Source of the DNA: Desulfococcaceae bacterium
Lineage (GTDB): Bacteria; Desulfobacterota; Desulfobacteria; Desulfobacterales; Desulfococcaceae
Assembly (NCBI GenBank): GCA_046541495.1
Contig: JBKHDE010000003.1
Span: forward strand, 513-64,512
Direction: 5' to 3'
DNA length: 64,000 nucleotides
This document shows, piece after piece, positions 1 to 64,000 of this stretch. The position numbers and the translations under genes are program-made. A model generated the notes under the pieces. The model made no database searches. It was not told the DNA's origin and saw nothing but the letters and a program-made list of their open reading frames with translations. Within the stretch, counting starts at the first letter, position 1. Each line of letters starts with the position of its first letter.

Positions 1-805
1 CGCCGATCTGGTGGATGACACACCCCCGCGCTATGACCTGGTCGCCCATCACCGGGATCATTACGTCATGAGCGGGGTCGGCGGAAAGATCGGGTTCGTG
101 GCCTCGGCCTTCGGGTGTACCCACCGCTGCTTCTTCTGTTCGGTCCCGGATATGACCGGGGGCCGGTATCTGACCCACTCCATCGATGCGGTGATTCGGG
201 ATATGGAGATGCTGGCCGACATCCCCCTGATCCGGCTGGTGGACGCCAACACCTTCGGGGACCCGGCGGTGGCCGAAACCCTGGCCCGACGGATTATCGA
301 GGCCGGGATGCAAAAGCCGCTGGTGGCCGATGTCCGCTCGGACACGGTGGTCCGTCGCCCGGACCTGTTCCGGCTCTGGAAGGAAGCCGGCCTGGCCACG
401 GCGGTGATCGGGTTCGAGGAGGTCACCGACGAGCGGCTGCGGGCCTACAATAAAAAAAATGATGTGGCGGTGAACATCCAGGCCATGAACATTTTAAAAG
501 AGCTGGGTATTCGCATTATCGGAGATTTTATCGTCTCCCCCGATTATACCGAAGCGGATTTCGATCGGCTGCAGGCGTTCGTGGAAGCACAGCCCATCGA
601 TCTGCCCATTCCCTCGATTCTGACCCCGGTGCCCGGCACCCCGCTTTATCGGCAGATGAAAGACCGAATCACCGTTCAGGATCTCGACTATTACACATTT
701 CTCAATGCGGTCGTCCCCACCCGGCTGCCCGAGAAGGTTTTTTACGAAACCTATTCCCGTTTACTGAAGCAGTGCCTGTCCCGGGCCGCACACGAAAAGA
801 ACTGA
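1..805 (+). CDS. radical SAM enzyme (5' end outside window)
   Basis: Frame is open from base 2 with no stop upstream of the GTG at 11. Fe-S motif CTHRCFFC (CxxxCxxC) followed by radical-SAM barrel-like sequence. Stop at 803-805. Confidence 0.8.
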   Translation, partial: ADLVDDTPPRYDLVAHHRDHYVMSGVGGKIGFVASAFGCTHRCFFCSVPDMTGGRYLTHSIDAVIRDMEMLADIPLIRLVDANTFGDPAVAETLARRIIEAGMQKPLVADVRSDTVVRRPDLFRLWKEAGLATAVIGFEEVTDERLRAYNKKNDVAVNIQAMNILKELGIRIIGDFIVSPDYTEADFDRLQAFVEAQPIDLPIPSILTPVPGTPLYRQMKDRITVQDLDYYTFLNAVVPTRLPEKVFYETYSRLLKQCLSRAAHEKN

Positions 806-818
806 GAGAAAATACGAA

Positions 819-1973
819 ATGACGGCGGTGTACATCAACGATGTATCGGCTTTCCTCCCCAATGGACCGGTCTCCAACGACGACATCGATCGGGTGCTGG
901 GGGAACTCCCCAATGTCGGGGCCAAGACCCGGCGAATCGTCCTCAAGAACAATAAAATCCGCACCCGATACTATGCGGTTGACCCGAAAACCGGCGCCCT
1001 GACCCATTCCAACGCCGAACTGGCGGCCGAGGCGGTTCGGCGACTCCATCCGGTCGCAAATTTCCAACCCGCGGATATCGAATGCCTCTGCTGCGGCACC
1101 GCCACCCCCGACCTGCTGCTGCCCGGCCACGGACTCATGGTTCTGGGCGAACTGGCGATTCCCGAATGCGATGTCATGACCGCCGCCGGCATCTGCATCT
1201 CCGGGATGACCGCCCTCAAGCACGGATACATGAATGTAGCCACCGGATCCAGCCGCAATGCGGTGGCCGTGGGCTCGGAACTGGCCTCCTCCCACACCCG
1301 GTCCGAATTCATGACGCCGCTGATGGACGCCGCCGAAGCCGAGGCCCTGGAAAAACGGCCGATCCATGCCTTTGACGCCGATTTTCTGCGGTGGATGCTC
1401 TCGGACGGGGCCGGCGCCGTCTACCTTTCCCCCGATCCAAATTCAGGAGGGATCGCCCTGCGAATCGACTGGATCGACCATATTTCCCTGGCCGGCCAAC
1501 TGGAAACCTGCATGTACGCCGGCGGCGTCAAGGAACCGGACGGAAAGGTCACCGGCTGGCGGAACCGGGAAAAAATCCCGGCGGAGGCCCGGCCCTGGCT
1601 GATGTCGATTCGGCAGGATATCAAGCTTCTGGACCGGGAGATCGTGGCCTCCATGGGACGGGTGCTCAAACGGGTGATCGACAAGCGCGGCCTGAAACCG
1701 AAGGCCGTCGATTGGTTTCTGCCCCACTACTCTTCGGCCTATTTCCGCCCCAAATTTTACGAGGAGATGGCCCGGATCGGGTTTGAAATTCCGGAAGAGA
1801 AATGGTTCACCAATCTATCGGAAAAGGGCAACACCGGCAGCGCCGCCATCTACATCATCCTGGCCGAGCTGTTCCATTCCGGCCGATTGACCCCCGGGGA
1901 GCGGCTGCTCTGTTTCATTCCCGAAAGCGGCCGCTTCGCCCACTGCTTCATGCATTTGACCGTGGTCGAGTGA
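819..1973 (+). CDS. FabH-like beta-ketoacyl-ACP synthase III family condensing enzyme/acyltransferase
   Basis: 384-aa ORF 13 nt after the radical SAM stop. Thiolase-fold KAS III pattern with candidate triad Cys (AAGICISGM), His (FLPHYSS), Asn (KGNTGSAA). Confidence 0.8.
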   Translation: MTAVYINDVSAFLPNGPVSNDDIDRVLGELPNVGAKTRRIVLKNNKIRTRYYAVDPKTGALTHSNAELAAEAVRRLHPVANFQPADIECLCCGTATPDLLLPGHGLMVLGELAIPECDVMTAAGICISGMTALKHGYMNVATGSSRNAVAVGSELASSHTRSEFMTPLMDAAEAEALEKRPIHAFDADFLRWMLSDGAGAVYLSPDPNSGGIALRIDWIDHISLAGQLETCMYAGGVKEPDGKVTGWRNREKIPAEARPWLMSIRQDIKLLDREIVASMGRVLKRVIDKRGLKPKAVDWFLPHYSSAYFRPKFYEEMARIGFEIPEEKWFTNLSEKGNTGSAAIYIILAELFHSGRLTPGERLLCFIPESGRFAHCFMHLTVVE

Positions 1974-1983
1974 TCGGTCCCGC

Positions 1984-3060
1984 TCAACCTTTCGCCAGGA
2001 CCACCCTTCCGTAGCCGCCGGCCCCGCCTAGTTTAAGGCACTGAATGCGGTCGGTTCCCAGAACCCGAGGTTCCAGAATCAGCTCGGGGCCTTCCGGCAG
2101 GGGGACCCCGCCGGCGGTGGAGGGGTAGATTCTTCCCTCTTGCAGACTCAGGGCGGCGACGGCGATGTCAAATCCCATCCCCACCGGCAGATTCCCGTAC
2201 AGATGGGAATAGACGGCCGCGGGTCCGGGAACCCACCGGCCGTATCCCGCCTCCCCGGAGGAGAGCCCGTCCGCGCCGATGAAGCAGATATCCTCTGATG
2301 AGACCGTCGGCAGCCGCCCGTGGCCGCTTCCGGTGGATACTTCGTGCACGACCCCGTATCGGGATGGGCGGTCGGTCTTTCCGGAGAGCAGAAAAAAGAC
2401 GCTTCCCTCGCCCACCGCCGCGGGAACCGGGCCTGAATTCGAATCCCGGTCTTCTGGAAATCGGCACTGCCGGTGAAAAGCGGTTATTCGGGCGAAATCA
2501 TCCACCCCGCCCACCAGGACCCTTTCCACCCGCCCCTCGGTCAACCAGTGGTCGGCCGTCAGAAAGGCCAGCGGAATCGACAGATCGAATTGATTGATGG
2601 ACAGATTGGGTCCCCGGGTCTTTAAAAAGGCGGCGATGTGGGCCCCCGCGGCATTATGGACCGAATTGGAAAACCGAATGGGGGAAAAGGACCGAATATC
2701 CCCCTCGGTGCAGAGTTCCTGAAAATCGAAGGTATTGCAGGTGGAACCATACCCGGTGGCCACGATGATCCCCAGGGATTCGGGAAGAGAATCGGCAATG
2801 CCGGCATCCGAAAGGGCCATTCGACATCCCAGAAGGGCCATTCGGGTGTGGTGATCGGTCCGACGCAGGGCCCGGCGGTCGACCATCCCCCCGAGCGCAG
2901 AGGTGTCGGCCGGCAGCATCGGCACTCGAACCTCTCCCTGAAGAGTGGCCATGGAAAAAAATTCGGCCCGGCCTCGTCCCTCGGCCAGAGCCGCCGCCAT
3001 ATCGGACAGCCCGCAGCCGAATCCGCCCACCACCCCGATGCCCTCGATACCGACCCTCAT
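1984..3060 (-). CDS. ketosynthase-like subunit lacking catalytic Cys/His/His (chain-length-factor-like partner of the adjacent KS)
   Basis: ATG at 3060-3058 overlaps the TGA of the upstream KS (ATGA). Starts MRVGIEGIGVVGG. In ungapped alignment to the neighbouring KS, INQFDLS replaces VTACSAG; the HGTGT and GHTLGAAG histidine motifs are absent. The longer track ORF (to 3237) is an Arg/Gly-rich extension inside the KS gene. Confidence 0.75.
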   Translation of the reverse strand: MRVGIEGIGVVGGFGCGLSDMAAALAEGRGRAEFFSMATLQGEVRVPMLPADTSALGGMVDRRALRRTDHHTRMALLGCRMALSDAGIADSLPESLGIIVATGYGSTCNTFDFQELCTEGDIRSFSPIRFSNSVHNAAGAHIAAFLKTRGPNLSINQFDLSIPLAFLTADHWLTEGRVERVLVGGVDDFARITAFHRQCRFPEDRDSNSGPVPAAVGEGSVFFLLSGKTDRPSRYGVVHEVSTGSGHGRLPTVSSEDICFIGADGLSSGEAGYGRWVPGPAAVYSHLYGNLPVGMGFDIAVAALSLQEGRIYPSTAGGVPLPEGPELILEPRVLGTDRIQCLKLGGAGGYGRVVLAKG

Positions 3061-4262
3061 TTTACCCCCTTTTCCGCCCCCAGTATAAGCGCCGCATTGT
3101 TGCCGCCGAAGGCCAGGGTTTCGGAAAGCGCCGCAGCGCCGCGGACCGGGGTGGTTCGGGAGACCGGAGACGCCGGCAGCTCCGGATCGGAGTGAGTGAA
3201 TCCGGCACTGGGCGGAATCCGGCCCCGCTCCAGGCATCCCAAGGTAAAAGCCGCCTCCACCGCTCCGGCCGCGCCCAGGGTATGACCGGTGAATCCCTTG
3301 GTGGAAAGAAAGGGAATTCCGGGAAACAGGGCATCAAAAAGCCGGGATTCGATCCGGTCGTTGTCGGGGGTGCCGGTGCCGTGGGCATTGATGAAGGCGA
3401 GGGCCGAGGGCGAAATTCCGCTCGATTCCAGGGCGTCCCGAACCGCCAAGTGAAGCCCCTTTCCCTCGGGATCGGGGGTGGTGAGGTGAAAGGCGTCGCC
3501 GGCGGTGCCGTAGCCCAGGATCCATCCCCTCGGCGTCGCGCCGCGCTCCTGAAGAACCGCCTCGGATTCCAGAATGAACAGGGCCGCCCCTTCCCCCAGA
3601 TTGAGCCCCTTCCGGTCCGCATCAAAGGGTTTGCAGGCGCTGCTGTCGCTGTTCATCAGGGAAATGAACCCGTTGTAGGTGATTTCGTAAAGCTCGTCGG
3701 CCCCGCCCGCCAGGACCAGATCGCAAAGCCCCATGCGAATCCAGGAGGCCGCCAGCCCAAGGGCGTCGGTGCCGGCCGAGCAGGCGGTGACCACCGTCTC
3801 CAGGGGGCCGCAGAGTTCAAATTCCCGGGCCAGCCCCACTGCCGGATTGGAGGCGGAAAATCGGTCCGCCGGGGTGGGATAATCGCTGTCGCAGGCGCCG
3901 GTTTTGCCGAACAGCTCCGGATTGCTCACCGAACCGGCCACATTGGAGCCGATGCAGACCCCCACCCGTTTCCGCTTTAAAATTCCGCGGTCCAGCCCGG
4001 CATCGGCACAGGCTTCATGAGCGGCGGTCAGGGCCAGCCGAACGGTGCGGGACCGGGGAGCGGACCGGAACCGGCCCGGAATCCAGAACCCCTCCGCCAC
4101 CTCGAAGACCGGATATCCCGGATCCGGGTCCGCGGGAAACCGCGAGGGCAGCACCGGAAAGCGCTCCCCCCGAAACAGAAAATCGAGGCAGGCATTCAGG
4201 GTCAGACCGGCCGAGCAGAGGCATCCGATGCCGGTGACCGCCACAGGCGCGGCCGGTTTCAT
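3057..4262 (-). CDS. beta-ketoacyl-ACP synthase (FabF/KS-alpha type)
   Basis: 401 aa with catalytic motifs VVTACSAGTDA (Cys), NAHGTGTPDND (His), GHTLGAAG (His). ATG at 4262 overlaps the ACP stop (ATGA). Confidence 0.9.
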   Translation of the reverse strand: MKPAAPVAVTGIGCLCSAGLTLNACLDFLFRGERFPVLPSRFPADPDPGYPVFEVAEGFWIPGRFRSAPRSRTVRLALTAAHEACADAGLDRGILKRKRVGVCIGSNVAGSVSNPELFGKTGACDSDYPTPADRFSASNPAVGLAREFELCGPLETVVTACSAGTDALGLAASWIRMGLCDLVLAGGADELYEITYNGFISLMNSDSSACKPFDADRKGLNLGEGAALFILESEAVLQERGATPRGWILGYGTAGDAFHLTTPDPEGKGLHLAVRDALESSGISPSALAFINAHGTGTPDNDRIESRLFDALFPGIPFLSTKGFTGHTLGAAGAVEAAFTLGCLERGRIPPSAGFTHSDPELPASPVSRTTPVRGAAALSETLAFGGNNAALILGAEKGVK

Positions 4263-4546
4263 GCAGCCCGATGCTTTTCGATGAATTCGGACAGGGTATT
4301 GATGGACTGGAGAACCTTTCGGCCTTCTTTCATGTCGCGGATGACCACGCCGAAATGGGCCTTGATCTGAAAAACCACTTCGACCGCATCAATGGAATCG
4401 AGGCCGAACTTGTCTCCGAAGAGCGGATCATCGTCTTCGATCTCCCAGGGGTTCACATCCACCAGATTGAGTTCCTGGATGAGCATGATTTTCAGAGACT
4501 GTTTTAGACCGGGGGGGGATAGTTTGGATTTGGCAAGCTGGTTCAT
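4259..4546 (-). CDS. acyl carrier protein
   Basis: 95-aa product from ATG 4546 (MNQLAKSK...) with phosphopantetheine site FGLDSIDAVEVV. The upstream part of the 145-aa track ORF is Arg-rich and overlaps the neighbouring gene. Confidence 0.85.
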   Translation of the reverse strand: MNQLAKSKLSPPGLKQSLKIMLIQELNLVDVNPWEIEDDDPLFGDKFGLDSIDAVEVVFQIKAHFGVVIRDMKEGRKVLQSINTLSEFIEKHRAA

Positions 4547-4613
4547 AGATAATGATCGTGAATTTAAGGTTGTGAAAGCATTCCGCTTCGGAAAAACAAA
4601 AGAATCATGAACA

Positions 4614-5639
4614 TCACCGGACCGCATCTTCCAGGTCCGTAAACAGCGCCGCTTCCCGGTCCGCGCAATCCCGAAGAATGTCGGCCAGTGCCGCATAGCT
4701 TTCGGTTTCCGAGGCCCGGGCTTTGCAGATGCGGGAGCCGATGACGGCGAAATCGCGCCAGCGGTCGCCGATCTCGGTCATTCGGTCGGAGAGTTCGGAA
4801 AGCTCGGGAAGGGCCAGAATCGGGGCGGCTTCCTGAAGAAAAGCGGCGTAGATAAACCGGAACCCGGCGCCGCCGGTGCCGATCTCCTCCTGCATGCGGA
4901 TGATCTGACCGAGATGGAGGGCGGCCCGGCGGTCCCCCAGTTTGGCGGGCCGGTTTTCGAGCTTTTTGGCCAGATACCGAATGCCCTTGGCGCCGATAAA
5001 AGGTCCGGGCACCCGGAGCATGGACCGGCAAACCTCTTTGATGCCTTTTTGCACCGCCCCGGCCAGATCCATCTCGTCGGCCCCGGGCACATGGGCCACA
5101 TGGTACATCCGGCCTTTGGGGGCCATGGATCCTCTGGCGAACCGGGCCTTGGCCAGGTCTTCGGCCGGGCAGTCCACCGGGTCGGGAAAAACCGGATCGC
5201 TGATGCGATAGCTGCCGTTGTTTTTGCCGAAGGCCACCAGGTTGTGCATGTTGAAATGGAACCGGTATCGGGGCGGAAAATAGCTGAGCCAGTAGGCCCC
5301 GGTGCGGCATCCCACCGGAATCCCCGCCTCCAGCATTCGGTCCAGGGCCGCCATGGCTTTGTCCGGACTTCTGAACTTTTGCCATTCCAGCCGAATCCCC
5401 AGCCGCTTGGTGGTTCGGCTCATGATTCCGCCGGTGGCGATCCGGTAGGCGGTGAGGGGCAGTTTATTGAGCCGGACAAATGGAAAATAGCCGAAAAACA
5501 GTCCGGAACCGATGCCGAACACCATGGCTTCGCTGATCTCCAGCCCGTGGTGAGATACCAGATTCGATAAAACACCGGTTTCGCAATGGGCCGACTGCCG
5601 GTGGTGAAAGGGAATTTCAATGGCGGTGCTGTCATTCAT
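4614..5639 (-). CDS. BtrH_N-like / DUF4872-like protein (putative ACP-dependent acyltransferase, cysteine-peptidase fold)
   Basis: N-terminus HHRQSAHCETGVLSNLVSHHGLEISEAMVFGIGSGLFFGYF matches my recollection of the butirosin BtrH N-terminal domain, with a conserved Cys. ATG 5639 (MNDSTAIE) overlaps the upstream gene end by 8 nt; ATG 5672 is an alternative start. Confidence 0.65.
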   Translation of the reverse strand: MNDSTAIEIPFHHRQSAHCETGVLSNLVSHHGLEISEAMVFGIGSGLFFGYFPFVRLNKLPLTAYRIATGGIMSRTTKRLGIRLEWQKFRSPDKAMAALDRMLEAGIPVGCRTGAYWLSYFPPRYRFHFNMHNLVAFGKNNGSYRISDPVFPDPVDCPAEDLAKARFARGSMAPKGRMYHVAHVPGADEMDLAGAVQKGIKEVCRSMLRVPGPFIGAKGIRYLAKKLENRPAKLGDRRAALHLGQIIRMQEEIGTGGAGFRFIYAAFLQEAAPILALPELSELSDRMTEIGDRWRDFAVIGSRICKARASETESYAALADILRDCADREAALFTDLEDAVR

Positions 5640-6051
5640 GGGGGTTGATTTCCGCTGTTTCCGGCACTTCATGAAGCTGGGCCACGGTGATGCCGAAAAT
5701 GCCGGCGTAGCGCGCTTTCAACTCGGCGGAGAGCCGCCGGAAGACCTTGGGTTTAAGATGTCGCCGGACCCGCCACCGGGGCAGGTCCGCATAGCTGGAT
5801 AGAAGTCCGATGTCCATCAGGTTCCGGGTCATGTGATAGGCCAGCGGGCTCCGCTTTCCGGACCTGATCAGTCGAATCTGCTCGCGAAGGTCCTCCTCGA
5901 TCACTTCCCAGGCCTGGTCGTTGGCCACGGTTTTGGGTTCCCATCCCCGGCTTTGGACCAGAACGTACCGGCCGTTTTCATCCACTGCGTAGGAAATTTC
6001 CCGGACGCCGTCGCTGAAACCCCGGTCTTGGGGTACCTCATCTTTCTTCAT
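5632..6051 (-). CDS. hypothetical protein (possible degenerate HTH at C-terminus)
   Basis: 139-aa ORF, first gene of the minus-strand operon. Coding-like composition. C-terminal LSAELKARYAGIFGITVAQLHEV is HTH-like. No family recognised. Confidence 0.6.
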   Translation of the reverse strand: MKKDEVPQDRGFSDGVREISYAVDENGRYVLVQSRGWEPKTVANDQAWEVIEEDLREQIRLIRSGKRSPLAYHMTRNLMDIGLLSSYADLPRWRVRRHLKPKVFRRLSAELKARYAGIFGITVAQLHEVPETAEINPHE

Positions 6052-6107
6052 GCGTTTCTTTTCGGCGGTGCCGTGCCGCCGGCTTTTTAGGTACGGCGGT
6101 TTTGGGG

Positions 6108-6136
6108 TTGACGGGTTCTTTTGAAAAATTTAAAAT
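6108..6136 (+). promoter_or_regulatory. sigma70-type promoter for the thioesterase/DAK2-DegV operon
   Basis: TTGACG (6108-6113), 17-nt spacer, TAAAAT (6131-6136). Confidence 0.4.
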
Positions 6137-6162
6137 ATCGCGAAAATTTGATTGAATGTCAA
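6134..6162 (-). promoter_or_regulatory. sigma70-type promoter for the hypothetical/BtrH/ACP/KS operon
   Basis: On the minus strand: TTGACA (6162-6157), 17-nt spacer, GATATT (6139-6134). The -10 boxes of the two divergent promoters overlap. Confidence 0.35.
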
Positions 6163-6275
6163 TCGTTTATGTTACACTTTCCGAGCGATCGCATCATCGG
6201 ATCGCTTATCCGATTGAATTTAAACCTATTCCGGCAACAGACGGCCGAACACGATATTCAAGGCGGCAACCGAAT

Positions 6276-6689
6276 ATGACAGCAGGCAGAAGCCATGAAG
6301 TGCAGCTGCGGGTTCCTTTTCACGATCTCGATCCCATGGAAGTGGTATGGCACGGGAATTATCTTAAATACTTCGATATCGCCCGCTTCGCCCTGTTCCG
6401 GGAAGGCGGCATCGATCTCTACCGCTACTCCCGAAAGCACGGCATCCTGTTTCCGGTCATCAAGACCGCCACCAAACACATCATCTCTCTGCGCTATGGG
6501 GAGGCGTTTCGGGTTCGGGCCACGGCCCGGGAGGCCGCCATCAAGATCGTCCTCGACTTCGAAATTCACCGAATCGCCGACGGTCAGACCTGCGCCAAAG
6601 GCCGGGGAGAACAGGTGGCGGTGAAACTCCCGGAGATGGAGACCCTTTACGAAGTCCCGGCGGACATCCGCCGGTGTCTGAACCTCTGA
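6276..6689 (+). CDS. hotdog-fold acyl-CoA/acyl-ACP thioesterase (4HBT/YbgC-like)
   Basis: HEVQLRVPFHDLDPMEVVWHGNYLKYFDIAR is the typical 4HBT N-terminal motif. ATG 6276 is preceded by GGCGG. The track start at 6156 would add 40 non-conserved-looking residues directly at the promoter. Confidence 0.8.
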   Translation: MTAGRSHEVQLRVPFHDLDPMEVVWHGNYLKYFDIARFALFREGGIDLYRYSRKHGILFPVIKTATKHIISLRYGEAFRVRATAREAAIKIVLDFEIHRIADGQTCAKGRGEQVAVKLPEMETLYEVPADIRRCLNL

Positions 6690-6691
6690 TC

Positions 6692-8425
6692 ATGGACGAA
6701 CCGATTCGAAACGGACTGGTGGCGGGCACAGAGCGGTTGACCGCCTGGGCCGATCTTCTGGACGGCATCAATGTCTTTCCGGTGGCGGACGGGGATACCG
6801 GCCGCAACCTGGTGGCCAGCCTGTCGCCCCTTCGCCGCATGACCGGTGATCCCGAAGAAACCGCCCGGCTTCTGCTCATGGCGGCCCGGGGCAATTCCGG
6901 AAACATCGCGGCCCGGTTTCTTTCGGAATTTATTTGCATGAACGGCAAGGGAGACCTGTTCCCCGCCGCCCAAAAGGGCCGGGATGCGGCCCGGGAGGCG
7001 GTGAAAGACCCCAAACCCGGCACCATGCTGACCCTCTTCGACGCCCTGGTGGAAGTGCTGCAAAAGGAGGCATCGGAACGTCGTCTATCGGCCACGGCGG
7101 TTATCGATCATCTCTCCGAAGCGGTCCTTCAAACCACGACCCTGCTGCCGGTGTTGGAATCGGCCGGGGTGGTGGATGCCGGCGCATTGGGAATGTTTCT
7201 GCTGTTCGAGGGATTTTTCGAATCCCTGGTCGGGGACGAATGGTTGTTTACGCCCCTGAACCGAAGATTCCCCAACCGGCTCCAAATCTCCCCCGATTAT
7301 CAGGCCCGGTCTCAGACCGGCCATTGCATCCAGGCACGGCTTCGACTGAACCACCGGACCGGCGATACCGACGAAAGCATCGCCGCCCTGGGAGACAGCG
7401 TGGTGGTCACCCCGGATCGGGATTCCATTCAGGTCCACTTTCATACCTCGGACCGAACCGCGGCCCGGTCTCGAATGGAAGCCCTGGGCCGGCTGACGGA
7501 CTGGTCCGAAGAGGCGTTGACGGATGATGCGGTCTCGGCTCCCCTGAACCCCGCCGCCGGTCCCATTCACCTGATGACGGACGCCGCCGGTTCCCTCACC
7601 CGGTCGAATGCCCGGCGCCTGGGAATGACGCTGCTGGACAGCTATCTTCTGGTGGGGGATAAAAGCCTTCCCGAAACCCATTATTCGCCGGAATCGGTCT
7701 ATGCGGCCATGCGCAGCGGGGTTCCGGTCTCCACCTCCCAGGCCTCGATCTTTGAACGAAGCCAGCATTACCAGAGCGTATTGGACCGCCACCATCGGGT
7801 TCTCTACCTGTGCGTGGGTTCGGTCTACACCGGAAATTATGAGGCGGCCGTCTCCTGGAAGGCGAAGCATGACCCGGGAAACCGGCTGACGGTTCTGGAT
7901 ACCGGTGCGGCCTCGGGCCGCCTGGCCGCCATGGTCCTGGCCACGGTTGGTTACGCGCAACAGACGGATGATCCCGAGGCGGTGATCCGATTTGCAAAAG
8001 CCATGGTCCCCCATTGCGAGGAATACCTGTTTCTGGACCGGCTTCATTATCTGGCAGCCGGCGGACGGCTTTCCAAAACCGGGGCTTTTTTCGGCGACAT
8101 GCTCCACCTGAAGCCGGTGATCACCCCCACCGCCCAGGGGGCCAAAAAGGTCGGCATGGTCCGGGACCGGAAGGCCCAGTTGGCGTTCGCCCTGGACAAG
8201 CTGGAACAGGCCCTGAGAAACGGCCCCCCCGCACTGGTTTTGCTGGAATATTCGGACAACCGGGAGTGGGTCGAGACGGAGGTTCAAGAAACCATCGGAC
8301 GCCACTGCCCCGGATCGGAGATTCGATCCATTCCGCTCTCCCTCACCTCCGGGGCCCACATGGGGCCGGGCACCTGGGGAATGGCTTTCTGCCGGGAACC
8401 GCACCCCGACACCGGACTCGCATAA
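6692..8425 (+). CDS. DAK2 (DhaL/FakA-N-like) domain fused to a DegV (FakB-like) fatty-acid-binding domain
   Basis: N-terminal INVFPVADGDTGRNL is the DhaL/FakA nucleotide-binding motif. The C-terminal ~290 aa carry DegV hallmarks (IHLMTDAAGSL, VSTSQAS, LHYLAAGGRLSK, LHLKPVI, SGAHMGPGTWGMAF). ATG 6692 lies 2 nt after the thioesterase stop. Confidence 0.85.
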   Translation: MDEPIRNGLVAGTERLTAWADLLDGINVFPVADGDTGRNLVASLSPLRRMTGDPEETARLLLMAARGNSGNIAARFLSEFICMNGKGDLFPAAQKGRDAAREAVKDPKPGTMLTLFDALVEVLQKEASERRLSATAVIDHLSEAVLQTTTLLPVLESAGVVDAGALGMFLLFEGFFESLVGDEWLFTPLNRRFPNRLQISPDYQARSQTGHCIQARLRLNHRTGDTDESIAALGDSVVVTPDRDSIQVHFHTSDRTAARSRMEALGRLTDWSEEALTDDAVSAPLNPAAGPIHLMTDAAGSLTRSNARRLGMTLLDSYLLVGDKSLPETHYSPESVYAAMRSGVPVSTSQASIFERSQHYQSVLDRHHRVLYLCVGSVYTGNYEAAVSWKAKHDPGNRLTVLDTGAASGRLAAMVLATVGYAQQTDDPEAVIRFAKAMVPHCEEYLFLDRLHYLAAGGRLSKTGAFFGDMLHLKPVITPTAQGAKKVGMVRDRKAQLAFALDKLEQALRNGPPALVLLEYSDNREWVETEVQETIGRHCPGSEIRSIPLSLTSGAHMGPGTWGMAFCREPHPDTGLA

Positions 8426-9781
8426 TCAAAGCTTCGATGACCCGCTCGTTTCCACGGGTTGATACAGTTCCGCCGCCTCCGATTCCATCCCCTCTATTGA
8501 TTTCAGCCTTCGGGCAATACGAATACGATCGGCGGGGTTGTGAATGTAATGCTTGGCATCCGCCGCCACCGCCTGAGCCTGGTACAGGAGGGCCTTCCGG
8601 TGCGCCTTTCGGGAAGCCGAATGAAGAAGGCTTTGAATCATCTGCAGCAGCCGGTGAATGATGACCGGGTCGCGCTTACCGTAGGCCCGGATTTCAGCAA
8701 AACAATAATAGATGAGGTCCTCGAAGGAAAGGGTTACAAAACTCACCCGGAGCCGATTCTCTTGATCATACAAGGCCTTGTGATCCGGCAACCGCATGCG
8801 AATCGCCAGCAGATCCGTCAGATAATCCAGTGCATTGACAGCCGTACCCGGATCGTTGATGCCCGGGCTGAGGGCCTTGACGGCGATTTCGACGATATGT
8901 TTGAATCCGTATAAATAGTTCATTTTCGGCAATTCATTCTTCTGAAAAATCAAACCGCCCGAGAGTGTTTTGAAGAGATTCGAATCGGCATCCGGTTCGG
9001 GCCCGCTGACCCTGATGAGAGGCGTGCCCTTGATCAGGTATCCTCCCAGGGGTTCCAGAATCTGCACCACCCGATCATCCTTCACCAGCGCTTTCAAAAA
9101 AAGGTCCTCCTGAATCTGCTGAAAATAACCGGTTTCCGGACTATTATAAACCTGCCAAGACCCCGATGTCGGCGTTACCGGATCTCCCCGATCAGACTGT
9201 TCTTGGATTTCCTGCGCCAAGACGGATCGGGTGATCTCGTAAATATCCTTTAGGAGGGTTTCGATTTGAACACTTCTCGAAATTGTGTGGATGAAGTAAA
9301 CAAACAGCGCCAGACAGCCCAGCCCCAGTAGAAATCCGACAAAGAGCGACAGCACCGATACCTGCCGGTCTCCGATGTTCGATCGTATATTGATTAAAAT
9401 CATCAGGAGATAGATGATGGTGCCCAGGTAAATACCGAGCACCACCTGGTTGGATTTTTGGGAAATAAGGCCGGGAAGGATTCGAGGGGAGTAATTGGAG
9501 GCGGTCTGGTTCAGCATCACCATGACCATGGAAAAACTGAACACCGTCAGCGAAATCATTCCTCCGGCCATGGTCGATAAAAAGCTTCGGGCGGAATCTT
9601 CATTTACATTAATCACATAGCGGAGGTAAGGATCGATCAACCGGCCGACCCGACTGGTATCCAGAAAAATCATCATCAGGGCCAGACCAAAAAGCGCGGC
9701 GGTGATCAGGGTCGGATAAAAGGCGATGCTCTGGATGATTTCCAGATAGAGGCGCCGGGCACGATTGACGATTTTTTTCAT
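8426..9781 (-). CDS. multi-pass membrane protein, DUF2254-like
   Basis: 451 aa with N-terminal hydrophobic helices and a soluble C-terminal half. Family name is from recollection. Its stop codon abuts the stop of the convergent DegV gene (8425/8426). Confidence 0.6.
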   Translation of the reverse strand: MKKIVNRARRLYLEIIQSIAFYPTLITAALFGLALMMIFLDTSRVGRLIDPYLRYVINVNEDSARSFLSTMAGGMISLTVFSFSMVMVMLNQTASNYSPRILPGLISQKSNQVVLGIYLGTIIYLLMILINIRSNIGDRQVSVLSLFVGFLLGLGCLALFVYFIHTISRSVQIETLLKDIYEITRSVLAQEIQEQSDRGDPVTPTSGSWQVYNSPETGYFQQIQEDLFLKALVKDDRVVQILEPLGGYLIKGTPLIRVSGPEPDADSNLFKTLSGGLIFQKNELPKMNYLYGFKHIVEIAVKALSPGINDPGTAVNALDYLTDLLAIRMRLPDHKALYDQENRLRVSFVTLSFEDLIYYCFAEIRAYGKRDPVIIHRLLQMIQSLLHSASRKAHRKALLYQAQAVAADAKHYIHNPADRIRIARRLKSIEGMESEAAELYQPVETSGSSKL

Positions 9782-9979
9782 GGCAATTGCTCATATGTGA
9801 AGTGGGATATTCATTTGTATTATATCCGCTTGAAACTCCTTTCACAATCCTTAATTTTATTAGGATGCGGTCTGCTTTAGAAATGGCTTGTGCATCCTCA
9901 CATTCTTCCGTAGGATGTCTTCCGGTTACGGCAACGGAATGACCGCGCGCTTTTCTCAACCAAATACAGGGAGCTGTCG

Positions 9980-10936
9980 ATGCCACGATTATCTTCGGTC
10001 GTTTCGGAACTGAGCCGAAAGACGGTGATTGTCCTCAATACCAAATCCGGCTTCTTTGAAGGAGTGAATTCAGAAAACCGTAAAACCGCCCTTCTCCAAA
10101 AATTGACGATCACTTTTCCGGAGGCGGAGATTCTGAAGCCCGACCCCGAGGACATCGGCCCAACGATCACACAAGCGGTGAATCAGGGCGTCAAACTGAT
10201 CATCGTCGGCGGCGGGGACGGCACCTTGAATGCGGCGGCCAACCTTTTGGCCGACACCCAAACCGCTCTGGCCGTCTTGCCGATGGGAACCTTCAATTAT
10301 TTTGCCCGGGATTTGAAGATGCCCCTCGATCCGGAGAGGGCCGTCGACGCGATCGCCGGCGGTTTCACCTTGCGGATGGATTTGGGACAAGTGGAAATGG
10401 GGGATTCCAAAAAGCAATTTTTTCTTCACAACGCTTCCCTCGGGGTTCATTCTCTGGCTGTGGAAAAACGGAACGAATACAAACGAAACCTCGGTATCAA
10501 CAAGGCCCTGGGCATCAGTTGGGCCCTTCTGGAGACCATCTGGAAGCCGCCCCGATTGGAAGGGCGTCTGGAAAGCCGCGAAGGGGCCGAATTCCTCCGT
10601 TCTCCGTTCGTTTTCATCGGAAACAACACCTACGACACCAACAGCTTGGCCTTTTTGAACCGGAAATCCTTGACCGACGGACGGCTGACCGTTTTATACT
10701 CGCCGCCGATTCCGTCCCGTTCGCTTCTGAAGCTGGCGATACTGACGCTGGTCAAACGCAACTTCCGCGAAATACCCGAACTCATCGATCTGCACACGGA
10801 GGAGGTCACCATTCGAACCCGAAAAAAACATCTGAAGCTGATTCTGGACGGAGAATTTATGAAAGTTCCTCCGCCGCTGACCTTTCGTATTCATCCCCAA
10901 AGTTTAACCAGTATCGTCCCCCAAGAGGCTGCATGA
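9980..10936 (+). CDS. diacylglycerol-kinase-catalytic-domain lipid kinase (YegS/BmrU type)
   Basis: 318 aa with the signature LIIVGGGDGTLNAAAN and downstream PMGTFNYFAR. Confidence 0.85.
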   Translation: MPRLSSVVSELSRKTVIVLNTKSGFFEGVNSENRKTALLQKLTITFPEAEILKPDPEDIGPTITQAVNQGVKLIIVGGGDGTLNAAANLLADTQTALAVLPMGTFNYFARDLKMPLDPERAVDAIAGGFTLRMDLGQVEMGDSKKQFFLHNASLGVHSLAVEKRNEYKRNLGINKALGISWALLETIWKPPRLEGRLESREGAEFLRSPFVFIGNNTYDTNSLAFLNRKSLTDGRLTVLYSPPIPSRSLLKLAILTLVKRNFREIPELIDLHTEEVTIRTRKKHLKLILDGEFMKVPPPLTFRIHPQSLTSIVPQEAA

Positions 10937-11781
10937 CCCGACTGGCCCATGTGTCGGATCTCCATTTCGGTACGGTCAAACCGGTATTGGCCGCCGGATT
11001 GCTGGACAGCCTGAACCGGCTCCAACCGGATCTGGTGGTGGTGAGCGGCGATCTCACTCAACGGGCGCGAAGCCGCCAATATCGGGCCGCCCGGGAGTAT
11101 CTGGACAAAATTCCTTTCCCCAAAATCGTGGTGCCGGGAAATCATGACGTGCCCCTTTACCATGTCTACAACCGATTTTTCCACCCGTTGAGAAATTATA
11201 TGCGTTACATCACCACCGACCTGGCCCCGATGTATCAGGACGACAAGGTCGCGGTGCTGGGCATCAACACGGCCCGGTCTTTCACCCGCAAGGACGGTCG
11301 GGTATCCGTTTCACAGATCCGCCTGATTTACCAGCGCTTCTGCGAACTTCCCCCGGATGTATTTCGAGTTCTGGTCACCCACCATCCCTTCCTGTCGCCT
11401 CCGGGACGCCCCAAGCGGGTGGTCGGCAGGGCGGAAAGGGCCCTTCAATATTTGGAAAAATGCCGATTGGGCCTGGTCCTCTCCGGCCACTATCATATGA
11501 GTTACGCCGACGGGTCTCATGCGGCCTATCGGGCGCTTCAGCGTTCGGTCCTGGTGGTTCAGGCCGGCACCGCCACCTCCCGACGGGTTCGAAAAGAACG
11601 GAACGCCTTTAATTTCATTCAAAGAACCGAGGGGAAAGTGGTGTTGGATGTGCATATGTGGGACGGCGGCGCGTTTGCACCGGTTCGGCGTGAAGTCTTT
11701 CAACGCAACGGCCGCAAGCGATGGGAAAAACGAGAAAATACAGCAATTCCCCCCGGCTTGCGACACACAGGAGACACTTGA
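10933..11781 (+). CDS. calcineurin-like metallophosphoesterase
   Basis: Starts MTRLAHVSDLHFG (ATG 10933 overlapping the kinase TGA as ATGA). Motifs SGDLTQR, VPGNHD, VTHHP, SGHYH. Confidence 0.85.
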   Translation: MTRLAHVSDLHFGTVKPVLAAGLLDSLNRLQPDLVVVSGDLTQRARSRQYRAAREYLDKIPFPKIVVPGNHDVPLYHVYNRFFHPLRNYMRYITTDLAPMYQDDKVAVLGINTARSFTRKDGRVSVSQIRLIYQRFCELPPDVFRVLVTHHPFLSPPGRPKRVVGRAERALQYLEKCRLGLVLSGHYHMSYADGSHAAYRALQRSVLVVQAGTATSRRVRKERNAFNFIQRTEGKVVLDVHMWDGGAFAPVRREVFQRNGRKRWEKRENTAIPPGLRHTGDT

Positions 11782-11785
11782 TTTC

Positions 11786-12124
11786 ATGAAAAGGGTTGTC
11801 AAAGCACTGGGAATTCCGTTTTTGATGGTATCGGCTTTGGGGGTTTTATCGGGGTGTTATTCCACCGGTCGGACCATCGGGGAGTCCCTGCGAAAGGTGG
11901 AAGCGAAAATCGATCGGTTTCAGGAAGGATACGAAGACGGCCGGTACGGCTATTTCGAGGGCCCCTCCCCTTTCGATATTCTCGAGGAACCGGAACCCCA
12001 CTTGAGATCAGAGCCGATGCCTGGTACACTCGGCATCGAGCAGCCGGTGGCGCCTCCGATTCCCGAACCCCCGGAAAATGAAATCGAAGAACCGATCGTG
12101 CCGGATATTCCGAGAGAACCATGA
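11786..12124 (+). CDS. small lipoprotein, Pro/Glu-rich C-terminus
   Basis: MKRVVKALGIPFLMVSALGVLSGC has a signal peptide plus lipobox (LSGC). Its stop overlaps the next ATG (ATGA). Confidence 0.7.
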   Translation: MKRVVKALGIPFLMVSALGVLSGCYSTGRTIGESLRKVEAKIDRFQEGYEDGRYGYFEGPSPFDILEEPEPHLRSEPMPGTLGIEQPVAPPIPEPPENEIEEPIVPDIPREP

Positions 12125-13152
12125 CCGCCTACTTCATTCGCCGTTTTCTGTTGATCATACCGACTTTTATAGGGATCACCATTATGGTGTTCACCATCAC
12201 CCGGTTTGTGCCCGGCGGGCCCATTGAACGGATCATTCTGCAGGCCCAGCAGATGCAGGACACTATGGGGGCCGGTCCTTCCGGAATGGCGGGCGATGAA
12301 CGATCGCAGCCGCTCTCGGAAAGCCAGATTCAGCAGCTGAAGGAATATTACGGCTTCGACAAGCCGGTTCTGCTGAGCTATGTGGAGTGGCTGGGCAAGG
12401 TGCTGACCGGGGATCTGGGCACCTCCACCCGGTATTACGATCCGGTCTGGGACATGATCAAAAGCCGCATCCCCATCTCCCTCTATTTCGGCATACTGAC
12501 CATGATCCTGACCTATGGGGTGTGCATCCCCCTGGGGCTGGCCAAGGCGATTCGGCACAAGAGCGCCTTCGACAACGTCAGCTCGGTGGTCGTCTTCATC
12601 GGGTATGCCATTCCCGGATGGGTGGCCGGGGTGCTGATGCTGATGCTGTTCTCTTCCCGGTGGGAAATTTTTCCACTGGGCGGGCTCACCAGCGACATGT
12701 TTTTCGAATTCTCGGTTTGGGAAAAAGTGGCCGACATCGCCTGGCACACGGTCCTGCCGCTGACCGCTTATATGATCGGCTCTTTCACCGTCATGACCTT
12801 TCTCATGAAAAACACCGTCATGGACAATCTCGCATCGGATTACGTGCGCACCGCCATCGCCAAAGGGCTCCCGTTTAAAAAGGCGGTTTTCAACCATGCC
12901 CTGCGAAACAGCCTGATCCCCATCGCCACCCACTTCGGCAATAATATCTCCATCATTCTGACCGGGTCCTTTCTGATTGAAAAGGTGTTCAATATCAACG
13001 GCATGGGGCTTCTCGGCTATGAATCGATTCTGGATCGGGATTATCCGGTGGTGATGGGAATTCTGGTGATTTCTTCTCTGCTGTTGATGATCGGAAACAT
13101 TCTGTCGGATATCTGTGTGGCTTTCGTCGATCCGAGGGTACAATTCAAATGA
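12121..13152 (+). CDS. ABC peptide-type importer permease (YejB-like)
   Basis: MTAYFIRRFLLIIPTFIGITIMVFTITRFVPGGP resembles DppB/YejB N-termini. Multi-TM. Confidence 0.9.
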   Translation: MTAYFIRRFLLIIPTFIGITIMVFTITRFVPGGPIERIILQAQQMQDTMGAGPSGMAGDERSQPLSESQIQQLKEYYGFDKPVLLSYVEWLGKVLTGDLGTSTRYYDPVWDMIKSRIPISLYFGILTMILTYGVCIPLGLAKAIRHKSAFDNVSSVVVFIGYAIPGWVAGVLMLMLFSSRWEIFPLGGLTSDMFFEFSVWEKVADIAWHTVLPLTAYMIGSFTVMTFLMKNTVMDNLASDYVRTAIAKGLPFKKAVFNHALRNSLIPIATHFGNNISIILTGSFLIEKVFNINGMGLLGYESILDRDYPVVMGILVISSLLLMIGNILSDICVAFVDPRVQFK

Positions 13153-14204
13153 AACCGTTTCAAAATATGAACCCGCTCACCCTGCGTAAATTGCGCCGGT
13201 TCAAATCGATCCGCCGAGGGTATTACTCATTTCTTATTTTTGCCTTGTTGCTCCTGATCTCCCTATCTGCGGAACTGCTGGTCAACAGCCGAGCTTTGAT
13301 CGTTCATTACAACGGCGAGTATTTTTTCCCCACCTATGGAGACATGATACCGGGGACCGTTTTCGGCCTTGATTATGCCTATGAAACCAACTACCGTCAG
13401 CTCAAGGAGAAGTTTAGATCCGAAGGCGAAGACGACTGGGTGCTGCTGCCGCCGGTGCCCTACAATGCCTATGAAAACGATCTTCAAGAAAATGCCTGGC
13501 CCCCCTTTCCGCCTTCTTTTGAAGATCGTCACTATCTGGGCACCGATGTCGTAGGCCGGGATGTCGTGGCCCGCCTGGTCTACGGATTTCGCATCGCCAT
13601 CTTTTTTTCCCTGGGCCTGCTGTTGGCCAACTACACCATCGGGGTGTCCATCGGCTGTTCCATGGGATATCTGGGCGGAAAATTCGATCTGTTCTTTCAA
13701 CGGATCATCGAAATCTGGTCCAATGTGCCCTTTTTGTATGTCATCATTATCATCTCCTCCATCGTGGTGCCCAATTTCTGGCTTCTGATCCTGATCATGG
13801 CCTTTTTCGGCTGGATCAACATCACCTGGACCATGCGGACGATCACCTACAAGGAAAAGGCCCGGGAATACGCCCTGGCTGCCAAGGCCCTGGGCGCCTC
13901 CGATATGCGGGTGATTTTTAATCACATCATTCCCAATACGGTGGCCATTATCGTCACCTTCGCGCCGTTTTCGGTATCCAGCGGCATCGTGGCGCTCACC
14001 TCCCTCGATTATCTCGGATTCGGCCTGCCCCCGCCCACCCCGAGCTGGGGGGAACTTCTTCAGCAAGGATGGGCCAACATGTGGGCCTGGTGGATCGCCG
14101 GCTCGGTCATCCTGGCCATGATCGTCACCCTGCTGACGGTGACCTTCATCGGCGAGGCGGTCCGGGAAGCCTTCGATCCCAAACTGCACACCGTCTATGA
14201 ATAA
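13149..14204 (+). CDS. ABC peptide-type importer permease (YejE-like)
   Basis: 351 aa, DppC/YejE-like, with a long periplasmic loop after TM1. ATGA overlap with the upstream permease. Confidence 0.9.
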   Translation: MKPFQNMNPLTLRKLRRFKSIRRGYYSFLIFALLLLISLSAELLVNSRALIVHYNGEYFFPTYGDMIPGTVFGLDYAYETNYRQLKEKFRSEGEDDWVLLPPVPYNAYENDLQENAWPPFPPSFEDRHYLGTDVVGRDVVARLVYGFRIAIFFSLGLLLANYTIGVSIGCSMGYLGGKFDLFFQRIIEIWSNVPFLYVIIIISSIVVPNFWLLILIMAFFGWINITWTMRTITYKEKAREYALAAKALGASDMRVIFNHIIPNTVAIIVTFAPFSVSSGIVALTSLDYLGFGLPPPTPSWGELLQQGWANMWAWWIAGSVILAMIVTLLTVTFIGEAVREAFDPKLHTVYE

Positions 14205-14303
14205 GCGGTATGAAAACCCAAAAATCCTGCTTATATTGTTGACTGCAACTTCTTGGGTTGAAATTGAAATCCGTGAAACCGGCATCATCAGAAAGGATGG
14301 ATC

Positions 14304-16118
14304 ATGCATATACGATATTTTTCGGCTCTGACGGCCGCTCTTTTACTCCTTTTGATCGCGATCCCCGCGCCCGGGGCCTCTCCGGAACTGCCTGAAGAAA
14401 TCGAATGGCTCACCAATACCGAGGACCCGGTCTACGCCTCACCGGAAGCAAAAAAGGGCGGCATGTACAACACCGCCATCGCCAGTTTTCCCCTCACCTT
14501 CCGAACCGTGGGGCCCGATTCCAATTCGAGCTTTCGAAGCGCCATTCTCGGCAACCAGCTGAGCCTGATCGGGATTCATCCCAACACCGAGAACATCATT
14601 CCGGAGCTGGCCACCCACTGGGCTTTCGGCAAAGACAAAAAGACCATGTACTTCAAGCTCAATCCGGATGCCCGCTGGTCCGACGGCCACCCGGTGACCG
14701 CCGCTGATTTCGCCTATACCCTGGAGTTCATGCGCTCGGAGCATATCATCGCACCCTGGTACAACGACTATTACACCAAGGAGATCGACAAGGTCATCAT
14801 CTACGACGACCATACCCTGGCGGTGGTCAGCACCAAGGCGGTTCCCGATCTGCACCTGAAGATCCCCATCGGCCCCACTCCCCGCCATTTTTACGGGGAA
14901 TTGGATGAAGGCTTTGTTCAGACATACAACTGGAAAATCGTGCCCAACACCGGTCCGTACCAGATCGCGGATTTCAACAAGGGCCGCCACATCATGTTCA
15001 AACGAAAGAAGGATTGGTGGGCCCGGGATCTGAAGTATTTTCAAAACCGGTTCAACGTCGATTATGTCAAGTACACGGTGGTTCGGGATTTCAACCTCAT
15101 GTGGGAGCACTTCAAACGGGGCAAGATCGATACCTTTCCCATGACCATTCCCCAGTACTGGCACGTCAAGTCCAAGATCCGGGAGGTCGGCAACGGCTAT
15201 ATCCACCGTATCTGGTTCTTCAACAATACCCAGCAGTCGGCCCAGGGAATGTGGCTCAACCAGGCCAAGGAGATATTCAAAGACCCCAAGGTCCGGTATG
15301 CTTTCGCCCATGCCATGAACATCGAAAAGGTGATCAACCAGGTGCTGCGGGGGGATTATTATCGTCTCGAAAACGGGTATGTGGGATACGGCCGGTATTC
15401 CAATACGGAGGTTCGGGCCCGGCGCTTCGATCTGGAGAAAGTAAAACAGTACATGAGCGAAGCGGGTTGGACCCGGGGCTCGGAAGGCATTTGGGAAAAG
15501 GACGGCCTGCGCTTTTCCGTGGAGGTGACCTACAGCAATGAGGAGCACACGCCTCGGTTGGTGGTGCTCAAGGAAGAAGCCAAAAAGGCGGGCGTCGATC
15601 TGCGGCTTCAGAAGCTGGACCCCTCGGCCGCCTACAAAAAGGTGATGGAGAAAAAACACGACGTGGCCTGGATGGGATGGTCCACCTCCCTGCGTCCGCG
15701 TTTCTGGGAACACTATCATTCGGTCAACGCCTTCAAACCCCAGACCAACAACATTACCAACACCGCCGATCCCGAACTCGACCCGATGATCATCGCCTAC
15801 CGCAATTCCCTGGATGAAGAAGAGCGGATTCGGCTCTCCATCGAAATGCAGGAAAAAATTCATCAGATCGGCCCCTTTGTTCCCACCTTCATGGTGCCCT
15901 ATGTGCGCCATGCCTACTGGCGGTGGTGGCGCCTGCCGGATCCTTCCGGCACCCGGCACAGCAGCGATCTCTTTCTGCCGTTTGACAGCACCACCGGGGG
16001 GCTCTTCTGGTATGACGAGGCCCTGCACGAGGAGACCGAAGAAGCCATGAAACGGGGCAGACCGCTGGAGCCGGTCACGAACGTGGATAAAACCTATATG
16101 ATGCCGTTCCTGAAATAG
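14304..16118 (+). CDS. family-5 extracellular solute-binding protein (YejA-like)
   Basis: 604 aa with signal peptide [28 protein letters not shown]_bac_5-like sequence. Confidence 0.9.
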
Positions 16119-16134
16119 GCCCTTCGGCGGCCGA

Positions 16135-18237
16135 GTGGACGTGGAAAATGCGACCTTGAAACCGATTTTAGAAGTCAAGAACCTGGTGACCGCATTCGAT
16201 ACCGAAGAGGGACGGATTCGGGCGGTGGACGACGTCAGCTTTTCGGTGCCTGCGGGCGGCACCCTGGGGGTGGTGGGCGAATCGGGATGCGGCAAGAGCG
16301 TGACCGCCCTGTCGGTGATGCGGCTTCTGCCCAAGCCCATGGGGCAGATCCTGTCCGGGGAGATTCGGTTCGACGGCGTCGATATCGCGCACCTGCCGGC
16401 CGAGGAGATGTTCGCGGTGCGGGGCAACCGGATCTCCATGATTTTTCAGGAACCGATGACCGCCCTCAATCCGGTCCATAGAATCGGCAAACAGCTTCGG
16501 GAGGTGTTCCGGCTCCACTTTCCGCATATGGAAGACGCGAAGATTCGGCAATCGGCCCTGGAGATGCTCAAAAAAGTGGGCATTCCCGAACCCGAGCAGC
16601 GGTTGCGGGAGTATCCCCATCAGATCTCCGGAGGCATGCGCCAGCGGGTCATGATCGCCATGGCCCTGGCCTGCAAACCCGAGATCCTCATCGCCGATGA
16701 ACCGACCACCGCCCTGGACGTCACCATTCAGGCTCAGATCCTGACCCTCATCAAAAACCTTCAGGAAGAGACCGGAATGTCGGTGGTTTTCATCACCCAT
16801 GATTTGGGGGTCATCGCGGAAATCAGCGACTCGGTGGTGGTCATGTATGCGGGCAAAGTGGCCGAAGCCGCACCGGTGACCGAATTATTTCGGACCTCCC
16901 GGCATCCCTACACCCAGGGGCTCCTGTCTGCCATTCCCCGTCTGGAAACCCCGCGTAAAACCCATCTCAACATCATCAAGGGGATCGTGCCGAGTCTCTA
17001 TGATCTGCCCGAGGGGTGCCGGTTTCAGAACCGCTGCCCATTCGCCCAGCCGGTCTGTAAAGAACAACCGCCTCTGTATGAAGTAAATCCCGGCCATGTC
17101 TCGGCCTGCCATTTCTGGGATGAACTCCCGGAATTCGAAAAACCCCATGAGATCTCCGCCTTCAGGCCGGAGTCTAAGGCCGATGCCGGTGAACCCGGGC
17201 CCCAAGCCGCCTCTTCGTCCCCTTCTTCTGAAAACATCGCCCTGAATGTCTCCGATTTGAAGATGCACTTTCCCGTTCACGGCGGCATTTTTCTGCGCCG
17301 GGTGGCCACCGTATTCGCCGTGGACGGGGTGTCGTTCAAAATCCGGACGGGCCGGACTCTGGGGTTGGTGGGCGAATCCGGGTGCGGAAAGACCACCGTG
17401 GGCCGGTGTATCATTCGGCTCTATGATCCTACCGACGGCCGCATCCTGTTCGACGGCCGGGATCTCTGCCGTCTGGACCGCAAAGCCCTTCAGGCGGTGC
17501 GGCGGGATGTGCAGATGATCTTCCAAGACCCGTTCGAATCCCTCAACTCCCGCAAGACCGTCGCCGGGATCGTGGGGGAACCCTTCGTCATTCACGGCAT
17601 CGGCACCCCGGATGAACGGCGGGACCGGGTGAAGGCCCTGCTTGCCCGGGTGGGATTGCCCGAAAATGTCTTGACCCGGTTTCCCCATGAATTCAGCGGG
17701 GGCCAGCGCCAGCGCATCGGAGTGGCCCGGGCTTTGGCCCTGAACCCGCGGCTGATCGTGGCGGATGAACCGGTCTCGGCCCTGGATGTCTCCATCCAGT
17801 CGCAGATTCTGAACCTGCTACTGGATCTTCAGCGGGAGATGGGGCTCACCTATCTCTTCATCTCCCATGATCTGTCGGTGGTCAAACACATTTCCGACCA
17901 TATCGCGGTCATGTACTTGGGCGTGATCGTCGAATTTACCGATGCCGACACCATCTATGACCAACCGATCCACCCGTATACCCGGGCCCTCATCTCGGCC
18001 ATTCCGGTTCCCGATCCCGATGCGAAACGGGAGCCTCAGATCCTGAAGGGGGATGTGCCCTCGCCGGTCAATCCGCCGTCGGGATGCAGATTTCGAACCC
18101 GATGCCCCATCGCCGTCGACCGATGCATCCATGAAATACCGCCGCTGAGACCGGCCCCGGGCACCCGGGGCGACGACCATCTGGTGGCCTGCCACCGGGC
18201 CGAATATGTACAGAGTGAATTGCTGAAGGAGGCGTAA
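16135..18237 (+). CDS. fused double ABC ATPase (YejF-like)
   Basis: Two full cassettes: GESGCGKS twice, SGGMRQR / SGGQRQR signatures, [12 protein letters not shown] / [12 protein letters not shown] Walker B. GTG at 16135 or ATG at 16148 are possible starts. Confidence 0.9.
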
Positions 18238-18256
18238 GGGAGATTAAACAGCGGTA

Positions 18257-19372
18257 ATGGGAGCAGACACACCCGACAAATCGAAGCACCCCTTTTATCC
18301 CTTTGCCGTTCGAGTTCTGATCACGGTGGGGATCAGCGGAACCTTCTTGTTGGCGACCCTCTTGATCTGGCGATCCACCACCCTTCTGCTTCTGATTTTC
18401 GCCGGATTTCTACTCAGCATTATTCTTCGGTGGCTGCAAGATCAGATCAGCCGATATACCCGTATTCCCCGCGGTCTGGCACTGGTAATATCCCTGATCC
18501 TTATTTTCTTGTTGGTCGGTCTGTTCAGTATGTATTTCGGCCCGATTTTGAAACAGCAGGTGGTCGATTTCTATCGCCGAATACCCGAATACCTCTCGGA
18601 TTTAAAATTCTATCTGAAACAATTCAGCTGGGGCAAAGCGGTTCTCGAACAGGCCGAGAAACCGGAAACGCTGATCAGCGCTGAGAACCTGCAGGAGACC
18701 GAACTGCTGAGCCGGGTCATCGGGGTTTTTTCCACCACCTTCGGCGCCGTCACCGGCGTATTGTTCATTCTGGTCATCGGCGTCTACCTGGCCGCCCAAC
18801 CGGATATCTATCTGAATGGTATTCTTCGCCTGATTCCGCTAAACAGTCGTCCCAGAGCGCTTGAGGTTTCTCACAACCTGTCCACCGCTATTCGCGGATG
18901 GCTCTTGGGCCAGCTGTTTTCAATGTCGATTCTGGGCACCATCGTCGGTTCGGGATTATGGCTGTTGGGTCTTCCCAATGCCCTGGCGTTGGGGCTGTTC
19001 GCCGCCTTGATGACCTTTATTCCCAACTTAGGCCCTGTTCTGGCCTTTATTCCCGCGATTCTGGTCGCCTTGTCTCAAGGGTTGTGGACAGCCTTTTATG
19101 TCAGCCTTTTTTATGTGTTCGTTCAAAATGTGGAGGGGTATTTTCTCACCCCCAAGATCCAGGAGAAAATTATTTCCGTGCCGGCGGTGCTTATTCTATC
19201 GGTGCAGATTCTTCTGTTCAACATCATCGGATTTCTGGGGATTCTTCTGGCCATGCCCTTGCTGGCCTGCACAATGGTGCTGATTCAGATGCTTTATGTT
19301 GAAGACGTTCTGGGGGATCGATTGGATACACCCGTGATAGATGAGCAGATCGGGCATTCTCATTCCGAGTGA
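18257..19372 (+). CDS. AI-2E family (PerM/UPF0118) transporter
   Basis: 371-aa multi-TM protein with a typical FIPNLGPVLAFIPAILVAL segment. Confidence 0.8.
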   Translation: MGADTPDKSKHPFYPFAVRVLITVGISGTFLLATLLIWRSTTLLLLIFAGFLLSIILRWLQDQISRYTRIPRGLALVISLILIFLLVGLFSMYFGPILKQQVVDFYRRIPEYLSDLKFYLKQFSWGKAVLEQAEKPETLISAENLQETELLSRVIGVFSTTFGAVTGVLFILVIGVYLAAQPDIYLNGILRLIPLNSRPRALEVSHNLSTAIRGWLLGQLFSMSILGTIVGSGLWLLGLPNALALGLFAALMTFIPNLGPVLAFIPAILVALSQGLWTAFYVSLFYVFVQNVEGYFLTPKIQEKIISVPAVLILSVQILLFNIIGFLGILLAMPLLACTMVLIQMLYVEDVLGDRLDTPVIDEQIGHSHSE

Positions 19373-19417
19373 TCATCCCTTCATTTCTTCCGCATCGTTT
19401 TACCTCGGCCGCTTTCA

Positions 19418-20125
19418 TCAGGCCGGTTCCGCACCCGCCCTCCGCTTTCGATCATAATAGACGTAAGCGATAAAGCCGATGAGGCTGACAATGCTGACCG
19501 CGATCAGGCCGCCTTTCATTCGGTCGGTGTCTTCCCCGAAATAGGCGAAAAGGAGCGACAGAGGAAGGATTCCCGCCATGGTGGCGCCGATGAATTTCCA
19601 GTACCCCATCTTCAGCAGGCCGCCGACAAAGCTGATGGCGTCATTGGAAAACAGGGGCGACAGCCGGGTGATGACCACCACCCAGAAACCGTAGTTATCC
19701 GCGTAATATTTGAGTGTCTCCTGTTTGTCCGATCCGACCAGTTTTTTCACGAGAACGGGACTTAGAAACCGCCCGATGAAATAGCCGATACTCGAGGCCA
19801 GATAGATGGAGACCAGAATCAGCAGCACCCCCCAGAAAGGACCGTAGGCCAGAATGGATACCAGCATCAGCATCCAGGAGGGAATCACGACCAGAAACAT
19901 CTGGGCCGTCATTCCGCCGATGATGATGACCGGCCCCCAGATCCCGATTTCCTCCACCCATTCCTTGATTCGCGCATCATCCCCCGAGGTGAGGATTCGA
20001 TAGGATTCATTGATGAAGTCATGAAAATCGGGAACCATAAAGTAAAAGGCCACCAGCATGGAAATCAGATAAAGCCCGATGACCAGCGGACCTTTGCTTC
20101 CTTTTACTTGTTTTTCTTCACTCAT
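19418..20125 (-). CDS. DedA/TVP38-TMEM64 (SNARE-associated) family membrane protein
   Basis: Starts MSEEKQVKGS at ATG 20125. Contains GYFIGRFL ... ITRLSPLFSNDAISFVGG, typical of the family. Confidence 0.75.
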   Translation of the reverse strand: MSEEKQVKGSKGPLVIGLYLISMLVAFYFMVPDFHDFINESYRILTSGDDARIKEWVEEIGIWGPVIIIGGMTAQMFLVVIPSWMLMLVSILAYGPFWGVLLILVSIYLASSIGYFIGRFLSPVLVKKLVGSDKQETLKYYADNYGFWVVVITRLSPLFSNDAISFVGGLLKMGYWKFIGATMAGILPLSLLFAYFGEDTDRMKGGLIAVSIVSLIGFIAYVYYDRKRRAGAEPA

Positions 20126-20326
20126 TTCGCATACCCGTATTCTCCCGTATTCTCTTCTGCAACGCATGAAAACGGTTCATTTTCATCGACGTCCATTCTT
20201 CAAATCCATCAGACTTCACCATAACAACTTGCAAGGGGATATAAATAAGGCAATTTCTGTATTTTAAAAAAGGTATAACATTAGAACACCCGTCCATGGA
20301 ATGCAGAGGAGGAATAAGGAGCCGCC

Positions 20327-20491
20327 ATGAAAGTCATCCGATTCAACGAGGCAGAAAGTTTTGAACCGGAAAAGACTGGAAACGCGTAAGTCGGTGTGGA
20401 TAAGAACCCGCTGGATGAGGTATCCCTCGGGCTCGATATTTTCGTACCGGGTCGGTCTTTCGATTTCTGGCTCAACCGGACCCGGACCTGA
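20327..20491 (+). pseudogene. possible remnant of a cupin-type gene, interrupted by an in-frame TAA
   Basis: Strong SD (AAGGAG) 5 nt before ATG 20327. MKVIRFNEAESFEPEKTGNA, then TAA at 20387, and the same frame continues VGVDKNPLDEVSLGLDIFVPGRSFDFW... to TGA 20489-20491, running into the 3' end of dapB. Confidence 0.25.
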
Positions 20492-20494
20492 TGC

Positions 20495-21325
20495 CTACGC
20501 CCCTTTCAGGACGTCGATCATGGTGAACGCCCGGCCCTGCACGCCCCGACCTACCTGGTCCGCCAGGAAGATCACCGCATCCAGGGTGCCCCGGACGTAA
20601 ATCTTCCGGCCGTTGACGTTGTGGGTAAAAGAGAAGGTGGTGGTCTGATCGGGGGAGGTCAGGGTATAGGTGTGCCAGGCGTGGCCGGAAAGATATTCCT
20701 CGGGAATACCCCATCGGTTCTTCTGGGTTTCGGGGTCCCGCTCCTTGACGATCGCTTCTTCTGAAAAATCACACCCCAGCCGGTTGAAATAGCTCACCAT
20801 GGCCTTGGCCGTGCCGCTGGTATCGGCTTTTCCCTGCTGATGACTTTCCCGAATGTCCAGAGAATATCCTTCGAAGAGGCCGGGAAAATTGTCCGCCGCA
20901 TAGGCCATCATGGCCTGAAATCCGACGATCTGCTTGGCCATATTGGGGGCGATGACCGCCGGAATGGCGGCGGCCCGAACGGTCGCATCCAATCGCTCTC
21001 GGTCTCCGCCGGTGGTGCCCATGACAAAAGGGAGGCGGTGGCGGCAGTAGAATTCGGCATTGGGGTTCACCGCCGAAGGGTGGGTGAAATCGATGCTGAT
21101 GAAGGGATCGTGGGCCGCCTGAATCTCCTGAATGACCCCGTCCCGGTGCTCGGGACGAATCAGCTGGATGTCGACGCCGTTCATGCGGTGGGCCCCGGTT
21201 TCGATTTCGGGGCCGGTCAGGGAATAGGGAACCAGTGAAAACCGACCGTCCGCCTGAACATGGGTGGCGACCTGAACCGCGACATTACCGGGGATTCCGT
21301 TGACCATGATATTGATGGGTTCCAT
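20495..21325 (-). CDS. dapB: 4-hydroxy-tetrahydrodipicolinate reductase, plant/cyanobacterial-type
   Basis: FTHPSAVNPNAEFYCRHRLPFVMGTTGGDRERL, ESHQQGKADTSGTAKAMV, GHAWHTYTLTSPD and MIDVLKGA closely parallel plant-type DapB sequences as I recall them. Confidence 0.8.
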   Translation of the reverse strand: MEPINIMVNGIPGNVAVQVATHVQADGRFSLVPYSLTGPEIETGAHRMNGVDIQLIRPEHRDGVIQEIQAAHDPFISIDFTHPSAVNPNAEFYCRHRLPFVMGTTGGDRERLDATVRAAAIPAVIAPNMAKQIVGFQAMMAYAADNFPGLFEGYSLDIRESHQQGKADTSGTAKAMVSYFNRLGCDFSEEAIVKERDPETQKNRWGIPEEYLSGHAWHTYTLTSPDQTTTFSFTHNVNGRKIYVRGTLDAVIFLADQVGRGVQGRAFTMIDVLKGA

Positions 21326-21369
21326 TTTGTCTCCTTGGGCGCCCCTTGCTTAATCGCCCTTACTGTCTC

Positions 21370-21401
21370 AAAACAACAAAAGCCCTGCCGCTGAGCAGAG
21401 C
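21370..21401 (-). terminator. intrinsic terminator after rplQ
   Basis: Minus-strand RNA: GCUCUGC-UCAGCG-GCAGGGC (7-bp stem with one G-U pair, which would be a C-A mismatch on the other strand) followed by UUUUGUUGUUUU, 34 nt after the rplQ stop. Confidence 0.6.
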
Positions 21402-21434
21402 TTTAGTCGTTTGTCCGGAAGGGGGAAACATCCA

Positions 21435-22082
21435 CTATTCGGTTTTACGGGTATCCGTCTCCTCGGGCGTTTCATCCTCATTTTTCTCGGAGACGGGGCG
21501 TTCCTCCGCTTCGGGCTGGGCGGCTTCCGTTTCCGCCGAAGCCTCGGCTGCGGTTTCTTCCGTTTCCGCAGCGGCGGCTTCTTCAGTCGGGGCGGTTTCC
21601 TCGGAAGCCGCGGTTTCTTCAGCCGGGGCTTGGGTTTCGGCCGCCGTCGGTACGGTTTCCGACGGGGTCGGTGTCGGAGTGGCGGTCACGGTCGGTTTGG
21701 GCGCTGCCTTCTTGGGCTGAGTACCGGTGGTGCTCACAAGCTCCACCAGGGAAATAGGGGCCGCATCACCGGGACGACGACCGATTTTCACCACCCGAGT
21801 GTAGCCGCCGGAGATTCCGCCGAATCGTTCGGATGCCTCTTCAAACAGTTTATGGGCCACCGCCTTTTCACGTATGATGGACAGCACCTGCCGTCGGGCG
21901 TGAAGATCACCCCGCTTGGCCAGGGTGATCACATGGTCGGCCCAGCTTCGAATCGCCTTGGCCTTGGCGTCCGTGGTTCGGATTCGCTGATGCTTGAACA
22001 ACGAGGTGACCATATTCCGAAACATGGCTTCCCGATGGCTGCTCGTCCGACCTAATTTGGCTCCTGCTTTTTGATGTCTCAT
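21435..22082 (-). CDS. rplQ: 50S ribosomal protein L17 with ~99-aa acidic low-complexity C-terminal extension
   Basis: [24 protein letters not shown]... L17 core to residue ~116, then a T/P/A/E-rich tail. Confidence 0.95.
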
Positions 22083-22088
22083 TGATTC

Positions 22089-23108
22089 CTACTCCCCTTC
22101 TTCCGCCTCTTCTTCGGGCGGTACAAAACCCTCAAGCTTCATACCAAGGGAAAGGCCCATCTCGGATAAGACTTCCTTGATCTCGTTGAGTGATTTACGT
22201 CCGAAATTCTTGGTCTTGAGCATTTCCGCCTCGGTCTTGGCGACCAGCTGGTAAATCTTGTGGATATCGGCATTCTTCAGGCAGTTGGCGCTGCGGACGG
22301 AAAGCTCCAGCTCTTCCACGCTTCGATACAGATTCTCGTTAAACTTCGGCTTGTGGTGCTCTTCCGATTCGCTCTCGGGCTCCGGCTCCACATCCTCGTC
22401 GAAATTGATGAATATGGACATCTGCTCCTTGAAAATCTTGGCGGCGTAAGCCACCGCATCCTCAGGCTTGATGCTGCCGTCGGTCCAGACCTCCATGGTC
22501 AGTTTATCGTAATCGGTGCGCTGGCCCACCCGGGCATTGCTGACTACGTAATTGACCCGTTTAATGGGGGAAAATACCGCATCAATGGGAATCGTCCCTA
22601 CCGGAGCCTCTTCGTCTTTGTTGGCCTCGGATAAGGCATACCCCTTCCCCACCTTTACCTGCATCTCCAGGTTGAGCCTGGCATTCTCGCCCAAAGTGGC
22701 AATGTGGAGTTTGGGATTGAGTATTTCCACTCGACCGTCATCGCTGATGATATCCCCGGCGACCACTTCGCCTTCCCCTTCCGCTTCAAGGCGAAGGGTT
22801 CTCGGTTCGGGGTCGGAGACCTTGAGCCTCACATCCTTAAGGTTCAAGATCAACTCGGAGACATCCTCCATCACACCGTCAATAACACTATACTCGTGGT
22901 AGACCTTGTCGAATTTCACCGAAACGATGGCGGCCCCGTAAAGCGAAGAAAGGATAATCCGTCGAAGCGTATTTCCGATGGTGATGCCGAATCCCCGTTC
23001 AAGCGGCTCGCAGATGAATTTACCGTAATTGGGCGAACTTTCGACATTCACCCTATCCGGCCGAATCATCTCGCGCCAATTCATATACATGAGTTCATTT
23101 GTTGACAT
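22089..23108 (-). CDS. rpoA: DNA-directed RNA polymerase subunit alpha
   Basis: [14 protein letters not shown]...[27 protein letters not shown]-like N-terminal domain and C-terminal [16 protein letters not shown] 23108 chosen; in-frame ATGs at 23090 and 23084 are also possible. The track start at 23216 would overlap rpsD. Confidence 0.93.
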
Positions 23109-23193
23109 TCCTATACTCCAGATTTTTGAGAAGATATCCGGGCGGCAATCGTCTTCTATCGCTGATTCGTAACAACAGGTACGGGCGGTCTCG

Positions 23194-23823
23194 TTATTTG
23201 GAATACAGCTCGACAATGAGCTGTTCCTGCATCGGCATGGTCAGATCTTCGCGTTCGGGGAAGCTTTTCACCGTACCCTTCATGTTGTCTTTTTCAAGCT
23301 CCAGCCACTGCGGAACCCCTCTTCGCACCACGGCGTCAAGGGCGTCGGAAATCGCCTGAATATTGCGGCTCTTTTCTCGGACTTCGATGACATCCCCCAC
23401 ATTCACCAGGAAGGAGGGAACATTGACTTTTTTCCCGTTGACCAGGAAGTGATTGTGACGGACAAAATGCCGCCCCTGAGTGCGGGAGTTGACCAATCCC
23501 AGCCGGTAAACGACATTATCGAGACGGCGCTCCAGGGCGACCAGCAGGTTGGTGCCGGTTATTCCCTTCTGTTGATCCGCCCGTTGAAAAAACAGATGAA
23601 ACTGTTTTTCCCCGAGTCCGTACATCCGTTTGACCTTCTGCTTTTCCCGAAGCTGAATGCCGTAATCGGAAACTTTGCCCCGCCGGCGCTGACCGTGCTG
23701 ACCCGGCGGATAAGATCGCCGGTCGAATGCACATTTATCGGAATAACACCGGTCCCCTTTCAGGAACAGCTTTAAATTTTCACGTCTGCATATCCGGCAG
23801 ACAGAACCATTGTATCGTGCCAA
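23194..23823 (-). CDS. rpsD: 30S ribosomal protein S4 (4-Cys zinc form)
   Basis: [31 protein letters not shown]... Confidence 0.97.
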
Positions 23824-23838
23824 CGTTTCCTCCTTTAC

Positions 23839-24225
23839 TTATACCCTGCGGCGTTTGGGGGGGCGGCATCCGTTATGGGGAATCGGAGTGACGTCTTTGA
23901 TCATCATCACCGTAAACCCGGCGGCCTGAAGCGCTCGAACGGCCGATTCACGGCCGGCGCCCGGCCCCTTGACATAGACCTCCACATTCTTCATCCCATG
24001 TTCCATCGCCTTTTTGGCCGCATCTTCAGCCGCAAGCTGAGCGGCGAAGGGGGTGCTTTTTCGGGATCCCTTGAATCCCTGAACCCCGGCGCTGGACCAC
24101 GAAATGATGTTTCCCGCGGGATCGGTGACGGTGATGATGGTGTTGTTGAAGGTCGACTGAATATGCACAACACCGCTGGAAATATTCTTTTTCTCTTTTT
24201 TCTTGGGTCGGGTTTTTCTCGGCAT
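23839..24225 (-). CDS. rpsK: 30S ribosomal protein S11
   Basis: [18 protein letters not shown] ... [13 protein letters not shown]. Confidence 0.97.
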
Positions 24226-24249
24226 GGGTGGTATCCCTGTCTCCTCTGT

Positions 24250-24633
24250 TTACTTCTTTTTCGCTCCGCCCTTTTTCTTCACGGCCGACCGCCTGGGTCC
24301 CTTCCGTGTTCGGGCATTGGTGCTGGTCCGCTGTCCGCGTACCGGTAGGGATCTGCGATGCCGAAGCCCCCGATACGATCCGAGATCCATCAACCGCTTG
24401 ATGTTCATGGATACTTCGGTGCGAAGCTCACCTTCCACCTTGAGTTCGCTGTCGATCACCTTACGGATATCGTTGACCTCGGATTCGGTCAAATCGTCGG
24501 AATTGGTGCTCGGATCAATATCCAGTTTGTCCAGAATACGATTCGCCGTGGTCCGTCCGATGCCGTAGATATACGTCAGGCCGACATCGATGCGCTTATT
24601 CCTCGGTAAATCTACGCCCGCGATTCTTGCCAA
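24250..24633 (-). CDS. rpsM: 30S ribosomal protein S13
   Basis: [26 protein letters not shown]... Confidence 0.97.
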
Positions 24634-24645
24634 AGTCCTGTCCTC

Positions 24646-24759
24646 CTATCCCTGTCTCTGTTTGTGACGTTTATTCTCACAAATCACCCGAATCACCCCT
24701 TTTCGACGGATGATCTTGCATTTGCTGCACATTTTCTTCACAGATGCTCTGACTTTCAT
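24646..24759 (-). CDS. rpmJ: 50S ribosomal protein L36
   Basis: Not in the ORF track (37 aa). My translation is [37 protein letters not shown], stop TAG at 24648-24646. Confidence 0.93.
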
Positions 24760-24859
24760 TGTCCCCACTCCTTTTGTCCATTACCCGCAGAAAAACCGAA
24801 TCCGTAGAGGCATGTCGCGCTGAATCGGCAGGTGAAAACCGGTAGAACGCCGCTGAAAA

Positions 24860-25078
24860 CTATTTGGAACGATAAACGATTCGGCCGCGGGTGAGATCAT
24901 AAGGGGAAAGCTCCACCGTGACGGTGTCCCCGGGCAGAATTCGAATAAAATGCATCCGCATCTTTCCGGAAATATGCGCCAGGACCTGGTGGCCGTTTTC
25001 CAGTTCTACCTTGAACATCGCATTGGGCAAGGTTTCCACCACCGAGCCCTGCACTTTTATCGGTTCTTCCTTTGCCAT
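24860..25078 (-). CDS. infA: translation initiation factor IF-1
   Basis: [41 protein letters not shown]... Confidence 0.97.
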
Positions 25079-25105
25079 GAAATCGTATCCTCTATCTTGG
25101 TGTCA

Positions 25106-25152
25106 GAAGCCGAACCGATTCGAATCGAATCGAATCGAACCTTTTCGGCTTC
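25106..25152 (-). other. intercistronic stem-loop with internal pentanucleotide repeat (secY-infA spacer)
   Basis: GAAGCCGAA (25106-25114) pairs with TTCGGCTTC (25144-25152). The loop contains cgattcgaatcgaatcgaatcgaa, which includes the palindrome CGATTCGAATCG. No U-tract follows on the minus strand. Confidence 0.5.
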
Positions 25153-25164
25153 CGAAATTTTCCG

Positions 25165-26484
25165 TTACCGGCGCCCTTTAAGCCGGGTTCCGCCGCTTTT
25201 TTTGAGAAACCCTTCGTAATGCCGTGTCAGCATGTGGGATTCGATCTGGGCCACCGTATCGATGGCGACACCGACCACGATCAAAAGGGCGGTTCCGCCA
25301 AAGTAAAACGGTACATTGAAATTGGTAATCAGAATCGAGGGCAGCACGCAGACCGCAGACACATAAATCGCACCACCCAGGGTAATCCGTGTGAGAACCC
25401 GATCGATATAATCGGCGGTGCGTTTTCCAGGACGAATTCCGGGAATGTAGCCACCGTGCTTTTTCATGTTTTCCGCCACGTCCACCGGGTTGAAAGTGAC
25501 CGCCGTATAAAAATAGCAGAAAAAGAAGATGAAGACCACGAACAATAGCTCATAGAACAGGTTTCCCGGCATCATAGCGTTGGCGATGCTCTGCATCCAG
25601 GGCACATTGATGAAGTTGGCCAGAGTCGCCGGAAACATGATGATGGAGGAGGCGAAAATCGGCGGAATCACCCCCGACATGTTGATCTTCAACGGCAGAT
25701 GGGTGCTCTGCCCGCCGTACATCCGTCGGCCGACCACCCGTTTGGCATACTGGACCGGAATCCGTCGCTGCCCCTGCTCCACGAAAACGATGAAGGCGAC
25801 CACGCCCACCATCAGCACCAGCAGAATGAGGACGGCGAATATATTCATTTCACCGGTGGACAGCAGCTGAAAGGTATTCCCGATGGCGGTGGGCATACCG
25901 GCCACGATGCCGGCGAAAATAATCAATGAAATGCCGTTGCCGATCCCCCGTTCGGTGATCTGCTCACCCAGCCACATAATAAAGGCTGTGCCGGCGGTCA
26001 GGGTGATAACGGTCAGCAACCGAAAGCCCCACCCGGCCTGAATTACCACCGGCGCCCCGCCCGGGGCGGTCATGCTCTCCAGCCCCACGCTGATCCCGAA
26101 ACCTTGAATGATACTGAGCACCACAGTGCCGTACCGGGTGTACTGGGTGATCTTTTTTCGCCCCTGTTCCCCCTCCTTGGACAACCGCTCCAGATGGGGA
26201 ATCACCACCGTCAAAAGCTGTATGATAATGGAGGCGCTGATGTAGGGCATGATCCCGAGGGCGAATACCGACAACCGCTCCAGGGCACCGCCCGCAAACA
26301 TGTTGAAAAGTCCGAGCAGGCTTCCCTGGGCCCGTTCGAAAAATGAAGCCAGCGCCACGGAATCGATTCCGGGGGTGGGTACATGGACCCCGATGCGGTA
26401 GACCGCCAACAACCCTAGCGTGTAGAGAACCCTTCTTTTAAGCTCGGGTATCTTGAAAACGTTTTGGAACCCGGCAGCAACCAT
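25165..26484 (-). CDS. secY: preprotein translocase subunit SecY
   Basis: 439 aa, [23 protein letters not shown]..., 10-TM SecY pattern. Confidence 0.97.
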
Positions 26485-26530
26485 TCTATTCCTCGTGTAA
26501 TTTTTTAAAACCGACTCTTTGAATCGGTAT

Positions 26531-26965
26531 CTATTCTACCGTTCCGCCCGAGGCCTCGATCTTTTTCCGCGCGCCGGCGCTGAGCCCCTTCAGACGAATG
26601 GTCAGTGAAGCGTCTATATCCCCTTTTCCCAGGAGTTTGACGCTGTCATAGCGGCCCTTGATCAAACCGGCCTTGAGCAGGGCGGCTTCATCCACCACCG
26701 TGCCGCTTTCGAACCGGCCGAGATCACGGATGTTGATCACCGCCACTTTTTTCTTGAATATGTTGGTAAAGCCCCGTTTGGGCAATCGCCGCTGAATCGG
26801 CATTTGGCCGCCTTCGTAGCCCGGTTTCACACCGCCGCCTGAGCGGGAGTTGTGGCCTTTGGTTCCACGGCCCGCGGTCTTTCCTTGGCCGGTAGCCACG
26901 CCGCGGCCCAGGCGTTTTCTGGATTTTTTCGCCCCTGCGGCGGGGCTCAGCTCATGTAGTCTCAT
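26531..26965 (-). CDS. rplO: 50S ribosomal protein L15
   Basis: [22 protein letters not shown]... Confidence 0.96.
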
Positions 26966-27149
26966 CCACTGTCTCCTCTGAATGCACCAGATGGGATACC
27001 GCCTCGATCATTCCCCGAATCGCGGGGGTGTCTTGAAGCACAACGGTCCGGTTGAGCTTGGTAAGCCCCATGCCGCGCAGTATCTTGCGATGCTTTTCCG
27101 GCCTTCCGATCATACTTCTGACAAGTGTCACTTTTAACATACCAGCCAT
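26952..27149 (-). CDS. rpmD: 50S ribosomal protein L30
   Basis: ATG 27149 preceded by [37 protein letters not shown]... Overlaps the rplO start by 14 nt. Confidence 0.9.
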
Positions 27150-27209
27150 TTGTCCTTCCTCGATCCTTCTCGAATGGTCACCCGGAAGGAAAGCAGAAAA
27201 CATCCTGAA

Positions 27210-27716
27210 TTACAATTCGGCGGCCGCTTTTCCGCGCCGGGCCGCCACCTGCTCACGACTCTGAAGCTGCCGAAGCCCCTCGATGGTCGCCCGCACCACA
27301 TTGTGGGGGTTGTGAGAACCAAGGCATTTGGTCAGGATATCCTGAATCCCCACCGCTTCGAGCACCGCCCGAACCGCACCGCCGGCGATCACGCCGGTTC
27401 CTTCGGAAGCCGGCTTCAAAAGCACCCGACCCGCACCGAATCGACCCACGATCTCAAAGGGAATGGTCCCCTCCACGAGGGGTACGCTGATCATGCTCTT
27501 TTTCGCCTTCTCCACGCCTTTCCGGATGGCTTCGGGAACCTCACCGGCTTTCCCGAGACCAAAACCGACGTTGCCCTCGCCGTCGCCCACGACCACGATG
27601 GCGCTGAAGCTGAACCTGCGACCGCCCTTGACCACTTTGGCCACGCGGCTGATGTGGACAACCTTGTCGATCAACTGATTGTCGTCCGTATCCTGTCTTT
27701 TCGGATTGTAGACCAA
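27210..27716 (-). CDS. rpsE: 30S ribosomal protein S5
   Basis: [39 protein letters not shown]... Confidence 0.97.
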
Positions 27717-27735
27717 AAGGGTTCCTCCTTATTCG

Positions 27736-28113
27736 TTAAAATTCCAACCCTGCTTCACGCGCGCCGTCCGACACCGCTTTGACCCGGCCGTGATAGATAA
27801 ACCCGTTTCGGTCGAACACTACCCGGGTAATGCCTTTTTCCTTGCTCCGTTCGGCGACCAGTTTTCCCACTTGATCGGCGACGGCGATCTTTCCCTTTTC
27901 CGCTTTCAGCTCGCTGTTGTCTTGAATGTCTTTTTCAAGACTCGAAGCGGTCACCAGGGTCCGCCCGTCGAGATCATCGATGATCTGTGCGTAGATATGC
28001 CGCGCACTTCGAAACACACTCAATCTCGGTCGTTCGGGAGTGCCGAGAATCTTCCGTCTGATCCGCTTTTTTCGTTTCAGGCGGGCCTGTCTTTTCGTAT
28101 TTGTTGAACCCAT
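27736..28113 (-). CDS. rplR: 50S ribosomal protein L18
   Basis: [20 protein letters not shown] ... [14 protein letters not shown]. Confidence 0.96.
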
Positions 28114-28172
28114 TTTGCCTACCCTCTCAATCGACTCACCTGGAGCGACGATCTCCGATTAATGTCCGATGG

Positions 28173-28712
28173 TTATTTGGCCCCGGTCTTTCCGGCCTTA
28201 CGCTGAATCCGCTCCTCGGCGTACTTGACGCCCTTTCCCTTGTACGGCTCGGGCGGTCTGAGCCGCCGGATGGAAGCGGCCATATGGCCCAGGGCTTCCT
28301 TATCAATCCCCGACAATTTGACGACCGTGTTTTTTTCGACCGAAACCGTAATCCCGTCGGGAATTTTGTAGTTGATGGGATGGGAAAAACCGAGATTGAA
28401 GACGATACTGTTTCCGCTGACCTCGGCCCGGTACCCGATGCCGTTGATCTCCAAAACCCGCTCGAACCCCTTGCTGACCCCGACCACCATATTGTCCACC
28501 AGGCTTCGGGTCAGCCCCTGAAGGGCTCGGGTATTTCGATCCTCTCGATTTAGGGTGACCAGAATCTCTTTTTCTTGAACATCGAGATCCACATCCGGAT
28601 GAATGGTGCGGGTCAGGCTTCCTTTTTCGCCTTGAACCGTCAACACCCGGTCTTTGTAAGATATCTTTGTTTTATCGGCCACCGGAATCGGCTTTTTTCC
28701 TACTCGAGACAT
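28173..28712 (-). CDS. rplF: 50S ribosomal protein L6
   Basis: MSRVGKKPIPV... Confidence 0.97.
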   Translation of the reverse strand: MSRVGKKPIPVADKTKISYKDRVLTVQGEKGSLTRTIHPDVDLDVQEKEILVTLNREDRNTRALQGLTRSLVDNMVVGVSKGFERVLEINGIGYRAEVSGNSIVFNLGFSHPINYKIPDGITVSVEKNTVVKLSGIDKEALGHMAASIRRLRPPEPYKGKGVKYAEERIQRKAGKTGAK

Positions 28713-28730
28713 GGATAACTCCTCTTGTGC

Positions 28731-29126
28731 TTACCAGACCCGGCAGAGGACCTCGCCGCCGAGGTTCTGAGTTCGAGCCTCTTTATCGGTCATAATCCCC
28801 TTGGAAGTGGATAGAATCGCAACGCCCGTTCCGTTCAGCACAGGCTTCAATTCAGTGCTCTTGACATAGACCCGCCGGCTCGGCTTGCTCACCCGTTCAA
28901 GTTCATAGATCACATGCTGGTTCTCCGGACCGAACTTCAGATATACACGGAGGACACCCTGCTTGTTATCTTTGACGAATTTGTAGTTTCTGATATATCC
29001 TTCGTCCTTCAGGACCTTGGCCAGCTCCACCTTCAAGTTCGAACCGGGTATATCCACGCTGTTGAACTTGGCCCTTCCGGCGTTCCGGATTCGAGTTAAC
29101 ATATCCGCGATTGGATCACTCAACAT
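28731..29126 (-). CDS. rpsH: 30S ribosomal protein S8
   Basis: [16 protein letters not shown]... Confidence 0.97.
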
Positions 29127-29158
29127 GGTTATTTCGTTCCTCCGTAATTATGATACGC

Positions 29159-29344
29159 TTACCAGCTCGATTTGGTAACGCCCGGAAGCTTCCCCTGGGA
29201 AGCGAGGTTCCGAAAGCAGATTCGGCAAATACCGAATTTTCTTAAAAAAGCCCTCGACCGACCGCATATCGGGCAGCGGTTGTACGCCCTGACCTTGAAC
29301 TTGGGTTGTCTGCTCGCTTTTATCTTCAGCGCTTTCTTGGCCAA
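29159..29344 (-). CDS. rpsN: 30S ribosomal protein S14, short zinc-binding (type Z) form
   Basis: 61 aa, [20 protein letters not shown] (CxxC...CxxC). Confidence 0.96.
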
Positions 29345-29354
29345 ATTATCCTCC

Positions 29355-29894
29355 TTAGTTCCTGAACGGCATGCCCAACAGCTTCAACAAGGCCTTTCCT
29401 TCCTCATCCGTATTGGCCGTGGTGACGATGGTGACATTCATTCCTTTGATTTTGTCGATCTTATCGTAGTCCACCTCGGGGAAGATAATGTGCTCCCGAA
29501 TGCCCAGGGAATAATTCCCGTGGCCGTCAAAGGCCTTTCCCGAAATCCCCCGGAAATCCCGAACACGGGGCAAAGCGATGTTCACAAGTTTGTTGAAGAA
29601 ATCGTACATCCGGGTGCGGCGGAGCGTCACTCGGCAGCCGATGGGCATCCCCGCCCGCAGCTTGAATGCCGCAATCGATTTTTTGGCCCGGGTGACCACC
29701 GGCTGCTGGCCGGCGATCAATCGAAGTTCTTCCACGGCGGAGTCCATCAACTTGATATTGTGAATGGCCTCCCCCAACCCCATGTTCAGTACGATCCGAT
29801 CCAGTTTGGGCACTTCCATTCGGTTCTTGTAATCGAACCTCTCCACCAGATTGGGGACCACCTCTTGCTCATATATGCTTTTCAACTGTGTCAT
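29355..29894 (-). CDS. rplE: 50S ribosomal protein L5
   Basis: [24 protein letters not shown]... Confidence 0.97.
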
Positions 29895-29921
29895 GATACT
29901 CCTCCGGCACTCCGATGCGGA

Positions 29922-30242
29922 CTATTGTATAATCTCGCCGCACTTGGCACATGCGCGGGCCTTTTTGCCGTCTTCCAATTGCCGCATCTTGACCCGCGTC
30001 GGACCGATGCATTTATCACACATCAGCATGACGTTGGAATGATGGATCGGCGCTTCGCTCTCAACAATTCCGCCCTGCCGGTTCTGTGGACTGGATCGGG
30101 TATGACGCTTGACCATGTTGATGTTTTCAACCAGGACACGCCCCTTGTCCGGGAGCACTTTCAGGACCTTCCCGATCTTCCCCTTGTCCTTGCCGGCAAT
30201 GACTTTAACCTTGTCGTCTTTTTTGATTCTGGATGTATTCAT
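29922..30242 (-). CDS. rplX: 50S ribosomal protein L24 (with C-terminal CxxC...CxxC)
   Basis: [23 protein letters not shown] (KOW motif). C-terminal CDKC...CAKC. Confidence 0.96.
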
Positions 30243-30277
30243 GATTTCATTCTCCGCGGGTGCAAGCCAGCAGGCAC

Positions 30278-30646
30278 TTAGAGAACCTCCGGGGCCAGCG
30301 AAATGATCTTCATGAACCGTTTGGCCCGAAGCTCCCGGGCCACAGGTCCGAAGATACGGGTCCCGATGGGCTCTTTATTGGGGTTGATCAGAACCGCGGA
30401 ATTTTCATCGAACCGAATAAAAGATCCGTCCGGCCGCTTCAATTCCTTTTTGGTTCTTACCACGACCGCCTTCAGAACATCCCCTTTTTTCACCTTGGCA
30501 TTCGGAATGGCTTCCTTGACGCTCACCACTATGATATCGCCGATGCTTGCGTAACGCCTTCTGGATCCGCCGAGCACCTTGATGCAGTACACGATCTTGG
30601 CCCCTGAATTGTCCGCAACTTTCAGTCTGGATTCTGCCTGAATCAT
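30278..30646 (-). CDS. rplN: 50S ribosomal protein L14
   Basis: [17 protein letters not shown]... Confidence 0.97.
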
Positions 30647-30664
30647 CTCTTTTTCCCCAATCTA

Positions 30665-30922
30665 TCAAACAGCCTTCACAACGATTTCGCTTACGCGCCA
30701 CTTTTTGCTCTTGCTGATCGGCTTAGATTCGGTGATAAGCACCTTATCGCCTATCTGGCAGGTATTGTTTTCGTCATGAGCCGCGAATTTCGATCGCCTT
30801 CTGATGTATTTATGATAAAGACCATGTTTGACCAATCTTTCAACCAGAACGACGACGGTTTTGTCCATTTTGTTGCTGACGATCGTTCCGATCAACTGCC
30901 TTTTCATTCCTCGCTTTTTCAT
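30665..30922 (-). CDS. rpsQ: 30S ribosomal protein S17
   Basis: [33 protein letters not shown]... Confidence 0.96.
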
Positions 30923-30934
30923 GGCTTTCTATCA

Positions 30935-31135
30935 CTATCGGTTTTGGGTAAGTTCATTTTCACGGATGATCGTTCTGATCCGTGCGATATCCCTTTTGGT
31001 CTGTTTCAACTTCTGGGGATTTTCGAGCTGTCCGGCCCCGTGTTGGAATCGAAGATTAAACAGCTCTTGGTTCAGGTCAAGCACATTTTGCCGCATTTCT
31101 TCGATGCTCATGTCTCTGATCTCGCTCGCCTTCAT
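30935..31135 (-). CDS. rpmC: 50S ribosomal protein L29
   Basis: [31 protein letters not shown]... Confidence 0.96.
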
Positions 31136-31548
31136 ATCATTTCCCCTCTTTCTATAAACTTGGTCTTGATGGGGAGTTTGTGGGCGGCCAGCCGAAGGGC
31201 CTCCCGGGCCAGTTCCACCGGGACCCCCTCCATTTCGTAAAGAATTTTACCCGGGCGAATCACCGCAACCCATCCTTCGGGAGCGCCTTTTCCCTTTCCC
31301 ATTCGAACTTCGGCCGGTTTTTTGGTAACCGGCTTGTCGGGAAAGATTCGAATCCACATCTTACCGCCTCTCTTGACGTGGCGGGTCATGGCGATACGGG
31401 CGGCCTCGATCTGCTTGGCGGAGATAAAGCCGCATTCCACGGCCTGCAATCCGTATTCTCCGAAGGTCAGATCGCTGCCGCGGTGGGCCATTCCCCTCAT
31501 CCGGCCCTTCTGCTGCTTTCGAAATTTGACCTTTTTGGGGCTCAGCAT
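31132..31548 (-). CDS. rplP: 50S ribosomal protein L16
   Basis: [19 protein letters not shown]... Confidence 0.97.
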
Positions 31549-31563
31549 CTGTCGTGTCTCCTT

Positions 31564-32220
31564 TTATACCTTGCCGCCGGTCTCCAGCGAGTCCATCTTC
31601 AAAATTTCACCCTTGAATATGAACACCTTCACACCGACAATTCCGTAAGTGGTTTTCGCTTCGGCCAGTCCGTAATCGATGTCGGCCCGCAGCGTATGCA
31701 GCGGCACCCGGCCTTCCCGGTACCACTCGGTTCGGGCCATTTCGGCACCGCCCAACCGGCCGGAGCTGATGATTTTAACGCCTTTGGCGCCGAACCGCAT
31801 GGCGGATGAAACGCCCCGCTTCATGGCCCGGCGAAAGGCGACGCGTCGCACGATCTGAAGGGCCACGTTTTCGGCCACCAGTTGAGCGTCGACTTCGGGC
31901 TTGCGGACCTCCTGAATATCAATCAGCACCTCCTGGGAAATCATCTTCTCAAGCTCTTTTTTGAGCTTTTCGATCTCGGATCCTTTCTTTCCGATGACGA
32001 TCCCCGGTCGGGCCGTGTGGATGCGAAGCCTGACACGCTTGGATGACCTCTCGACCTCTATCCGTGAAATCCCGGCATGGTACATCTTGTTTTTGACGTA
32101 TTCCCGAAGCCGATAATCCTCCAGGATATAATCCGAATACTTTTTATCCGCATACCAACGAGACTCCCAGGTCTTGACGATGCCGAGTCTTAATCCGATC
32201 GGATTTACTTTCTGGCCCAA
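31564..32220 (-). CDS. rpsC: 30S ribosomal protein S3
   Basis: [24 protein letters not shown]... Confidence 0.97.
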
Positions 32221-32235
32221 GCGCTTACCTCCTTT

Positions 32236-32583
32236 TTACCCCAAATCTTCAGCTAAAATGACCGTAATATGACTGGTTCTTTTTAATATCCGTGTACCCC
32301 TGCCCCGGGCTCGGGCTCGAAACCGCTTCAGAGTGGGCCCTTGGTCCGCAATCACATTGCGGACCACCAACTCATCGACGTCGATGCCCATGTTCTGAGC
32401 CGCATTGGCCACCGCCGAGCGCATGGTCTTTTCGACAATGCCGGCCGCCTTCTGCGGCATGAACTTGAGGCTGTTCAGTGCGTCTTCAACCGGTTTTCCC
32501 TTGACCGCGTCGACCAGCATGCGGACCTTCTGAGGAGAAATGCGCACATATTTGGTGACAGCTTTGACCTCCATTGCAGACAT
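32236..32583 (-). CDS. rplV: 50S ribosomal protein L22
   Basis: [18 protein letters not shown]... Start at 32583 or three codons downstream. Confidence 0.95.
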
Positions 32584-32596
32584 CCCTTCTTATCGC

Positions 32597-32878
32597 TTAC
32601 TTCTTCAGCTTCGATTTCTTATCGCCGGCATGGCCGTAAAACGTGCGGGTCGGTGAAAACTCTCCCAGCTTGTGCCCCACCATGTTTTCGCTCACGAATA
32701 CCGGGATAAACTTTTTGCCGTTGTGAACCGCCAACGTGAGGCCGACCATCTCCGGAATAATGGTGGAACGTCGGGACCAGGTTTTGATCACCTTTCCCCC
32801 GCGAGAATCCTGGGCTTGCTCCACCTTCTTGACCAGTTTGGCTTCCACGTAGGGCCCTTTTTTTAACGATCGTGGCAT
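32597..32878 (-). CDS. rpsS: 30S ribosomal protein S19
   Basis: [11 protein letters not shown]... Confidence 0.97.
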
Positions 32879-32902
32879 ATCCCTTCCTGCTCCTTTGGAT
32901 GA

Positions 32903-33736
32903 TTATTTCTTGCTTGTCCGCCGTCGCCGCACGATGTAACGATCGGTCTGTTTGTTCTTGCGGGTTCGATATCCCTTGGTCGGCTTGCCCCACGGACTAC
33001 AGGGGTGACGACCGCCCGAAGACCGGCCTTCGCCGCCCCCCATGGGATGATCCACCGGGTTCATGGCCACGCCCCGGACGCTGGGCCGCCTGCCCAGACG
33101 GCGGGTGCGCCCGGCCTTTCCGAGGGAGACGTTTTCATGAATCACGTTGCCCACCTGGCCGATGGTGGCTCGGCAGTTCAGAAGGACCATCCGCACCTCC
33201 CCCGAGGGGAGCTTCACCTGAGCATATTTGTCTTCCTTGGCCATCAGCTGGGCAAAGGTGCCGGCGCTGCGGACGATCTGACCGCCCTTGCCGATCTTAA
33301 GCTCGATATTGTGAATATGGGTGCCCAGCGGAATATTGCGCAGGGGCAGCGTGTTTCCGGGTTTGATATCGGCCCCGGGCCCGGACATCACGGTATCCCC
33401 GACCTTGAGATTGACCGGCGCCAGAATATACCGCTTTTCTCCGTCTACATAATGGAGCAGGGCGATGCGCGCACTTCGGTTGGGATCATACTCGACGGTG
33501 GCCACTTTGGCCGGCACCCCGGTCTTGTCCCGCTTGAAGTCGATGATCCGATAATGGCGCTTGTGCCCCCCGCCCCGGTGCCGGCAGGTGATCCGCCCGT
33601 AGGTATTTCGGCCGCCCTTCTTTTTAAGAACCTTCAGCAGGCTCTTTTCAGGAGTCGTGGACGTAATCTCGTCGTAGCTCGAAAATTCCTGAAATCTGCG
33701 GCCGGGGGATGTCGGTTTGGATTTTTTAATTGCCAT
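32903..33736 (-). CDS. rplB: 50S ribosomal protein L2
   Basis: [15 protein letters not shown] ... [17 protein letters not shown]. Confidence 0.97.
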
Positions 33737-33751
33737 GCTGACTCCTAAATA

Positions 33752-34042
33752 TTATACGCCTTCAAAAAATTCGATCCGTTCACCGGGCATGAGTTTGACG
33801 ATCGCCTTTTTCCAGTCTTTGCGTTTACCGACGATGCGCCCCCGCTGTTTCACCTTGCCCTTGACCTGCATGGTCCGCACTTCCGAGACATGCACATCGA
33901 AGATCTTTTCAACCGCTTTTCGGATTTCCACCCGGTTGGCCCGCCGGTCGACCTCGATGGTGATCTGGTTGTCCACCTCTTTTTGGAGGGTGGTCTTTTC
34001 CGTGACCAGCGGACGCTTTATAATTTCATAATAGTTCATCAT
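33752..34042 (-). CDS. rplW: 50S ribosomal protein L23
   Basis: [14 protein letters not shown]... Confidence 0.96.
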
Positions 34043-34662
34043 GGGGAAAGCCTCCCTTCCAGGACCTTGACGGCTGACTCAAGCAGTATGACGTTCTTGT
34101 ATCTGAGCAGATCGTAGACGTTCAGCCCTTCCGACCGCAACACCTTCACGTTGGGAACATTCCGGGAGGACAGTTCCAGATTCTCGTCTTTTTGATCGGT
34201 CACCAGGAGCACATTGTCGGTGTCGAGATTTTTGATGATGGACACGAAATCCTTGGTTTTTACCCGCTCCAGTTCCAGACGATCCAAAACGATCATTTCA
34301 TTGTCGCGCACCTTGCTGCTCAGGGCCATTTTCAGGGCCAGCTTTCTTACCTTTTTGGGCACCTTGTAGGCGTAGGATCTCGGATGGGGCCCGAAAACCA
34401 CCCCGCCGCCTCTCAGCAGGGGGGATTTAATATCGCCGCGCCTGGCACGACCGGTCCCCTTTTGGCGAAACAGCTTCTTGGTGCTGCCGACTATATCGCT
34501 GCGATTTTTTACCGACGCGGTTCCCGAGCGTCGGGCGGCCCTCTGCATGGTGACCACCTCATGAAGGACGCTCGATTTCACCGGCACATTGAAAATGTCT
34601 TCGGCCAGCTCGATCTCCGAAACCTTTTCGCCTTTCGTATTCAGAACATCTACGACAGCCAT
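34039..34662 (-). CDS. rplD: 50S ribosomal protein L4
   Basis: 207 aa, [31 protein letters not shown]. Confidence 0.97.
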
Positions 34663-34724
34663 ATCTATCCCCTCGTCAGACTCTCATCAGCCACCCGGCG
34701 TTTTCGGCCGCTGGCCCTTGTATT

Positions 34725-35360
34725 CTACTTTTTCTGTGATTTGGTCTTCTTGACCATGACCACGCCGGATCGGGAGCCGGGCACCGCGCCTTTCAGCAAC
34801 AGGAGGTTCTCATCGGGCCGCACGTCGACGATTTCAAGGTTCCGAATGGTCTTTCGGGTATCGCCGTATTGGCCGGGAAGCTTTTTCCCTTTGAAGACCC
34901 GGGACGGCCACGCGCTGCACCCGATGGATCCGGGCACACGATGGCTTTTGCTGCCGTGGGTCTCCCGCCCTCCGGAAAACCCGTGGCGCTTGATGACCCC
35001 CTGAAATCCGCGACCCTTGGTCGTGCCGACCACATCCACCCGTTCTCCGACGTTGAAGATGTCGAGCGACACCGTCTGGCCCGGGCTGAAATCCTCCGGG
35101 TTATCCACAGAGACCTCTTTGATGACCTTGGCGGGTGCGGCGCCGGCCTTTTTCACATGCCCCTTCAGCGGTTTGTTGGCATGGGTTTCTTTTTTTTCTT
35201 CAAATCCCAGCTGAAGGGCGTTGTAGCCGTCGGTGGCTTCGGTTTTGATCTGGGTCACGACACAGGGGCCCAGTTGTATCACCGTCACCGGAATATACCG
35301 TCCTTCCGGCGAAAACAGCCCGGTCATCCCCATTTTTTTTCCGATCAATCCATTACTCAT
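34725..35360 (-). CDS. rplC: 50S ribosomal protein L3
   Basis: GLIGKKMGMTGLF ... GTTKGRGFQGVIKRHGF. Confidence 0.97.
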   Translation of the reverse strand: MSNGLIGKKMGMTGLFSPEGRYIPVTVIQLGPCVVTQIKTEATDGYNALQLGFEEKKETHANKPLKGHVKKAGAAPAKVIKEVSVDNPEDFSPGQTVSLDIFNVGERVDVVGTTKGRGFQGVIKRHGFSGGRETHGSKSHRVPGSIGCSAWPSRVFKGKKLPGQYGDTRKTIRNLEIVDVRPDENLLLLKGAVPGSRSGVVMVKKTKSQKK

Positions 35361-35383
35361 GATATCTGGTGTCTCCTATCCTG

Positions 35384-35695
35384 CTACAGTTTGATTTCGA
35401 CATCCACCCCTGGAGACAGGTCCAATTTCATCAGCGCATCCACCGTCTGTTGAGTGGGGTCCAGGATATCCAAAAGCCGCTTGTGGGTCCGCATCTCAAA
35501 CTGCTCGCGAGACTTTTTGTCGATATGGGGAGACCGCAGTACGCAGTATTTGTTGATTCTCGTGGGCAGCGGAATGGGACCGACGACTTTCGCGCCGGTC
35601 TTGTTGGCCGTATCCACGATATCGGAGGCGGACTGATCCAGAAGCTTGTGATCATAGGCCTTCAACCGGATTCTGATCTTGGTATTCATTATCAT
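35384..35695 (-). CDS. rpsJ: 30S ribosomal protein S10
   Basis: [18 protein letters not shown]... Start at 35695 or 35689. Confidence 0.96.
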
Positions 35696-35714
35696 GGCTT
35701 ATCACCGCCCTCTT

Positions 35715-36922
<1,208 letters not shown>

Positions 36923-36971
36923 TTCCCCCGGGATTAGAATCCTGTAAACCGATCCACTCGGAATCAGACAG

Positions 36972-37002
36972 TCGAAGGGGTTCTCAAGAAAAACCCCTTC
37001 GA
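36972..37002 (-). other. perfect 11-bp stem-loop in the rpsG-tuf spacer
   Basis: TCGAAGGGGTT (36972-36982), 9-nt loop, AACCCCTTCGA (36992-37002). No adjacent U-tract on either strand. Confidence 0.6.
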
Positions 37003-37036
37003 TATACCGATGAACTCGACTACGGATGTAACCGTT

Positions 37037-37507
37037 TTACCATCTGAAATGGGCGAAAGCCTTATTGGCCTCGGCCATTTTATGTGTATCCTCTTTTTTC
37101 TTTACGGAAGATCCCCGCCGATTGGCGGCATCCAGCAACTCTCCGGCCAGCTTGTCGGCCATGCCCTTTTCCGGCCGTTTTCGGGCGAAATCGATGATCC
37201 ATCGAATCGCCAGAGCCGTTCGGCGGGAGGGTCGAACCTCGGTCGGCACCTGATAGGTGGACCCGCCGACCCGGCGGGATTTCACCTCGATCATCGGGCG
37301 GGCGTTTTCCACCGCATCTTCGAATATCTTGAGCGGGGCTTCCTTGGCTTTTTCCTCGATTACACCCAGGGCGCCGTACAGGATCTTTTCGGCTGTGCTC
37401 TTTTTACCGTCGCGCATGATGGACTTGACGAACTTGGCCACCAGTTTGCTGTTGTACTTGGGGTCCGGCACGATGACCCGCTCGGGAATTTCTCTTCTTC
37501 TCGGCAT
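37037..37507 (-). CDS. rpsG: 30S ribosomal protein S7
   Basis: [20 protein letters not shown]... Confidence 0.97.
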
Positions 37508-37548
37508 ACGCTACACCATCATTCTCATCGTCATTGACTGTTTGGAAA

Positions 37549-37920
37549 CTACTTCGGTTTCTTGGCTCCGTATTTGGACCGACCCTGTCTTCGATCTTCA
37601 ACCCCGAGGGTGTCGAGGGTGCCCCGCACGATATGATACCGAACACCGGGCAAATCTTTTACACGACCGCCTCGAACCAGCACCACCGAGTGCTCCTGCA
37701 GGTTGTGGCCGATGCCGGGAATATAGGCGGTGACCTCGATTCCGGTGGTCAGCCGCACACGGGCCACTTTACGTAGGGCCGAGTTCGGCTTTTTGGGCGT
37801 CGATGTGTACACCCGCGTACAGACACCCCGTTTCTGAGGAGCTCCCTTGAGCGCAGGGGTGTTGTTCTTCTTGATGATCCGTTTTCTGCCTTTTCTGACT
37901 AACTGGTTAATGGTCGGCAT
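37549..37920 (-). CDS. rpsL: 30S ribosomal protein S12
   Basis: ATG 37920: [14 protein letters not shown]... The track ORF start at 38019 lies upstream of the promoter. Confidence 0.97.
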
Positions 37921-37977
37921 GCGAATTCCTTCAGTGTGTACAGTCCTTTGTTTACCCGACGACCTGACAAAAGCCTT

Positions 37978-38006
37978 TATATACGCATAAGAAAAAAAAA
38001 TGTCAA
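37978..38006 (-). promoter_or_regulatory. near-consensus sigma70 promoter of the str (rpsL-rpsG-tuf...) operon
   Basis: Minus strand: TTGACA (38006-38001), 17-nt T-rich spacer, TATATA (37983-37978), about 55 nt upstream of the rpsL ATG and 25 nt after the rpoC stop. Confidence 0.55.
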
Positions 38007-38030
38007 GCCATTTCTTCACTTTTTCATCGC

Positions 38031-42431
<4,401 letters not shown>

Positions 42432-42503
42432 ATTATATCCCCCTTGATTGCATTCCGCGTGAGGCGCCTCTGAAAGAAACGGCGGCAACCGGACAAGTCC
42501 GGC

Positions 42504-45500
42504 TTACTTGCCCTCTTCCATGAGGGCGACATCCAACCCCAGGCTCTGCAATTCTTTGGTCAAGACTTTAAAGGACTCCGGAATCCCCGGTTCCAGAACA
42601 TTCTGACCCTTGACGATCTTCTCGTACATTCGGGTCCGCCCGGCCATATCGTCGGACTTGACGGTCAAAAATTCCTGAAGGGCGTGGGCTGCCCCGTAGG
42701 CCTCCATGGCCCAGACCTCCATCTCGCCCAGGCGCTGGCCTCCGAACTGGGCCTTTCCGCCCAGAGGCTGCTGAGTCACGAGGGAGTAGGGTCCGATGGA
42801 ACGGGCATGGATCTTGTCGTCCACCAGGTGGTGGAGTTTCAGCATGTACATGGTTCCGACGGTGATCCGTTCTTTAAACGGTTCTCCGGTGCGTCCGTCA
42901 TACAGGGTGGTCTGGGCGGTGGCAGACAGACCGGCCTCGGACAGCAGGGCCTTGATCTCATCCTCTTTGGCGCCGTCAAAGACGGGCGTGGCCATATGAA
43001 CGCCCTCGGCATAGGCGGCGGCGAAATCGAGCAGCCCTTCACCATCCAGGGAATCGATCACCTCTCGGGCTTCGGCGCCTTCCCGGGCCTCCGGCCCCTT
43101 ACCGTCGCTGCCGGCGAAGATTCGTTTCATTTTTTCCCGCAAAGAGGAATGGTCTTCGGCTTCGATCAGGTCCCGAATTTGGTCGCCCAAGCCCTTGGCG
43201 GCACGGCCCAGATGGATTTCAAGGATCTGCCCCACATTCATTCGAGACGGCACGCCGAGCGGATTGAGGACCATATCCACCGGGGTTCCGTCTTCAAAAT
43301 AGGGCATGTCCTCCTGGGGAAGGAGCATGGAGACTACGCCCTTGTTCCCGTGGCGGCCCGCCATCTTGTCTCCCACCGAGAGCTTTCGTTTCATGGCCAC
43401 ATAGACCTTGACCATCTTGATCACCCCGGGCGGCAGATCATCCCCTTTTTCGAACCGGCTGACCCGCTGTTCAAAGTTGGAAATACACCGCTCCCGCTGT
43501 TCGCGGTACATTTCCAGAAGTTCGTGCACCCGTTCGGTGCGGTCCGGGTCTTCCAGAACAATCCCTTCAAAAAGGTTCACCGGTTCGATGGTTTCGAGCA
43601 TCTCCCGGGTGATCGGTTCGTCTTTTGGCAGCAGCACCGTCTTCCCTTTTTTGAGGGGCGCCGGCAGGCTCTGGCCCTTTAGATATTCGGCAAGCTGGTC
43701 CCGAACCACCTCTTCCATGATCGTCAGCTCATCGTCTTTATCCCGTTCAAAGGCCGCGATTTCATCGTCCTCGATGGTCCGGGTCCGGTCGTCTTTGACG
43801 ATTCCTCGGCGGGAGAAAACCTTGGCATCGATAACGGTGCCTTCCACGCCGGGCGGCACCCGCAGCGAGGTATCTTTGACGTCTCCGGCCTTTTCGCCGA
43901 AGATGGCCCGCAGCAATTTTTCTTCGGGAGACAGCTGGGTTTCGCCTTTGGGGGTGACCTTTCCCACCAGAATGTCGCCGGATCGGACCTCGGCCCCCAG
44001 CCGGACGATGCCGCTTTCATCGAGGTCTTTCAAAGCCTCTTCCCCCACATTGGGAATATCCCGGGTGATCTCTTCCTTTCCGAGCTTGGTGTCTCGGGCC
44101 ACCACCTCGAACTCCTCGATGTGGACCGAGGTGTACACCCCGTCGCGGACCAGCCGTTCGCTGACCAGAATGGAATCCTCGAAATTATACCCGCCCCAGG
44201 GCATGAAGGCCACGGTGACGTTCTTGCCCAGGGCCAGTTCCCCGCGCTCGGTGGCCGGCCCGTCGGCGATGATCTGCCCGGCCTTGACCCGCTGACCCTT
44301 TTGCACGATGGGCCGCTGATTGAAACAGGTGTTCTGGTTGGACCGGACGAATTTGGACAGGTTGATAGGGTCCACCAGTTTCTGGGAAGCATCGCCGCTG
44401 AAATCGTACTTGAGCAGAATGCGGGAGGCCTCCACATCCACCACCTCGGCATCCCGCTTGGCCACAACGGCCACGCCCGAATCCCGGGCCACCACGGCTT
44501 CAATGCCGGTGCCCACCAGCGGGGCCCGGCTGATCATCAGCGGCACCGCCTGGCGCTGCATGTTGGAGCCCATCAGGGCCCGGTTGGCGTCGTCGTTTTC
44601 GAGAAACGGAATCAGGGAGGCGGACACGCTCACCAGCTGATCCGGAGAGATGTCCATCAGTTCGATGCGTTCCTGTTCCACCATTTCAAATTCACCGGTC
44701 ACCCGGGAGGTCACCCGCGGATTGACATAGTGCTTGTCCTCATCCATCGGGGCGTTGGCCTGTGCGATGGGGTGTTTGGCTTCCTCAAAGGCGCTCAAAT
44801 ACCGCACATCGTCGGTAACCGTGGCGTCTTTCACCACCCGATAAGGGGTTTCGATAAAACCGTAGTCATTTACACGGGCATAGGTGGACAAAGACACGAT
44901 CAGCCCGATATTGGGACCTTCCGGGGTTTCGATGGGGCAGATCCGGCCGTAGTGAGACGGATGCACATCCCGCACCTCGAAGCCGGCCCGCTCCCGGGTA
45001 AGGCCGCCGGGCCCCAGGGCGCTCAACCGCCGCTTGTGGGTGGTTTCGGATAGCGGGTTGGTCTGATCCATGAACTGAGAGAGCTGGCTGGTTCCGAAAA
45101 ATTCCTTGACCACCGCCGATACCGGCTTGGGGTTGACCAGGTCGTGGGGCATCAGGGCATCCACCTCCTGAAGGCTCATCCGCTCTTTGATGGCCCGCTC
45201 CATTCGAACCAGGCCGATCCGATACTGGTTTTCAAGCAGCTCGCCCACGGCCCGGACCCGTCGATTGCCCAGGTGGTCGATATCGTCCACCACCCCTTGA
45301 GTGTCCCGAAGCTCCACCAGGGTCTTGGTGGTCAGCAGCACATCCTCTTTTCGCAGGGTCCGGACGTTGACCGGGGTGTCCATGCCCAGGCGCAGGTTGA
45401 TCTTCATTCGGCCCACGCCCGAGAGGTCATAATAAGAAGATTTGAAAAACAGATGATCGATAAATTCCTGGGCCACCTCCGGGGTGGCCGGATTGCCGGG

Positions 45501-46637
45501 ACGAAGCCGCCGATAAATTTCGATCAGGGCCTCTTCTTTGGAGTCGACCTTGTCCAGAATCAGGGTCTTGCGGATGGAGTCGCTGCTGCTGACCCAGTCG
45601 ATGAAGAGGATCTCGAATTCGGTGATGCCGGCATCCGTAATTCGGTTGAGAATCTCCTCGTCCACCGGGTCATTGGCCCGGGCGATGATCTCCCCGGTAC
45701 CGGGGTCGGTCACGGTGGAGGCGATGATGGTGTTGAGGATATCCTCCCGCTCGATGGGGATCATCTCCATGCCGGCGTTCTTGATCTGGCGAATGGCCCG
45801 CTGGGTGAACATCCGCCCTTTTTTTACGATCACATCCCCGGATTCGGGATCGACAATATCCTGGGATGCCCGCTGGCCTTTGAGGGATTTGACCTGGAAT
45901 GTCTTAAAATACTCGGCGCCTTGAATAATGATCTTATCGGTGTCGTAGAAATAGGTCAGGAGATCGTCGGTGGTATACCCGAAGGCCTTGAACAGCAAGG
46001 TGACCGGAAATTTTCGCCGCCGATCGATTCGAATGTAGACGATGTCCTTGGGATCGATTTCCATATCGATCCAGGACCCCCGAACCGGAATGATTCGGGA
46101 CGAGTAGATGATCTTTCCGCTGGAATGGGTTTTTCCCTTGTCGTGGTCGAAAAAGACGCCCGAAGACCGGTGGAGCTGGCTGACCACCACCCGCTCGGTG
46201 CCGTTGATGATGAAGGTCCCCTTTTCGGTCATCAGGGGGATGGTGCCGAAATAGATCTCCTGTTCTTTGATGTCGCGGATATTGGATACGCCCGAATCCT
46301 TGTCGATATCATAGACCACCAGCCGGACCGTGATACGGACCGGCAGTTCATAGGTCATCCCTCGGTCGATGCACTCGTCTACGCTGTGCTTGACTTCGCC
46401 GAACCGGTAGGACACGAATTCGAGGGACGCGCTTCCGGTAAAATCCTTAATGGGAAACACCGAATTGAACACGGCCTGAAGGCCGATGTCTTTTCGATCT
46501 TCCGGAGGGATCCCCATCTGCAGAAACCGCTGATAAGACTCCCGTTGCATCCCGATCAGGTCGGGGATTTCGATGATTTTTGGAATTTTGCCGAAGTTTT
46601 TCCGAATACGCTTACCTGTGAAAGGCTTTCCCGACAT
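42504..46637 (-). CDS. rpoB: DNA-directed RNA polymerase subunit beta
   Basis: ATG 46637 preceded by GGAGA: [35 protein letters not shown]..., 1377 aa. Confidence 0.97.
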
Positions 46638-46674
46638 TTTTTCTCCAGATTGACATGTGGATTCTATAACCACG

Positions 46675-46714
46675 AAAATGGGATGAGGGTTTAATCCCCT
46701 TTCCATCCCATTTT
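46675..46714 (-). terminator. rplL-rpoB intergenic attenuator/terminator-like hairpin
   Basis: TGGGATG...CATCCCA stem (46679-46710) with inner GGG/CCC pairs, flanked by AAAA (46675-46678) and TTTT (46711-46714). On the minus-strand RNA the hairpin is followed by UUUU, 38 nt before the rpoB ATG. Confidence 0.5.
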
Positions 46715-46782
46715 CGCGTTCTTTTACGACACTGAAAAATACTTAATCGACGAAACTAAGCATTTTTTACTTCAATTCAACC

Positions 46783-47169
46783 TTATTTCAATTCAACCTG
46801 GGCGCCTGCTCCTTCCAACTGTTCCTTGATCTTTTCGGCATCTTCTTTGGCAATACCTTCTTTGACCGGCTTGGGCACTTCATCCACCAGGGCTTTGGCA
46901 TCCTTGAGGCCCAGCCCGGTGATGGCCCGCACCTCTTTGATGACCTGAATCTTCTTGTCGCCCGCCGAAGTCAGAATGACATCGAACTCGGTTTTTTCCT
47001 CGGCCGGAGCCGCCGCTTCGGCCCCGCCCGCACCCGGCGCCATCATGGCCACGGGCGCGGCCGCGGATACGCCGAATTTTTCTTCCATCTCCTTCACCAG
47101 CTCGGAGAGGTCGAGCACAGACATGTTGGCAATAAACTCAATCACTTGTTCTTTGGTAATTTCCGCCAT
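46783..47169 (-). CDS. rplL: 50S ribosomal protein L7/L12
   Basis: [39 protein letters not shown]... Confidence 0.97.
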
Positions 47170-47235
47170 TTTGTGTATCCTCCAGATAATTCTTCGGACC
47201 TACGCAAAGGTAGGTGTATCCATTTTTTTGTGAAA

Positions 47236-47763
47236 TCAGGCAGCTTCCTGTTCTTTCTGATCCTTGATCGCCGTCAGCACATTGAGAAACTGTTGCGGCA
47301 CCGCACTCAACACCCGCACGAAAGATGTGGGCACACCGTTCATCGCCGACAGAACCTGCCCCAGCAAGACGTCACGGGACGGCAGGGACGCCAACGCCTT
47401 CACCGAGTCGAAACCCAGCACCTTTCCTCTCAGGACGGCACTCTTGATTTCGAGCTTCTGGTTGTCTTTGGCGAAGTCGGTGAGCACCTTGGCCGGCGCC
47501 ACCGGGTCTTCATAGGAAATGGCCACGGCGGTCGGCCCGACAAAATTGTCTTTGATCAATTCCGCTTCCGTACCTTCGCAGGCCCGGGTCAGCAGGGTGT
47601 TTTTCACCACCTTGAACTCGACCTCGGCTTCCCTCAGCTGCCGGCGCAGAGAATTGATGGAAATGACGTCCAACCCCTTGTAATCGGTCAGGATCACGAT
47701 TCGGGAGCGGGAAAACTTGTCATGCAGCTCTTCGACGATCTCTTTTTTCTTATCCAGCTTCAT
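47236..47763 (-). CDS. rplJ: 50S ribosomal protein L10
   Basis: ATG 47763 preceded by AAGGAGGTG: MKLDKKKEIVEELHDKFSRSRIVILTDYKGLDV... Confidence 0.95.
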   Translation of the reverse strand: MKLDKKKEIVEELHDKFSRSRIVILTDYKGLDVISINSLRRQLREAEVEFKVVKNTLLTRACEGTEAELIKDNFVGPTAVAISYEDPVAPAKVLTDFAKDNQKLEIKSAVLRGKVLGFDSVKALASLPSRDVLLGQVLSAMNGVPTSFVRVLSAVPQQFLNVLTAIKDQKEQEAA

Positions 47764-47975
47764 ATATTCTTTTACACCTCCTTTCGTATCTGAAAAAAAC
47801 CGGAGGTAATCACATTGGCAGACTACTGTCTCGGTAGGCCGACACGGTCGATTAAATAAGAGACCGGACATACCGGTTCTCGAATATACCTACGGTCTTT
47901 GACAGGATTTATTTAAAATTAGAATTCGTTGATCAGCACGATTCGAAAAGATTCGGTACCTCTGGAATGGAGCGG
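47764..47975 (-). promoter_or_regulatory. rplJ 5' leader (candidate L10-type autoregulatory leader)
   Basis: 212-nt untranslated spacer between rplA and rplJ. UUACCUCCGG (47800-47809) is complementary to the rplJ SD GGAGGUG (47775-47781). Further hairpins lie upstream. Position matches known L10 leaders. Confidence 0.3.
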
Positions 47976-48683
47976 TTACACCTTCACCAGCTCTTTGACG
48001 GACGAGGTATCCACCTTGAACCCGGGGCCCATGGTCGTGGACACAGCGATCCCCTTCACGTAGGTCCCTTTGCTGGAGGCCGGCTTCAAACGCATGATGG
48101 TCTCCAGAAATGCGGCGGCGTTTTCGATCAACCGGTCGGAGCCGAAGGAGACCTTGCCCATGGGGGCATGCACGATTCCGGCTTTTTCCACCCGGAAGTC
48201 GATCTTACCGGCCTTCAGTTCCTGCACCGCCCGGCCGATATCGAAGGTGACGGTGCCGGTCTTGGCATTGGGCATCAGACCTCTCGGACCCAGAAGGCGG
48301 CCGATCTTACCCACCGAGCCCATCATGTCGGGAGTCGCCACCGCTTTGTCGAAATCGAACCACCCCTCCTTGATCTTTTCGATCAAATCGTCGTTGCCCA
48401 CATAATCGGCGCCGGCATCCTGGGCCTCTTTCTCTTTTTCGCCTTTGGCGAAAACCAATACCCGAACCTCTTTTCCGATGCCGTTGGGCAGCACCACCGT
48501 GCCGCGAACCATCTGGTCCGCATGTCGGGGATCGACCCCCAGCTTGACGGCGATATCAAAGGTTTCATCGAATTTGGCATATGAGGAATCGATCGCCCGC
48601 TGGACCGCTTCCGTAAACCCGAGAGTGACGCCCGGCTCCACCTGTTTTCTGGCTTCTATATATTTTTTACCCCGCTTCGGCAT
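47976..48683 (-). CDS. rplA: 50S ribosomal protein L1
   Basis: ATG 48683: [18 protein letters not shown]... Confidence 0.96.
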
Positions 48684-48747
48684 TTTTGCTACTTCACTCC
48701 TTTTTCCGGTTGTATCATCCGCCGGTTTCCGCTGGCGGTTGAAATTC

Positions 48748-49170
48748 TCAGACCACTTCGATTCCCATGCTTCTGGCCGTTCCCGCCACAATCTTGCAGG
48801 CCGCATCCAGGTCATTGGCGTTCAGGTCCGGCATCTTCACCTGGGCGATCTCTTCCACCTGTTTGCGCGTCACCTTACCCACCCGGTCCCGCTTGGGATC
48901 CCCCGCGCCTTTGGCGACTTTGGCCGCTTTTTTCAACAGCACCGCGGCCGGCGGGGTCTTGGTGATAAAGGTAAAGGTGCGATCCTGATAGACGGTGATC
49001 ACCACCGGAGTGATCATGCCCTCTTCGTTCGCGGTCCGGGCGTTGAACGCCTTGCAAAAATCCATGATGTTGACCCCGTGCTGCCCGAGTGCGGGACCGA
49101 TGGGAGGCGACGGATTGGCCTTTCCGGCCATAACCTGTAGCTTGATCTGCGCGATAACCTTTTTTGCCAT
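48748..49170 (-). CDS. rplK: 50S ribosomal protein L11
   Basis: [36 protein letters not shown]... Confidence 0.97.
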
Positions 49171-49185
49171 TTTTATCTATCTGCT

Positions 49186-49224
49186 CCTAATTTCTGGTCC
49201 TGATTTTTGATCCTGGTTTTTGAT
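49186..49224 (-). repeat. three tandem 13-nt units in the rplK leader
   Basis: cctaatttctggt / cctgatttttgat / cctggtttttgat on the plus strand, 49186-49198, 49199-49211 and 49212-49224. Confidence 0.8.
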
Positions 49225-49295
49225 CATGGGTTCCGGACTTTTAGCGCCGAATATCAGCTCCCCGCATCCGTCGGACACCCACCGATTCCGAACCG

Positions 49296-49826
49296 TTATA
49301 ATTTGGTGACCTGAACGAAATCCAGCTCTACCGGCGTGGATCGACCGAAGATACTCACCAGCACCTTGATTTTCCCCTTTTCTGGATTCACATCATCTAC
49401 GGTGCCGTTGAAATTGGTAAAGGGTCCGTCGATGACCCGAACCTCGTCGCCGGTCTCAAAAAAGTATTTGGGTTTGGGTTTGATTTTCCCCGCCTCCATT
49501 CGATTCAGAATCTGCTGGGCCTCTTCCTCGGAAATGGGGGTGGGCTTTTCACGCCCCCCTAAAAAGCCGGTGACCTTTTCGGTGTTGTTGACGATGTGCC
49601 AGGTTTCATCATTCAAATCCATCTGAACCAGGATATAGCCGGGATAAAACTTTCTTGAAGAGGTCTTCCGTTTTCCCTTGACCAGTTCCACGATCTGTTC
49701 GGTCGGCACCACGATTTCGCCGAATTTTTCAGGATCGGAAAAGGTCGCGATACGCTCTTCCAGTGCTTTTTTCACCTTGCTTTCAAAGCCCGAGTACACA
49801 TGGACGATATACCAATTCAGCGCCAT
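49296..49826 (-). CDS. nusG: transcription termination/antitermination factor NusG
   Basis: [26 protein letters not shown]... with C-terminal KOW. Confidence 0.97.
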
Positions 49827-49840
49827 CTTACTCTCCCCGC

Positions 49841-50212
49841 CTATTGAAGCACCAGACGAATCAGACTGGACAGCCCCATATCCACCGCTCCAAGAAAAAA
49901 TGCAATAATCATCACCAAAACAATCACCACCAGCGTCGAGCCCAGCGTCTGTTTTCGGGAAGGCCAGGTCACCTTCTTGAGCTCCGCCCGAACCTCTCTC
50001 AAAAACTGGATGCTCTTTTCAATGAAGTTGGGCGGTTTACTGGCGGCGGCCGCCCGTTTCTGGGCGAGTTGGGCCCGTTTCTGGGCGTCATTCGGAGTTG
50101 ACGTTACCGGCTTGGGTTGGCCCTGGGCATCCCCGGCCGGAGCCGTACTTTCCATGGGGTCGTCGGTCTTCTTCTTCTTTTTTGCCGTTTTTTTTCTCTG
50201 TAACCGTCCCAT
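49841..50212 (-). CDS. secE: preprotein translocase subunit SecE (long basic N-terminal extension)
   Basis: C-terminal FLREVRAELKKVTWPSRKQTLGSTLVVIVLVMIIAFFLG. Located between tRNA-Trp and nusG. Confidence 0.9.
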   Translation of the reverse strand: MGRLQRKKTAKKKKKTDDPMESTAPAGDAQGQPKPVTSTPNDAQKRAQLAQKRAAAASKPPNFIEKSIQFLREVRAELKKVTWPSRKQTLGSTLVVIVLVMIIAFFLGAVDMGLSSLIRLVLQ

Positions 50213-50305
50213 TCTACTCCTAAAAATATGGAAAGCTCAAAGTTGCAACAGACGACCGTCTGTTTACGCCCTTGAGCTTGTACCATGTCTATGGAATACG
50301 CGGTG

Positions 50306-50381
50306 TGGCAGGCCAGGAGGGACTCGAACCCCCAGCACTCGGATTTGGAGTCCGACGCTCTGCCATTAGAGCTACTGGCCT
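50306..50381 (-). tRNA. trnW: tRNA-Trp (anticodon CCA)
   Basis: AGGCCAG-TA-GCTC..GAGC-G-TCGGA-CTCCAAA-TCCGA-GTGCT-GGGGG-TTCGAGT-CCCTC-CTGGCCT-G-CCA. Cloverleaf folded by hand; CCA is encoded. Confidence 0.95.
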
Positions 50382-50435
50382 GAATTCATCCGTTGTCAGG
50401 CAACCGGTCGGATTCTCTGTTCAGAAAACCGCCTT

Positions 50436-50585
50436 TTATTTGGTCTCCTTGTGAGGCGTATGCTTCTGGCAGAACCTGCAGTATTTCTGAAACTCCAGTT
50501 TATCCGGCGTGGTCCGCTTGTTTTTCGTTGTCGTATAATTTCTTCTTTTGCATTCGGTACATGCAAGGGTAACCTTGACTCTCAC
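50436..50585 (-). CDS. rpmG: 50S ribosomal protein L33 (4-Cys form)
   Basis: Not in the ORF track. GTG 50585: (M)[48 protein letters not shown], stop TAA at 50438-50436. Confidence 0.92.
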
Positions 50586-50602
50586 TGGACAACTCCTTGA
50601 GC

Positions 50603-51810
<1,208 letters not shown>

Positions 51811-51922
51811 CTGCCTTTACAAATTACGAATATATTCAGGATTCATACGCATCCCGTTCACATCATTGATATAGAAATGGGCTTTAACTTCTTAGTGATG
51901 ATCTGAACAGGCGCGCAAAAAA

Positions 51923-51999
51923 TGGAGCCCACGACCGGAATCGAACCGGTGAACCTCTTCCTTACCAAGGAAGCGCTCTACCGACTGAGCTACGTGGGC
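51923..51999 (-). tRNA. trnT: tRNA-Thr (anticodon GGT)
   Basis: GCCCACG-TA-GCTC-AGTCGGTA-GAGC-G-CTTCC-TTGGTAA-GGAAG-(6-nt variable)-ACCGG-TTCGATT-CCGGT-CGTGGGC-T-CCA. Confidence 0.92.
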
Positions 52000-52048
52000 G
52001 TATCCGCGGTATCCCGTCAAATCTTTTTCTTTGTTTTTGACGGCTTAC

Positions 52049-52124
<76 letters not shown>

Positions 52125-52283
52125 CTTTAAACAGCTAACTTTACCACCTTCAAATTGAAAATGCAAGAGGATAATACGTCCCTCTTGCGCAACCGCGCAG
52201 TAAGACGAATGCAGGAAGCCATGTAGTACAATGCGATTCAGCTCAAAAGGCTGAGATCTCCTACAAACAGCTTACGAAAAGAA

Positions 52284-52368
52284 TGGTGGTGGGGGGAGGA
52301 TTCGAACCTCCGAAGGCTTCGCCGACAGATTTACAGTCTGTTCCCTTTGGCCGCTCGGGAACCCCACC
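52284..52368 (-). tRNA. trnY: tRNA-Tyr (anticodon GTA, long variable arm)
   Basis: GGTGGGG-TT-CCCG..GGGA-ACAGA-CTGTAAA-TCTGT-(variable arm CGGCGAAGCCTTC)-GGAGG-TTCGAAT-CCTCC-CCCCACC-A-CCA. Confidence 0.95.
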
Positions 52369-52379
52369 ATCTTATTTTT

Positions 52380-52455
52380 TGGAGCCAACGGAGGGATTCG
52401 AACCCCCGACCCACTGATTACAAATCAGTAGCTCTGCCAGCTGAGCTACGTTGGC
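52380..52455 (-). tRNA. trnT: tRNA-Thr (anticodon TGT)
   Basis: GCCAACG-TA-GCTC-AGCTGGCA-GAGC-T-ACTGA-TTTGTAA-TCAGT-GGGTC-GGGGG-TTCGAAT-CCCTC-CGTTGGC-T-CCA. Confidence 0.95.
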
Positions 52456-52920
52456 CTCCTTACAGGCGCTTCAAAAGGGCATAAGTACGCCCTCAAAGAA
52501 CGCCGTTTATTACCGGCATTCGCATGAATTAGCAAACCTTGAAATCAGCAATTTTCGACAATTGGACAGGATCAGACAGTATTAAAATTGCTTTTAATGT
52601 AAAAAACAACTTTTTTTTTCTATTTTTTGCCCATTTCGGCTTTTTTTTAGTTTAATGATAATTATGCAGTATAATTACGGATATTTATTTTTTCATCCAT
52701 CCATACCGCCTCTCTGAAAATCCGCCGACCGGTCCGCCCGAAGCCGCCTCAAGGGCGGAAAATCAAGGGGGCCGGCATATAAGATCTTGACAATTATTTT
52801 TACATTTGGTTTATCTCGAAAAATTATTGATGAATCACCGGTACACGAACCATTACCAGGTGCTGACGATCCTATACGTATACGGCATCCACTCCCAATC
52901 GATTTGAGGACTCTCATCTG

Positions 52921-54711
52921 ATGTTTTCACGAAACAGCGCCATTTTGATTATTCTGTTTTTATTCCTGTACGGATGTGCCCACCCCTTGAACCTCCTCTC
53001 CGACCGGTCCGGCGATGAGAGCGACCCGTCAAAAAACCTGCCGACAGCCGTTTCTGAATCCTCCGACATGGATCCGGAAACAGAATCGGCGGGATTCGAG
53101 GCCGATGCCTACCTCGACGAAAAGGTTGCGGAGACCGCCGACATTCTGCCCGTCCTATCCGAAAAAATTCAACCGGAACTGGATGAATCCCTGGAATACT
53201 GCCAGATCGCTCAGGATTTCTGGCAGAAGGGCGAGCTGGAAAACGCCCTGGACGCCCTGGATTATGCCTATTCCCTGATCCTGAAGGTCGATTCCGAAGA
53301 CGATGCCAAGCTGATGCAGCAGAAAGAGGACCTGCGGTTTATGATTTCCAAACGGATCCTCGAGATCTATGCCTCCCGGAACATCGTGGTGAGCGGTCAG
53401 CACAATGCCATTCCGGTGGAGATCAATAAGTATGTTCAAAAAGAAATCGATTTTCTCAGCAGAGGCAACTACCTTCAACGGGCCATGAAACGGGCGGGGC
53501 GGTATCGGCCGTATATCCTCGAGGAACTTCGCAAGGCCGGTCTGCCGGAAGAGCTCTCCTGGCTGCCGCTGATCGAAAGCGGATACCGGGTGGACGCCTT
53601 TTCGCCGGCCCGGGCCCTCGGGCTGTGGCAGTTTATTCCGTCGACCGGATACAAGTTCGGTTTGAAGCGGGACCGGTATGTGGATGAACGGATCGATCCG
53701 GAAAAATCGACCTTGGCCGCCATCGCCTATTTAAAGGAACTGCACCAGATCTTCGGCGACTGGGCCACGGTGCTGGCCGCCTACAATTGCGGCGAAGGCC
53801 GGGTACTGCGGGTCATTCGGACCCAGAACGTCAACTATCTGGACAACTTCTGGGATCTTTTTGAACGGCTTCCCCGGGAGACCGCCCGGTATGTGCCCCG
53901 GTTCATCGCGACCATGCACATGATCAACCATCCGGAAAAATACGGTATCGATAATGTGACGCCCGACACCCCGCCCGAGTATGAAACATTGACGGTTTCC
54001 AAGAAGGCCTGCCTCAACAGCATCGCAAAAGCAGCCGGGATTTCGGAAAGCGTGCTGCGGGACCTCAACCCGGAATTAAAACAGCATGTGCTGCCTCCGC
54101 GGACCTATTCCCTCCGTGTCCCGGTGGGAAAAGGGGCCACCCTGTTGTCAAAGCTGGCGGAGGTTCCCGTATACAGCGCCCCGAAGACCGCTTCCAACGA
54201 CAACATCGTCTATCATCGGGTTCGAAAAGGCCAGTCCCTGTCGACCATCGCCGGTCGCTACGGCGTCCGGATCAGCACGATTATGCGGGCCAACAACATC
54301 CACCGGAAAAATTACGTGGTGGCCGGCAAGATCCTGAAGATTCCGGTAAGCCCAAATTCCCGACATCTGGCCCAAAGCCGAAAGGCGGCCTCGGAACGCG
54401 CTTCCATTGTCCATGTGGTCAAACGGGGGGACTCTCTCTGGAACCTGGCTCGGCAATACGGCACCACCACCAAACAGATCAAGGCGCTGAACCGGTTGTC
54501 CGGTTCCCGCCTGAGCATCGGGCAGAAGCTGAAGATCGTATCCAAAACGGGCCAGGGAAATGACGGCCTCAAAACCTACCTGGTTCGAAACGGGGATATC
54601 CCGTTTGAAATCGCCAAACGGCACAATATGAGCCTGGAAGCGTTCCTCAAGGTGAATAAGCTGAGCCGGTACAGCAAGATCTACCCGGGCCAGAAAGTAT
54701 ACGTGGAATAA
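52921..54711 (+). CDS. mltD: membrane-bound lytic murein transglycosylase (SLT domain plus three LysM repeats), lipoprotein
   Basis: Lipobox LFLYGC. SLT motif LSWLPLIESGYRVDAFSPARALGLWQFIPSTG. LysM repeats YHRVRKGQSLSTIAGRYG, HVVKRGDSLWNLARQYG, YLVRNGDIPFEIAKRHN. Confidence 0.88.
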   Translation: MFSRNSAILIILFLFLYGCAHPLNLLSDRSGDESDPSKNLPTAVSESSDMDPETESAGFEADAYLDEKVAETADILPVLSEKIQPELDESLEYCQIAQDFWQKGELENALDALDYAYSLILKVDSEDDAKLMQQKEDLRFMISKRILEIYASRNIVVSGQHNAIPVEINKYVQKEIDFLSRGNYLQRAMKRAGRYRPYILEELRKAGLPEELSWLPLIESGYRVDAFSPARALGLWQFIPSTGYKFGLKRDRYVDERIDPEKSTLAAIAYLKELHQIFGDWATVLAAYNCGEGRVLRVIRTQNVNYLDNFWDLFERLPRETARYVPRFIATMHMINHPEKYGIDNVTPDTPPEYETLTVSKKACLNSIAKAAGISESVLRDLNPELKQHVLPPRTYSLRVPVGKGATLLSKLAEVPVYSAPKTASNDNIVYHRVRKGQSLSTIAGRYGVRISTIMRANNIHRKNYVVAGKILKIPVSPNSRHLAQSRKAASERASIVHVVKRGDSLWNLARQYGTTTKQIKALNRLSGSRLSIGQKLKIVSKTGQGNDGLKTYLVRNGDIPFEIAKRHNMSLEAFLKVNKLSRYSKIYPGQKVYVE

Positions 54712-54737
54712 TCGGTTCCGTCGATACGGCCGGCACG

Positions 54738-54769
54738 GGGCGGTCCGCTTAGGCGGACCGCCCTTTTTG
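54738..54769 (+). terminator. intrinsic terminator after the transglycosylase gene
   Basis: GGGCGGTCCGC (54738-54748), loop TTAG, GCGGACCGCCC (54753-54763), then TTTTTGTT. The stem also encodes the last codons and stop of the convergent glycosyltransferase. Confidence 0.7.
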
Positions 54770-56281
54770 TTCGACCACCGCCTTGAGGGTCTCCAGCCAG
54801 TCGCCCACCTGAGTGAAGACCAGAAATTTGGCATAGACCGCCTGCTGGGCGTTGCCCGCCAGGCGCTCCCGATCGGTGCCTCGCCGAAGCAGGGATTCCA
54901 GTGTTTCGGCGACGGCGGTTTTATTCGCCGGGTCCGGATTGACGGCCCCGTTCCGGCCGTCTTCGATCTGCTCCAGAAGTCCGCTGGCGTTGGAAACCAG
55001 CACCGGTTTGCGTTTCCACATCGCCTCGGCGGCGGTGAGGCCGAAGCCTTCCTGAAGCGAGTTTTGAACCACCACCGACGAGACCTGCTGAAGCACATTG
55101 ACCATCAGGGAATTTCTTTTTCGGGAATCCATGGGCAGGGCCAAAATGGCGATGTCGTCCTGGACCCAGTCGGGAAATTCCCGGTAGGCGGCTTTGAGCT
55201 CCTCAACCACCTCCCGGCCCTCGGGGTCATCCTGAATGGACTCAGGATCGGGACCGGCCAGCACCAGTCGGACGATCTCGATCATCTTTTTGTGTCGGCG
55301 GCAATCCCACTCTGAATCCGACCGATCCCGGCTTCCCATCTTCATTTCGGCAAACCCCTGCATCAACGGCAAAAACCCCTTGAGCCGATCCCATCGGGAG
55401 ATCTGGGCCACCGTCATCCGGAACATCAGTCCCATCTCCTCCGGCTGCACCGCCGGGGCGAAGTGTCCGTTCTTTTGCAACCGGTGGGCGGTCTTTTCAA
55501 AGGGGGGTGTGAGAACCGGATGGCGGGGTTTGGCCATACCGGCGTTGCACAGAATCCCCATGATTTTGACCGGTTCCAGTTCCCGGTTTTTGTGGTTGAA
55601 GGGATCGATGGCCGGATGAATGATTCGGTAGTTGTCTTGGAAATAGTCGGGGACGTATTCATCAGAGGTGAACACGGCCGTATCGAAGCCGTCCGCATAG
55701 GGCTGAAGAAATTCCCAGGCGTGGCGGGTCCGTTCGGTATGGTCCGCTATCCCGATATGGGATCGCCAGATGGTGTGGATGTCGGTATCGGATTTGAGCA
55801 TCCGGCCCAGAGCCATGGGTTGGGGATCATGGGCGATGAGGATGTCGCCGGGGTTCAGATGCGTTTTGAGGTCGTCGGCGTTTTGGCGGTTGACCGATTC
55901 ATAGATCTCGCGCTTTTCTTGGTCGAGATCGGTTTTACCGCTGTCGTGGATCAGGTTATGAATGTTTTTGGTGATCCGAAAGAAATCGTCCCGATCGGAT
56001 TGGAGCACGGCCCAGCGGACATCCAGCCCGAGGTCCCGCATCAGCGAAATCACCCGGGGAAGCATTTCAGCCACCCCGCCCCCGTGAACCGAAGAGTTGA
56101 CCATCCAGATGGTCCGGTCCTTGAGATCGGGAACAATCGATTTCGCCTTCTCCTTCAGATCTTTGACCACGCTAGTGAGATAGGCGACCGCTTCGTAATC
56201 GTCAATGTGGATTTTTTCTTCAAGATCGATGATGTCGACCATAAGCCCCCGCTTTGGTTGATGGATTGGGTGTGATGTCAC
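54749..56281 (-). CDS. GT4-family (group 1) glycosyltransferase, trehalose-synthase-like N-terminal region
   Basis: C-terminal GT-B motif NSLQEGFGLTAAEAMWKRKPVLVSNASGLLEQIEDGRNG. About 500 aa. ATG 56242 (MVDIIDLEE) is an alternative start. Confidence 0.75.
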   Translation of the reverse strand: MTSHPIHQPKRGLMVDIIDLEEKIHIDDYEAVAYLTSVVKDLKEKAKSIVPDLKDRTIWMVNSSVHGGGVAEMLPRVISLMRDLGLDVRWAVLQSDRDDFFRITKNIHNLIHDSGKTDLDQEKREIYESVNRQNADDLKTHLNPGDILIAHDPQPMALGRMLKSDTDIHTIWRSHIGIADHTERTRHAWEFLQPYADGFDTAVFTSDEYVPDYFQDNYRIIHPAIDPFNHKNRELEPVKIMGILCNAGMAKPRHPVLTPPFEKTAHRLQKNGHFAPAVQPEEMGLMFRMTVAQISRWDRLKGFLPLMQGFAEMKMGSRDRSDSEWDCRRHKKMIEIVRLVLAGPDPESIQDDPEGREVVEELKAAYREFPDWVQDDIAILALPMDSRKRNSLMVNVLQQVSSVVVQNSLQEGFGLTAAEAMWKRKPVLVSNASGLLEQIEDGRNGAVNPDPANKTAVAETLESLLRRGTDRERLAGNAQQAVYAKFLVFTQVGDWLETLKAVVEQKGRSA

Positions 56282-56409
56282 ATTCCGGCAGGTCGATGCC
56301 GGATCGGTTTTCGGCCCTGATCAATACAAGCCGAGAACCGGCAGACCGAAGGTGTGACCGGGGGTATATTACAATGTTTTGAATACGGTGAAAAGTATCG
56401 ATTCCAATC

Positions 56410-56438
56410 TTGACAGAATCACCGGATTACCCTATTAT
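56410..56438 (+). promoter_or_regulatory. near-consensus sigma70 promoter for tRNA-Arg
   Basis: TTGACA (56410-56415), 17-nt spacer, TATTAT (56433-56438), about 45 nt upstream of the tRNA 5' end. Confidence 0.55.
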
Positions 56439-56484
56439 GACCCACCTTTTGGTTCTCCGCAGGCCACACCGATTCAAACCTCCC

Positions 56485-56560
56485 GCCCCCGTAGCTCAGT
56501 GGATAGAGCAATGGATTCCTAATCCATGTGCCGCAAGTTCGATTCTTGCCGGGGGCACCA
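56485..56560 (+). tRNA. trnR: tRNA-Arg (anticodon CCT)
   Basis: GCCCCCG-TA-GCTC-AGTGGATA-GAGC-A-ATGGA-TTCCTAA-TCCAT-GTGCC-GCAAG-TTCGATT-CTTGC-CGGGGGC-A-CCA. Confidence 0.95.
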
Positions 56561-56604
56561 ATGAACTCATTGGGTTGCGATACCCGCTTACAATCCATTT
56601 TCTA

Positions 56605-57366
56605 TTATGATTTTCCTTTTCCATGAAGCATCACCAGATCTTCATCCAGGCTGTGCCGCAGAATATCCAGACGAGGCGACAGCGAAGCCAGATGTTCGCC
56701 TGAGATACGGGTCAGCCGGAATGGAAACATGCTGGGGCTGTCCAGGAGATCATTGACAGCGGCAGCTTCGTTTTCCCTGGTGTGAAGAGAAGTTTCCACC
56801 ATCCAGGCAATGAGTCCGGGTTCTTCAATGAAAGTGGGTTTCCCGCCGGCATAAACGCCTTTATCGCCGGTTTCGCTCAGAACGCCCCAGTCAATGAATG
56901 AACGAAGTACACGCCGAGCAGCCCGCGAGGCTGTTTGGCGTTCCCCGTATTCTTCTTTAATCCGACGCTGCACCTGCGCCGCTGCGGCGTTTCCCTGAAG
57001 CCGCAACAGCCTGCCGGTGTTCGCGGCGACGGCAGCCCAGAAAGGGTATGCGGCCTGAACCATCCCCCAATGAACGGCAATTCGGTATTGGTGCGGAAGT
57101 TTTTGGAGAATTGCCAGCCCTTCATCTCGCAGCTTCTCCAGATGACGGGGGACAGTGAGCCAGGTCTTCAACAGGATGGTAATGACCTTTTCCCTGTTCC
57201 CTCTGACGGCGTTTCCGTCGACAGACACCTTGTCTTGCAGCAAATCCTGAAGTGATTCGTTGATGGCGGCCTTGTCGTTCCCGGCCAGGATCAGGTTGGC
57301 GGTCTTCTCAAACCATTCGAGTCTGATGCGCTGACTGAACCCGATCTGTGCCTTTCGCCCGCTCAT
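56605..57366 (-). CDS. hypothetical protein, helical with winged-helix-like C-terminal part (last gene of the island operon)
   Basis: 253-aa ORF. SD-like AAGGCGG 5 nt before ATG 57366. RAARRVLRSFIDWGVLSETGDKGVYAGG reads like a wHTH. No family recognised. Confidence 0.7.
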   Translation of the reverse strand: MSGRKAQIGFSQRIRLEWFEKTANLILAGNDKAAINESLQDLLQDKVSVDGNAVRGNREKVITILLKTWLTVPRHLEKLRDEGLAILQKLPHQYRIAVHWGMVQAAYPFWAAVAANTGRLLRLQGNAAAAQVQRRIKEEYGERQTASRAARRVLRSFIDWGVLSETGDKGVYAGGKPTFIEEPGLIAWMVETSLHTRENEAAAVNDLLDSPSMFPFRLTRISGEHLASLSPRLDILRHSLDEDLVMLHGKGKS

Positions 57367-57378
57367 CGGTCCCGCCTT

Positions 57379-58245
57379 TCAATCTGAACAAAAGGGACGA
57401 TGAGCTCTTCCAGAGAAGCGCCGCCGTGCCCCTTCCAGAAAAAGGTTGTCCATGTAGACCCGGACGTCGTCATGATCGAACGGCAGATCCGCAGGGCCGG
57501 GGATTTCAAAGCCAAAGGATTGGTTTCCATCCAGAAGGGAATGGGTTTCAAGTTTCACCTTCCGCTTCAGGAAAAACGGCCAGCGCTCCTGAAGAAACGC
57601 GAAAAAGGCTTCCCGATCCGGAATAATCGTTTCAAGGGGCCAGTCCTCAAAACCACCCTGCTGGCGCAGCACCTGAATCATGCGCTCATCCAGCAGCGCC
57701 GGAATGCGTTGTCTCCGGTAATGACGGCGCAGCAGCGCCCGCAGCAGATCGGACGGACTTCGAATAAGTTCCGGCGCGATTTCAAAAACATGGCGCAGAA
57801 TGAATTCCTTGGTGGCGTTATCGCCCAGCACGCCGGGGGCGTGGCGTGTCTGTGCCTCAAAAAGCGCATCGAGATCGCCGCCGTTCAAGGCGGTTACAAT
57901 GGGATAACTCAGGTTGGGAAATATTTCCCCCAGATTGAATGAGAGTTTCCGGCCGGCCTGGAGCAGATCGTAGGGCAGACGACCGAGGTCGCCGGCGGCG
58001 GAGCGCAGCACGACCACCAGGTCTGTCGGCTCACCCCGATCCCAACGGGAGCGGAACTTGGATTCGTAGGCGTACCGAAAGGCGACATGATCCTCATACG
58101 GAATCAGTTCGAAACCACGCTCGCGTATGCCTGCAAGCACGCCTTCTTCCAGGAGCAGGCCGTCCGGATCGGCGACCAGGGTCAGCCGGGCGACATCGGG
58201 GGTGAACTCCCGGAGAATCTGATCGCGCCAGTTACGCATGGGCAC
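57379..58245 (-). CDS. hypothetical protein (island operon)
   Basis: 288-aa ORF overlapping the SNF2 stop by 14 nt (8 nt if the ATG at 58239 is used). Motifs LVADPDGLLLEEG, GFELIPYEDHVAFRYAYES. No family recognised. Confidence 0.7.
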   Translation of the reverse strand: MPMRNWRDQILREFTPDVARLTLVADPDGLLLEEGVLAGIRERGFELIPYEDHVAFRYAYESKFRSRWDRGEPTDLVVVLRSAAGDLGRLPYDLLQAGRKLSFNLGEIFPNLSYPIVTALNGGDLDALFEAQTRHAPGVLGDNATKEFILRHVFEIAPELIRSPSDLLRALLRRHYRRQRIPALLDERMIQVLRQQGGFEDWPLETIIPDREAFFAFLQERWPFFLKRKVKLETHSLLDGNQSFGFEIPGPADLPFDHDDVRVYMDNLFLEGARRRFSGRAHRPFCSD

Positions 58246-61021
58246 CCCCGTCCACCCGAAGAACGAGAAGCGGCACCATGTCCGGGTAGACCTGAGCCTT
58301 GCGGTCGAGTTCCTGGTTCCATGCGCATTCCTCCTCTCGGAGCCGGTTCAGCCGATAATCACGGACCTGGGGCAGACCGATGCGTTCGATGATTTTGCGT
58401 CGGGCGGTGAAGGCATACGCCCCTTTTTCCCTCTCGCGCGTCAGGCGCAAACGGTGCTCCTGAACCAGTTCTTCGTAAATGGTCCGACCCTGCGCTTCAG
58501 CGGTCTGAAAAAGCCGTTCAAAGGCATCTCCGGCATCGTGAAAATCGAGATATTCCCGGACACGAGGCGCGACACTCAGGAGCCGGTCCCACAGATATCG
58601 CGCGGTGGGGGTAAATACCTTTCCGCTGTCGGCAAGAAACAGCGGCATGATCCGGTGGCGGTTCCAGTCTACTGTGGCGATGCCGATCCGCCAGAGAGAC
58701 CACAGCCCCGTGATCTCCTCGGCCACGCCTGGAATCGTCACGACCGAGATCGGTTGTCCCGGCGCAAATCGCGGCAGCCTCATGGCCAGACCCCGAATCC
58801 GGGAGTCTTCCAAAGCCAGGTGCCGGGCGGTGGGTGTCCGCTCGGCCTCCTTGCCGCTGAAAACCACCCGGTTGAGTGTTTCGCCATCCGGCCAGGTCAG
58901 GTGCCAGGTTCGCCGGTTTCGCTCGGCCTTGCCGCCGTGCGCCCGAAGGTAACTCACCGTCATCCGCTCGACCCAATGGGGCAAAGGGTGGGCCATGAGG
59001 CGCTGGGCTTCGGTGGGTTCCAGGTCCTCGGTGCCTCCGAGTACGGCAGTGCTCTCCTGAGTATCCCGGACCTGCGCCTGCAAACGGGTGATGACTTTGC
59101 CAACGGAGGCATCGATTTCATCCGGATGGACCATCGCATCCACATACAGATCGTCAAAGATTTGTCCTGCCTGGGCGGAATCGAGAACGTCCCCGGTCTT
59201 GTCGATACCGAACTCCTCGAAAATGACGGCCAGTTTCTCTTCAAGCACCTCCTGAACCCGGTGCTCCACCGAATCTTCGAAAACAAAGTTCAGGGCGCGC
59301 ACCACATGGGTCTGGCCGATGCGATCCACCCGGCCGATGCGCTGTTCGAGCCGCATGGGGTTCCAGGGGATGTCGTAGTTGATCACCACATGGCAGAACT
59401 GGAGATTCAACCCTTCACCGCCGGCGTCGGTTGAGATAAGAATGCGGGCTTCTTCGGTGAATGCTTCCTGGACCCTCTTGCGCTCATCCATGCTCATGGA
59501 GCCGTTCAGACAGACCACCTGGAATCCGCGTTCGGTCAGGAACTGTTGAAGCATCTGCTGGGTGGGAACGAACTCGGTGAATACCAGGGCCTTCAGTTCC
59601 GGATCCCCCTCTTCCGCCTGCAGCTTATACAGCCAGTTCAGCAGCGCTTCGGCTTTGGCGTCCGCTCCAAACTGCATACACCGGTCAGCGGCTTCGAGGA
59701 GCAGCTTCACCTCGGCCCGTTCGTTTTTGAGCGCCTTCAGCCGTGTGGTCAGAAGCGTTTCGATCTGCTCCTGTCCATCGAGGTCGGCCCACTCCTCCTC
59801 GGAATAGATCGGAAACAGAGACAACTGCTCCGCCGGCGCTTCGAGCGCCTCCAGCCGGCGGGCGAGCGTGGTGCGGATGGCGGTGGTGCTCGACACCACC
59901 AGACGCTGCATCAGGATCATCAGAAACCCGATATAGCTGCGCTTCTCGCGCATGGCCTGGTTGTATCCCTCCCGCGCGTATTCTGTGACCGCTTCGTACA
60001 GAAGCTGCTGGTCTCGGTGGGCCTCCCCCCAGGAGACAGGCGCAAGCTCGGTTTTTCGGGGTTTGAAAAGCGGTTTTCCCTCGGCCGTAATGGCTCGGCG
60101 TTTTTCAGTTCGGATGACATAGGGCTCTACCCGGTCCCGGGTCACGCTGCCCACGTCGGGAAACGCCTGGGCGTCGAGCAGAGATAACAGCCGGTGGAAG
60201 GCGTCGGTTTTTCCCTGATGCGGGGTTGCCGAAAGCATGAGAAAATAGGGTGCGGCTTCGCAGAGCCCCTGACCCAGTTTGAACCGGGCCACTTGGTCGG
60301 TGCTGCCCCCGAGCCGGTGGGCCTCGTCCACGATCACCAGGTCCCATCCCGCGGACACCAGGTCCTCGAATCGATCCTGATTGTATTCGGCCACCTGCTT
60401 TGCCGACCAGCCGCGCCGGCTCTCCAGCGGCTTGACCGAATCCATCGGGCAGACCACCTGCGGATGGCTCTGCCAGATGTTGTCTTCCTTGGCGATGCGC
60501 CGGTAGGCTGAAAAATCGCTGGGGATGAGCAGTCTGAACTCTTCGTTGAAATGGGTGCGCATTTCGGCCACCCACTGGGTCACCAGGCCTTTCGGGGCAA
60601 TGACCAGCACCCGCTTGACCAGCCCGCGGAGCTTCAGCTCCCGAAAAATAAGCCCGGCTTCGATGGTTTTTCCGAGTCCGACCTCGTCAGCCAGGAGGTA
60701 CCGGATCCGGTCCCCGGCAATGGCGCGGGACAGGGCTTTGATTTGGTGCGGAAGCGGAATGACCGAGGATTCGATGGGTGCAAGCAGGACATCCCGGGTC
60801 AGGGCGTCGGCTATGCGTGCGGCGGAGGCGATATAGATGATACTGTCAGCGGTTCCCCGCCCGGCATCCGCCAAGGAGGCGAGTTTAGAAGCAGGAACGC
60901 GGACTACCGAATCTCGGCCGGGCAGCCATACCCGGCAGGTTGTCTCGCCCCACAGCGTCTGGGTTTCGATGACCTGGCAGGCACTGCTATGAGCAATGCT
61001 GTATTGCCAGAAATCACTCAT
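58232..61021 (-). CDS. SNF2-family ATPase/helicase with RapA(HepA)-like architecture
   Basis: 929 aa. Motif I LLADEVGLGKTIEAG, motif II LVIVDEAHRLGG, LSATPHQGK, motif VI EQRIGRVDRIGQTH. Also an N-terminal beta-rich region and a ~330-aa C-terminal extension, as in RapA. Confidence 0.9.
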   Translation of the reverse strand: MSDFWQYSIAHSSACQVIETQTLWGETTCRVWLPGRDSVVRVPASKLASLADAGRGTADSIIYIASAARIADALTRDVLLAPIESSVIPLPHQIKALSRAIAGDRIRYLLADEVGLGKTIEAGLIFRELKLRGLVKRVLVIAPKGLVTQWVAEMRTHFNEEFRLLIPSDFSAYRRIAKEDNIWQSHPQVVCPMDSVKPLESRRGWSAKQVAEYNQDRFEDLVSAGWDLVIVDEAHRLGGSTDQVARFKLGQGLCEAAPYFLMLSATPHQGKTDAFHRLLSLLDAQAFPDVGSVTRDRVEPYVIRTEKRRAITAEGKPLFKPRKTELAPVSWGEAHRDQQLLYEAVTEYAREGYNQAMREKRSYIGFLMILMQRLVVSSTTAIRTTLARRLEALEAPAEQLSLFPIYSEEEWADLDGQEQIETLLTTRLKALKNERAEVKLLLEAADRCMQFGADAKAEALLNWLYKLQAEEGDPELKALVFTEFVPTQQMLQQFLTERGFQVVCLNGSMSMDERKRVQEAFTEEARILISTDAGGEGLNLQFCHVVINYDIPWNPMRLEQRIGRVDRIGQTHVVRALNFVFEDSVEHRVQEVLEEKLAVIFEEFGIDKTGDVLDSAQAGQIFDDLYVDAMVHPDEIDASVGKVITRLQAQVRDTQESTAVLGGTEDLEPTEAQRLMAHPLPHWVERMTVSYLRAHGGKAERNRRTWHLTWPDGETLNRVVFSGKEAERTPTARHLALEDSRIRGLAMRLPRFAPGQPISVVTIPGVAEEITGLWSLWRIGIATVDWNRHRIMPLFLADSGKVFTPTARYLWDRLLSVAPRVREYLDFHDAGDAFERLFQTAEAQGRTIYEELVQEHRLRLTREREKGAYAFTARRKIIERIGLPQVRDYRLNRLREEECAWNQELDRKAQVYPDMVPLLVLRVDGGAHA

Positions 61022-62171
61022 CTACTTTTCGCCAAATTGTAACTTTGAAGAGATTCCCGTCACGATCGTTCTCAAAGAAAATATGTGGATAGGCCTTCAA
61101 TGCACGAATAATCCCGCTGCCCAAGCCCCGGTAGGGAAGAATTTTTGTTGCAAAAGATGCCAAGACCGGATTTCGAATATTCGAATTCCCACTTTTAATA
61201 TTTTCGATCGTCAGATTATTGGGAAGATGCCCGGGACTGATGATCTCGACTCGGTTGTCAAAGACAAAAATTCTTACGGTCGCGGAAACAAAATAATCAC
61301 GATGAATAAGAGCATTGGCAATGAGTTCTTCCAAAACGATTGACGGTATCTCAGGCTGACCCGGCGCATTGACATCCTGATCGCCCTGAACGTGATGAAT
61401 GTTTCCACGCACAAAACTCATTCCCTGATGAAAAACATCCCCCAATTTCCCGGCAATGTCACGGCTGTCCAGATAGTCGGTCTCATGTATTTCATTCCCC
61501 GGAAAAGCAATTGCTTTAATAATGAAAACAGGGAGTTTGAAAGAAGGATTTTTTGCAAACAACAGTGCTCCACTGATATTCAATACACGATCCTTCATCA
61601 GATTCATATTGTGTAGAATATCCGGAAGCGGCAACTCTTGTTGATCGAGCGGTTCTCCGAAGTTTTTTTCGAAGAAAACCTTGAAATAGTCAACGTCAAG
61701 ATCAGATACCGTCATCCCCGGAACGGGAATCTCATCGCCGTGAATCAAGCCGGCGCTCTGATAAAGTCGCTGGATTTCCTCCCTGGAAGTGGCCTTTCTC
61801 TTATCCGATCCACTCTTAACCCATATCACCCCGTTTTTGTCCATGTAGGGTTTGCTCATGCCGTCCGGGATAACGACGCGCATCACCAGTCCGTCGGGCG
61901 TCGCAATGTTTTCTGTTATCGGATTGATGGGTGGCCGCACCTGCTGGGATCCGGCGTTTGAAACCAGTTGATTTAACCGACCCATATCATCCCTCCCCAG
62001 GCCGGAAAAAGTACCATCGTTACTTACGCCGATATAAATGGAGCCGCCACCCGAATTACTGAACGCAACCATTTCCTGCCCCAAGGATGTTTCATTGGTA
62101 ACGTCGGCTTTGAACTGGTGCTTGCTGTCCTCATCCCGGTTAACTATTTCAAGGAGTTCAGCGGTTTCCAT
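61014..62171 (-). CDS. AlbA_2 (Schlafen-type) domain plus HATPase_c_4-like domain protein
   Basis: N-terminal EDSKHQFKADV...MVAFSNSGGGSIYIGVSNDGTFSG (AlbA_2 pattern). C-terminal LEELIANALIHRDY...VEIISPGHLP...IRNPVLA...GLGSGI (HATPase_c_4 pattern). Overlaps both neighbours. Confidence 0.85.
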   Translation of the reverse strand: METAELLEIVNRDEDSKHQFKADVTNETSLGQEMVAFSNSGGGSIYIGVSNDGTFSGLGRDDMGRLNQLVSNAGSQQVRPPINPITENIATPDGLVMRVVIPDGMSKPYMDKNGVIWVKSGSDKRKATSREEIQRLYQSAGLIHGDEIPVPGMTVSDLDVDYFKVFFEKNFGEPLDQQELPLPDILHNMNLMKDRVLNISGALLFAKNPSFKLPVFIIKAIAFPGNEIHETDYLDSRDIAGKLGDVFHQGMSFVRGNIHHVQGDQDVNAPGQPEIPSIVLEELIANALIHRDYFVSATVRIFVFDNRVEIISPGHLPNNLTIENIKSGNSNIRNPVLASFATKILPYRGLGSGIIRALKAYPHIFFENDRDGNLFKVTIWRKVDE

Positions 62172-64000
62172 ATCTCATACCTCATTCTGCGTTGTCGGAA
62201 TGCCTCTTCACCACCTTCCATAATATTGACAATTTTCTGTTGAAGCTTCGGGCAATCGATGCTGCCGCTAATGACCTCCACCTTTCCATTGGAATAGGAA
62301 CAGGCGATGACCTGTTCGGCATCACCAAGGACCGGAAAATTTGCATTATGAGTGGCGAAAACAAATTGAGTTTTGGGCTTCAACTCCCGGAGCAGCTTGA
62401 TCACATCTTCGTAAATGGTCTGGTTGTCCAAATCATCTTCCGGTTGATCAATGAGAAAGACATTGTTTTCCTGTTGGCTCAGAACAAATAAAATCAACGC
62501 CGATGCACGCTGGCCCAAAGAATGGTGCTTAAGTTCCTTATCCCGATACTTTATGATGAAGCGGTTGGGTACCTGCCACGTAAGCAGTGATTCGAGATTA
62601 TCGGTAAAGTACTGTTTGAACACCTGTGCCGTAGTTCCGAGTTCTTGCTCAGCTCTTTCCCAATCCTTATATATTCCCCCGAAATCATTAAAATTTCCGG
62701 AAAGATTCTGAAATGTGGCTTCACGGATACGGCTGCCACGAAAAATGTCCTTCATAAATGCCACAAAAGCCGTCTTGTCCCCTTTGTACTCAGCTTTAAT
62801 CGTAAGAGAAGAATGGCTCTGATTAACCTTTTCCAATTCGGATTTTATCACCCGGAACTCATCGTGCCAGAGGCTATTAAGTACCGTTATCTCTTTTAAA
62901 AGCTCATCCTTCAAACTGGCACGGGTTGCTCCTTCTTTTTCCAAAGCAATAAGCATTTGCGCAGCCTGATCCACCGTTTTTCGGAGCTTGCGGAATTCAT
63001 CCGGACGAATGGCCTGTGCTCCGGATTCTCTCAATCGCTCAGTAAGCTTTCTTTCAATAACGGCGAATTCTTCTTTCAGTCCGTCTTTGAGTCGGGAAAA
63101 AGTTTGCGCTTTCTGCTGAAGTTCGGTGAAAACCAGATTTCCTGTTGTATATGCTTCTCTGATGCGATCGAAAGAGGCTATCAGCTTGTCGTAGCATGCA
63201 AAGAACTCTTCAAAGAACACTTTGTTTTGTCTTGATGTATAAACCCTTTGATTTCTAAGATCATCTTCATGTTGATTGATGAAGGATTCCAATTCATCAA
63301 GATAGGTCCTTACAAAAGCCGTCACTTGGGTACATTTTCTGGAATCGGCATCAAAATCTATCTGCTTTTGGAGCTTTTCCTCCACCCCGTGATCTTTGTA
63401 GAATTTCAGTCTGAACTCAGCATCCTGCTTTTTTCGTTCATATTCTTTTTTCTTCTCTGCTGAGTTTTCAAGTTTTTTTAACCGCCTGACGATTTCAACG
63501 ACCTTTTGACGTTGCTCGGCGATGCGAGAACGAATTCCTCCCACTTTTTCACCCACCAACTTTTCCACCAGATCTTTTTCAAAGCCTTCTCCGGTTGAAG
63601 AAAGATCTTTTTGGCCAAAGTAGATCGGCTTATGTAAAATGGTTTCCCGAATGGATATACCGGGCTGAAGTACACCATTGACATATACATCGGGGCGTTC
63701 CCGGCTGATGCGACGTATTTCATACTGCTGGCCTCTCTGATCGAGGGCATGGATCGTTATTTTGCCCCCGCTCCCCAGAACGTGGTCCACCAGGTGAATT
63801 TTATAATCGGTATCGAGAGCTTTTTCGCCGAACGGTATATCGAGGGCATAGCGAATCGCTTCCAGAATGGAAGATTTTCCACTGCCGCGAATTCCGATCA
63901 GCGTATTCAGCTCCGCAGAAAGATGGATGGACTCCCCATCCAATATTCCACCCTCAAATGAAACGCTTTGAATGTGGGAGTGCCGGTACTCATGCGGCTG
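62144..64000 (-). CDS. SMC/ABC-type ATPase with long central coiled-coil (5' end outside window)
   Basis: Frame stays open to base 64000 (...QPHEYRHSHIQSVSFEGGILDGESIHL). Walker A GIRGSGKSS, long charged helical middle, signature-like HSLGQRAS, Walker B FLIDQPEDDLD, H-loop ATHNANFPV. Confidence 0.85.
   Translation of the reverse strand, partial: QPHEYRHSHIQSVSFEGGILDGESIHLSAELNTLIGIRGSGKSSILEAIRYALDIPFGEKALDTDYKIHLVDHVLGSGGKITIHALDQRGQQYEIRRISRERPDVYVNGVLQPGISIRETILHKPIYFGQKDLSSTGEGFEKDLVEKLVGEKVGGIRSRIAEQRQKVVEIVRRLKKLENSAEKKKEYERKKQDAEFRLKFYKDHGVEEKLQKQIDFDADSRKCTQVTAFVRTYLDELESFINQHEDDLRNQRVYTSRQNKVFFEEFFACYDKLIASFDRIREAYTTGNLVFTELQQKAQTFSRLKDGLKEEFAVIERKLTERLRESGAQAIRPDEFRKLRKTVDQAAQMLIALEKEGATRASLKDELLKEITVLNSLWHDEFRVIKSELEKVNQSHSSLTIKAEYKGDKTAFVAFMKDIFRGSRIREATFQNLSGNFNDFGGIYKDWERAEQELGTTAQVFKQYFTDNLESLLTWQVPNRFIIKYRDKELKHHSLGQRASALILFVLSQQENNVFLIDQPEDDLDNQTIYEDVIKLLRELKPKTQFVFATHNANFPVLGDAEQVIACSYSNGKVEVISGSIDCPKLQQKIVNIMEGGEEAFRQRRMRYEIWKPLNSLK

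Follow-up and report, generated by a model that had tools for sequence, protein, structure and literature searches.

The proximal part of the 64-kb window (the whole stretch of 64,000 nucleotides that was analyzed) is best read as a dialkylresorcinol (dar) gene cluster similar to those for flexirubin and arcuflavin, from a sulfate-reducer-type bacterium (Desulfobacteraceae/Thermodesulfobacteriota), an assignment that we consider probable on the basis of family matches and gene order. A lipid/pigment cluster of this kind is already known, and its main oddity here appears to be a predicted B12-dependent radical enzyme in the aromatase slot. A preliminary description had presented the region as an unfamiliar type of fatty acid synthase/polyketide synthase cluster. 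However, three window proteins pass curated NCBIfam cut-offs, for DarB, DarH, and DarG, and the layout is that of the published dar clusters of Azoarcus BH72 and Chitinophaga/Flavobacterium, which places the region within a known type. The broader proposal of a specialized acyl-chain pathway rather than bulk fatty acid synthesis is upheld.

Table 1. Features of the predicted dar cluster and its flanking module (window coordinates).
Feature	Coordinates	Strand	Evidence
Radical SAM, 3' two-thirds of gene	1..805	+	Pfam Radical_SAM 57.7 bits
DarB, StlD/DarB-family ketosynthase-cyclase	819..1973	+	NF005293 524.8 bits vs cut-off 450
KS-like partner, chain-length-factor-like	1984..3060	-	weak ketoacyl-synt N-terminal matches only
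FabF-type KS, counterpart of DarD/DarJ	3057..4262	-	ketoacyl-synt 102 + Ketoacyl-synt_C 85 bits
Dedicated ACP, DarC-like	4259..4546	-	PP-binding 29.3 bits
DarH, BtrH-related acyltransferase (BtrH_N + DUF4872)	4614..5639	-	NF053550 461 bits vs cut-off 300
DarG-family protein, 139 aa	5632..6051	-	NF053536 148.8 bits vs cut-off 70
Divergent intergenic region, 224 nt	6052..6275	.	one promoter-like site per strand
Hotdog thioesterase (4HBT_2, YbgC/FadM-like)	6276..6689	+	4HBT_2 42 bits
Single-chain fatty-acid-kinase-like Dak2 + FakA-like_M + DegV fusion	6692..8425	+	Pfam

The ORF list and domain searches recovered all nine previously described genes, with the same coordinates, strands, and order in three transcription units (Table 1). 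The first unit holds the radical SAM and DarB genes, separated by 13 nt, and the second runs from DarG through DarH, ACP, and KS to the KS-like partner with 4-nt ATGA overlaps. The third comprises the 4HBT_2 thioesterase and then the Dak2-DegV fusion, and neighbors within each unit abut or overlap. The ORF program placed the starts of the partner KS, ACP, DarH, thioesterase, and fusion genes too early, and shorter starts were set by comparison with relatives. Seven genes (radical SAM, DarB, KS partner, KS, ACP, DarH, and DarG) form a core that is found again in Desulfobacterales contigs with DarB proteins 50-96% identical to that of the window; over 30 loci from this order retain it. Because this core recurs, the grouping of the genes is not due to chance.

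The contig starts about 12 nt before the start codon of the radical SAM gene, approximately 512 nt of which precede the window. In relatives, unrelated genes lie upstream of this gene, and a conserved promoter-like site (TTGCAA-17-TATAAT) stands before it. Contrary to one of the earlier suggestions, the cluster does not continue upstream beyond this gene. Within the divergent intergenic region, the plus-strand site (TTGACG-17-TAAAAT, 6108-6136) and the minus-strand site (TTGACA-17-GATATT, 6162-6134) each agree with 10 of 12 consensus positions and are promoter-like by consensus match only.

DarB matches the StlD crystal structure 5gk0 over its full length (E 2.7e-112), is 47% identical to DarB of the canonical darABC operon on Burkholderia plasmid NZ_CP009155, and carries C126, H303, and N338, which are near-invariant among 84 DarBs. 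The protein had been taken for a KAS III; with StlD as its solved homolog, it is not a starter ketosynthase but a head-to-head condensing and cyclizing enzyme, predicted to combine a beta-ketoacyl with a 2-enoyl thioester into a carboxy-cyclohexanedione. These substrates, the carboxy-cyclohexanedione product, and its decarboxylative aromatization by DarA have been described (PMC6836626).

The BtrH-like and "hypothetical" genes are both hallmark dar genes (NF053550 and NF053536) rather than foreign extras. DarH also matches the Pfam families BtrH_N (165.6 bits) and DUF4872 (188.2 bits), and its His18-Cys19-Glu20, His128, and His132 are invariant across 14 orthologs. A Pfam search of the window copy of DarG gave no match, whereas 4 of 15 orthologs match HTH_26 (best E 1.2e-5), suggesting that its C-terminal half may be HTH-like. 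A single-sequence AlphaFold model of DarG was unusable (pLDDT 43).

The canonical aromatase DarA was not found in the 64 kb of this genome or within 10 kb on either side of the relatives' loci, and the radical SAM gene sits exactly where darA precedes darB in canonical dar clusters, a substitution that the preliminary description had passed over. We surveyed 101 DarB loci, 84 of which could be classified by their upstream gene: this gene was DarA-like in 43 and radical SAM in 41, and in none were both present. After collapse at 95% DarB identity, the counts were 41 and 33, respectively. The closest pair of DarBs across the two types is 74.5% identical, and radical SAM-type DarBs are as little as 50% identical among themselves. 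No partner-specific residue columns were found in the 84 DarBs, and Cys/His/Asn is kept in both types. The DarA-like family was verified on the canonical hyp-DarB-ACP operon of the Burkholderia plasmid. These comparisons indicate that the radical SAM enzyme probably replaces DarA, and this putative aromatase swap is the real novelty of the cluster. DarA also occurs in metagenome-assembled genomes of presumed anaerobes (Bacteroidales, Spirochaetia), so lifestyle alone does not demand an "anaerobic substitute".

The full radical SAM product (P0122) has 438 aa and a B12-binding domain; a full-length ortholog scores 66.9 bits for B12-binding and 58.6 bits for Radical_SAM in Pfam. Its motif is CTHRCFFC, the only invariant Cys residues in the family are C83 and those of CxxxCxxC, and the Cys conservation check revealed no SPASM/twitch motif. 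With HpnR, BchE, TsrM, TokK, and OxsB, it shares the class B arrangement of an N-terminal B12-binding domain and one CxxxCxxC cluster, and, as for those enzymes, a lipid-like or ring substrate is expected. A dar-type cluster in which this enzyme is instead a cobalamin-dependent C-methyltransferase or other tailoring enzyme acting on the cyclohexanedione ring or alkyl chain must be weighed here. Aromatization would then not occur, and the cluster would yield not a resorcinol but a methylated dialkyl-cyclohexanedione that acts as a signal or as a membrane lipid. Consistent with this view, the best family matches are methylases (HpnR at 160 bits, aligned along almost the entire protein, and the TsrM and TokK structures), a B12 domain with a single CxxxCxxC motif is the typical class B methylase layout, cyclohexanediones from DarB alone are real products in Photorhabdus-type systems, and DarB clusters without DarA were previously noted in cyanobacteria. 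However, the window enzyme falls far below every family cut-off (650 for HpnR, for example), and non-methylases match as well, namely BchE (103 bits; cut-off 481) and the solved structure of OxsB. Moreover, a tailoring methylase should at times stand beside DarA, which it does in 0 of the 84 classifiable loci, and its exact darA position also speaks against tailoring. The enzyme belongs to a separate clade linked to DarB and is only 22-26% identical to two other B12-radical SAM families from neighboring aryl-polyene clusters. We therefore regard the methylase alternative as rather unlikely and retain the replacement of DarA as the preferred reading.

The claim of a private ACP and a KS with a catalytically dead partner is borne out by motifs and alignment. 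The KS has intact TACSAG, HGTGT, and GHTLGAAG motifs, and the ACP has the phosphopantetheine-attachment motif LDSID. The partner, whose gene overlaps the KS gene by 4 nt, lacks the whole Cys-His-His triad when aligned with its orthologs, which lack it too: Asp or Glu stands in for Cys (Asp in the window copy), Asp for the first His, and Asn or a gap for the second. This set, together with the 4HBT thioesterase, resembles aryl-polyene systems, and the KS and ACP find their best matches in the aryl-polyene families PRK09185 (274 bits; cut-off 407) and PRK09184 (65.8 bits; cut-off 70). In addition, dar genes lie beside aryl-polyene-type genes in two loci, L013 and L105; in the latter, the dar pair is surrounded by genes for an aromatic ammonia-lyase, ACPs, and a KS-CLF. 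It could thus be proposed that the KS/partner and ACP build a polyene chain, with DarB peripheral. Nevertheless, both scores stay under their cut-offs, and the KS/partner/ACP block accompanies DarB/DarG/DarH in DarA-type and radical SAM-type loci alike. In published work, the corresponding ACP and KS genes (darC/darD, or darC/darJ for Azoarcus) count as part of the dar sub-cluster (PMC3949708, PMC12968099). Aryl-polyene genes were not found in the 64-kb window, which contains no KR, DH, ammonia-lyase/ligase starter enzyme, LolA, MMPL exporter, or glycosyl/acyltransferase. The lack of aryl-polyene genes in the window, like that of an ABC transporter beside the cluster, also weighs against our own preferred reading. 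An aryl-polyene pathway is accordingly very improbable, and the dar assignment stands; the relatedness to aryl-polyene clusters noted earlier is upheld, but not the status of the BtrH-like gene as a foreign addition.

The thioesterase and the Dak2-DegV fusion form an accessory module outside the conserved dar core. The thioesterase scores 52.7 bits against TIGR00051 (cut-off 68.7), and the fusion scores 144.2 bits for DegV, 55.1 for Dak2, and 33 for FakA-like_M, with FakA_N and FakB/DegV chains as its PDB matches. Asp38/Asp40/Thr41 and the Cys-His-His triad described in PMC9136124 have their counterparts in its DGDTG, GHC, and HFH motifs. Like the FakA/FakB system of Firmicutes, it combines the Dak2 ATP-binding domain with DGDTG, the middle-domain Cys...His-x-His triad, and the DegV/FakB fatty-acid-binding fold. 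Whereas FakA/FakB is two-component, kinase and binding protein here share one chain, in which the DegV domain follows the FakA N-terminal (Dak2) and middle domains and takes the place of FakA_C, the FakB-docking domain; unlike the Firmicutes system, the fusion is paired with a thioesterase within pigment/lipid clusters of Thermodesulfobacteriota. The pairing is consistent, except in a Bacteroidales dar cluster (L013), where the homologous thioesterase stands alone. A general fatty-acid activation module linked to dar loosely or by chance would explain why the pair is missing from every one of the 80 DarB loci from metagenomes and from relatives of the L003/L017 type, why Thermodesulfobacteriota have so many members of the fusion family (5353 matches at E<=1e-20), and why the pair occurs without DarB (L102-L104). 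However, beyond the window, the pair adjoins dar genes in four lineages whose gene arrangements differ (L002, L010, L015/16, and L019), a homologous thioesterase lies within the Bacteroidales dar cluster, and the DarB-less pairs sit in aryl-polyene/lipid-acylation clusters rather than housekeeping contexts. A merely loose linkage therefore seems doubtful. Since the module is common to aryl-polyene clusters, the view that DAK2-DegV is alien to them does not hold.

The product is best read as a 2,5-dialkyl-cyclohexanedione/resorcinol lipid, and for the KS/partner, DarH, DarG, thioesterase, and fatty acid kinase we infer roles within its synthesis. The KS/partner and private ACP would carry out a single round of malonate extension on a fatty acyl primer and hold the beta-ketoacyl product on an ACP outside the reductive fatty acid cycle, for which reason no KR, DH, or ER would be needed. 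Of the two earlier explanations for the missing reductive steps, borrowing from primary fatty acid synthesis stands and upstream continuation does not; the StlCDE system has been shown to draw its KR and DH activities from FAS II. DarB would couple the beta-ketoacyl unit with a 2-enoyl thioester drawn from primary FAS II, by Michael addition and Claisen condensation, to a thioester-bound 2,5-dialkyl-carboxy-cyclohexanedione, which the thioesterase or DarH may release. In the role of DarA, the B12-radical SAM enzyme could then perform an O2-independent oxidative decarboxylation/aromatization to the 2,5-dialkylresorcinol; C-methylation of the ring or chain is the less favored option. Acylation of the product would fall to DarH, acting as a Cys/His acyl-ACP transferase in the manner of BtrH; this product is probably the resorcinol part of an aryl-polyene ester resembling flexirubin. 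The thioesterase and single-chain fatty acid kinase might convert an acid carried on ACP into the acyl phosphate that serves as donor in lipid/pigment acylation.

Compared with the minimal darABC of Pseudomonas aurantiaca/chlororaphis and Burkholderia plasmid NZ_CP009155 and with stlCDE of Photorhabdus, the window cluster shares the conserved DarB/StlD Cys/His/Asn, a private ACP, and reductive steps borrowed from FAS II. In those operons, DarA/StlC, a flavodoxin-like aromatase, immediately precedes DarB/StlD, and there is no KS pair, DarG/DarH, or radical SAM enzyme, whereas the window has all of the latter and no DarA. Aryl-polyene type II polyketide synthases have in common with it a KS with a dead partner, a small ACP, and a hotdog thioesterase, but DarB, DarG, and DarH are not aryl-polyene components. 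The nearest counterparts are the dar sub-clusters of flexirubin (Chitinophaga pinensis, Flavobacterium johnsoniae) and arcuflavin (Azoarcus sp. BH72), which likewise contain DarB, a DarG-type protein, DarH, a dedicated ACP, and a FabF-type KS. A triad-less partner beside the KS is seen in the DarA-type metagenome loci of our survey; in Azoarcus, the KS is followed by darK, a "hypothetical". In contrast to the flexirubin and arcuflavin clusters, which belong to Bacteroidota and Betaproteobacteria, this one resides in an anaerobic Desulfobacterales lineage, has a B12-binding radical SAM gene in place of DarA, and has the thioesterase and single-chain kinase attached. Their ABC ATPase and permease are present in most relatives of the window, although none adjoins the window cluster itself. 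The published orders are darA-B-D-E(BtrH-like)-F-I-C-J-K in Azoarcus BH72 (PMC3949708) and darA,B,G,H,I,J,C,D,E in Chitinophaga (PMC12968099), and the order radical SAM-DarB-DarG-DarH-ACP-ABC-ABC in two relatives (L015/L016) mirrors the Chitinophaga darA-B-G-H-I-J-C.

The genes at the start of the window form a cluster of the already known dialkylresorcinol (dar) type, since three of their products exceed curated family cut-offs and published dar clusters have matching parts. The preliminary description had recognized nine genes in three transcription units, and the ORF map, in which some starts were shortened by comparison with relatives, recovers exactly those units, with Pfam confirming the domains (see table). 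Its suggestion of a possibly novel FAS/PKS-like cluster holds only in part, as both NCBIfam models and published clusters identify the dar type. The KAS III-like protein is DarB: it scores 524.8 bits against the StlD/DarB family model NF005293 (cut-off 450), aligns end to end with the StlD structure 5gk0 (E 2.7e-112) with the nucleophilic Cys retained, and conserves the triad C126/H303/N338. The narrower "exception" model NF053539 gives 435.8 bits, under its cut-off of 550, and likewise stays under it (501) on the DarB of a canonical darABC cluster. DarH, the BtrH-like protein, reaches 461 bits with NF053550 (cut-off 300), and the 139-aa DarG 148.8 bits with the DarG family model NF053536 (cut-off 70). 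No dar-specific curated models exist for the ACP, which carries an LDSID motif, or for the KS, which is of FabF type with an intact triad (TACSAG, HGTGT, GHTLGAAG). In the KS partner, Asp stands in place of Cys and both His are missing, in the window copy and in its orthologues. This dead partner, together with DarB, DarG and DarH, rules out bulk fatty acid synthesis, and a cispentacin-like AmcF/AmcG system was rejected because its scores fell under the cut-offs and the DarB context was unsuitable.

Coordinates of the dar cluster, of other features in the window and of genes on compared contigs (L numbers)
Feature	Location	Coordinates	Strand	Remarks
Radical SAM gene	window	..805	+	5' part cut off by window start; ORF map and Pfam
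KAS III-like gene (DarB)	window	819-1973	+	13 nt after radical SAM gene
KS-like partner	window	1984-3060	-	ORF map and Pfam
KS	window	3057-4262	-	ORF map and Pfam
ACP	window	4259-4546	-	ORF map and Pfam
BtrH_N+DUF4872 gene (DarH)	window	4614-5639	-	ORF map and Pfam
139-aa gene (DarG)	window	5632-6051	-	ORF map; minus-strand genes 1984-6051 mostly joined by 4-8-nt overlaps
Divergent gap, 224 nt	window	6052-6275		one predicted promoter-like site on each strand
4HBT_2 thioesterase	window	6276-6689	+	ORF map and Pfam
Dak2/FakA-middle/DegV fusion	window	6692-8425	+	ORF map and Pfam
DUF2254 membrane protein, DAGK_cat lipid kinase-like protein, metallophosphoesterase	window	8426-11781
EF-Tu genes	window	35715-36908; 50603-51796	-	397-aa products
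rpoC	window	38031-42488
rpoB	window	42504-46706
tRNA-Trp	window	50.3 kb
tRNA cluster (Thr, Gly, Tyr, Thr)	window	51.9-52.5 kb
Defence-like run	window	58232-63943	-
PAS-domain sigma-54 enhancer-binding protein	L008	7082-8464		directly 5' of radical SAM gene
PAS-domain sigma-54 enhancer-binding protein	L107	19961-21299
FMN_red/Flavodoxin_2+SCP2 fusion	L107	17005-18852		615 aa
Further B12-binding radical SAM gene	L102	4673-5989
Further B12-binding radical SAM genes	L104	14239-15729; 15793-17052
Further B12-binding radical SAM gene	L011	3655-4938
Further B12-binding radical SAM gene	L064	7575-9011
Further B12-binding radical SAM gene	L013	7275-8684

DarH has an invariant His-Cys-Glu close to the N-terminus and two invariant His, a pattern that fits a BtrH-like acyl-ACP transferase; by sequence, it has no relative among solved structures in the PDB. 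For DarG, weak matches to a Cro/C1-type HTH come from 4 of 15 orthologues, a profile search against the PDB gave nothing meaningful, and a single-sequence AlphaFold model (pLDDT 43) was unusable. With aryl-polyene type II PKS systems the window has only the KS pair, ACP and thioesterase in common. Their KR, DH, starter-unit enzymes and LolA/MMPL export genes were not found in the window, and the aryl-polyene family models score under their cut-offs (PRK09185, 274 versus 407; PRK09184, 65.8 versus 70).

DarB catalyzes the head-to-head condensation of a beta-ketoacyl thioester with a 2-enoyl thioester to a carboxy-cyclohexanedione, which DarA/StlC aromatizes with decarboxylation (PMC6836626). 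Elongation, ketoreduction and dehydration are provided for StlCDE by FAS II enzymes (bioRxiv 10.1101/2022.10.20.513026), a precedent that explains why KR, DH and ER are absent from the window cluster. Of the two explanations first offered for the missing reductive steps, borrowing from FAS thus stands, and continuation of the cluster upstream falls, as the cluster starts at the radical SAM gene. The KS, its partner and the ACP could supply the unreduced beta-ketoacyl unit for DarB, the 2-enoyl partner would be obtainable from primary FAS, and the predicted product is a 2,5-dialkylresorcinol or a cyclohexanedione.

That the radical SAM gene is the 5' end of the cluster follows from the differing upstream DNA of different lineages together with a conserved promoter-like site. 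The full product of the window copy (P0122) begins with RRSIM-KILL, which puts the contig start about 12 nt 5' of the start codon of this gene; in a second assembly (L101) the sequence begins further in, within the KS gene, and for the window DarB no exact product was found on record. In relatives, the sequence 5' of the radical SAM gene is unrelated between lineages (toxin-antitoxin, NucS, an opposite-strand ABC transporter, a PAS/sigma-54 activator), and a predicted sigma-70-like site (TTGCAA-17-TATAAT-like) lies about 40 nt before its start and is kept in L001, L002, L003, L007 and L008. A sigma-54 promoter was rejected, as no TGGCAC-N5-TTGC-like site was found and the conserved element is sigma-70-like. 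In a 95%-identical relative (L008), a PAS-domain sigma-54 enhancer-binding protein is encoded directly 5' of the radical SAM gene, and another is encoded near the cluster in L107. The latter contig, with a cluster of the radical SAM type, also carries a fusion of FMN_red/Flavodoxin_2 with a sterol-carrier (SCP2) domain adjoining DarG, which could be a pathway-relevant lipid-binding flavoprotein.

DarB homologues of at least 62% identity come from Desulfobacterales/Thermodesulfobacteriota MAGs. Every related contig has a B12-binding radical SAM gene of 430-438 aa directly 5' of DarB on the same strand, and the loci reached with the radical SAM gene as query (two look-ups) also place it next to DarB. 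The KS partner, KS, ACP, DarH and DarG genes adjoin or lie a few kb off in these relatives, often with an ABC ATPase/permease pair, which is absent beside the window cluster and in L001, L002 and L008 and present in most other relatives. Neither the 64-kb window nor the 10 kb on either side of 18 related loci yielded a DarA-like ORF (tblastn E<=1e-4; HMM). Directly 5' of DarB in a Bacteroidales and a Spirochaetia MAG there is a flavodoxin-like protein of about 300 aa; the two copies share 28% identity (E 8e-48) and match no Pfam or NCBIfam model. Because Burkholderia pseudomallei plasmid NZ_CP009155 has a homologue (41% identity) in front of DarB and an ACP, which is the canonical darABC arrangement, we assign this family, on sequence and gene order, as DarA.

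We then added 80 further metagenome DarB loci, giving 101 in total, and classified all ORFs by iterated HMMs. A DarA-like gene lies 5' of DarB in 43 of the 101 loci (41 DarB clusters after collapse at 95% identity) and an orthologous B12-binding radical SAM gene in 41 (33 clusters); no locus, and hence no cluster, has both. Six loci (six clusters) have neither, three of them with less than 400 nt of flank, and 11 (nine clusters) offer no usable flank. The radical SAM gene that lies near DarA in two loci is from an unrelated family (about 80 bits). In three DarB loci with neither gene (L052, L056, L078), no third candidate enzyme was found, and the upstream genes are unrelated. DarG, DarH, the ABC pair, ACP, KS and KS partner occur with both types. 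In a neighbour-joining tree of DarB, the DarA type is deep and paraphyletic, and the radical SAM type is derived, with a small DarA-type clade nested within it. The nearest DarB pair across types is 74.5% identical, radical SAM-type DarBs diverge down to 50% among themselves, no alignment column separates the types, and Cys126/His303/Asn338 are kept in both. From this conservation, the chemistry of DarB looks unchanged and its upstream partner interchangeable. That one slot strictly takes one gene or the other favours non-orthologous replacement of DarA by the radical SAM enzyme, to which we give a little less than an even chance.

A full-length orthologue of the radical SAM protein combines a B12-binding domain (PF02310, 66.9 bits) with a radical SAM core (PF04055, 58.6 bits), and P0122 carries the CxxxCxxC motif as CTHRCFFC. 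Its only invariant Cys are C83 and those of this single motif, and there is no SPASM/twitch motif. Aromatization of the carboxy-cyclohexanedione is formally an oxidative decarboxylation, in which hydrogen is abstracted beta to the carboxylate and CO2 and one electron are lost, and radical SAM enzymes are known to perform oxidative decarboxylation in HemN-type reactions. We tentatively propose, at somewhat worse than even odds, that the enzyme is a new aromatase converting carboxy-cyclohexanedione to dialkylresorcinol by an O2-independent oxidative decarboxylation in place of the flavodoxin-like DarA. It is rather unlikely, by our estimate, that it is instead a methylase or other tailoring enzyme and the product non-aromatic: the B12 domain with a single CxxxCxxC is a class B layout and the best matches are methylases (hopanoid C-3 methylase HpnR, 160 bits; TsrM and TokK in the PDB), but the non-methylases BchE (103 bits) and OxsB (PDB) match as well, and mutual exclusion with DarA in one slot speaks against tailoring. 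The solved structures that match (TsrM, TokK, OxsB, AprD4, 9ccb) are all remote and do not separate methylase from non-methylase. As for the aromatase reading, avoidance of oxygen is not enough by itself to require the exchange, since MAGs of presumed anaerobes contain DarA too. Our literature search found nothing specific on a link between DarB and radical SAM enzymes, or on dialkylresorcinols in anaerobes or Desulfobacterota.

Public annotations call DarB-linked homologues (P0142, P0151, P0171 and others) "hopanoid C-3 methylase" or "YgiQ family". The former name is unsupported by the HpnR model, which gives 159.6 bits where 650 is the cut-off, and a ladderane-type lipid radical SAM enzyme was likewise rejected (TIGR04072, 52 versus 360 bits). 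In Thermodesulfobacteriota and Bacteroidales, aryl-polyene/dar clusters repeatedly contain or adjoin B12-binding radical SAM genes of at least two further families. Identity is about 70% inside each family and only 20-26% between the families and to the DarB-linked enzyme. Flexirubins are known to carry methyl groups from methionine on the aryl ring, and their addition is one candidate role for these further enzymes.

The second addition to the cluster is the thioesterase and Dak2-DegV pair. The fusion is a single 577-aa chain with Dak2, FakA-like_M and DegV domains (Pfam), the last at residues 298-574 of the 583-aa GTG-start ORF, where FakA_C would be. It shows the motifs described in PMC9136124: DGDTG of the FakA ATP site, and GHC and HFH of the Cys...His-x-His triad in FakA_L, the middle domain. 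The Fak equivalog models are not reached (FakA NF038248, 77 versus 975; FakB1, 52 versus 350); judged by its domains and motifs, the protein is a predicted single-chain fatty acid kinase. The FakA/FakB system has a separate FakA with a FakA_C docking domain and a free FakB, whereas the window encodes one fused chain. Since FakA_N+L still acts on FakB without FakA_C, binding about ten-fold more weakly (apparent Km 0.09 versus 0.99 µM; PMC9136124), fusion is a plausible way to dispense with the docking domain.

The Dak2-DegV family is very large in Thermodesulfobacteriota, and one MAG of this phylum holds a copy 100% identical to the window protein. None of the 80 metagenome loci has the pair, several close relatives lack it as well, and it is thus not core; outside the window, four arrangements (L002, L010, L015/16, L019) place it beside dar genes. 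On Syntrophales and other contigs it lies inside aryl-polyene/flexirubin-type clusters without DarB: L102/L103 and L104 jointly hold, beside the pair, an aromatic ammonia-lyase, AMP-ligase, KR, LolA, KS, GT2, MMPL-methyltransferase, lipid A-type acyltransferase and other B12-binding radical SAM genes. In L015/16, dar genes continue directly into thioesterase, Fak, GT2 and acyltransferase genes, and in L105 a radical SAM-DarB pair lies among an ammonia-lyase, ACPs and a KS-CLF gene. The window itself has no aryl-polyene genes in its 64 kb. The likeliest role of the pair would be to activate an ACP-released acid as acyl-phosphate for pigment or lipid acylation, and the likeliest end product in these bacteria a flexirubin-like aryl-polyene/resorcinol ester. 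No specific description of Fak/DegV in aryl-polyene clusters was found in the literature. The lipid-related DUF2254, DAGK_cat and metallophosphoesterase genes downstream are kept beside the Dak2-DegV gene in L002 and L101.

G+C is 0.60-0.64 in the dar region (window 1-8000) and 0.53-0.56 in 8001-16000; this difference, taken with neighbourhoods that are patchy among relatives, would fit movement of the whole cluster as one unit. Elsewhere in the window, two EF-Tu genes with 100% identical products flank rpoB and rpoC in an ordinary tufA/tufB arrangement, near tRNA genes. A defence-like run encodes an SNF2-family helicase (929 aa), a Schlafen AlbA_2/HATPase_c_4 protein (385 aa) and an AAA_21 (AbiEii-like) ATPase (599 aa). 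With G+C down at 0.45 between 62 and 64 kb, this part is suggestive of a mobile or defence island.

Aerobic or facultative bacteria are the known sources of dialkylresorcinols and flexirubin-type pigments, compounds that act as signals and antioxidants and have value as chemotaxonomic markers. What appears new here is a widespread Desulfobacterales dar variant with a cobalamin-dependent radical SAM enzyme in the slot of DarA, for which true replacement is possible but not quite an even bet, and the association of a dar cluster with a single-chain fatty acid kinase module; no published description of either was found. A conserved DarA-less version widespread in sulfate-reducer lineages, with DarB unaltered between the two versions, offers a clean, testable case of non-orthologous replacement. 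If the replacement is true, a new reaction could be assigned to a cobalamin-dependent radical SAM enzyme, and abundant marine and sediment Desulfobacterales would make flexirubin-like resorcinol/aryl-polyene lipids anaerobically, by a route in which the acyl partner is also activated by a single-chain fatty acid kinase. Unrecognized resorcinol or cyclohexanedione lipids are predicted in anoxic sediments and could be biomarkers, and the fused kinase points to an acyl-activation step in pigment-lipid assembly. For annotation, the labels "KAS III", "hopanoid C-3 methylase" and "DegV family protein" are misleading for these genes.

Among published dar clusters, Azoarcus BH72 has darA (aromatase), darB, darD (hypothetical), darE (BtrH-like), ABC genes, darC (ACP), darJ (KS) and darK (PMC3949708), and Chitinophaga and Flavobacterium have darA, darB, darG (hypothetical), darH (BtrH_N), darI and darJ (ABC), darC (ACP), darD (KS) and darE (PMC12968099). 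In contrast to these, the window cluster has no adjoining ABC pair (darI/darJ; darF/darI in Azoarcus), and its darA slot is filled by the B12-binding radical SAM gene.

What the first reader, a model, noticed from the sequence alone, without database searches (positions are those of the whole stretch)
56485..64000. tRNA-Arg-flanked, overlap-coupled five-gene operon (SMC-like ATPase, Schlafen/AlbA_2-HATPase, RapA-like SNF2, two orphans): candidate uncharacterised defence system
Directly 3' of tRNA-Arg(CCT), a classical island insertion point, lie five minus-strand ORFs. They are chained by overlaps (62144-62171, 61014-61021, 58232-58245) or a 12-nt gap (57367-57378). This is one translationally coupled operon that continues beyond the window edge. 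It combines: (a) an ABC/SMC ATPase with a long coiled coil; (b) an AlbA_2/Schlafen-type nucleic-acid-binding domain fused to a HATPase_c_4-like domain; (c) a 929-aa SNF2 motor with RapA-like layout; (d, e) two proteins (288 and 253 aa) I cannot place in any family. An ATPase, a helicase and a sensor-like module in a tightly coupled operon beside a tRNA is the usual signature of anti-phage or anti-plasmid systems. This gene set does not match any named system as I recall their compositions (BREX, DISARM, Zorya, Druantia, Lamassu, Wadjet, Gabija, Septu, Hachiman). No methyltransferase, nuclease, PLD or protease effector is visible in the window.
Basis: partly seen in the sequence, partly recalled or inferred. 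Interest (0 to 1): 0.85.

Follow-up and report, generated by a model that had tools for sequence, protein, structure and literature searches.

The report
Decayed BREX-3 tail plus Ppl-like/Schlafen cassette
The five genes are not a new defence system: they are the recently broken tail end of a known anti-phage system (BREX type 3), with a foreign two-gene nuclease-ATPase/Schlafen cassette inserted into it that is probably the only part still working.

Summary
The interpretation as a new five-gene system fails. The two "orphans" are BREX type 3 proteins. The 253-aa ORF is full-length BrxA. The 288-aa ORF is the first ~269 residues of PglZ, left by a 1.13-kb out-of-frame deletion (junction at 57431) that removes the phosphatase domain. 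The "RapA-like SNF2" is BrxHII. brxHII-pglZ-brxA is the canonical BREX-3 order, found with full-length PglZ in 70 of 70 relatives.

The other two genes are a low-GC cassette (45-46% against 56% for the host). One is a TrlF-family, Ppl-like PHP-nuclease/ABC ATPase, 882 aa and cut by the window edge. It overlaps a Schlafen(AlbA_2)-GHKL gene. This pair stays together in 49 of 54 metagenomic loci. It sits in three different BREX-3 slots, in other restriction-like loci, and inside a type I R-M operon on IncC/IncA plasmids.

Near-identical contigs show that upstream pglXI has lost its methylase domain and brxC its ATPase part. Lineages 97-99% identical carry different, independent disruptions, but the pair is always intact. 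So this is a recently decayed BREX-3 locus with a guest module. The mildly novel point is the uncharacterised pair, whose Schlafen motif reads E-x4-Q-x-K.

The parts
56485..56560 (+). tRNA-Arg(CCT). Its 3' end faces the defence locus.
   Evidence: ARAGORN and Rfam tRNA at 72.2 bits. No second copy of its 3' end was found in the window or in any fetched locus. None of 20 BREX-3 relatives has a tRNA at this place; L090 has a tRNA-Arg(ACG) about 260 nt past brxA.
56605..57366 (-). brxA (BREX type 3), 253 aa, intact.
   Evidence: PADLOC BrxA PDLC02444, E 2e-101, model positions 1-250 of 251. It follows pglZ in all relatives. Homology to the 97%-identical lineage L151 stops about 20 nt before its stop codon.
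57379..58245 (-). pglZ remnant. The 288-aa ORF holds PglZ residues 1 to ~269 plus 15 out-of-frame residues. The phosphatase (PglZ) domain is deleted.
   Evidence: PADLOC PglZ PDLC02558 positions 1-269 of 666, and NCBIfam BREX_PglZ_3 positions 1-251 of 642. No Pfam PglZ domain is present, whereas intact L009 PglZ has it at residues 404-575.
57367..57431 (-). Deletion junction at 57431/57432, followed by the surviving last ~22 codons of pglZ. These encode GHGGASLEELIVPFVQIERRDR* but are now out of frame.
   Evidence: blastn against intact loci: window 58240->57431 equals L007 13227-14036, then the match jumps to L007 15166. That is 1129 bp missing, not a multiple of 3, with GG microhomology at the junction. 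This explains the premature stop and the 12-nt 'gap'.
58232..61021 (-). brxHII, the SNF2-family helicase of BREX type 3, 929 aa, intact. Motif I GLGKT is at 60665-60679, DEAH at 60317-60328, and motif VI at 59312-59344.
   Evidence: PADLOC PDLC02500 at 1556 bits, model positions 6-931 of 933. NCBIfam RapA scores 210 bits, below its 576 cut-off, and DrmD scores 366 bits, below 610. The best PDB relative is RapA at 6e-41. 574 genomic relatives were confirmed and the best 80 kept, 64-89% identical.
61014..62171 (-). Schlafen(AlbA_2)-GHKL(HATPase_c_4) gene, 385 aa, partner of trlF. The Schlafen motif reads E14-x4-Q19-x-K21 (62109-62132). The GHKL N-box is at 61302-61331.
   Evidence: Pfam SLFN_AlbA_2 at 71.9 bits and HATPase_c_4 at 53 bits. 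GC is 46.5%. Q19 is present in 44 of 45 family members. A homologue lies directly downstream of trlF in 49 of 54 loci.
62144..64000 (-). trlF, a Ppl-like PHP-nuclease/ABC ATPase. The window holds residues 265-882 of 882; the PHP domain lies beyond base 64000. Walker A is at 63872-63895, the signature motif at 62504-62518, Walker B at 62426-62449, and the H-loop at 62339-62356.
   Evidence: NCBIfam TrlF_fam_ATP scores 397 bits for the window part and 585 bits for the full length, against a cut-off of 350. A Pfam PHP hit covers residues 19-101 of the full protein. The frame is open to 64000. 617 of 618 residues are identical to L004. GC is 44.7%.
60900..61100 (.). Compositional boundary between the host-like BREX tail and the foreign cassette.
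   Evidence: 500-nt GC values are 0.61-0.63 up to 60999 and 0.41-0.49 from 61000 on. The lowest 3-kb GC anywhere in 1-56484 is 0.516.

Best explanation
The chain is a mosaic of two known kinds of defence DNA.

(1) Bases 56605-61021 are the 3' tail of a BREX type 3 locus, brxHII-pglZ-brxA, lying against tRNA-Arg(CCT). pglZ has suffered a 1.13-kb out-of-frame internal deletion that removes its phosphatase/nuclease domain. In contigs 99.3-99.9% identical to the window, the upstream genes are also stumps. pglXI keeps only its C-terminal ~300 residues and has no methylase domain. brxC keeps only its last ~225 residues. BREX-3 is therefore most likely inactive here, and it was inactivated recently.

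(2) Bases 61014-64000 and beyond are a compositionally foreign, translationally coupled gene pair in the variable cargo slot between pglXI and brxHII. The pair is a TrlF-family, Ppl-like protein (N-terminal PHP nuclease plus an ABC ATPase with a coiled coil) and a Schlafen-like/GHKL protein. It is a self-contained mobile module that repeatedly lodges inside methylation-based immunity operons: BREX-3, BREX-related loci, and type I R-M on IncC/IncA plasmids.

Inferred mechanism. By analogy with E. coli Ppl, TrlF is the effector, a 3'-5' DNA exonuclease gated by nucleotide binding to its ATPase. The Schlafen-GHKL partner has Gln in place of the second catalytic acid, so it probably acts as a nucleic-acid-binding sensor or regulator rather than as an RNase. 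The pair would then serve as a back-up that fires when the host restriction system is bypassed or inhibited.

Shown here: gene identities, the deletion, the mosaic composition, the linkage of the pair, and independent decay in sister lineages. Inferred: every biochemical step. The confidence of 0.85 applies to the identity and decay reading; the biochemical mechanism alone would rate about 0.4.
For: Identity of the genes:
- PADLOC and NCBIfam give full-length matches for BrxHII and BrxA, and a match to PglZ positions 1-269 only.
- TrlF scores above its curated cut-off. AlbA_2 and HATPase_c_4 are both present.

Canonical context:
- Of 70 evaluable BREX-3 relatives, 67 have full-length PglZ in one piece and 3 have it full-length but split. 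None is truncated at about residue 270.
- 58 of 64 relatives have more than 500 nt of variable cargo between pglXI and brxHII.

The deletion:
- The junction is precise at 57431, 1129 bp are missing, and the pglZ tail is retained out of frame.
- The PglZ domain lies at residues 404-575 in intact L009.

Upstream stumps:
- In L002-L005 the PglXI fragment covers model positions 618-918 of 919, and in L002-L004 the BrxC fragment covers 1007-1231 of 1231.
- The 294-aa PglXI stump is annotated on the same 66,435-bp Desulfococcaceae contig as the window's genes.

Mosaic composition:
- The cassette is 44.7-46.5% GC. The host is 56.3% and the BREX tail 55.5-60.9%.

The pair as a unit:
- 49 of 54 loci carry the Schlafen-GHKL gene directly downstream of trlF and overlapping it.
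- It occupies three BREX-3 slots: brxC|pglXI (L105), pglXI|brxHII (L087, window) and brxHII|pglZ (L089).
- It also sits beside a PLD-SNF2 + Eco57I-type methylase (L112), beside DUF1156 (L149), and beside housekeeping genes (L129, L148).
- On pNDM-1_Dok01 (IncC) and on an IncA plasmid it lies between hsdR and hsdS.

Independent decay:
- L151 and L152 are 97% identical to the window. They keep both cassette genes intact, but brxHII has two frameshifts and a different deletion fuses BrxHII residue 759 to PglZ residue 314.
- L002 cuts BrxHII at about residue 325.

Literature:
- BREX-3 composition, the RapA-like BrxHII architecture, and Schlafen-HisK auxiliaries in at least 1017 taxa (PMC12839542).
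- The Ppl mechanism (PMC12904381).
Against: - The state of pglXI and brxC is read from near-identical contigs and from an NCBI protein listing, not from the window itself.
- dN/dS between the window and L151 is low for every gene: TrlF 0.08, Slfn 0.18, BrxHII 0.13-0.14, BrxA 0.08. BrxHII and BrxA were therefore under purifying selection until recently, and a residual or repurposed role for them cannot be excluded.
- No experiment on any TrlF-family protein or on this pair was found in the held library. The mechanism is borrowed from Ppl, whose NCBIfam model this protein does not pass (157 bits against a cut-off of 1000).
- The E-to-Q reading of the Schlafen motif rests on sequence alignment only.
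- An intact BREX or methylase elsewhere in the genome cannot be ruled out.
Confidence: 0.85

Rival explanations
1. One reading: all five genes form one uncharacterised defence system made of an ATPase, a sensor, a helicase and two novel small proteins.
For: The ORFs overlap or nearly abut on one strand. No strong terminator signal lies between them, with terminator-like sites at or below the shuffled expectation.
Against: - Three of the genes are BREX-3 components in canonical order.
- One 'small protein' is a frameshifted gene fragment.
- GC breaks sharply at 61000.
- The trlF-slfn pair occurs without any BREX gene in view, and in other operons.
- BREX-3 occurs without the pair in most relatives.
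Confidence: 0.03
2. A reduced but working BREX-3 derivative: BrxHII, BrxA and the PglZ N-terminal module still cooperate with the TrlF-Schlafen pair, which supplies the missing nuclease.
For: - BrxHII and BrxA are intact, and their dN/dS against L151 is low.
- SNF2 motifs are intact.
- The retained PglZ part matches the N-terminal inactive-helicase-like plus HTH region described for type 1 PglZ in PMC12839542.
- The slfn stop overlaps the brxHII start by 8 nt.
Against: - The pglZ deletion is out of frame, and its conserved tail is left untranslated.
- Sister lineages break brxHII and pglZ in different ways, which looks like loss rather than a selected architecture.
- No distant genome shows this reduced set.
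- No methylase remains to mark self DNA.
Confidence: 0.1
3. The SNF2 gene and its two small neighbours are housekeeping genes (RapA-type RNA polymerase recycling).
For: RapA is the closest solved structure by sequence. BrxHII shares RapA's domain layout (PMC12839542). The locus lies about 10 kb from rpoBC and about 5 kb from tuf.
Against: - NCBIfam RapA scores 210 bits against a 576-bit cut-off, while the BrxHII model scores 1556 bits.
- The neighbours are PglZ and BrxA.
- Relatives are scattered over many phyla, always inside BREX-3 loci.
Confidence: 0.01
4. The truncations and the mosaic are errors of metagenome assembly or binning.
For: The source is a MAG contig.
Against: The pglZ deletion junction is present without gaps in an independent Logan assembly (L001). 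The trlF-slfn-brxHII junctions are present in four further assemblies.
Confidence: 0.02

Closest known systems
BREX type 3 (brxF-brxC-pglXI-brxHII-pglZ-brxA; Goldfarb et al. 2015 from my own knowledge; Rakesh & Krishnan 2026, PMC12839542)
   Same: brxHII, pglZ and brxA are present in the canonical order. BrxHII and BrxA give full-length family matches. A variable cargo slot lies between pglXI and brxHII, as in 58 of 64 relatives.
   Different: PglZ lacks its catalytic domain. In near-identical contigs PglXI lacks its methylase domain and BrxC its ATPase part. BrxF was not seen. This is a remnant, not a working member.
Ppl, the single-gene anti-phage PHP exonuclease/ATPase of E. coli (mechanism summarised in PMC12904381), and NCBIfam family TrlF (NF045780)
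   Same: It has an N-terminal PHP domain with conserved His motifs, an ABC-type ATPase with a coiled-coil insert, and intact Walker A, Walker B, signature and H-loop motifs. It passes the TrlF cut-off.
   Different: It fails the Ppl model (157 bits against 1000). Unlike single-gene Ppl, this subfamily is nearly always coupled to a Schlafen-GHKL gene, in 49 of 54 loci. No experimental work on TrlF was found.
Prokaryotic Schlafen-histidine-kinase-like proteins (pSlfn; bioRxiv 10.1101/2025.07.24.666596) and Schlafen-HisK-wHTH auxiliaries of BREX loci (PMC12839542)
   Same: AlbA_2/Schlafen domain followed by a GHKL (HATPase_c_4) domain, located inside a BREX locus.
   Different: The catalytic E-x4-(E/D)-x-K motif reads E-x4-Q-x-K in 44 of 45 members of this TrlF-linked family. 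Other Schlafen-HK genes in BREX-3 loci keep the canonical motif. There is no C-terminal wHTH: 385 aa against about 420-510 aa.
PrrC and RloC, anticodon nucleases embedded in type I R-M loci (from my own knowledge; not tested here)
   Same: This is an analogy of working logic only. An ABC-ATPase-linked nuclease module is encoded inside a restriction-modification operon. The trlF-slfn pair sits between hsdR and hsdS on IncC/IncA plasmids and inside BREX-3.
   Different: There is no sequence relationship. The effector domains here are a PHP nuclease and a Schlafen-like domain, and there are two genes instead of one. Activation by loss of restriction activity is not shown.
RapA (RNA polymerase-associated SNF2 ATPase)
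   Same: It is the best solved-structure relative of the 929-aa protein (6e-41), and the domain layout is parallel (PMC12839542).
   Different: It scores below RapA's family cut-off, and the genomic context is BREX.

Membership tests
BREX type 3 | BrxHII SNF2 helicase | tested here: met
   PADLOC PDLC02500 at 1556 bits, full length. SNF2 motifs are intact.
BREX type 3 | PglZ with its phosphatase (PglZ/NPP) domain | tested here: not met
   Only model positions 1-269 of 666 are present. There is no Pfam PF08665 hit. 1129 bp are deleted out of frame.
BREX type 3 | BrxA homologue downstream of pglZ | tested here: met
   PADLOC BrxA positions 1-250 of 251. The order matches the relatives.
BREX type 3 | PglXI (BrxXI) adenine methyltransferase | tested here: not met
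   It is not in the window. In contigs 99.3-99.9% identical, only the C-terminal 294-305 aa remain (model positions 618-918 of 919). The N6_N4_Mtase hit lies at residues 126-178 in intact L009. For the window's own genome this is an inference.
BREX type 3 | BrxC (DUF6079) ATPase and BrxF | tested here: not met
   Only BrxC positions 1007-1231 of 1231 survive in L002-L004. BrxF was not seen there. In L002 a type III R-M lies upstream instead. This region is outside the window.
TrlF family (NCBIfam NF045780) | Score above the curated cut-off, with full-length PHP + ABC ATPase architecture | tested here: met
   397 bits for the window part and 585 bits for the full 882 aa, against a cut-off of 350, covering model positions 1-943 of 944. 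PHP and ATPase motifs are conserved. The PHP domain lies beyond base 64000.
Ppl (NCBIfam NF042955) | Score above the curated cut-off of 1000 bits | tested here: not met
   157.5 bits. It is related to Ppl but is not Ppl.
Ppl-like mechanism | NTP-gated 3'-5' ssDNA exonuclease activity | not testable with these tools
   This needs biochemistry. It is known only for E. coli Ppl (PMC12904381).
Prokaryotic Schlafen nucleases (pSlfn) | AlbA_2/Schlafen domain | tested here: met
   PF04326 at 71.9 bits against a cut-off of 25.3.
Prokaryotic Schlafen nucleases (pSlfn) | Catalytic E-x4-(E/D)-x-K motif | tested here: not met
   The motif is E14-x4-Q19-x-K21, with Q in 44 of 45 family members and in the IncC and IncA plasmid copies.
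RapA | NCBIfam PRK04914 score above the 576-bit cut-off | tested here: not met
   209.9 bits.
DISARM (DrmD) | NCBIfam DISARM_DrmD score above the 610-bit cut-off, with DrmA/B partners | tested here: not met
   366 bits. No DrmA or DrmB is nearby.
Lamassu / SMC-type systems | LmuB SMC ATPase with an LmuA effector | tested here: not met
   There is only a weak LmuB hit (1.4e-10). The TrlF match is far stronger, and no LmuA was found.

The most novel reading that the evidence does not exclude
The trlF-slfn pair is an experimentally uncharacterised two-gene defence module. It specialises in riding inside methylation-based immunity operons: BREX-3 in three different slots, BREX-related loci, and type I R-M between hsdR and hsdS on IncC/IncA resistance plasmids. 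In this reading a Schlafen domain that has lost a catalytic acid (E-x4-Q-x-K) serves as the sensor or regulator of a Ppl-like PHP exonuclease. The pair acts as a guard that fires when the host restriction system is disabled. It also outlives that system, as seen here, where BREX-3 decays in three independent ways around an always-intact pair.
Probability: 0.35. Interest if true: 0.55.

Novelty: new member of a known kind. Interest (0 to 1): 0.3.

Why it matters
As proposed, a new five-gene system, the finding does not hold, so it should not be carried forward as a novel defence system. Two smaller points remain useful.

First, the locus is a clean natural example of a BREX system being dismantled. 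Lineages 97-99% identical carry different deletions in brxHII and pglZ, while a guest module is kept intact. This bears on how defence islands turn over.

Second, the TrlF/Schlafen-GHKL pair is tightly linked (49 of 54 loci). Relatives of TrlF covering at least 80% of the protein occur on 232 plasmid records, and the pair was confirmed by annotation on the listed Klebsiella and E. coli IncC/IncA plasmids. I found no functional study of it. A conserved Gln in the Schlafen catalytic motif makes a specific, testable prediction: the domain is a sensor, not an RNase.

Tried and rejected
- **Exact look-up of the 929-aa protein:** it is not on record. The look-up worked with the 385-aa and 253-aa proteins instead.
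- **Literature on 'TrlF':** only spectroscopy papers and unrelated hits came back. No paper combines Schlafen + PHP + ABC ATPase, or Schlafen + PHP domain + phage. A search on IncC, Tn7-like and type I R-M gave nothing relevant.
- **Island ends:** no direct repeat of the tRNA-Arg 3' end was found in the window or in any fetched locus. No integrase is in view. tRNA adjacency is not shared by 20 relatives. The island ends therefore remain undefined.
- **Promoter and terminator scan:** counts are at shuffle level, so it is uninformative about operon structure.
- **dN/dS between the window and L151:** I hoped it would separate live genes from dead ones. All genes score 0.08-0.18, so it only says the decay is recent.
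- **PDB sequence searches:** there is no relative for TrlF, and only a weak GHKL-region hit (3lmm) for the Schlafen-GHKL protein.
- **Rfam:** only tRNAs were found.
- **Phage genomes:** TrlF relatives are rare there (7 records, at most 40% identity), so the cassette is not typically phage-borne.
- **Considered and rejected as identities:** RapA housekeeping, DISARM DrmD, Lamassu LmuB, Gabija and Septu ATPases. All score below their cut-offs or give only P-loop-level hits.
- **Structure prediction:** not run. Family assignments were already decisive, and only single-sequence input was allowed.

Full report
**Observation**

tRNA-Arg(cct) is at 56485-56560 on the + strand. Five minus-strand ORFs follow it: 56605-57366 (253 aa), 57379-58245 (288 aa), 58232-61021 (929 aa), 61014-62171 (385 aa), and one starting at 62144 that runs off the window. 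The listed TTG start at 63943 is not real. The frame is open to base 64000. The stated overlaps and the 12-nt gap are correct.

**What the genes are**

Defence-specific and NCBI profiles place all five.
- The 929-aa protein matches the PADLOC BrxHI|BrxHII model from end to end (1556 bits).
- The 253-aa 'orphan' is full-length BrxA (model positions 1-250 of 251).
- The 288-aa 'orphan' matches PglZ, but only positions 1-269 of 666. It also matches NCBIfam BREX-3 PglZ at positions 1-251 of 642, with 334 bits against a cut-off of 250.
- The ATPase passes the curated cut-off of NCBIfam's TrlF family: 397 bits for the part in the window, against 350. It is related to the anti-phage protein Ppl, and matches model positions 301-943 of 944.

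RapA (210 bits against 576) and DISARM DrmD (366 against 610) fail their cut-offs. RapA is still the nearest solved structure. That fits the published finding that BrxHII parallels RapA in domain layout (PMC12839542).

**Beyond the window edge**

Exact-protein look-ups found contigs from independent assemblies that are 99.3-99.9% identical to the window over 2-4 kb. They show four things.
- The ATPase gene is 882 aa with an N-terminal PHP domain. It scores 585 bits on TrlF over the full model. The window holds residues 265-882, with 617 of 618 identical.
- Directly upstream lies a 294-305-aa ORF that is only the C-terminal tail of the BREX-3 methyltransferase PglXI (model positions 618-918 of 919).
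- Further up lie a broken Schlafen/Fic-like_C gene and a 227-aa ORF that is only the last part of BrxC (positions 1007-1231 of 1231).
- NCBI's own annotation of the source, a 66,435-bp contig of a Desulfococcaceae MAG, already names the 286-aa product 'BREX-3 system phosphatase PglZ' and the ATPase 'TrlF family AAA-like ATPase'. It lists the 294-aa PglXI stump on the same contig.

**Comparison with intact loci**

A genome-wide scan with BrxHII confirmed 574 relatives. The 80 best are 64-89% identical and come from many phyla. Mapping reference proteins onto them gives one recurring order: brxC, pglXI, a variable gap, brxHII, pglZ, brxA.
- Of 70 loci with enough downstream sequence, 67 have full-length PglZ in one piece and 3 have it full-length but split. 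None has the short form.
- 58 of 64 loci have more than 500 nt of variable cargo between pglXI and brxHII, ranging from 27 to 8811 nt.
- That cargo includes a GajA-like ATPase + UvrD-like helicase pair (Gabija-like, L008), other ABC ATPases (L009), TrlF-family proteins (L010, L028, L068, L075) and Schlafen-HK genes (L012, L028).

**The pglZ lesion**

DNA alignment to intact loci shows homology running from 58240 to 57431. It then jumps 1129 bp, resuming at the last ~22 codons of pglZ and continuing into brxA. The junction shares a GG. The missing length is not a multiple of three. The conserved tail GHGGASLEELIVPFVQIERRDR* is still present but is read in the wrong frame, so the ORF stops early at 57379. 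In intact L009 PglZ the Pfam PglZ domain lies at residues 404-575, so the catalytic domain is gone.

**Mosaic origin**

GC is 56.3% over bases 1-56484, and the lowest 3-kb value there is 51.6%. The BREX tail is 55.5-60.9%. The Schlafen-GHKL gene is 46.5% and trlF is 44.7%. The step falls exactly at their junction with brxHII. The five ORFs are therefore not one co-evolved unit.

**The pair as a unit**

A metagenome scan with an alignment of four TrlF proteins returned 64 loci at 43-78% identity.
- In 49 of 54 loci with enough sequence, a homologue of the 385-aa gene lies directly downstream and overlaps trlF.
- The pair occupies three different positions in otherwise intact BREX-3 loci: between brxC and pglXI (L105, L054), between pglXI and brxHII (L087, as in the window), and between brxHII and pglZ (L089).
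- It also lies next to a PLD-SNF2 helicase + Eco57I-type methylase (L112), next to DUF1156 (L149), and among housekeeping genes (L129, L148).
- 232 plasmid records carry a relative covering at least 80% of TrlF. On pNDM-1_Dok01 (IncC) and on an IncA plasmid the pair sits between hsdR and hsdS of a type I R-M operon. It is annotated there as 'TrlF family AAA-like ATPase' and 'RNA-binding domain-containing protein'.
- It is rare in phage genomes.

**A family-specific feature**

Published prokaryotic Schlafen nucleases have a conserved E-x4-(E/D)-x-K active-site motif (bioRxiv 10.1101/2025.07.24.666596). In the TrlF-linked family the motif is E14-x4-Q19-x-K21. Gln is present in 44 of 45 non-redundant members, in the window, and in the IncC and IncA plasmid copies. 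Other Schlafen-HK genes in BREX-3 loci keep the second Glu. In TrlF the PHP His motifs, Walker A, Walker B, signature motif and H-loop are all conserved.

**Decay in sister lineages**

- L151 and L152 are 97% identical to the window. They keep trlF and its partner intact. Their brxHII has two frameshifts, and a different deletion fuses BrxHII residue 759 to PglZ residue 314.
- In L152 the upstream neighbours are cas4-cas1-cas2, an apparent CRISPR array and a broken Schlafen-HK, not pglXI or brxC.
- In L151 the DNA beyond brxA encodes glycerate-kinase-like and PPDK-like proteins instead of the tRNA. Homology to the window ends about 20 nt before the brxA stop.
- L002 is 99.3% identical. It truncates BrxHII at about residue 325 and continues into a DUF3987 gene.

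These amount to three independent disruptions of the BREX tail around an always-intact pair. dN/dS between the window and L151 is low for every gene (0.08-0.18). BrxHII and BrxA were therefore under constraint until recently, and the decay is young.

**Interpretation**

I conclude with high confidence that the finding is a recently inactivated BREX type 3 locus carrying a guest two-gene module. It is not a new five-gene system.

How the module works is inference. E. coli Ppl is a 3'-5' ssDNA exonuclease that is inhibited by bound NTPs and activated on phage-generated 3'-OH ends (PMC12904381). By analogy, TrlF is the likely effector. The Gln-substituted Schlafen-GHKL partner is more likely a nucleic-acid-binding sensor or regulator than an RNase.

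The pair repeatedly lodges inside methylation-based restriction operons. This suggests a back-up role like the one proposed for other auxiliary effectors of BREX (PMC12839542). It is also reminiscent of PrrC in type I R-M loci; that comparison is from my own knowledge and was not tested. A residual function for BrxHII and BrxA cannot be excluded.

**Context and limits**

The window is chromosomal. Two tuf copies, rpoB and rpoC lie 5-20 kb from the locus. tRNA adjacency fits an island, but no integrase or att repeat is in view. The state of the upstream genes is inferred from near-identical contigs. No expression or phenotype data exist.

Noticed in passing
window 62109-62132 (Schlafen motif); also L153 9613-10776: The Schlafen active-site motif reads E-x4-Q-x-K instead of E-x4-(E/D)-x-K. 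Q is present in 44 of 45 members of the TrlF-linked family and in the IncC and IncA plasmid copies. Other Schlafen-HK genes in BREX-3 loci keep the Glu.
   Followed up: partly
L153 (NC_018994.1 pNDM-1_Dok01, 160137-176758) and L154 (NZ_CP055012.1): On IncC/IncA conjugative resistance plasmids the trlF + Schlafen-GHKL pair lies inside a type I R-M operon: hsdR, trlF, slfn, hsdS, AAA ATPase, hsdM. On pNDM-1_Dok01 this operon is next to Tn7-like transposition genes. 232 plasmid records carry a relative covering at least 80% of TrlF.
   Followed up: partly
L151 4622-7952 and L152 13772-16193: Lineages 97% identical to the window carry a different lesion. brxHII has two frameshifts, and a deletion fuses BrxHII residue 759 to PglZ residue 314, giving a called 621-aa 'Helicase_C + PglZ' product.
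   Followed up: yes
L002 11031-12653: In a contig 99.3% identical to the window, BrxHII is cut after about residue 325 and followed by a DUF3987 gene. A type III R-M (Mod fragment + Res) lies upstream of the BrxC stump.
   Followed up: partly
L152 1-9700: Upstream of the trlF-slfn pair in this lineage lie cas4-cas1-cas2, a run of small ORFs that looks like a CRISPR array, DUF1016, and a broken Schlafen + HATPase_c_4 gene. No pglXI or brxC remnant is present.
   Followed up: no
L004 955-2075 (about 4 kb beyond the window edge): A second, degraded Schlafen-type gene lies between the BrxC and PglXI stumps. It consists of an AlbA_2 ORF lacking the N-terminal catalytic motif, overlapped by an ORF that ends in a Fic-like_C domain.
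   Followed up: partly
window 56614-56625 versus L151 about 8690-8700: Homology between the window and L151 ends about 20 nt before the brxA stop. The last 6 codons of brxA and the 44 nt up to the tRNA are specific to this genome. The locus therefore sits in a different chromosomal context in the two lineages.
   Followed up: partly
L008 6416-10008; L009 7016-9981 and 12769-13473: The pglXI-brxHII slot holds other cargo in close relatives. L008 has a GajA-like ATPase + UvrD/PcrA-like helicase pair (Gabija-like). L009 has an AAA_15/DUF3696 ATPase plus an unplaced 378-aa protein, and also a CBS-domain gene between brxHII and pglZ.
   Followed up: partly
L062 1485-7042; L080 12874-17362: L062 has two tandem PglXI genes. 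L080 has about 4.5 kb inserted between brxHII and pglZ.
   Followed up: no
window 35715-36908 and 50603-51796 (-); 38031-46706 (-); tRNAs 50306-52455: Two EF-Tu genes give identical profile scores. They flank rpoC and rpoB, with the tRNA-Thr/Tyr/Gly/Thr and tRNA-Trp cluster nearby. This core chromosomal region lies 5-20 kb from the defence locus.
   Followed up: partly
window 54749-56281 (-): A TreT-like GT1 glycosyltransferase lies next to the tRNA. It has a secondary hit to Pfam 'GT4-conflict' (38.7 bits), probably a generic glycosyltransferase similarity.
   Followed up: no
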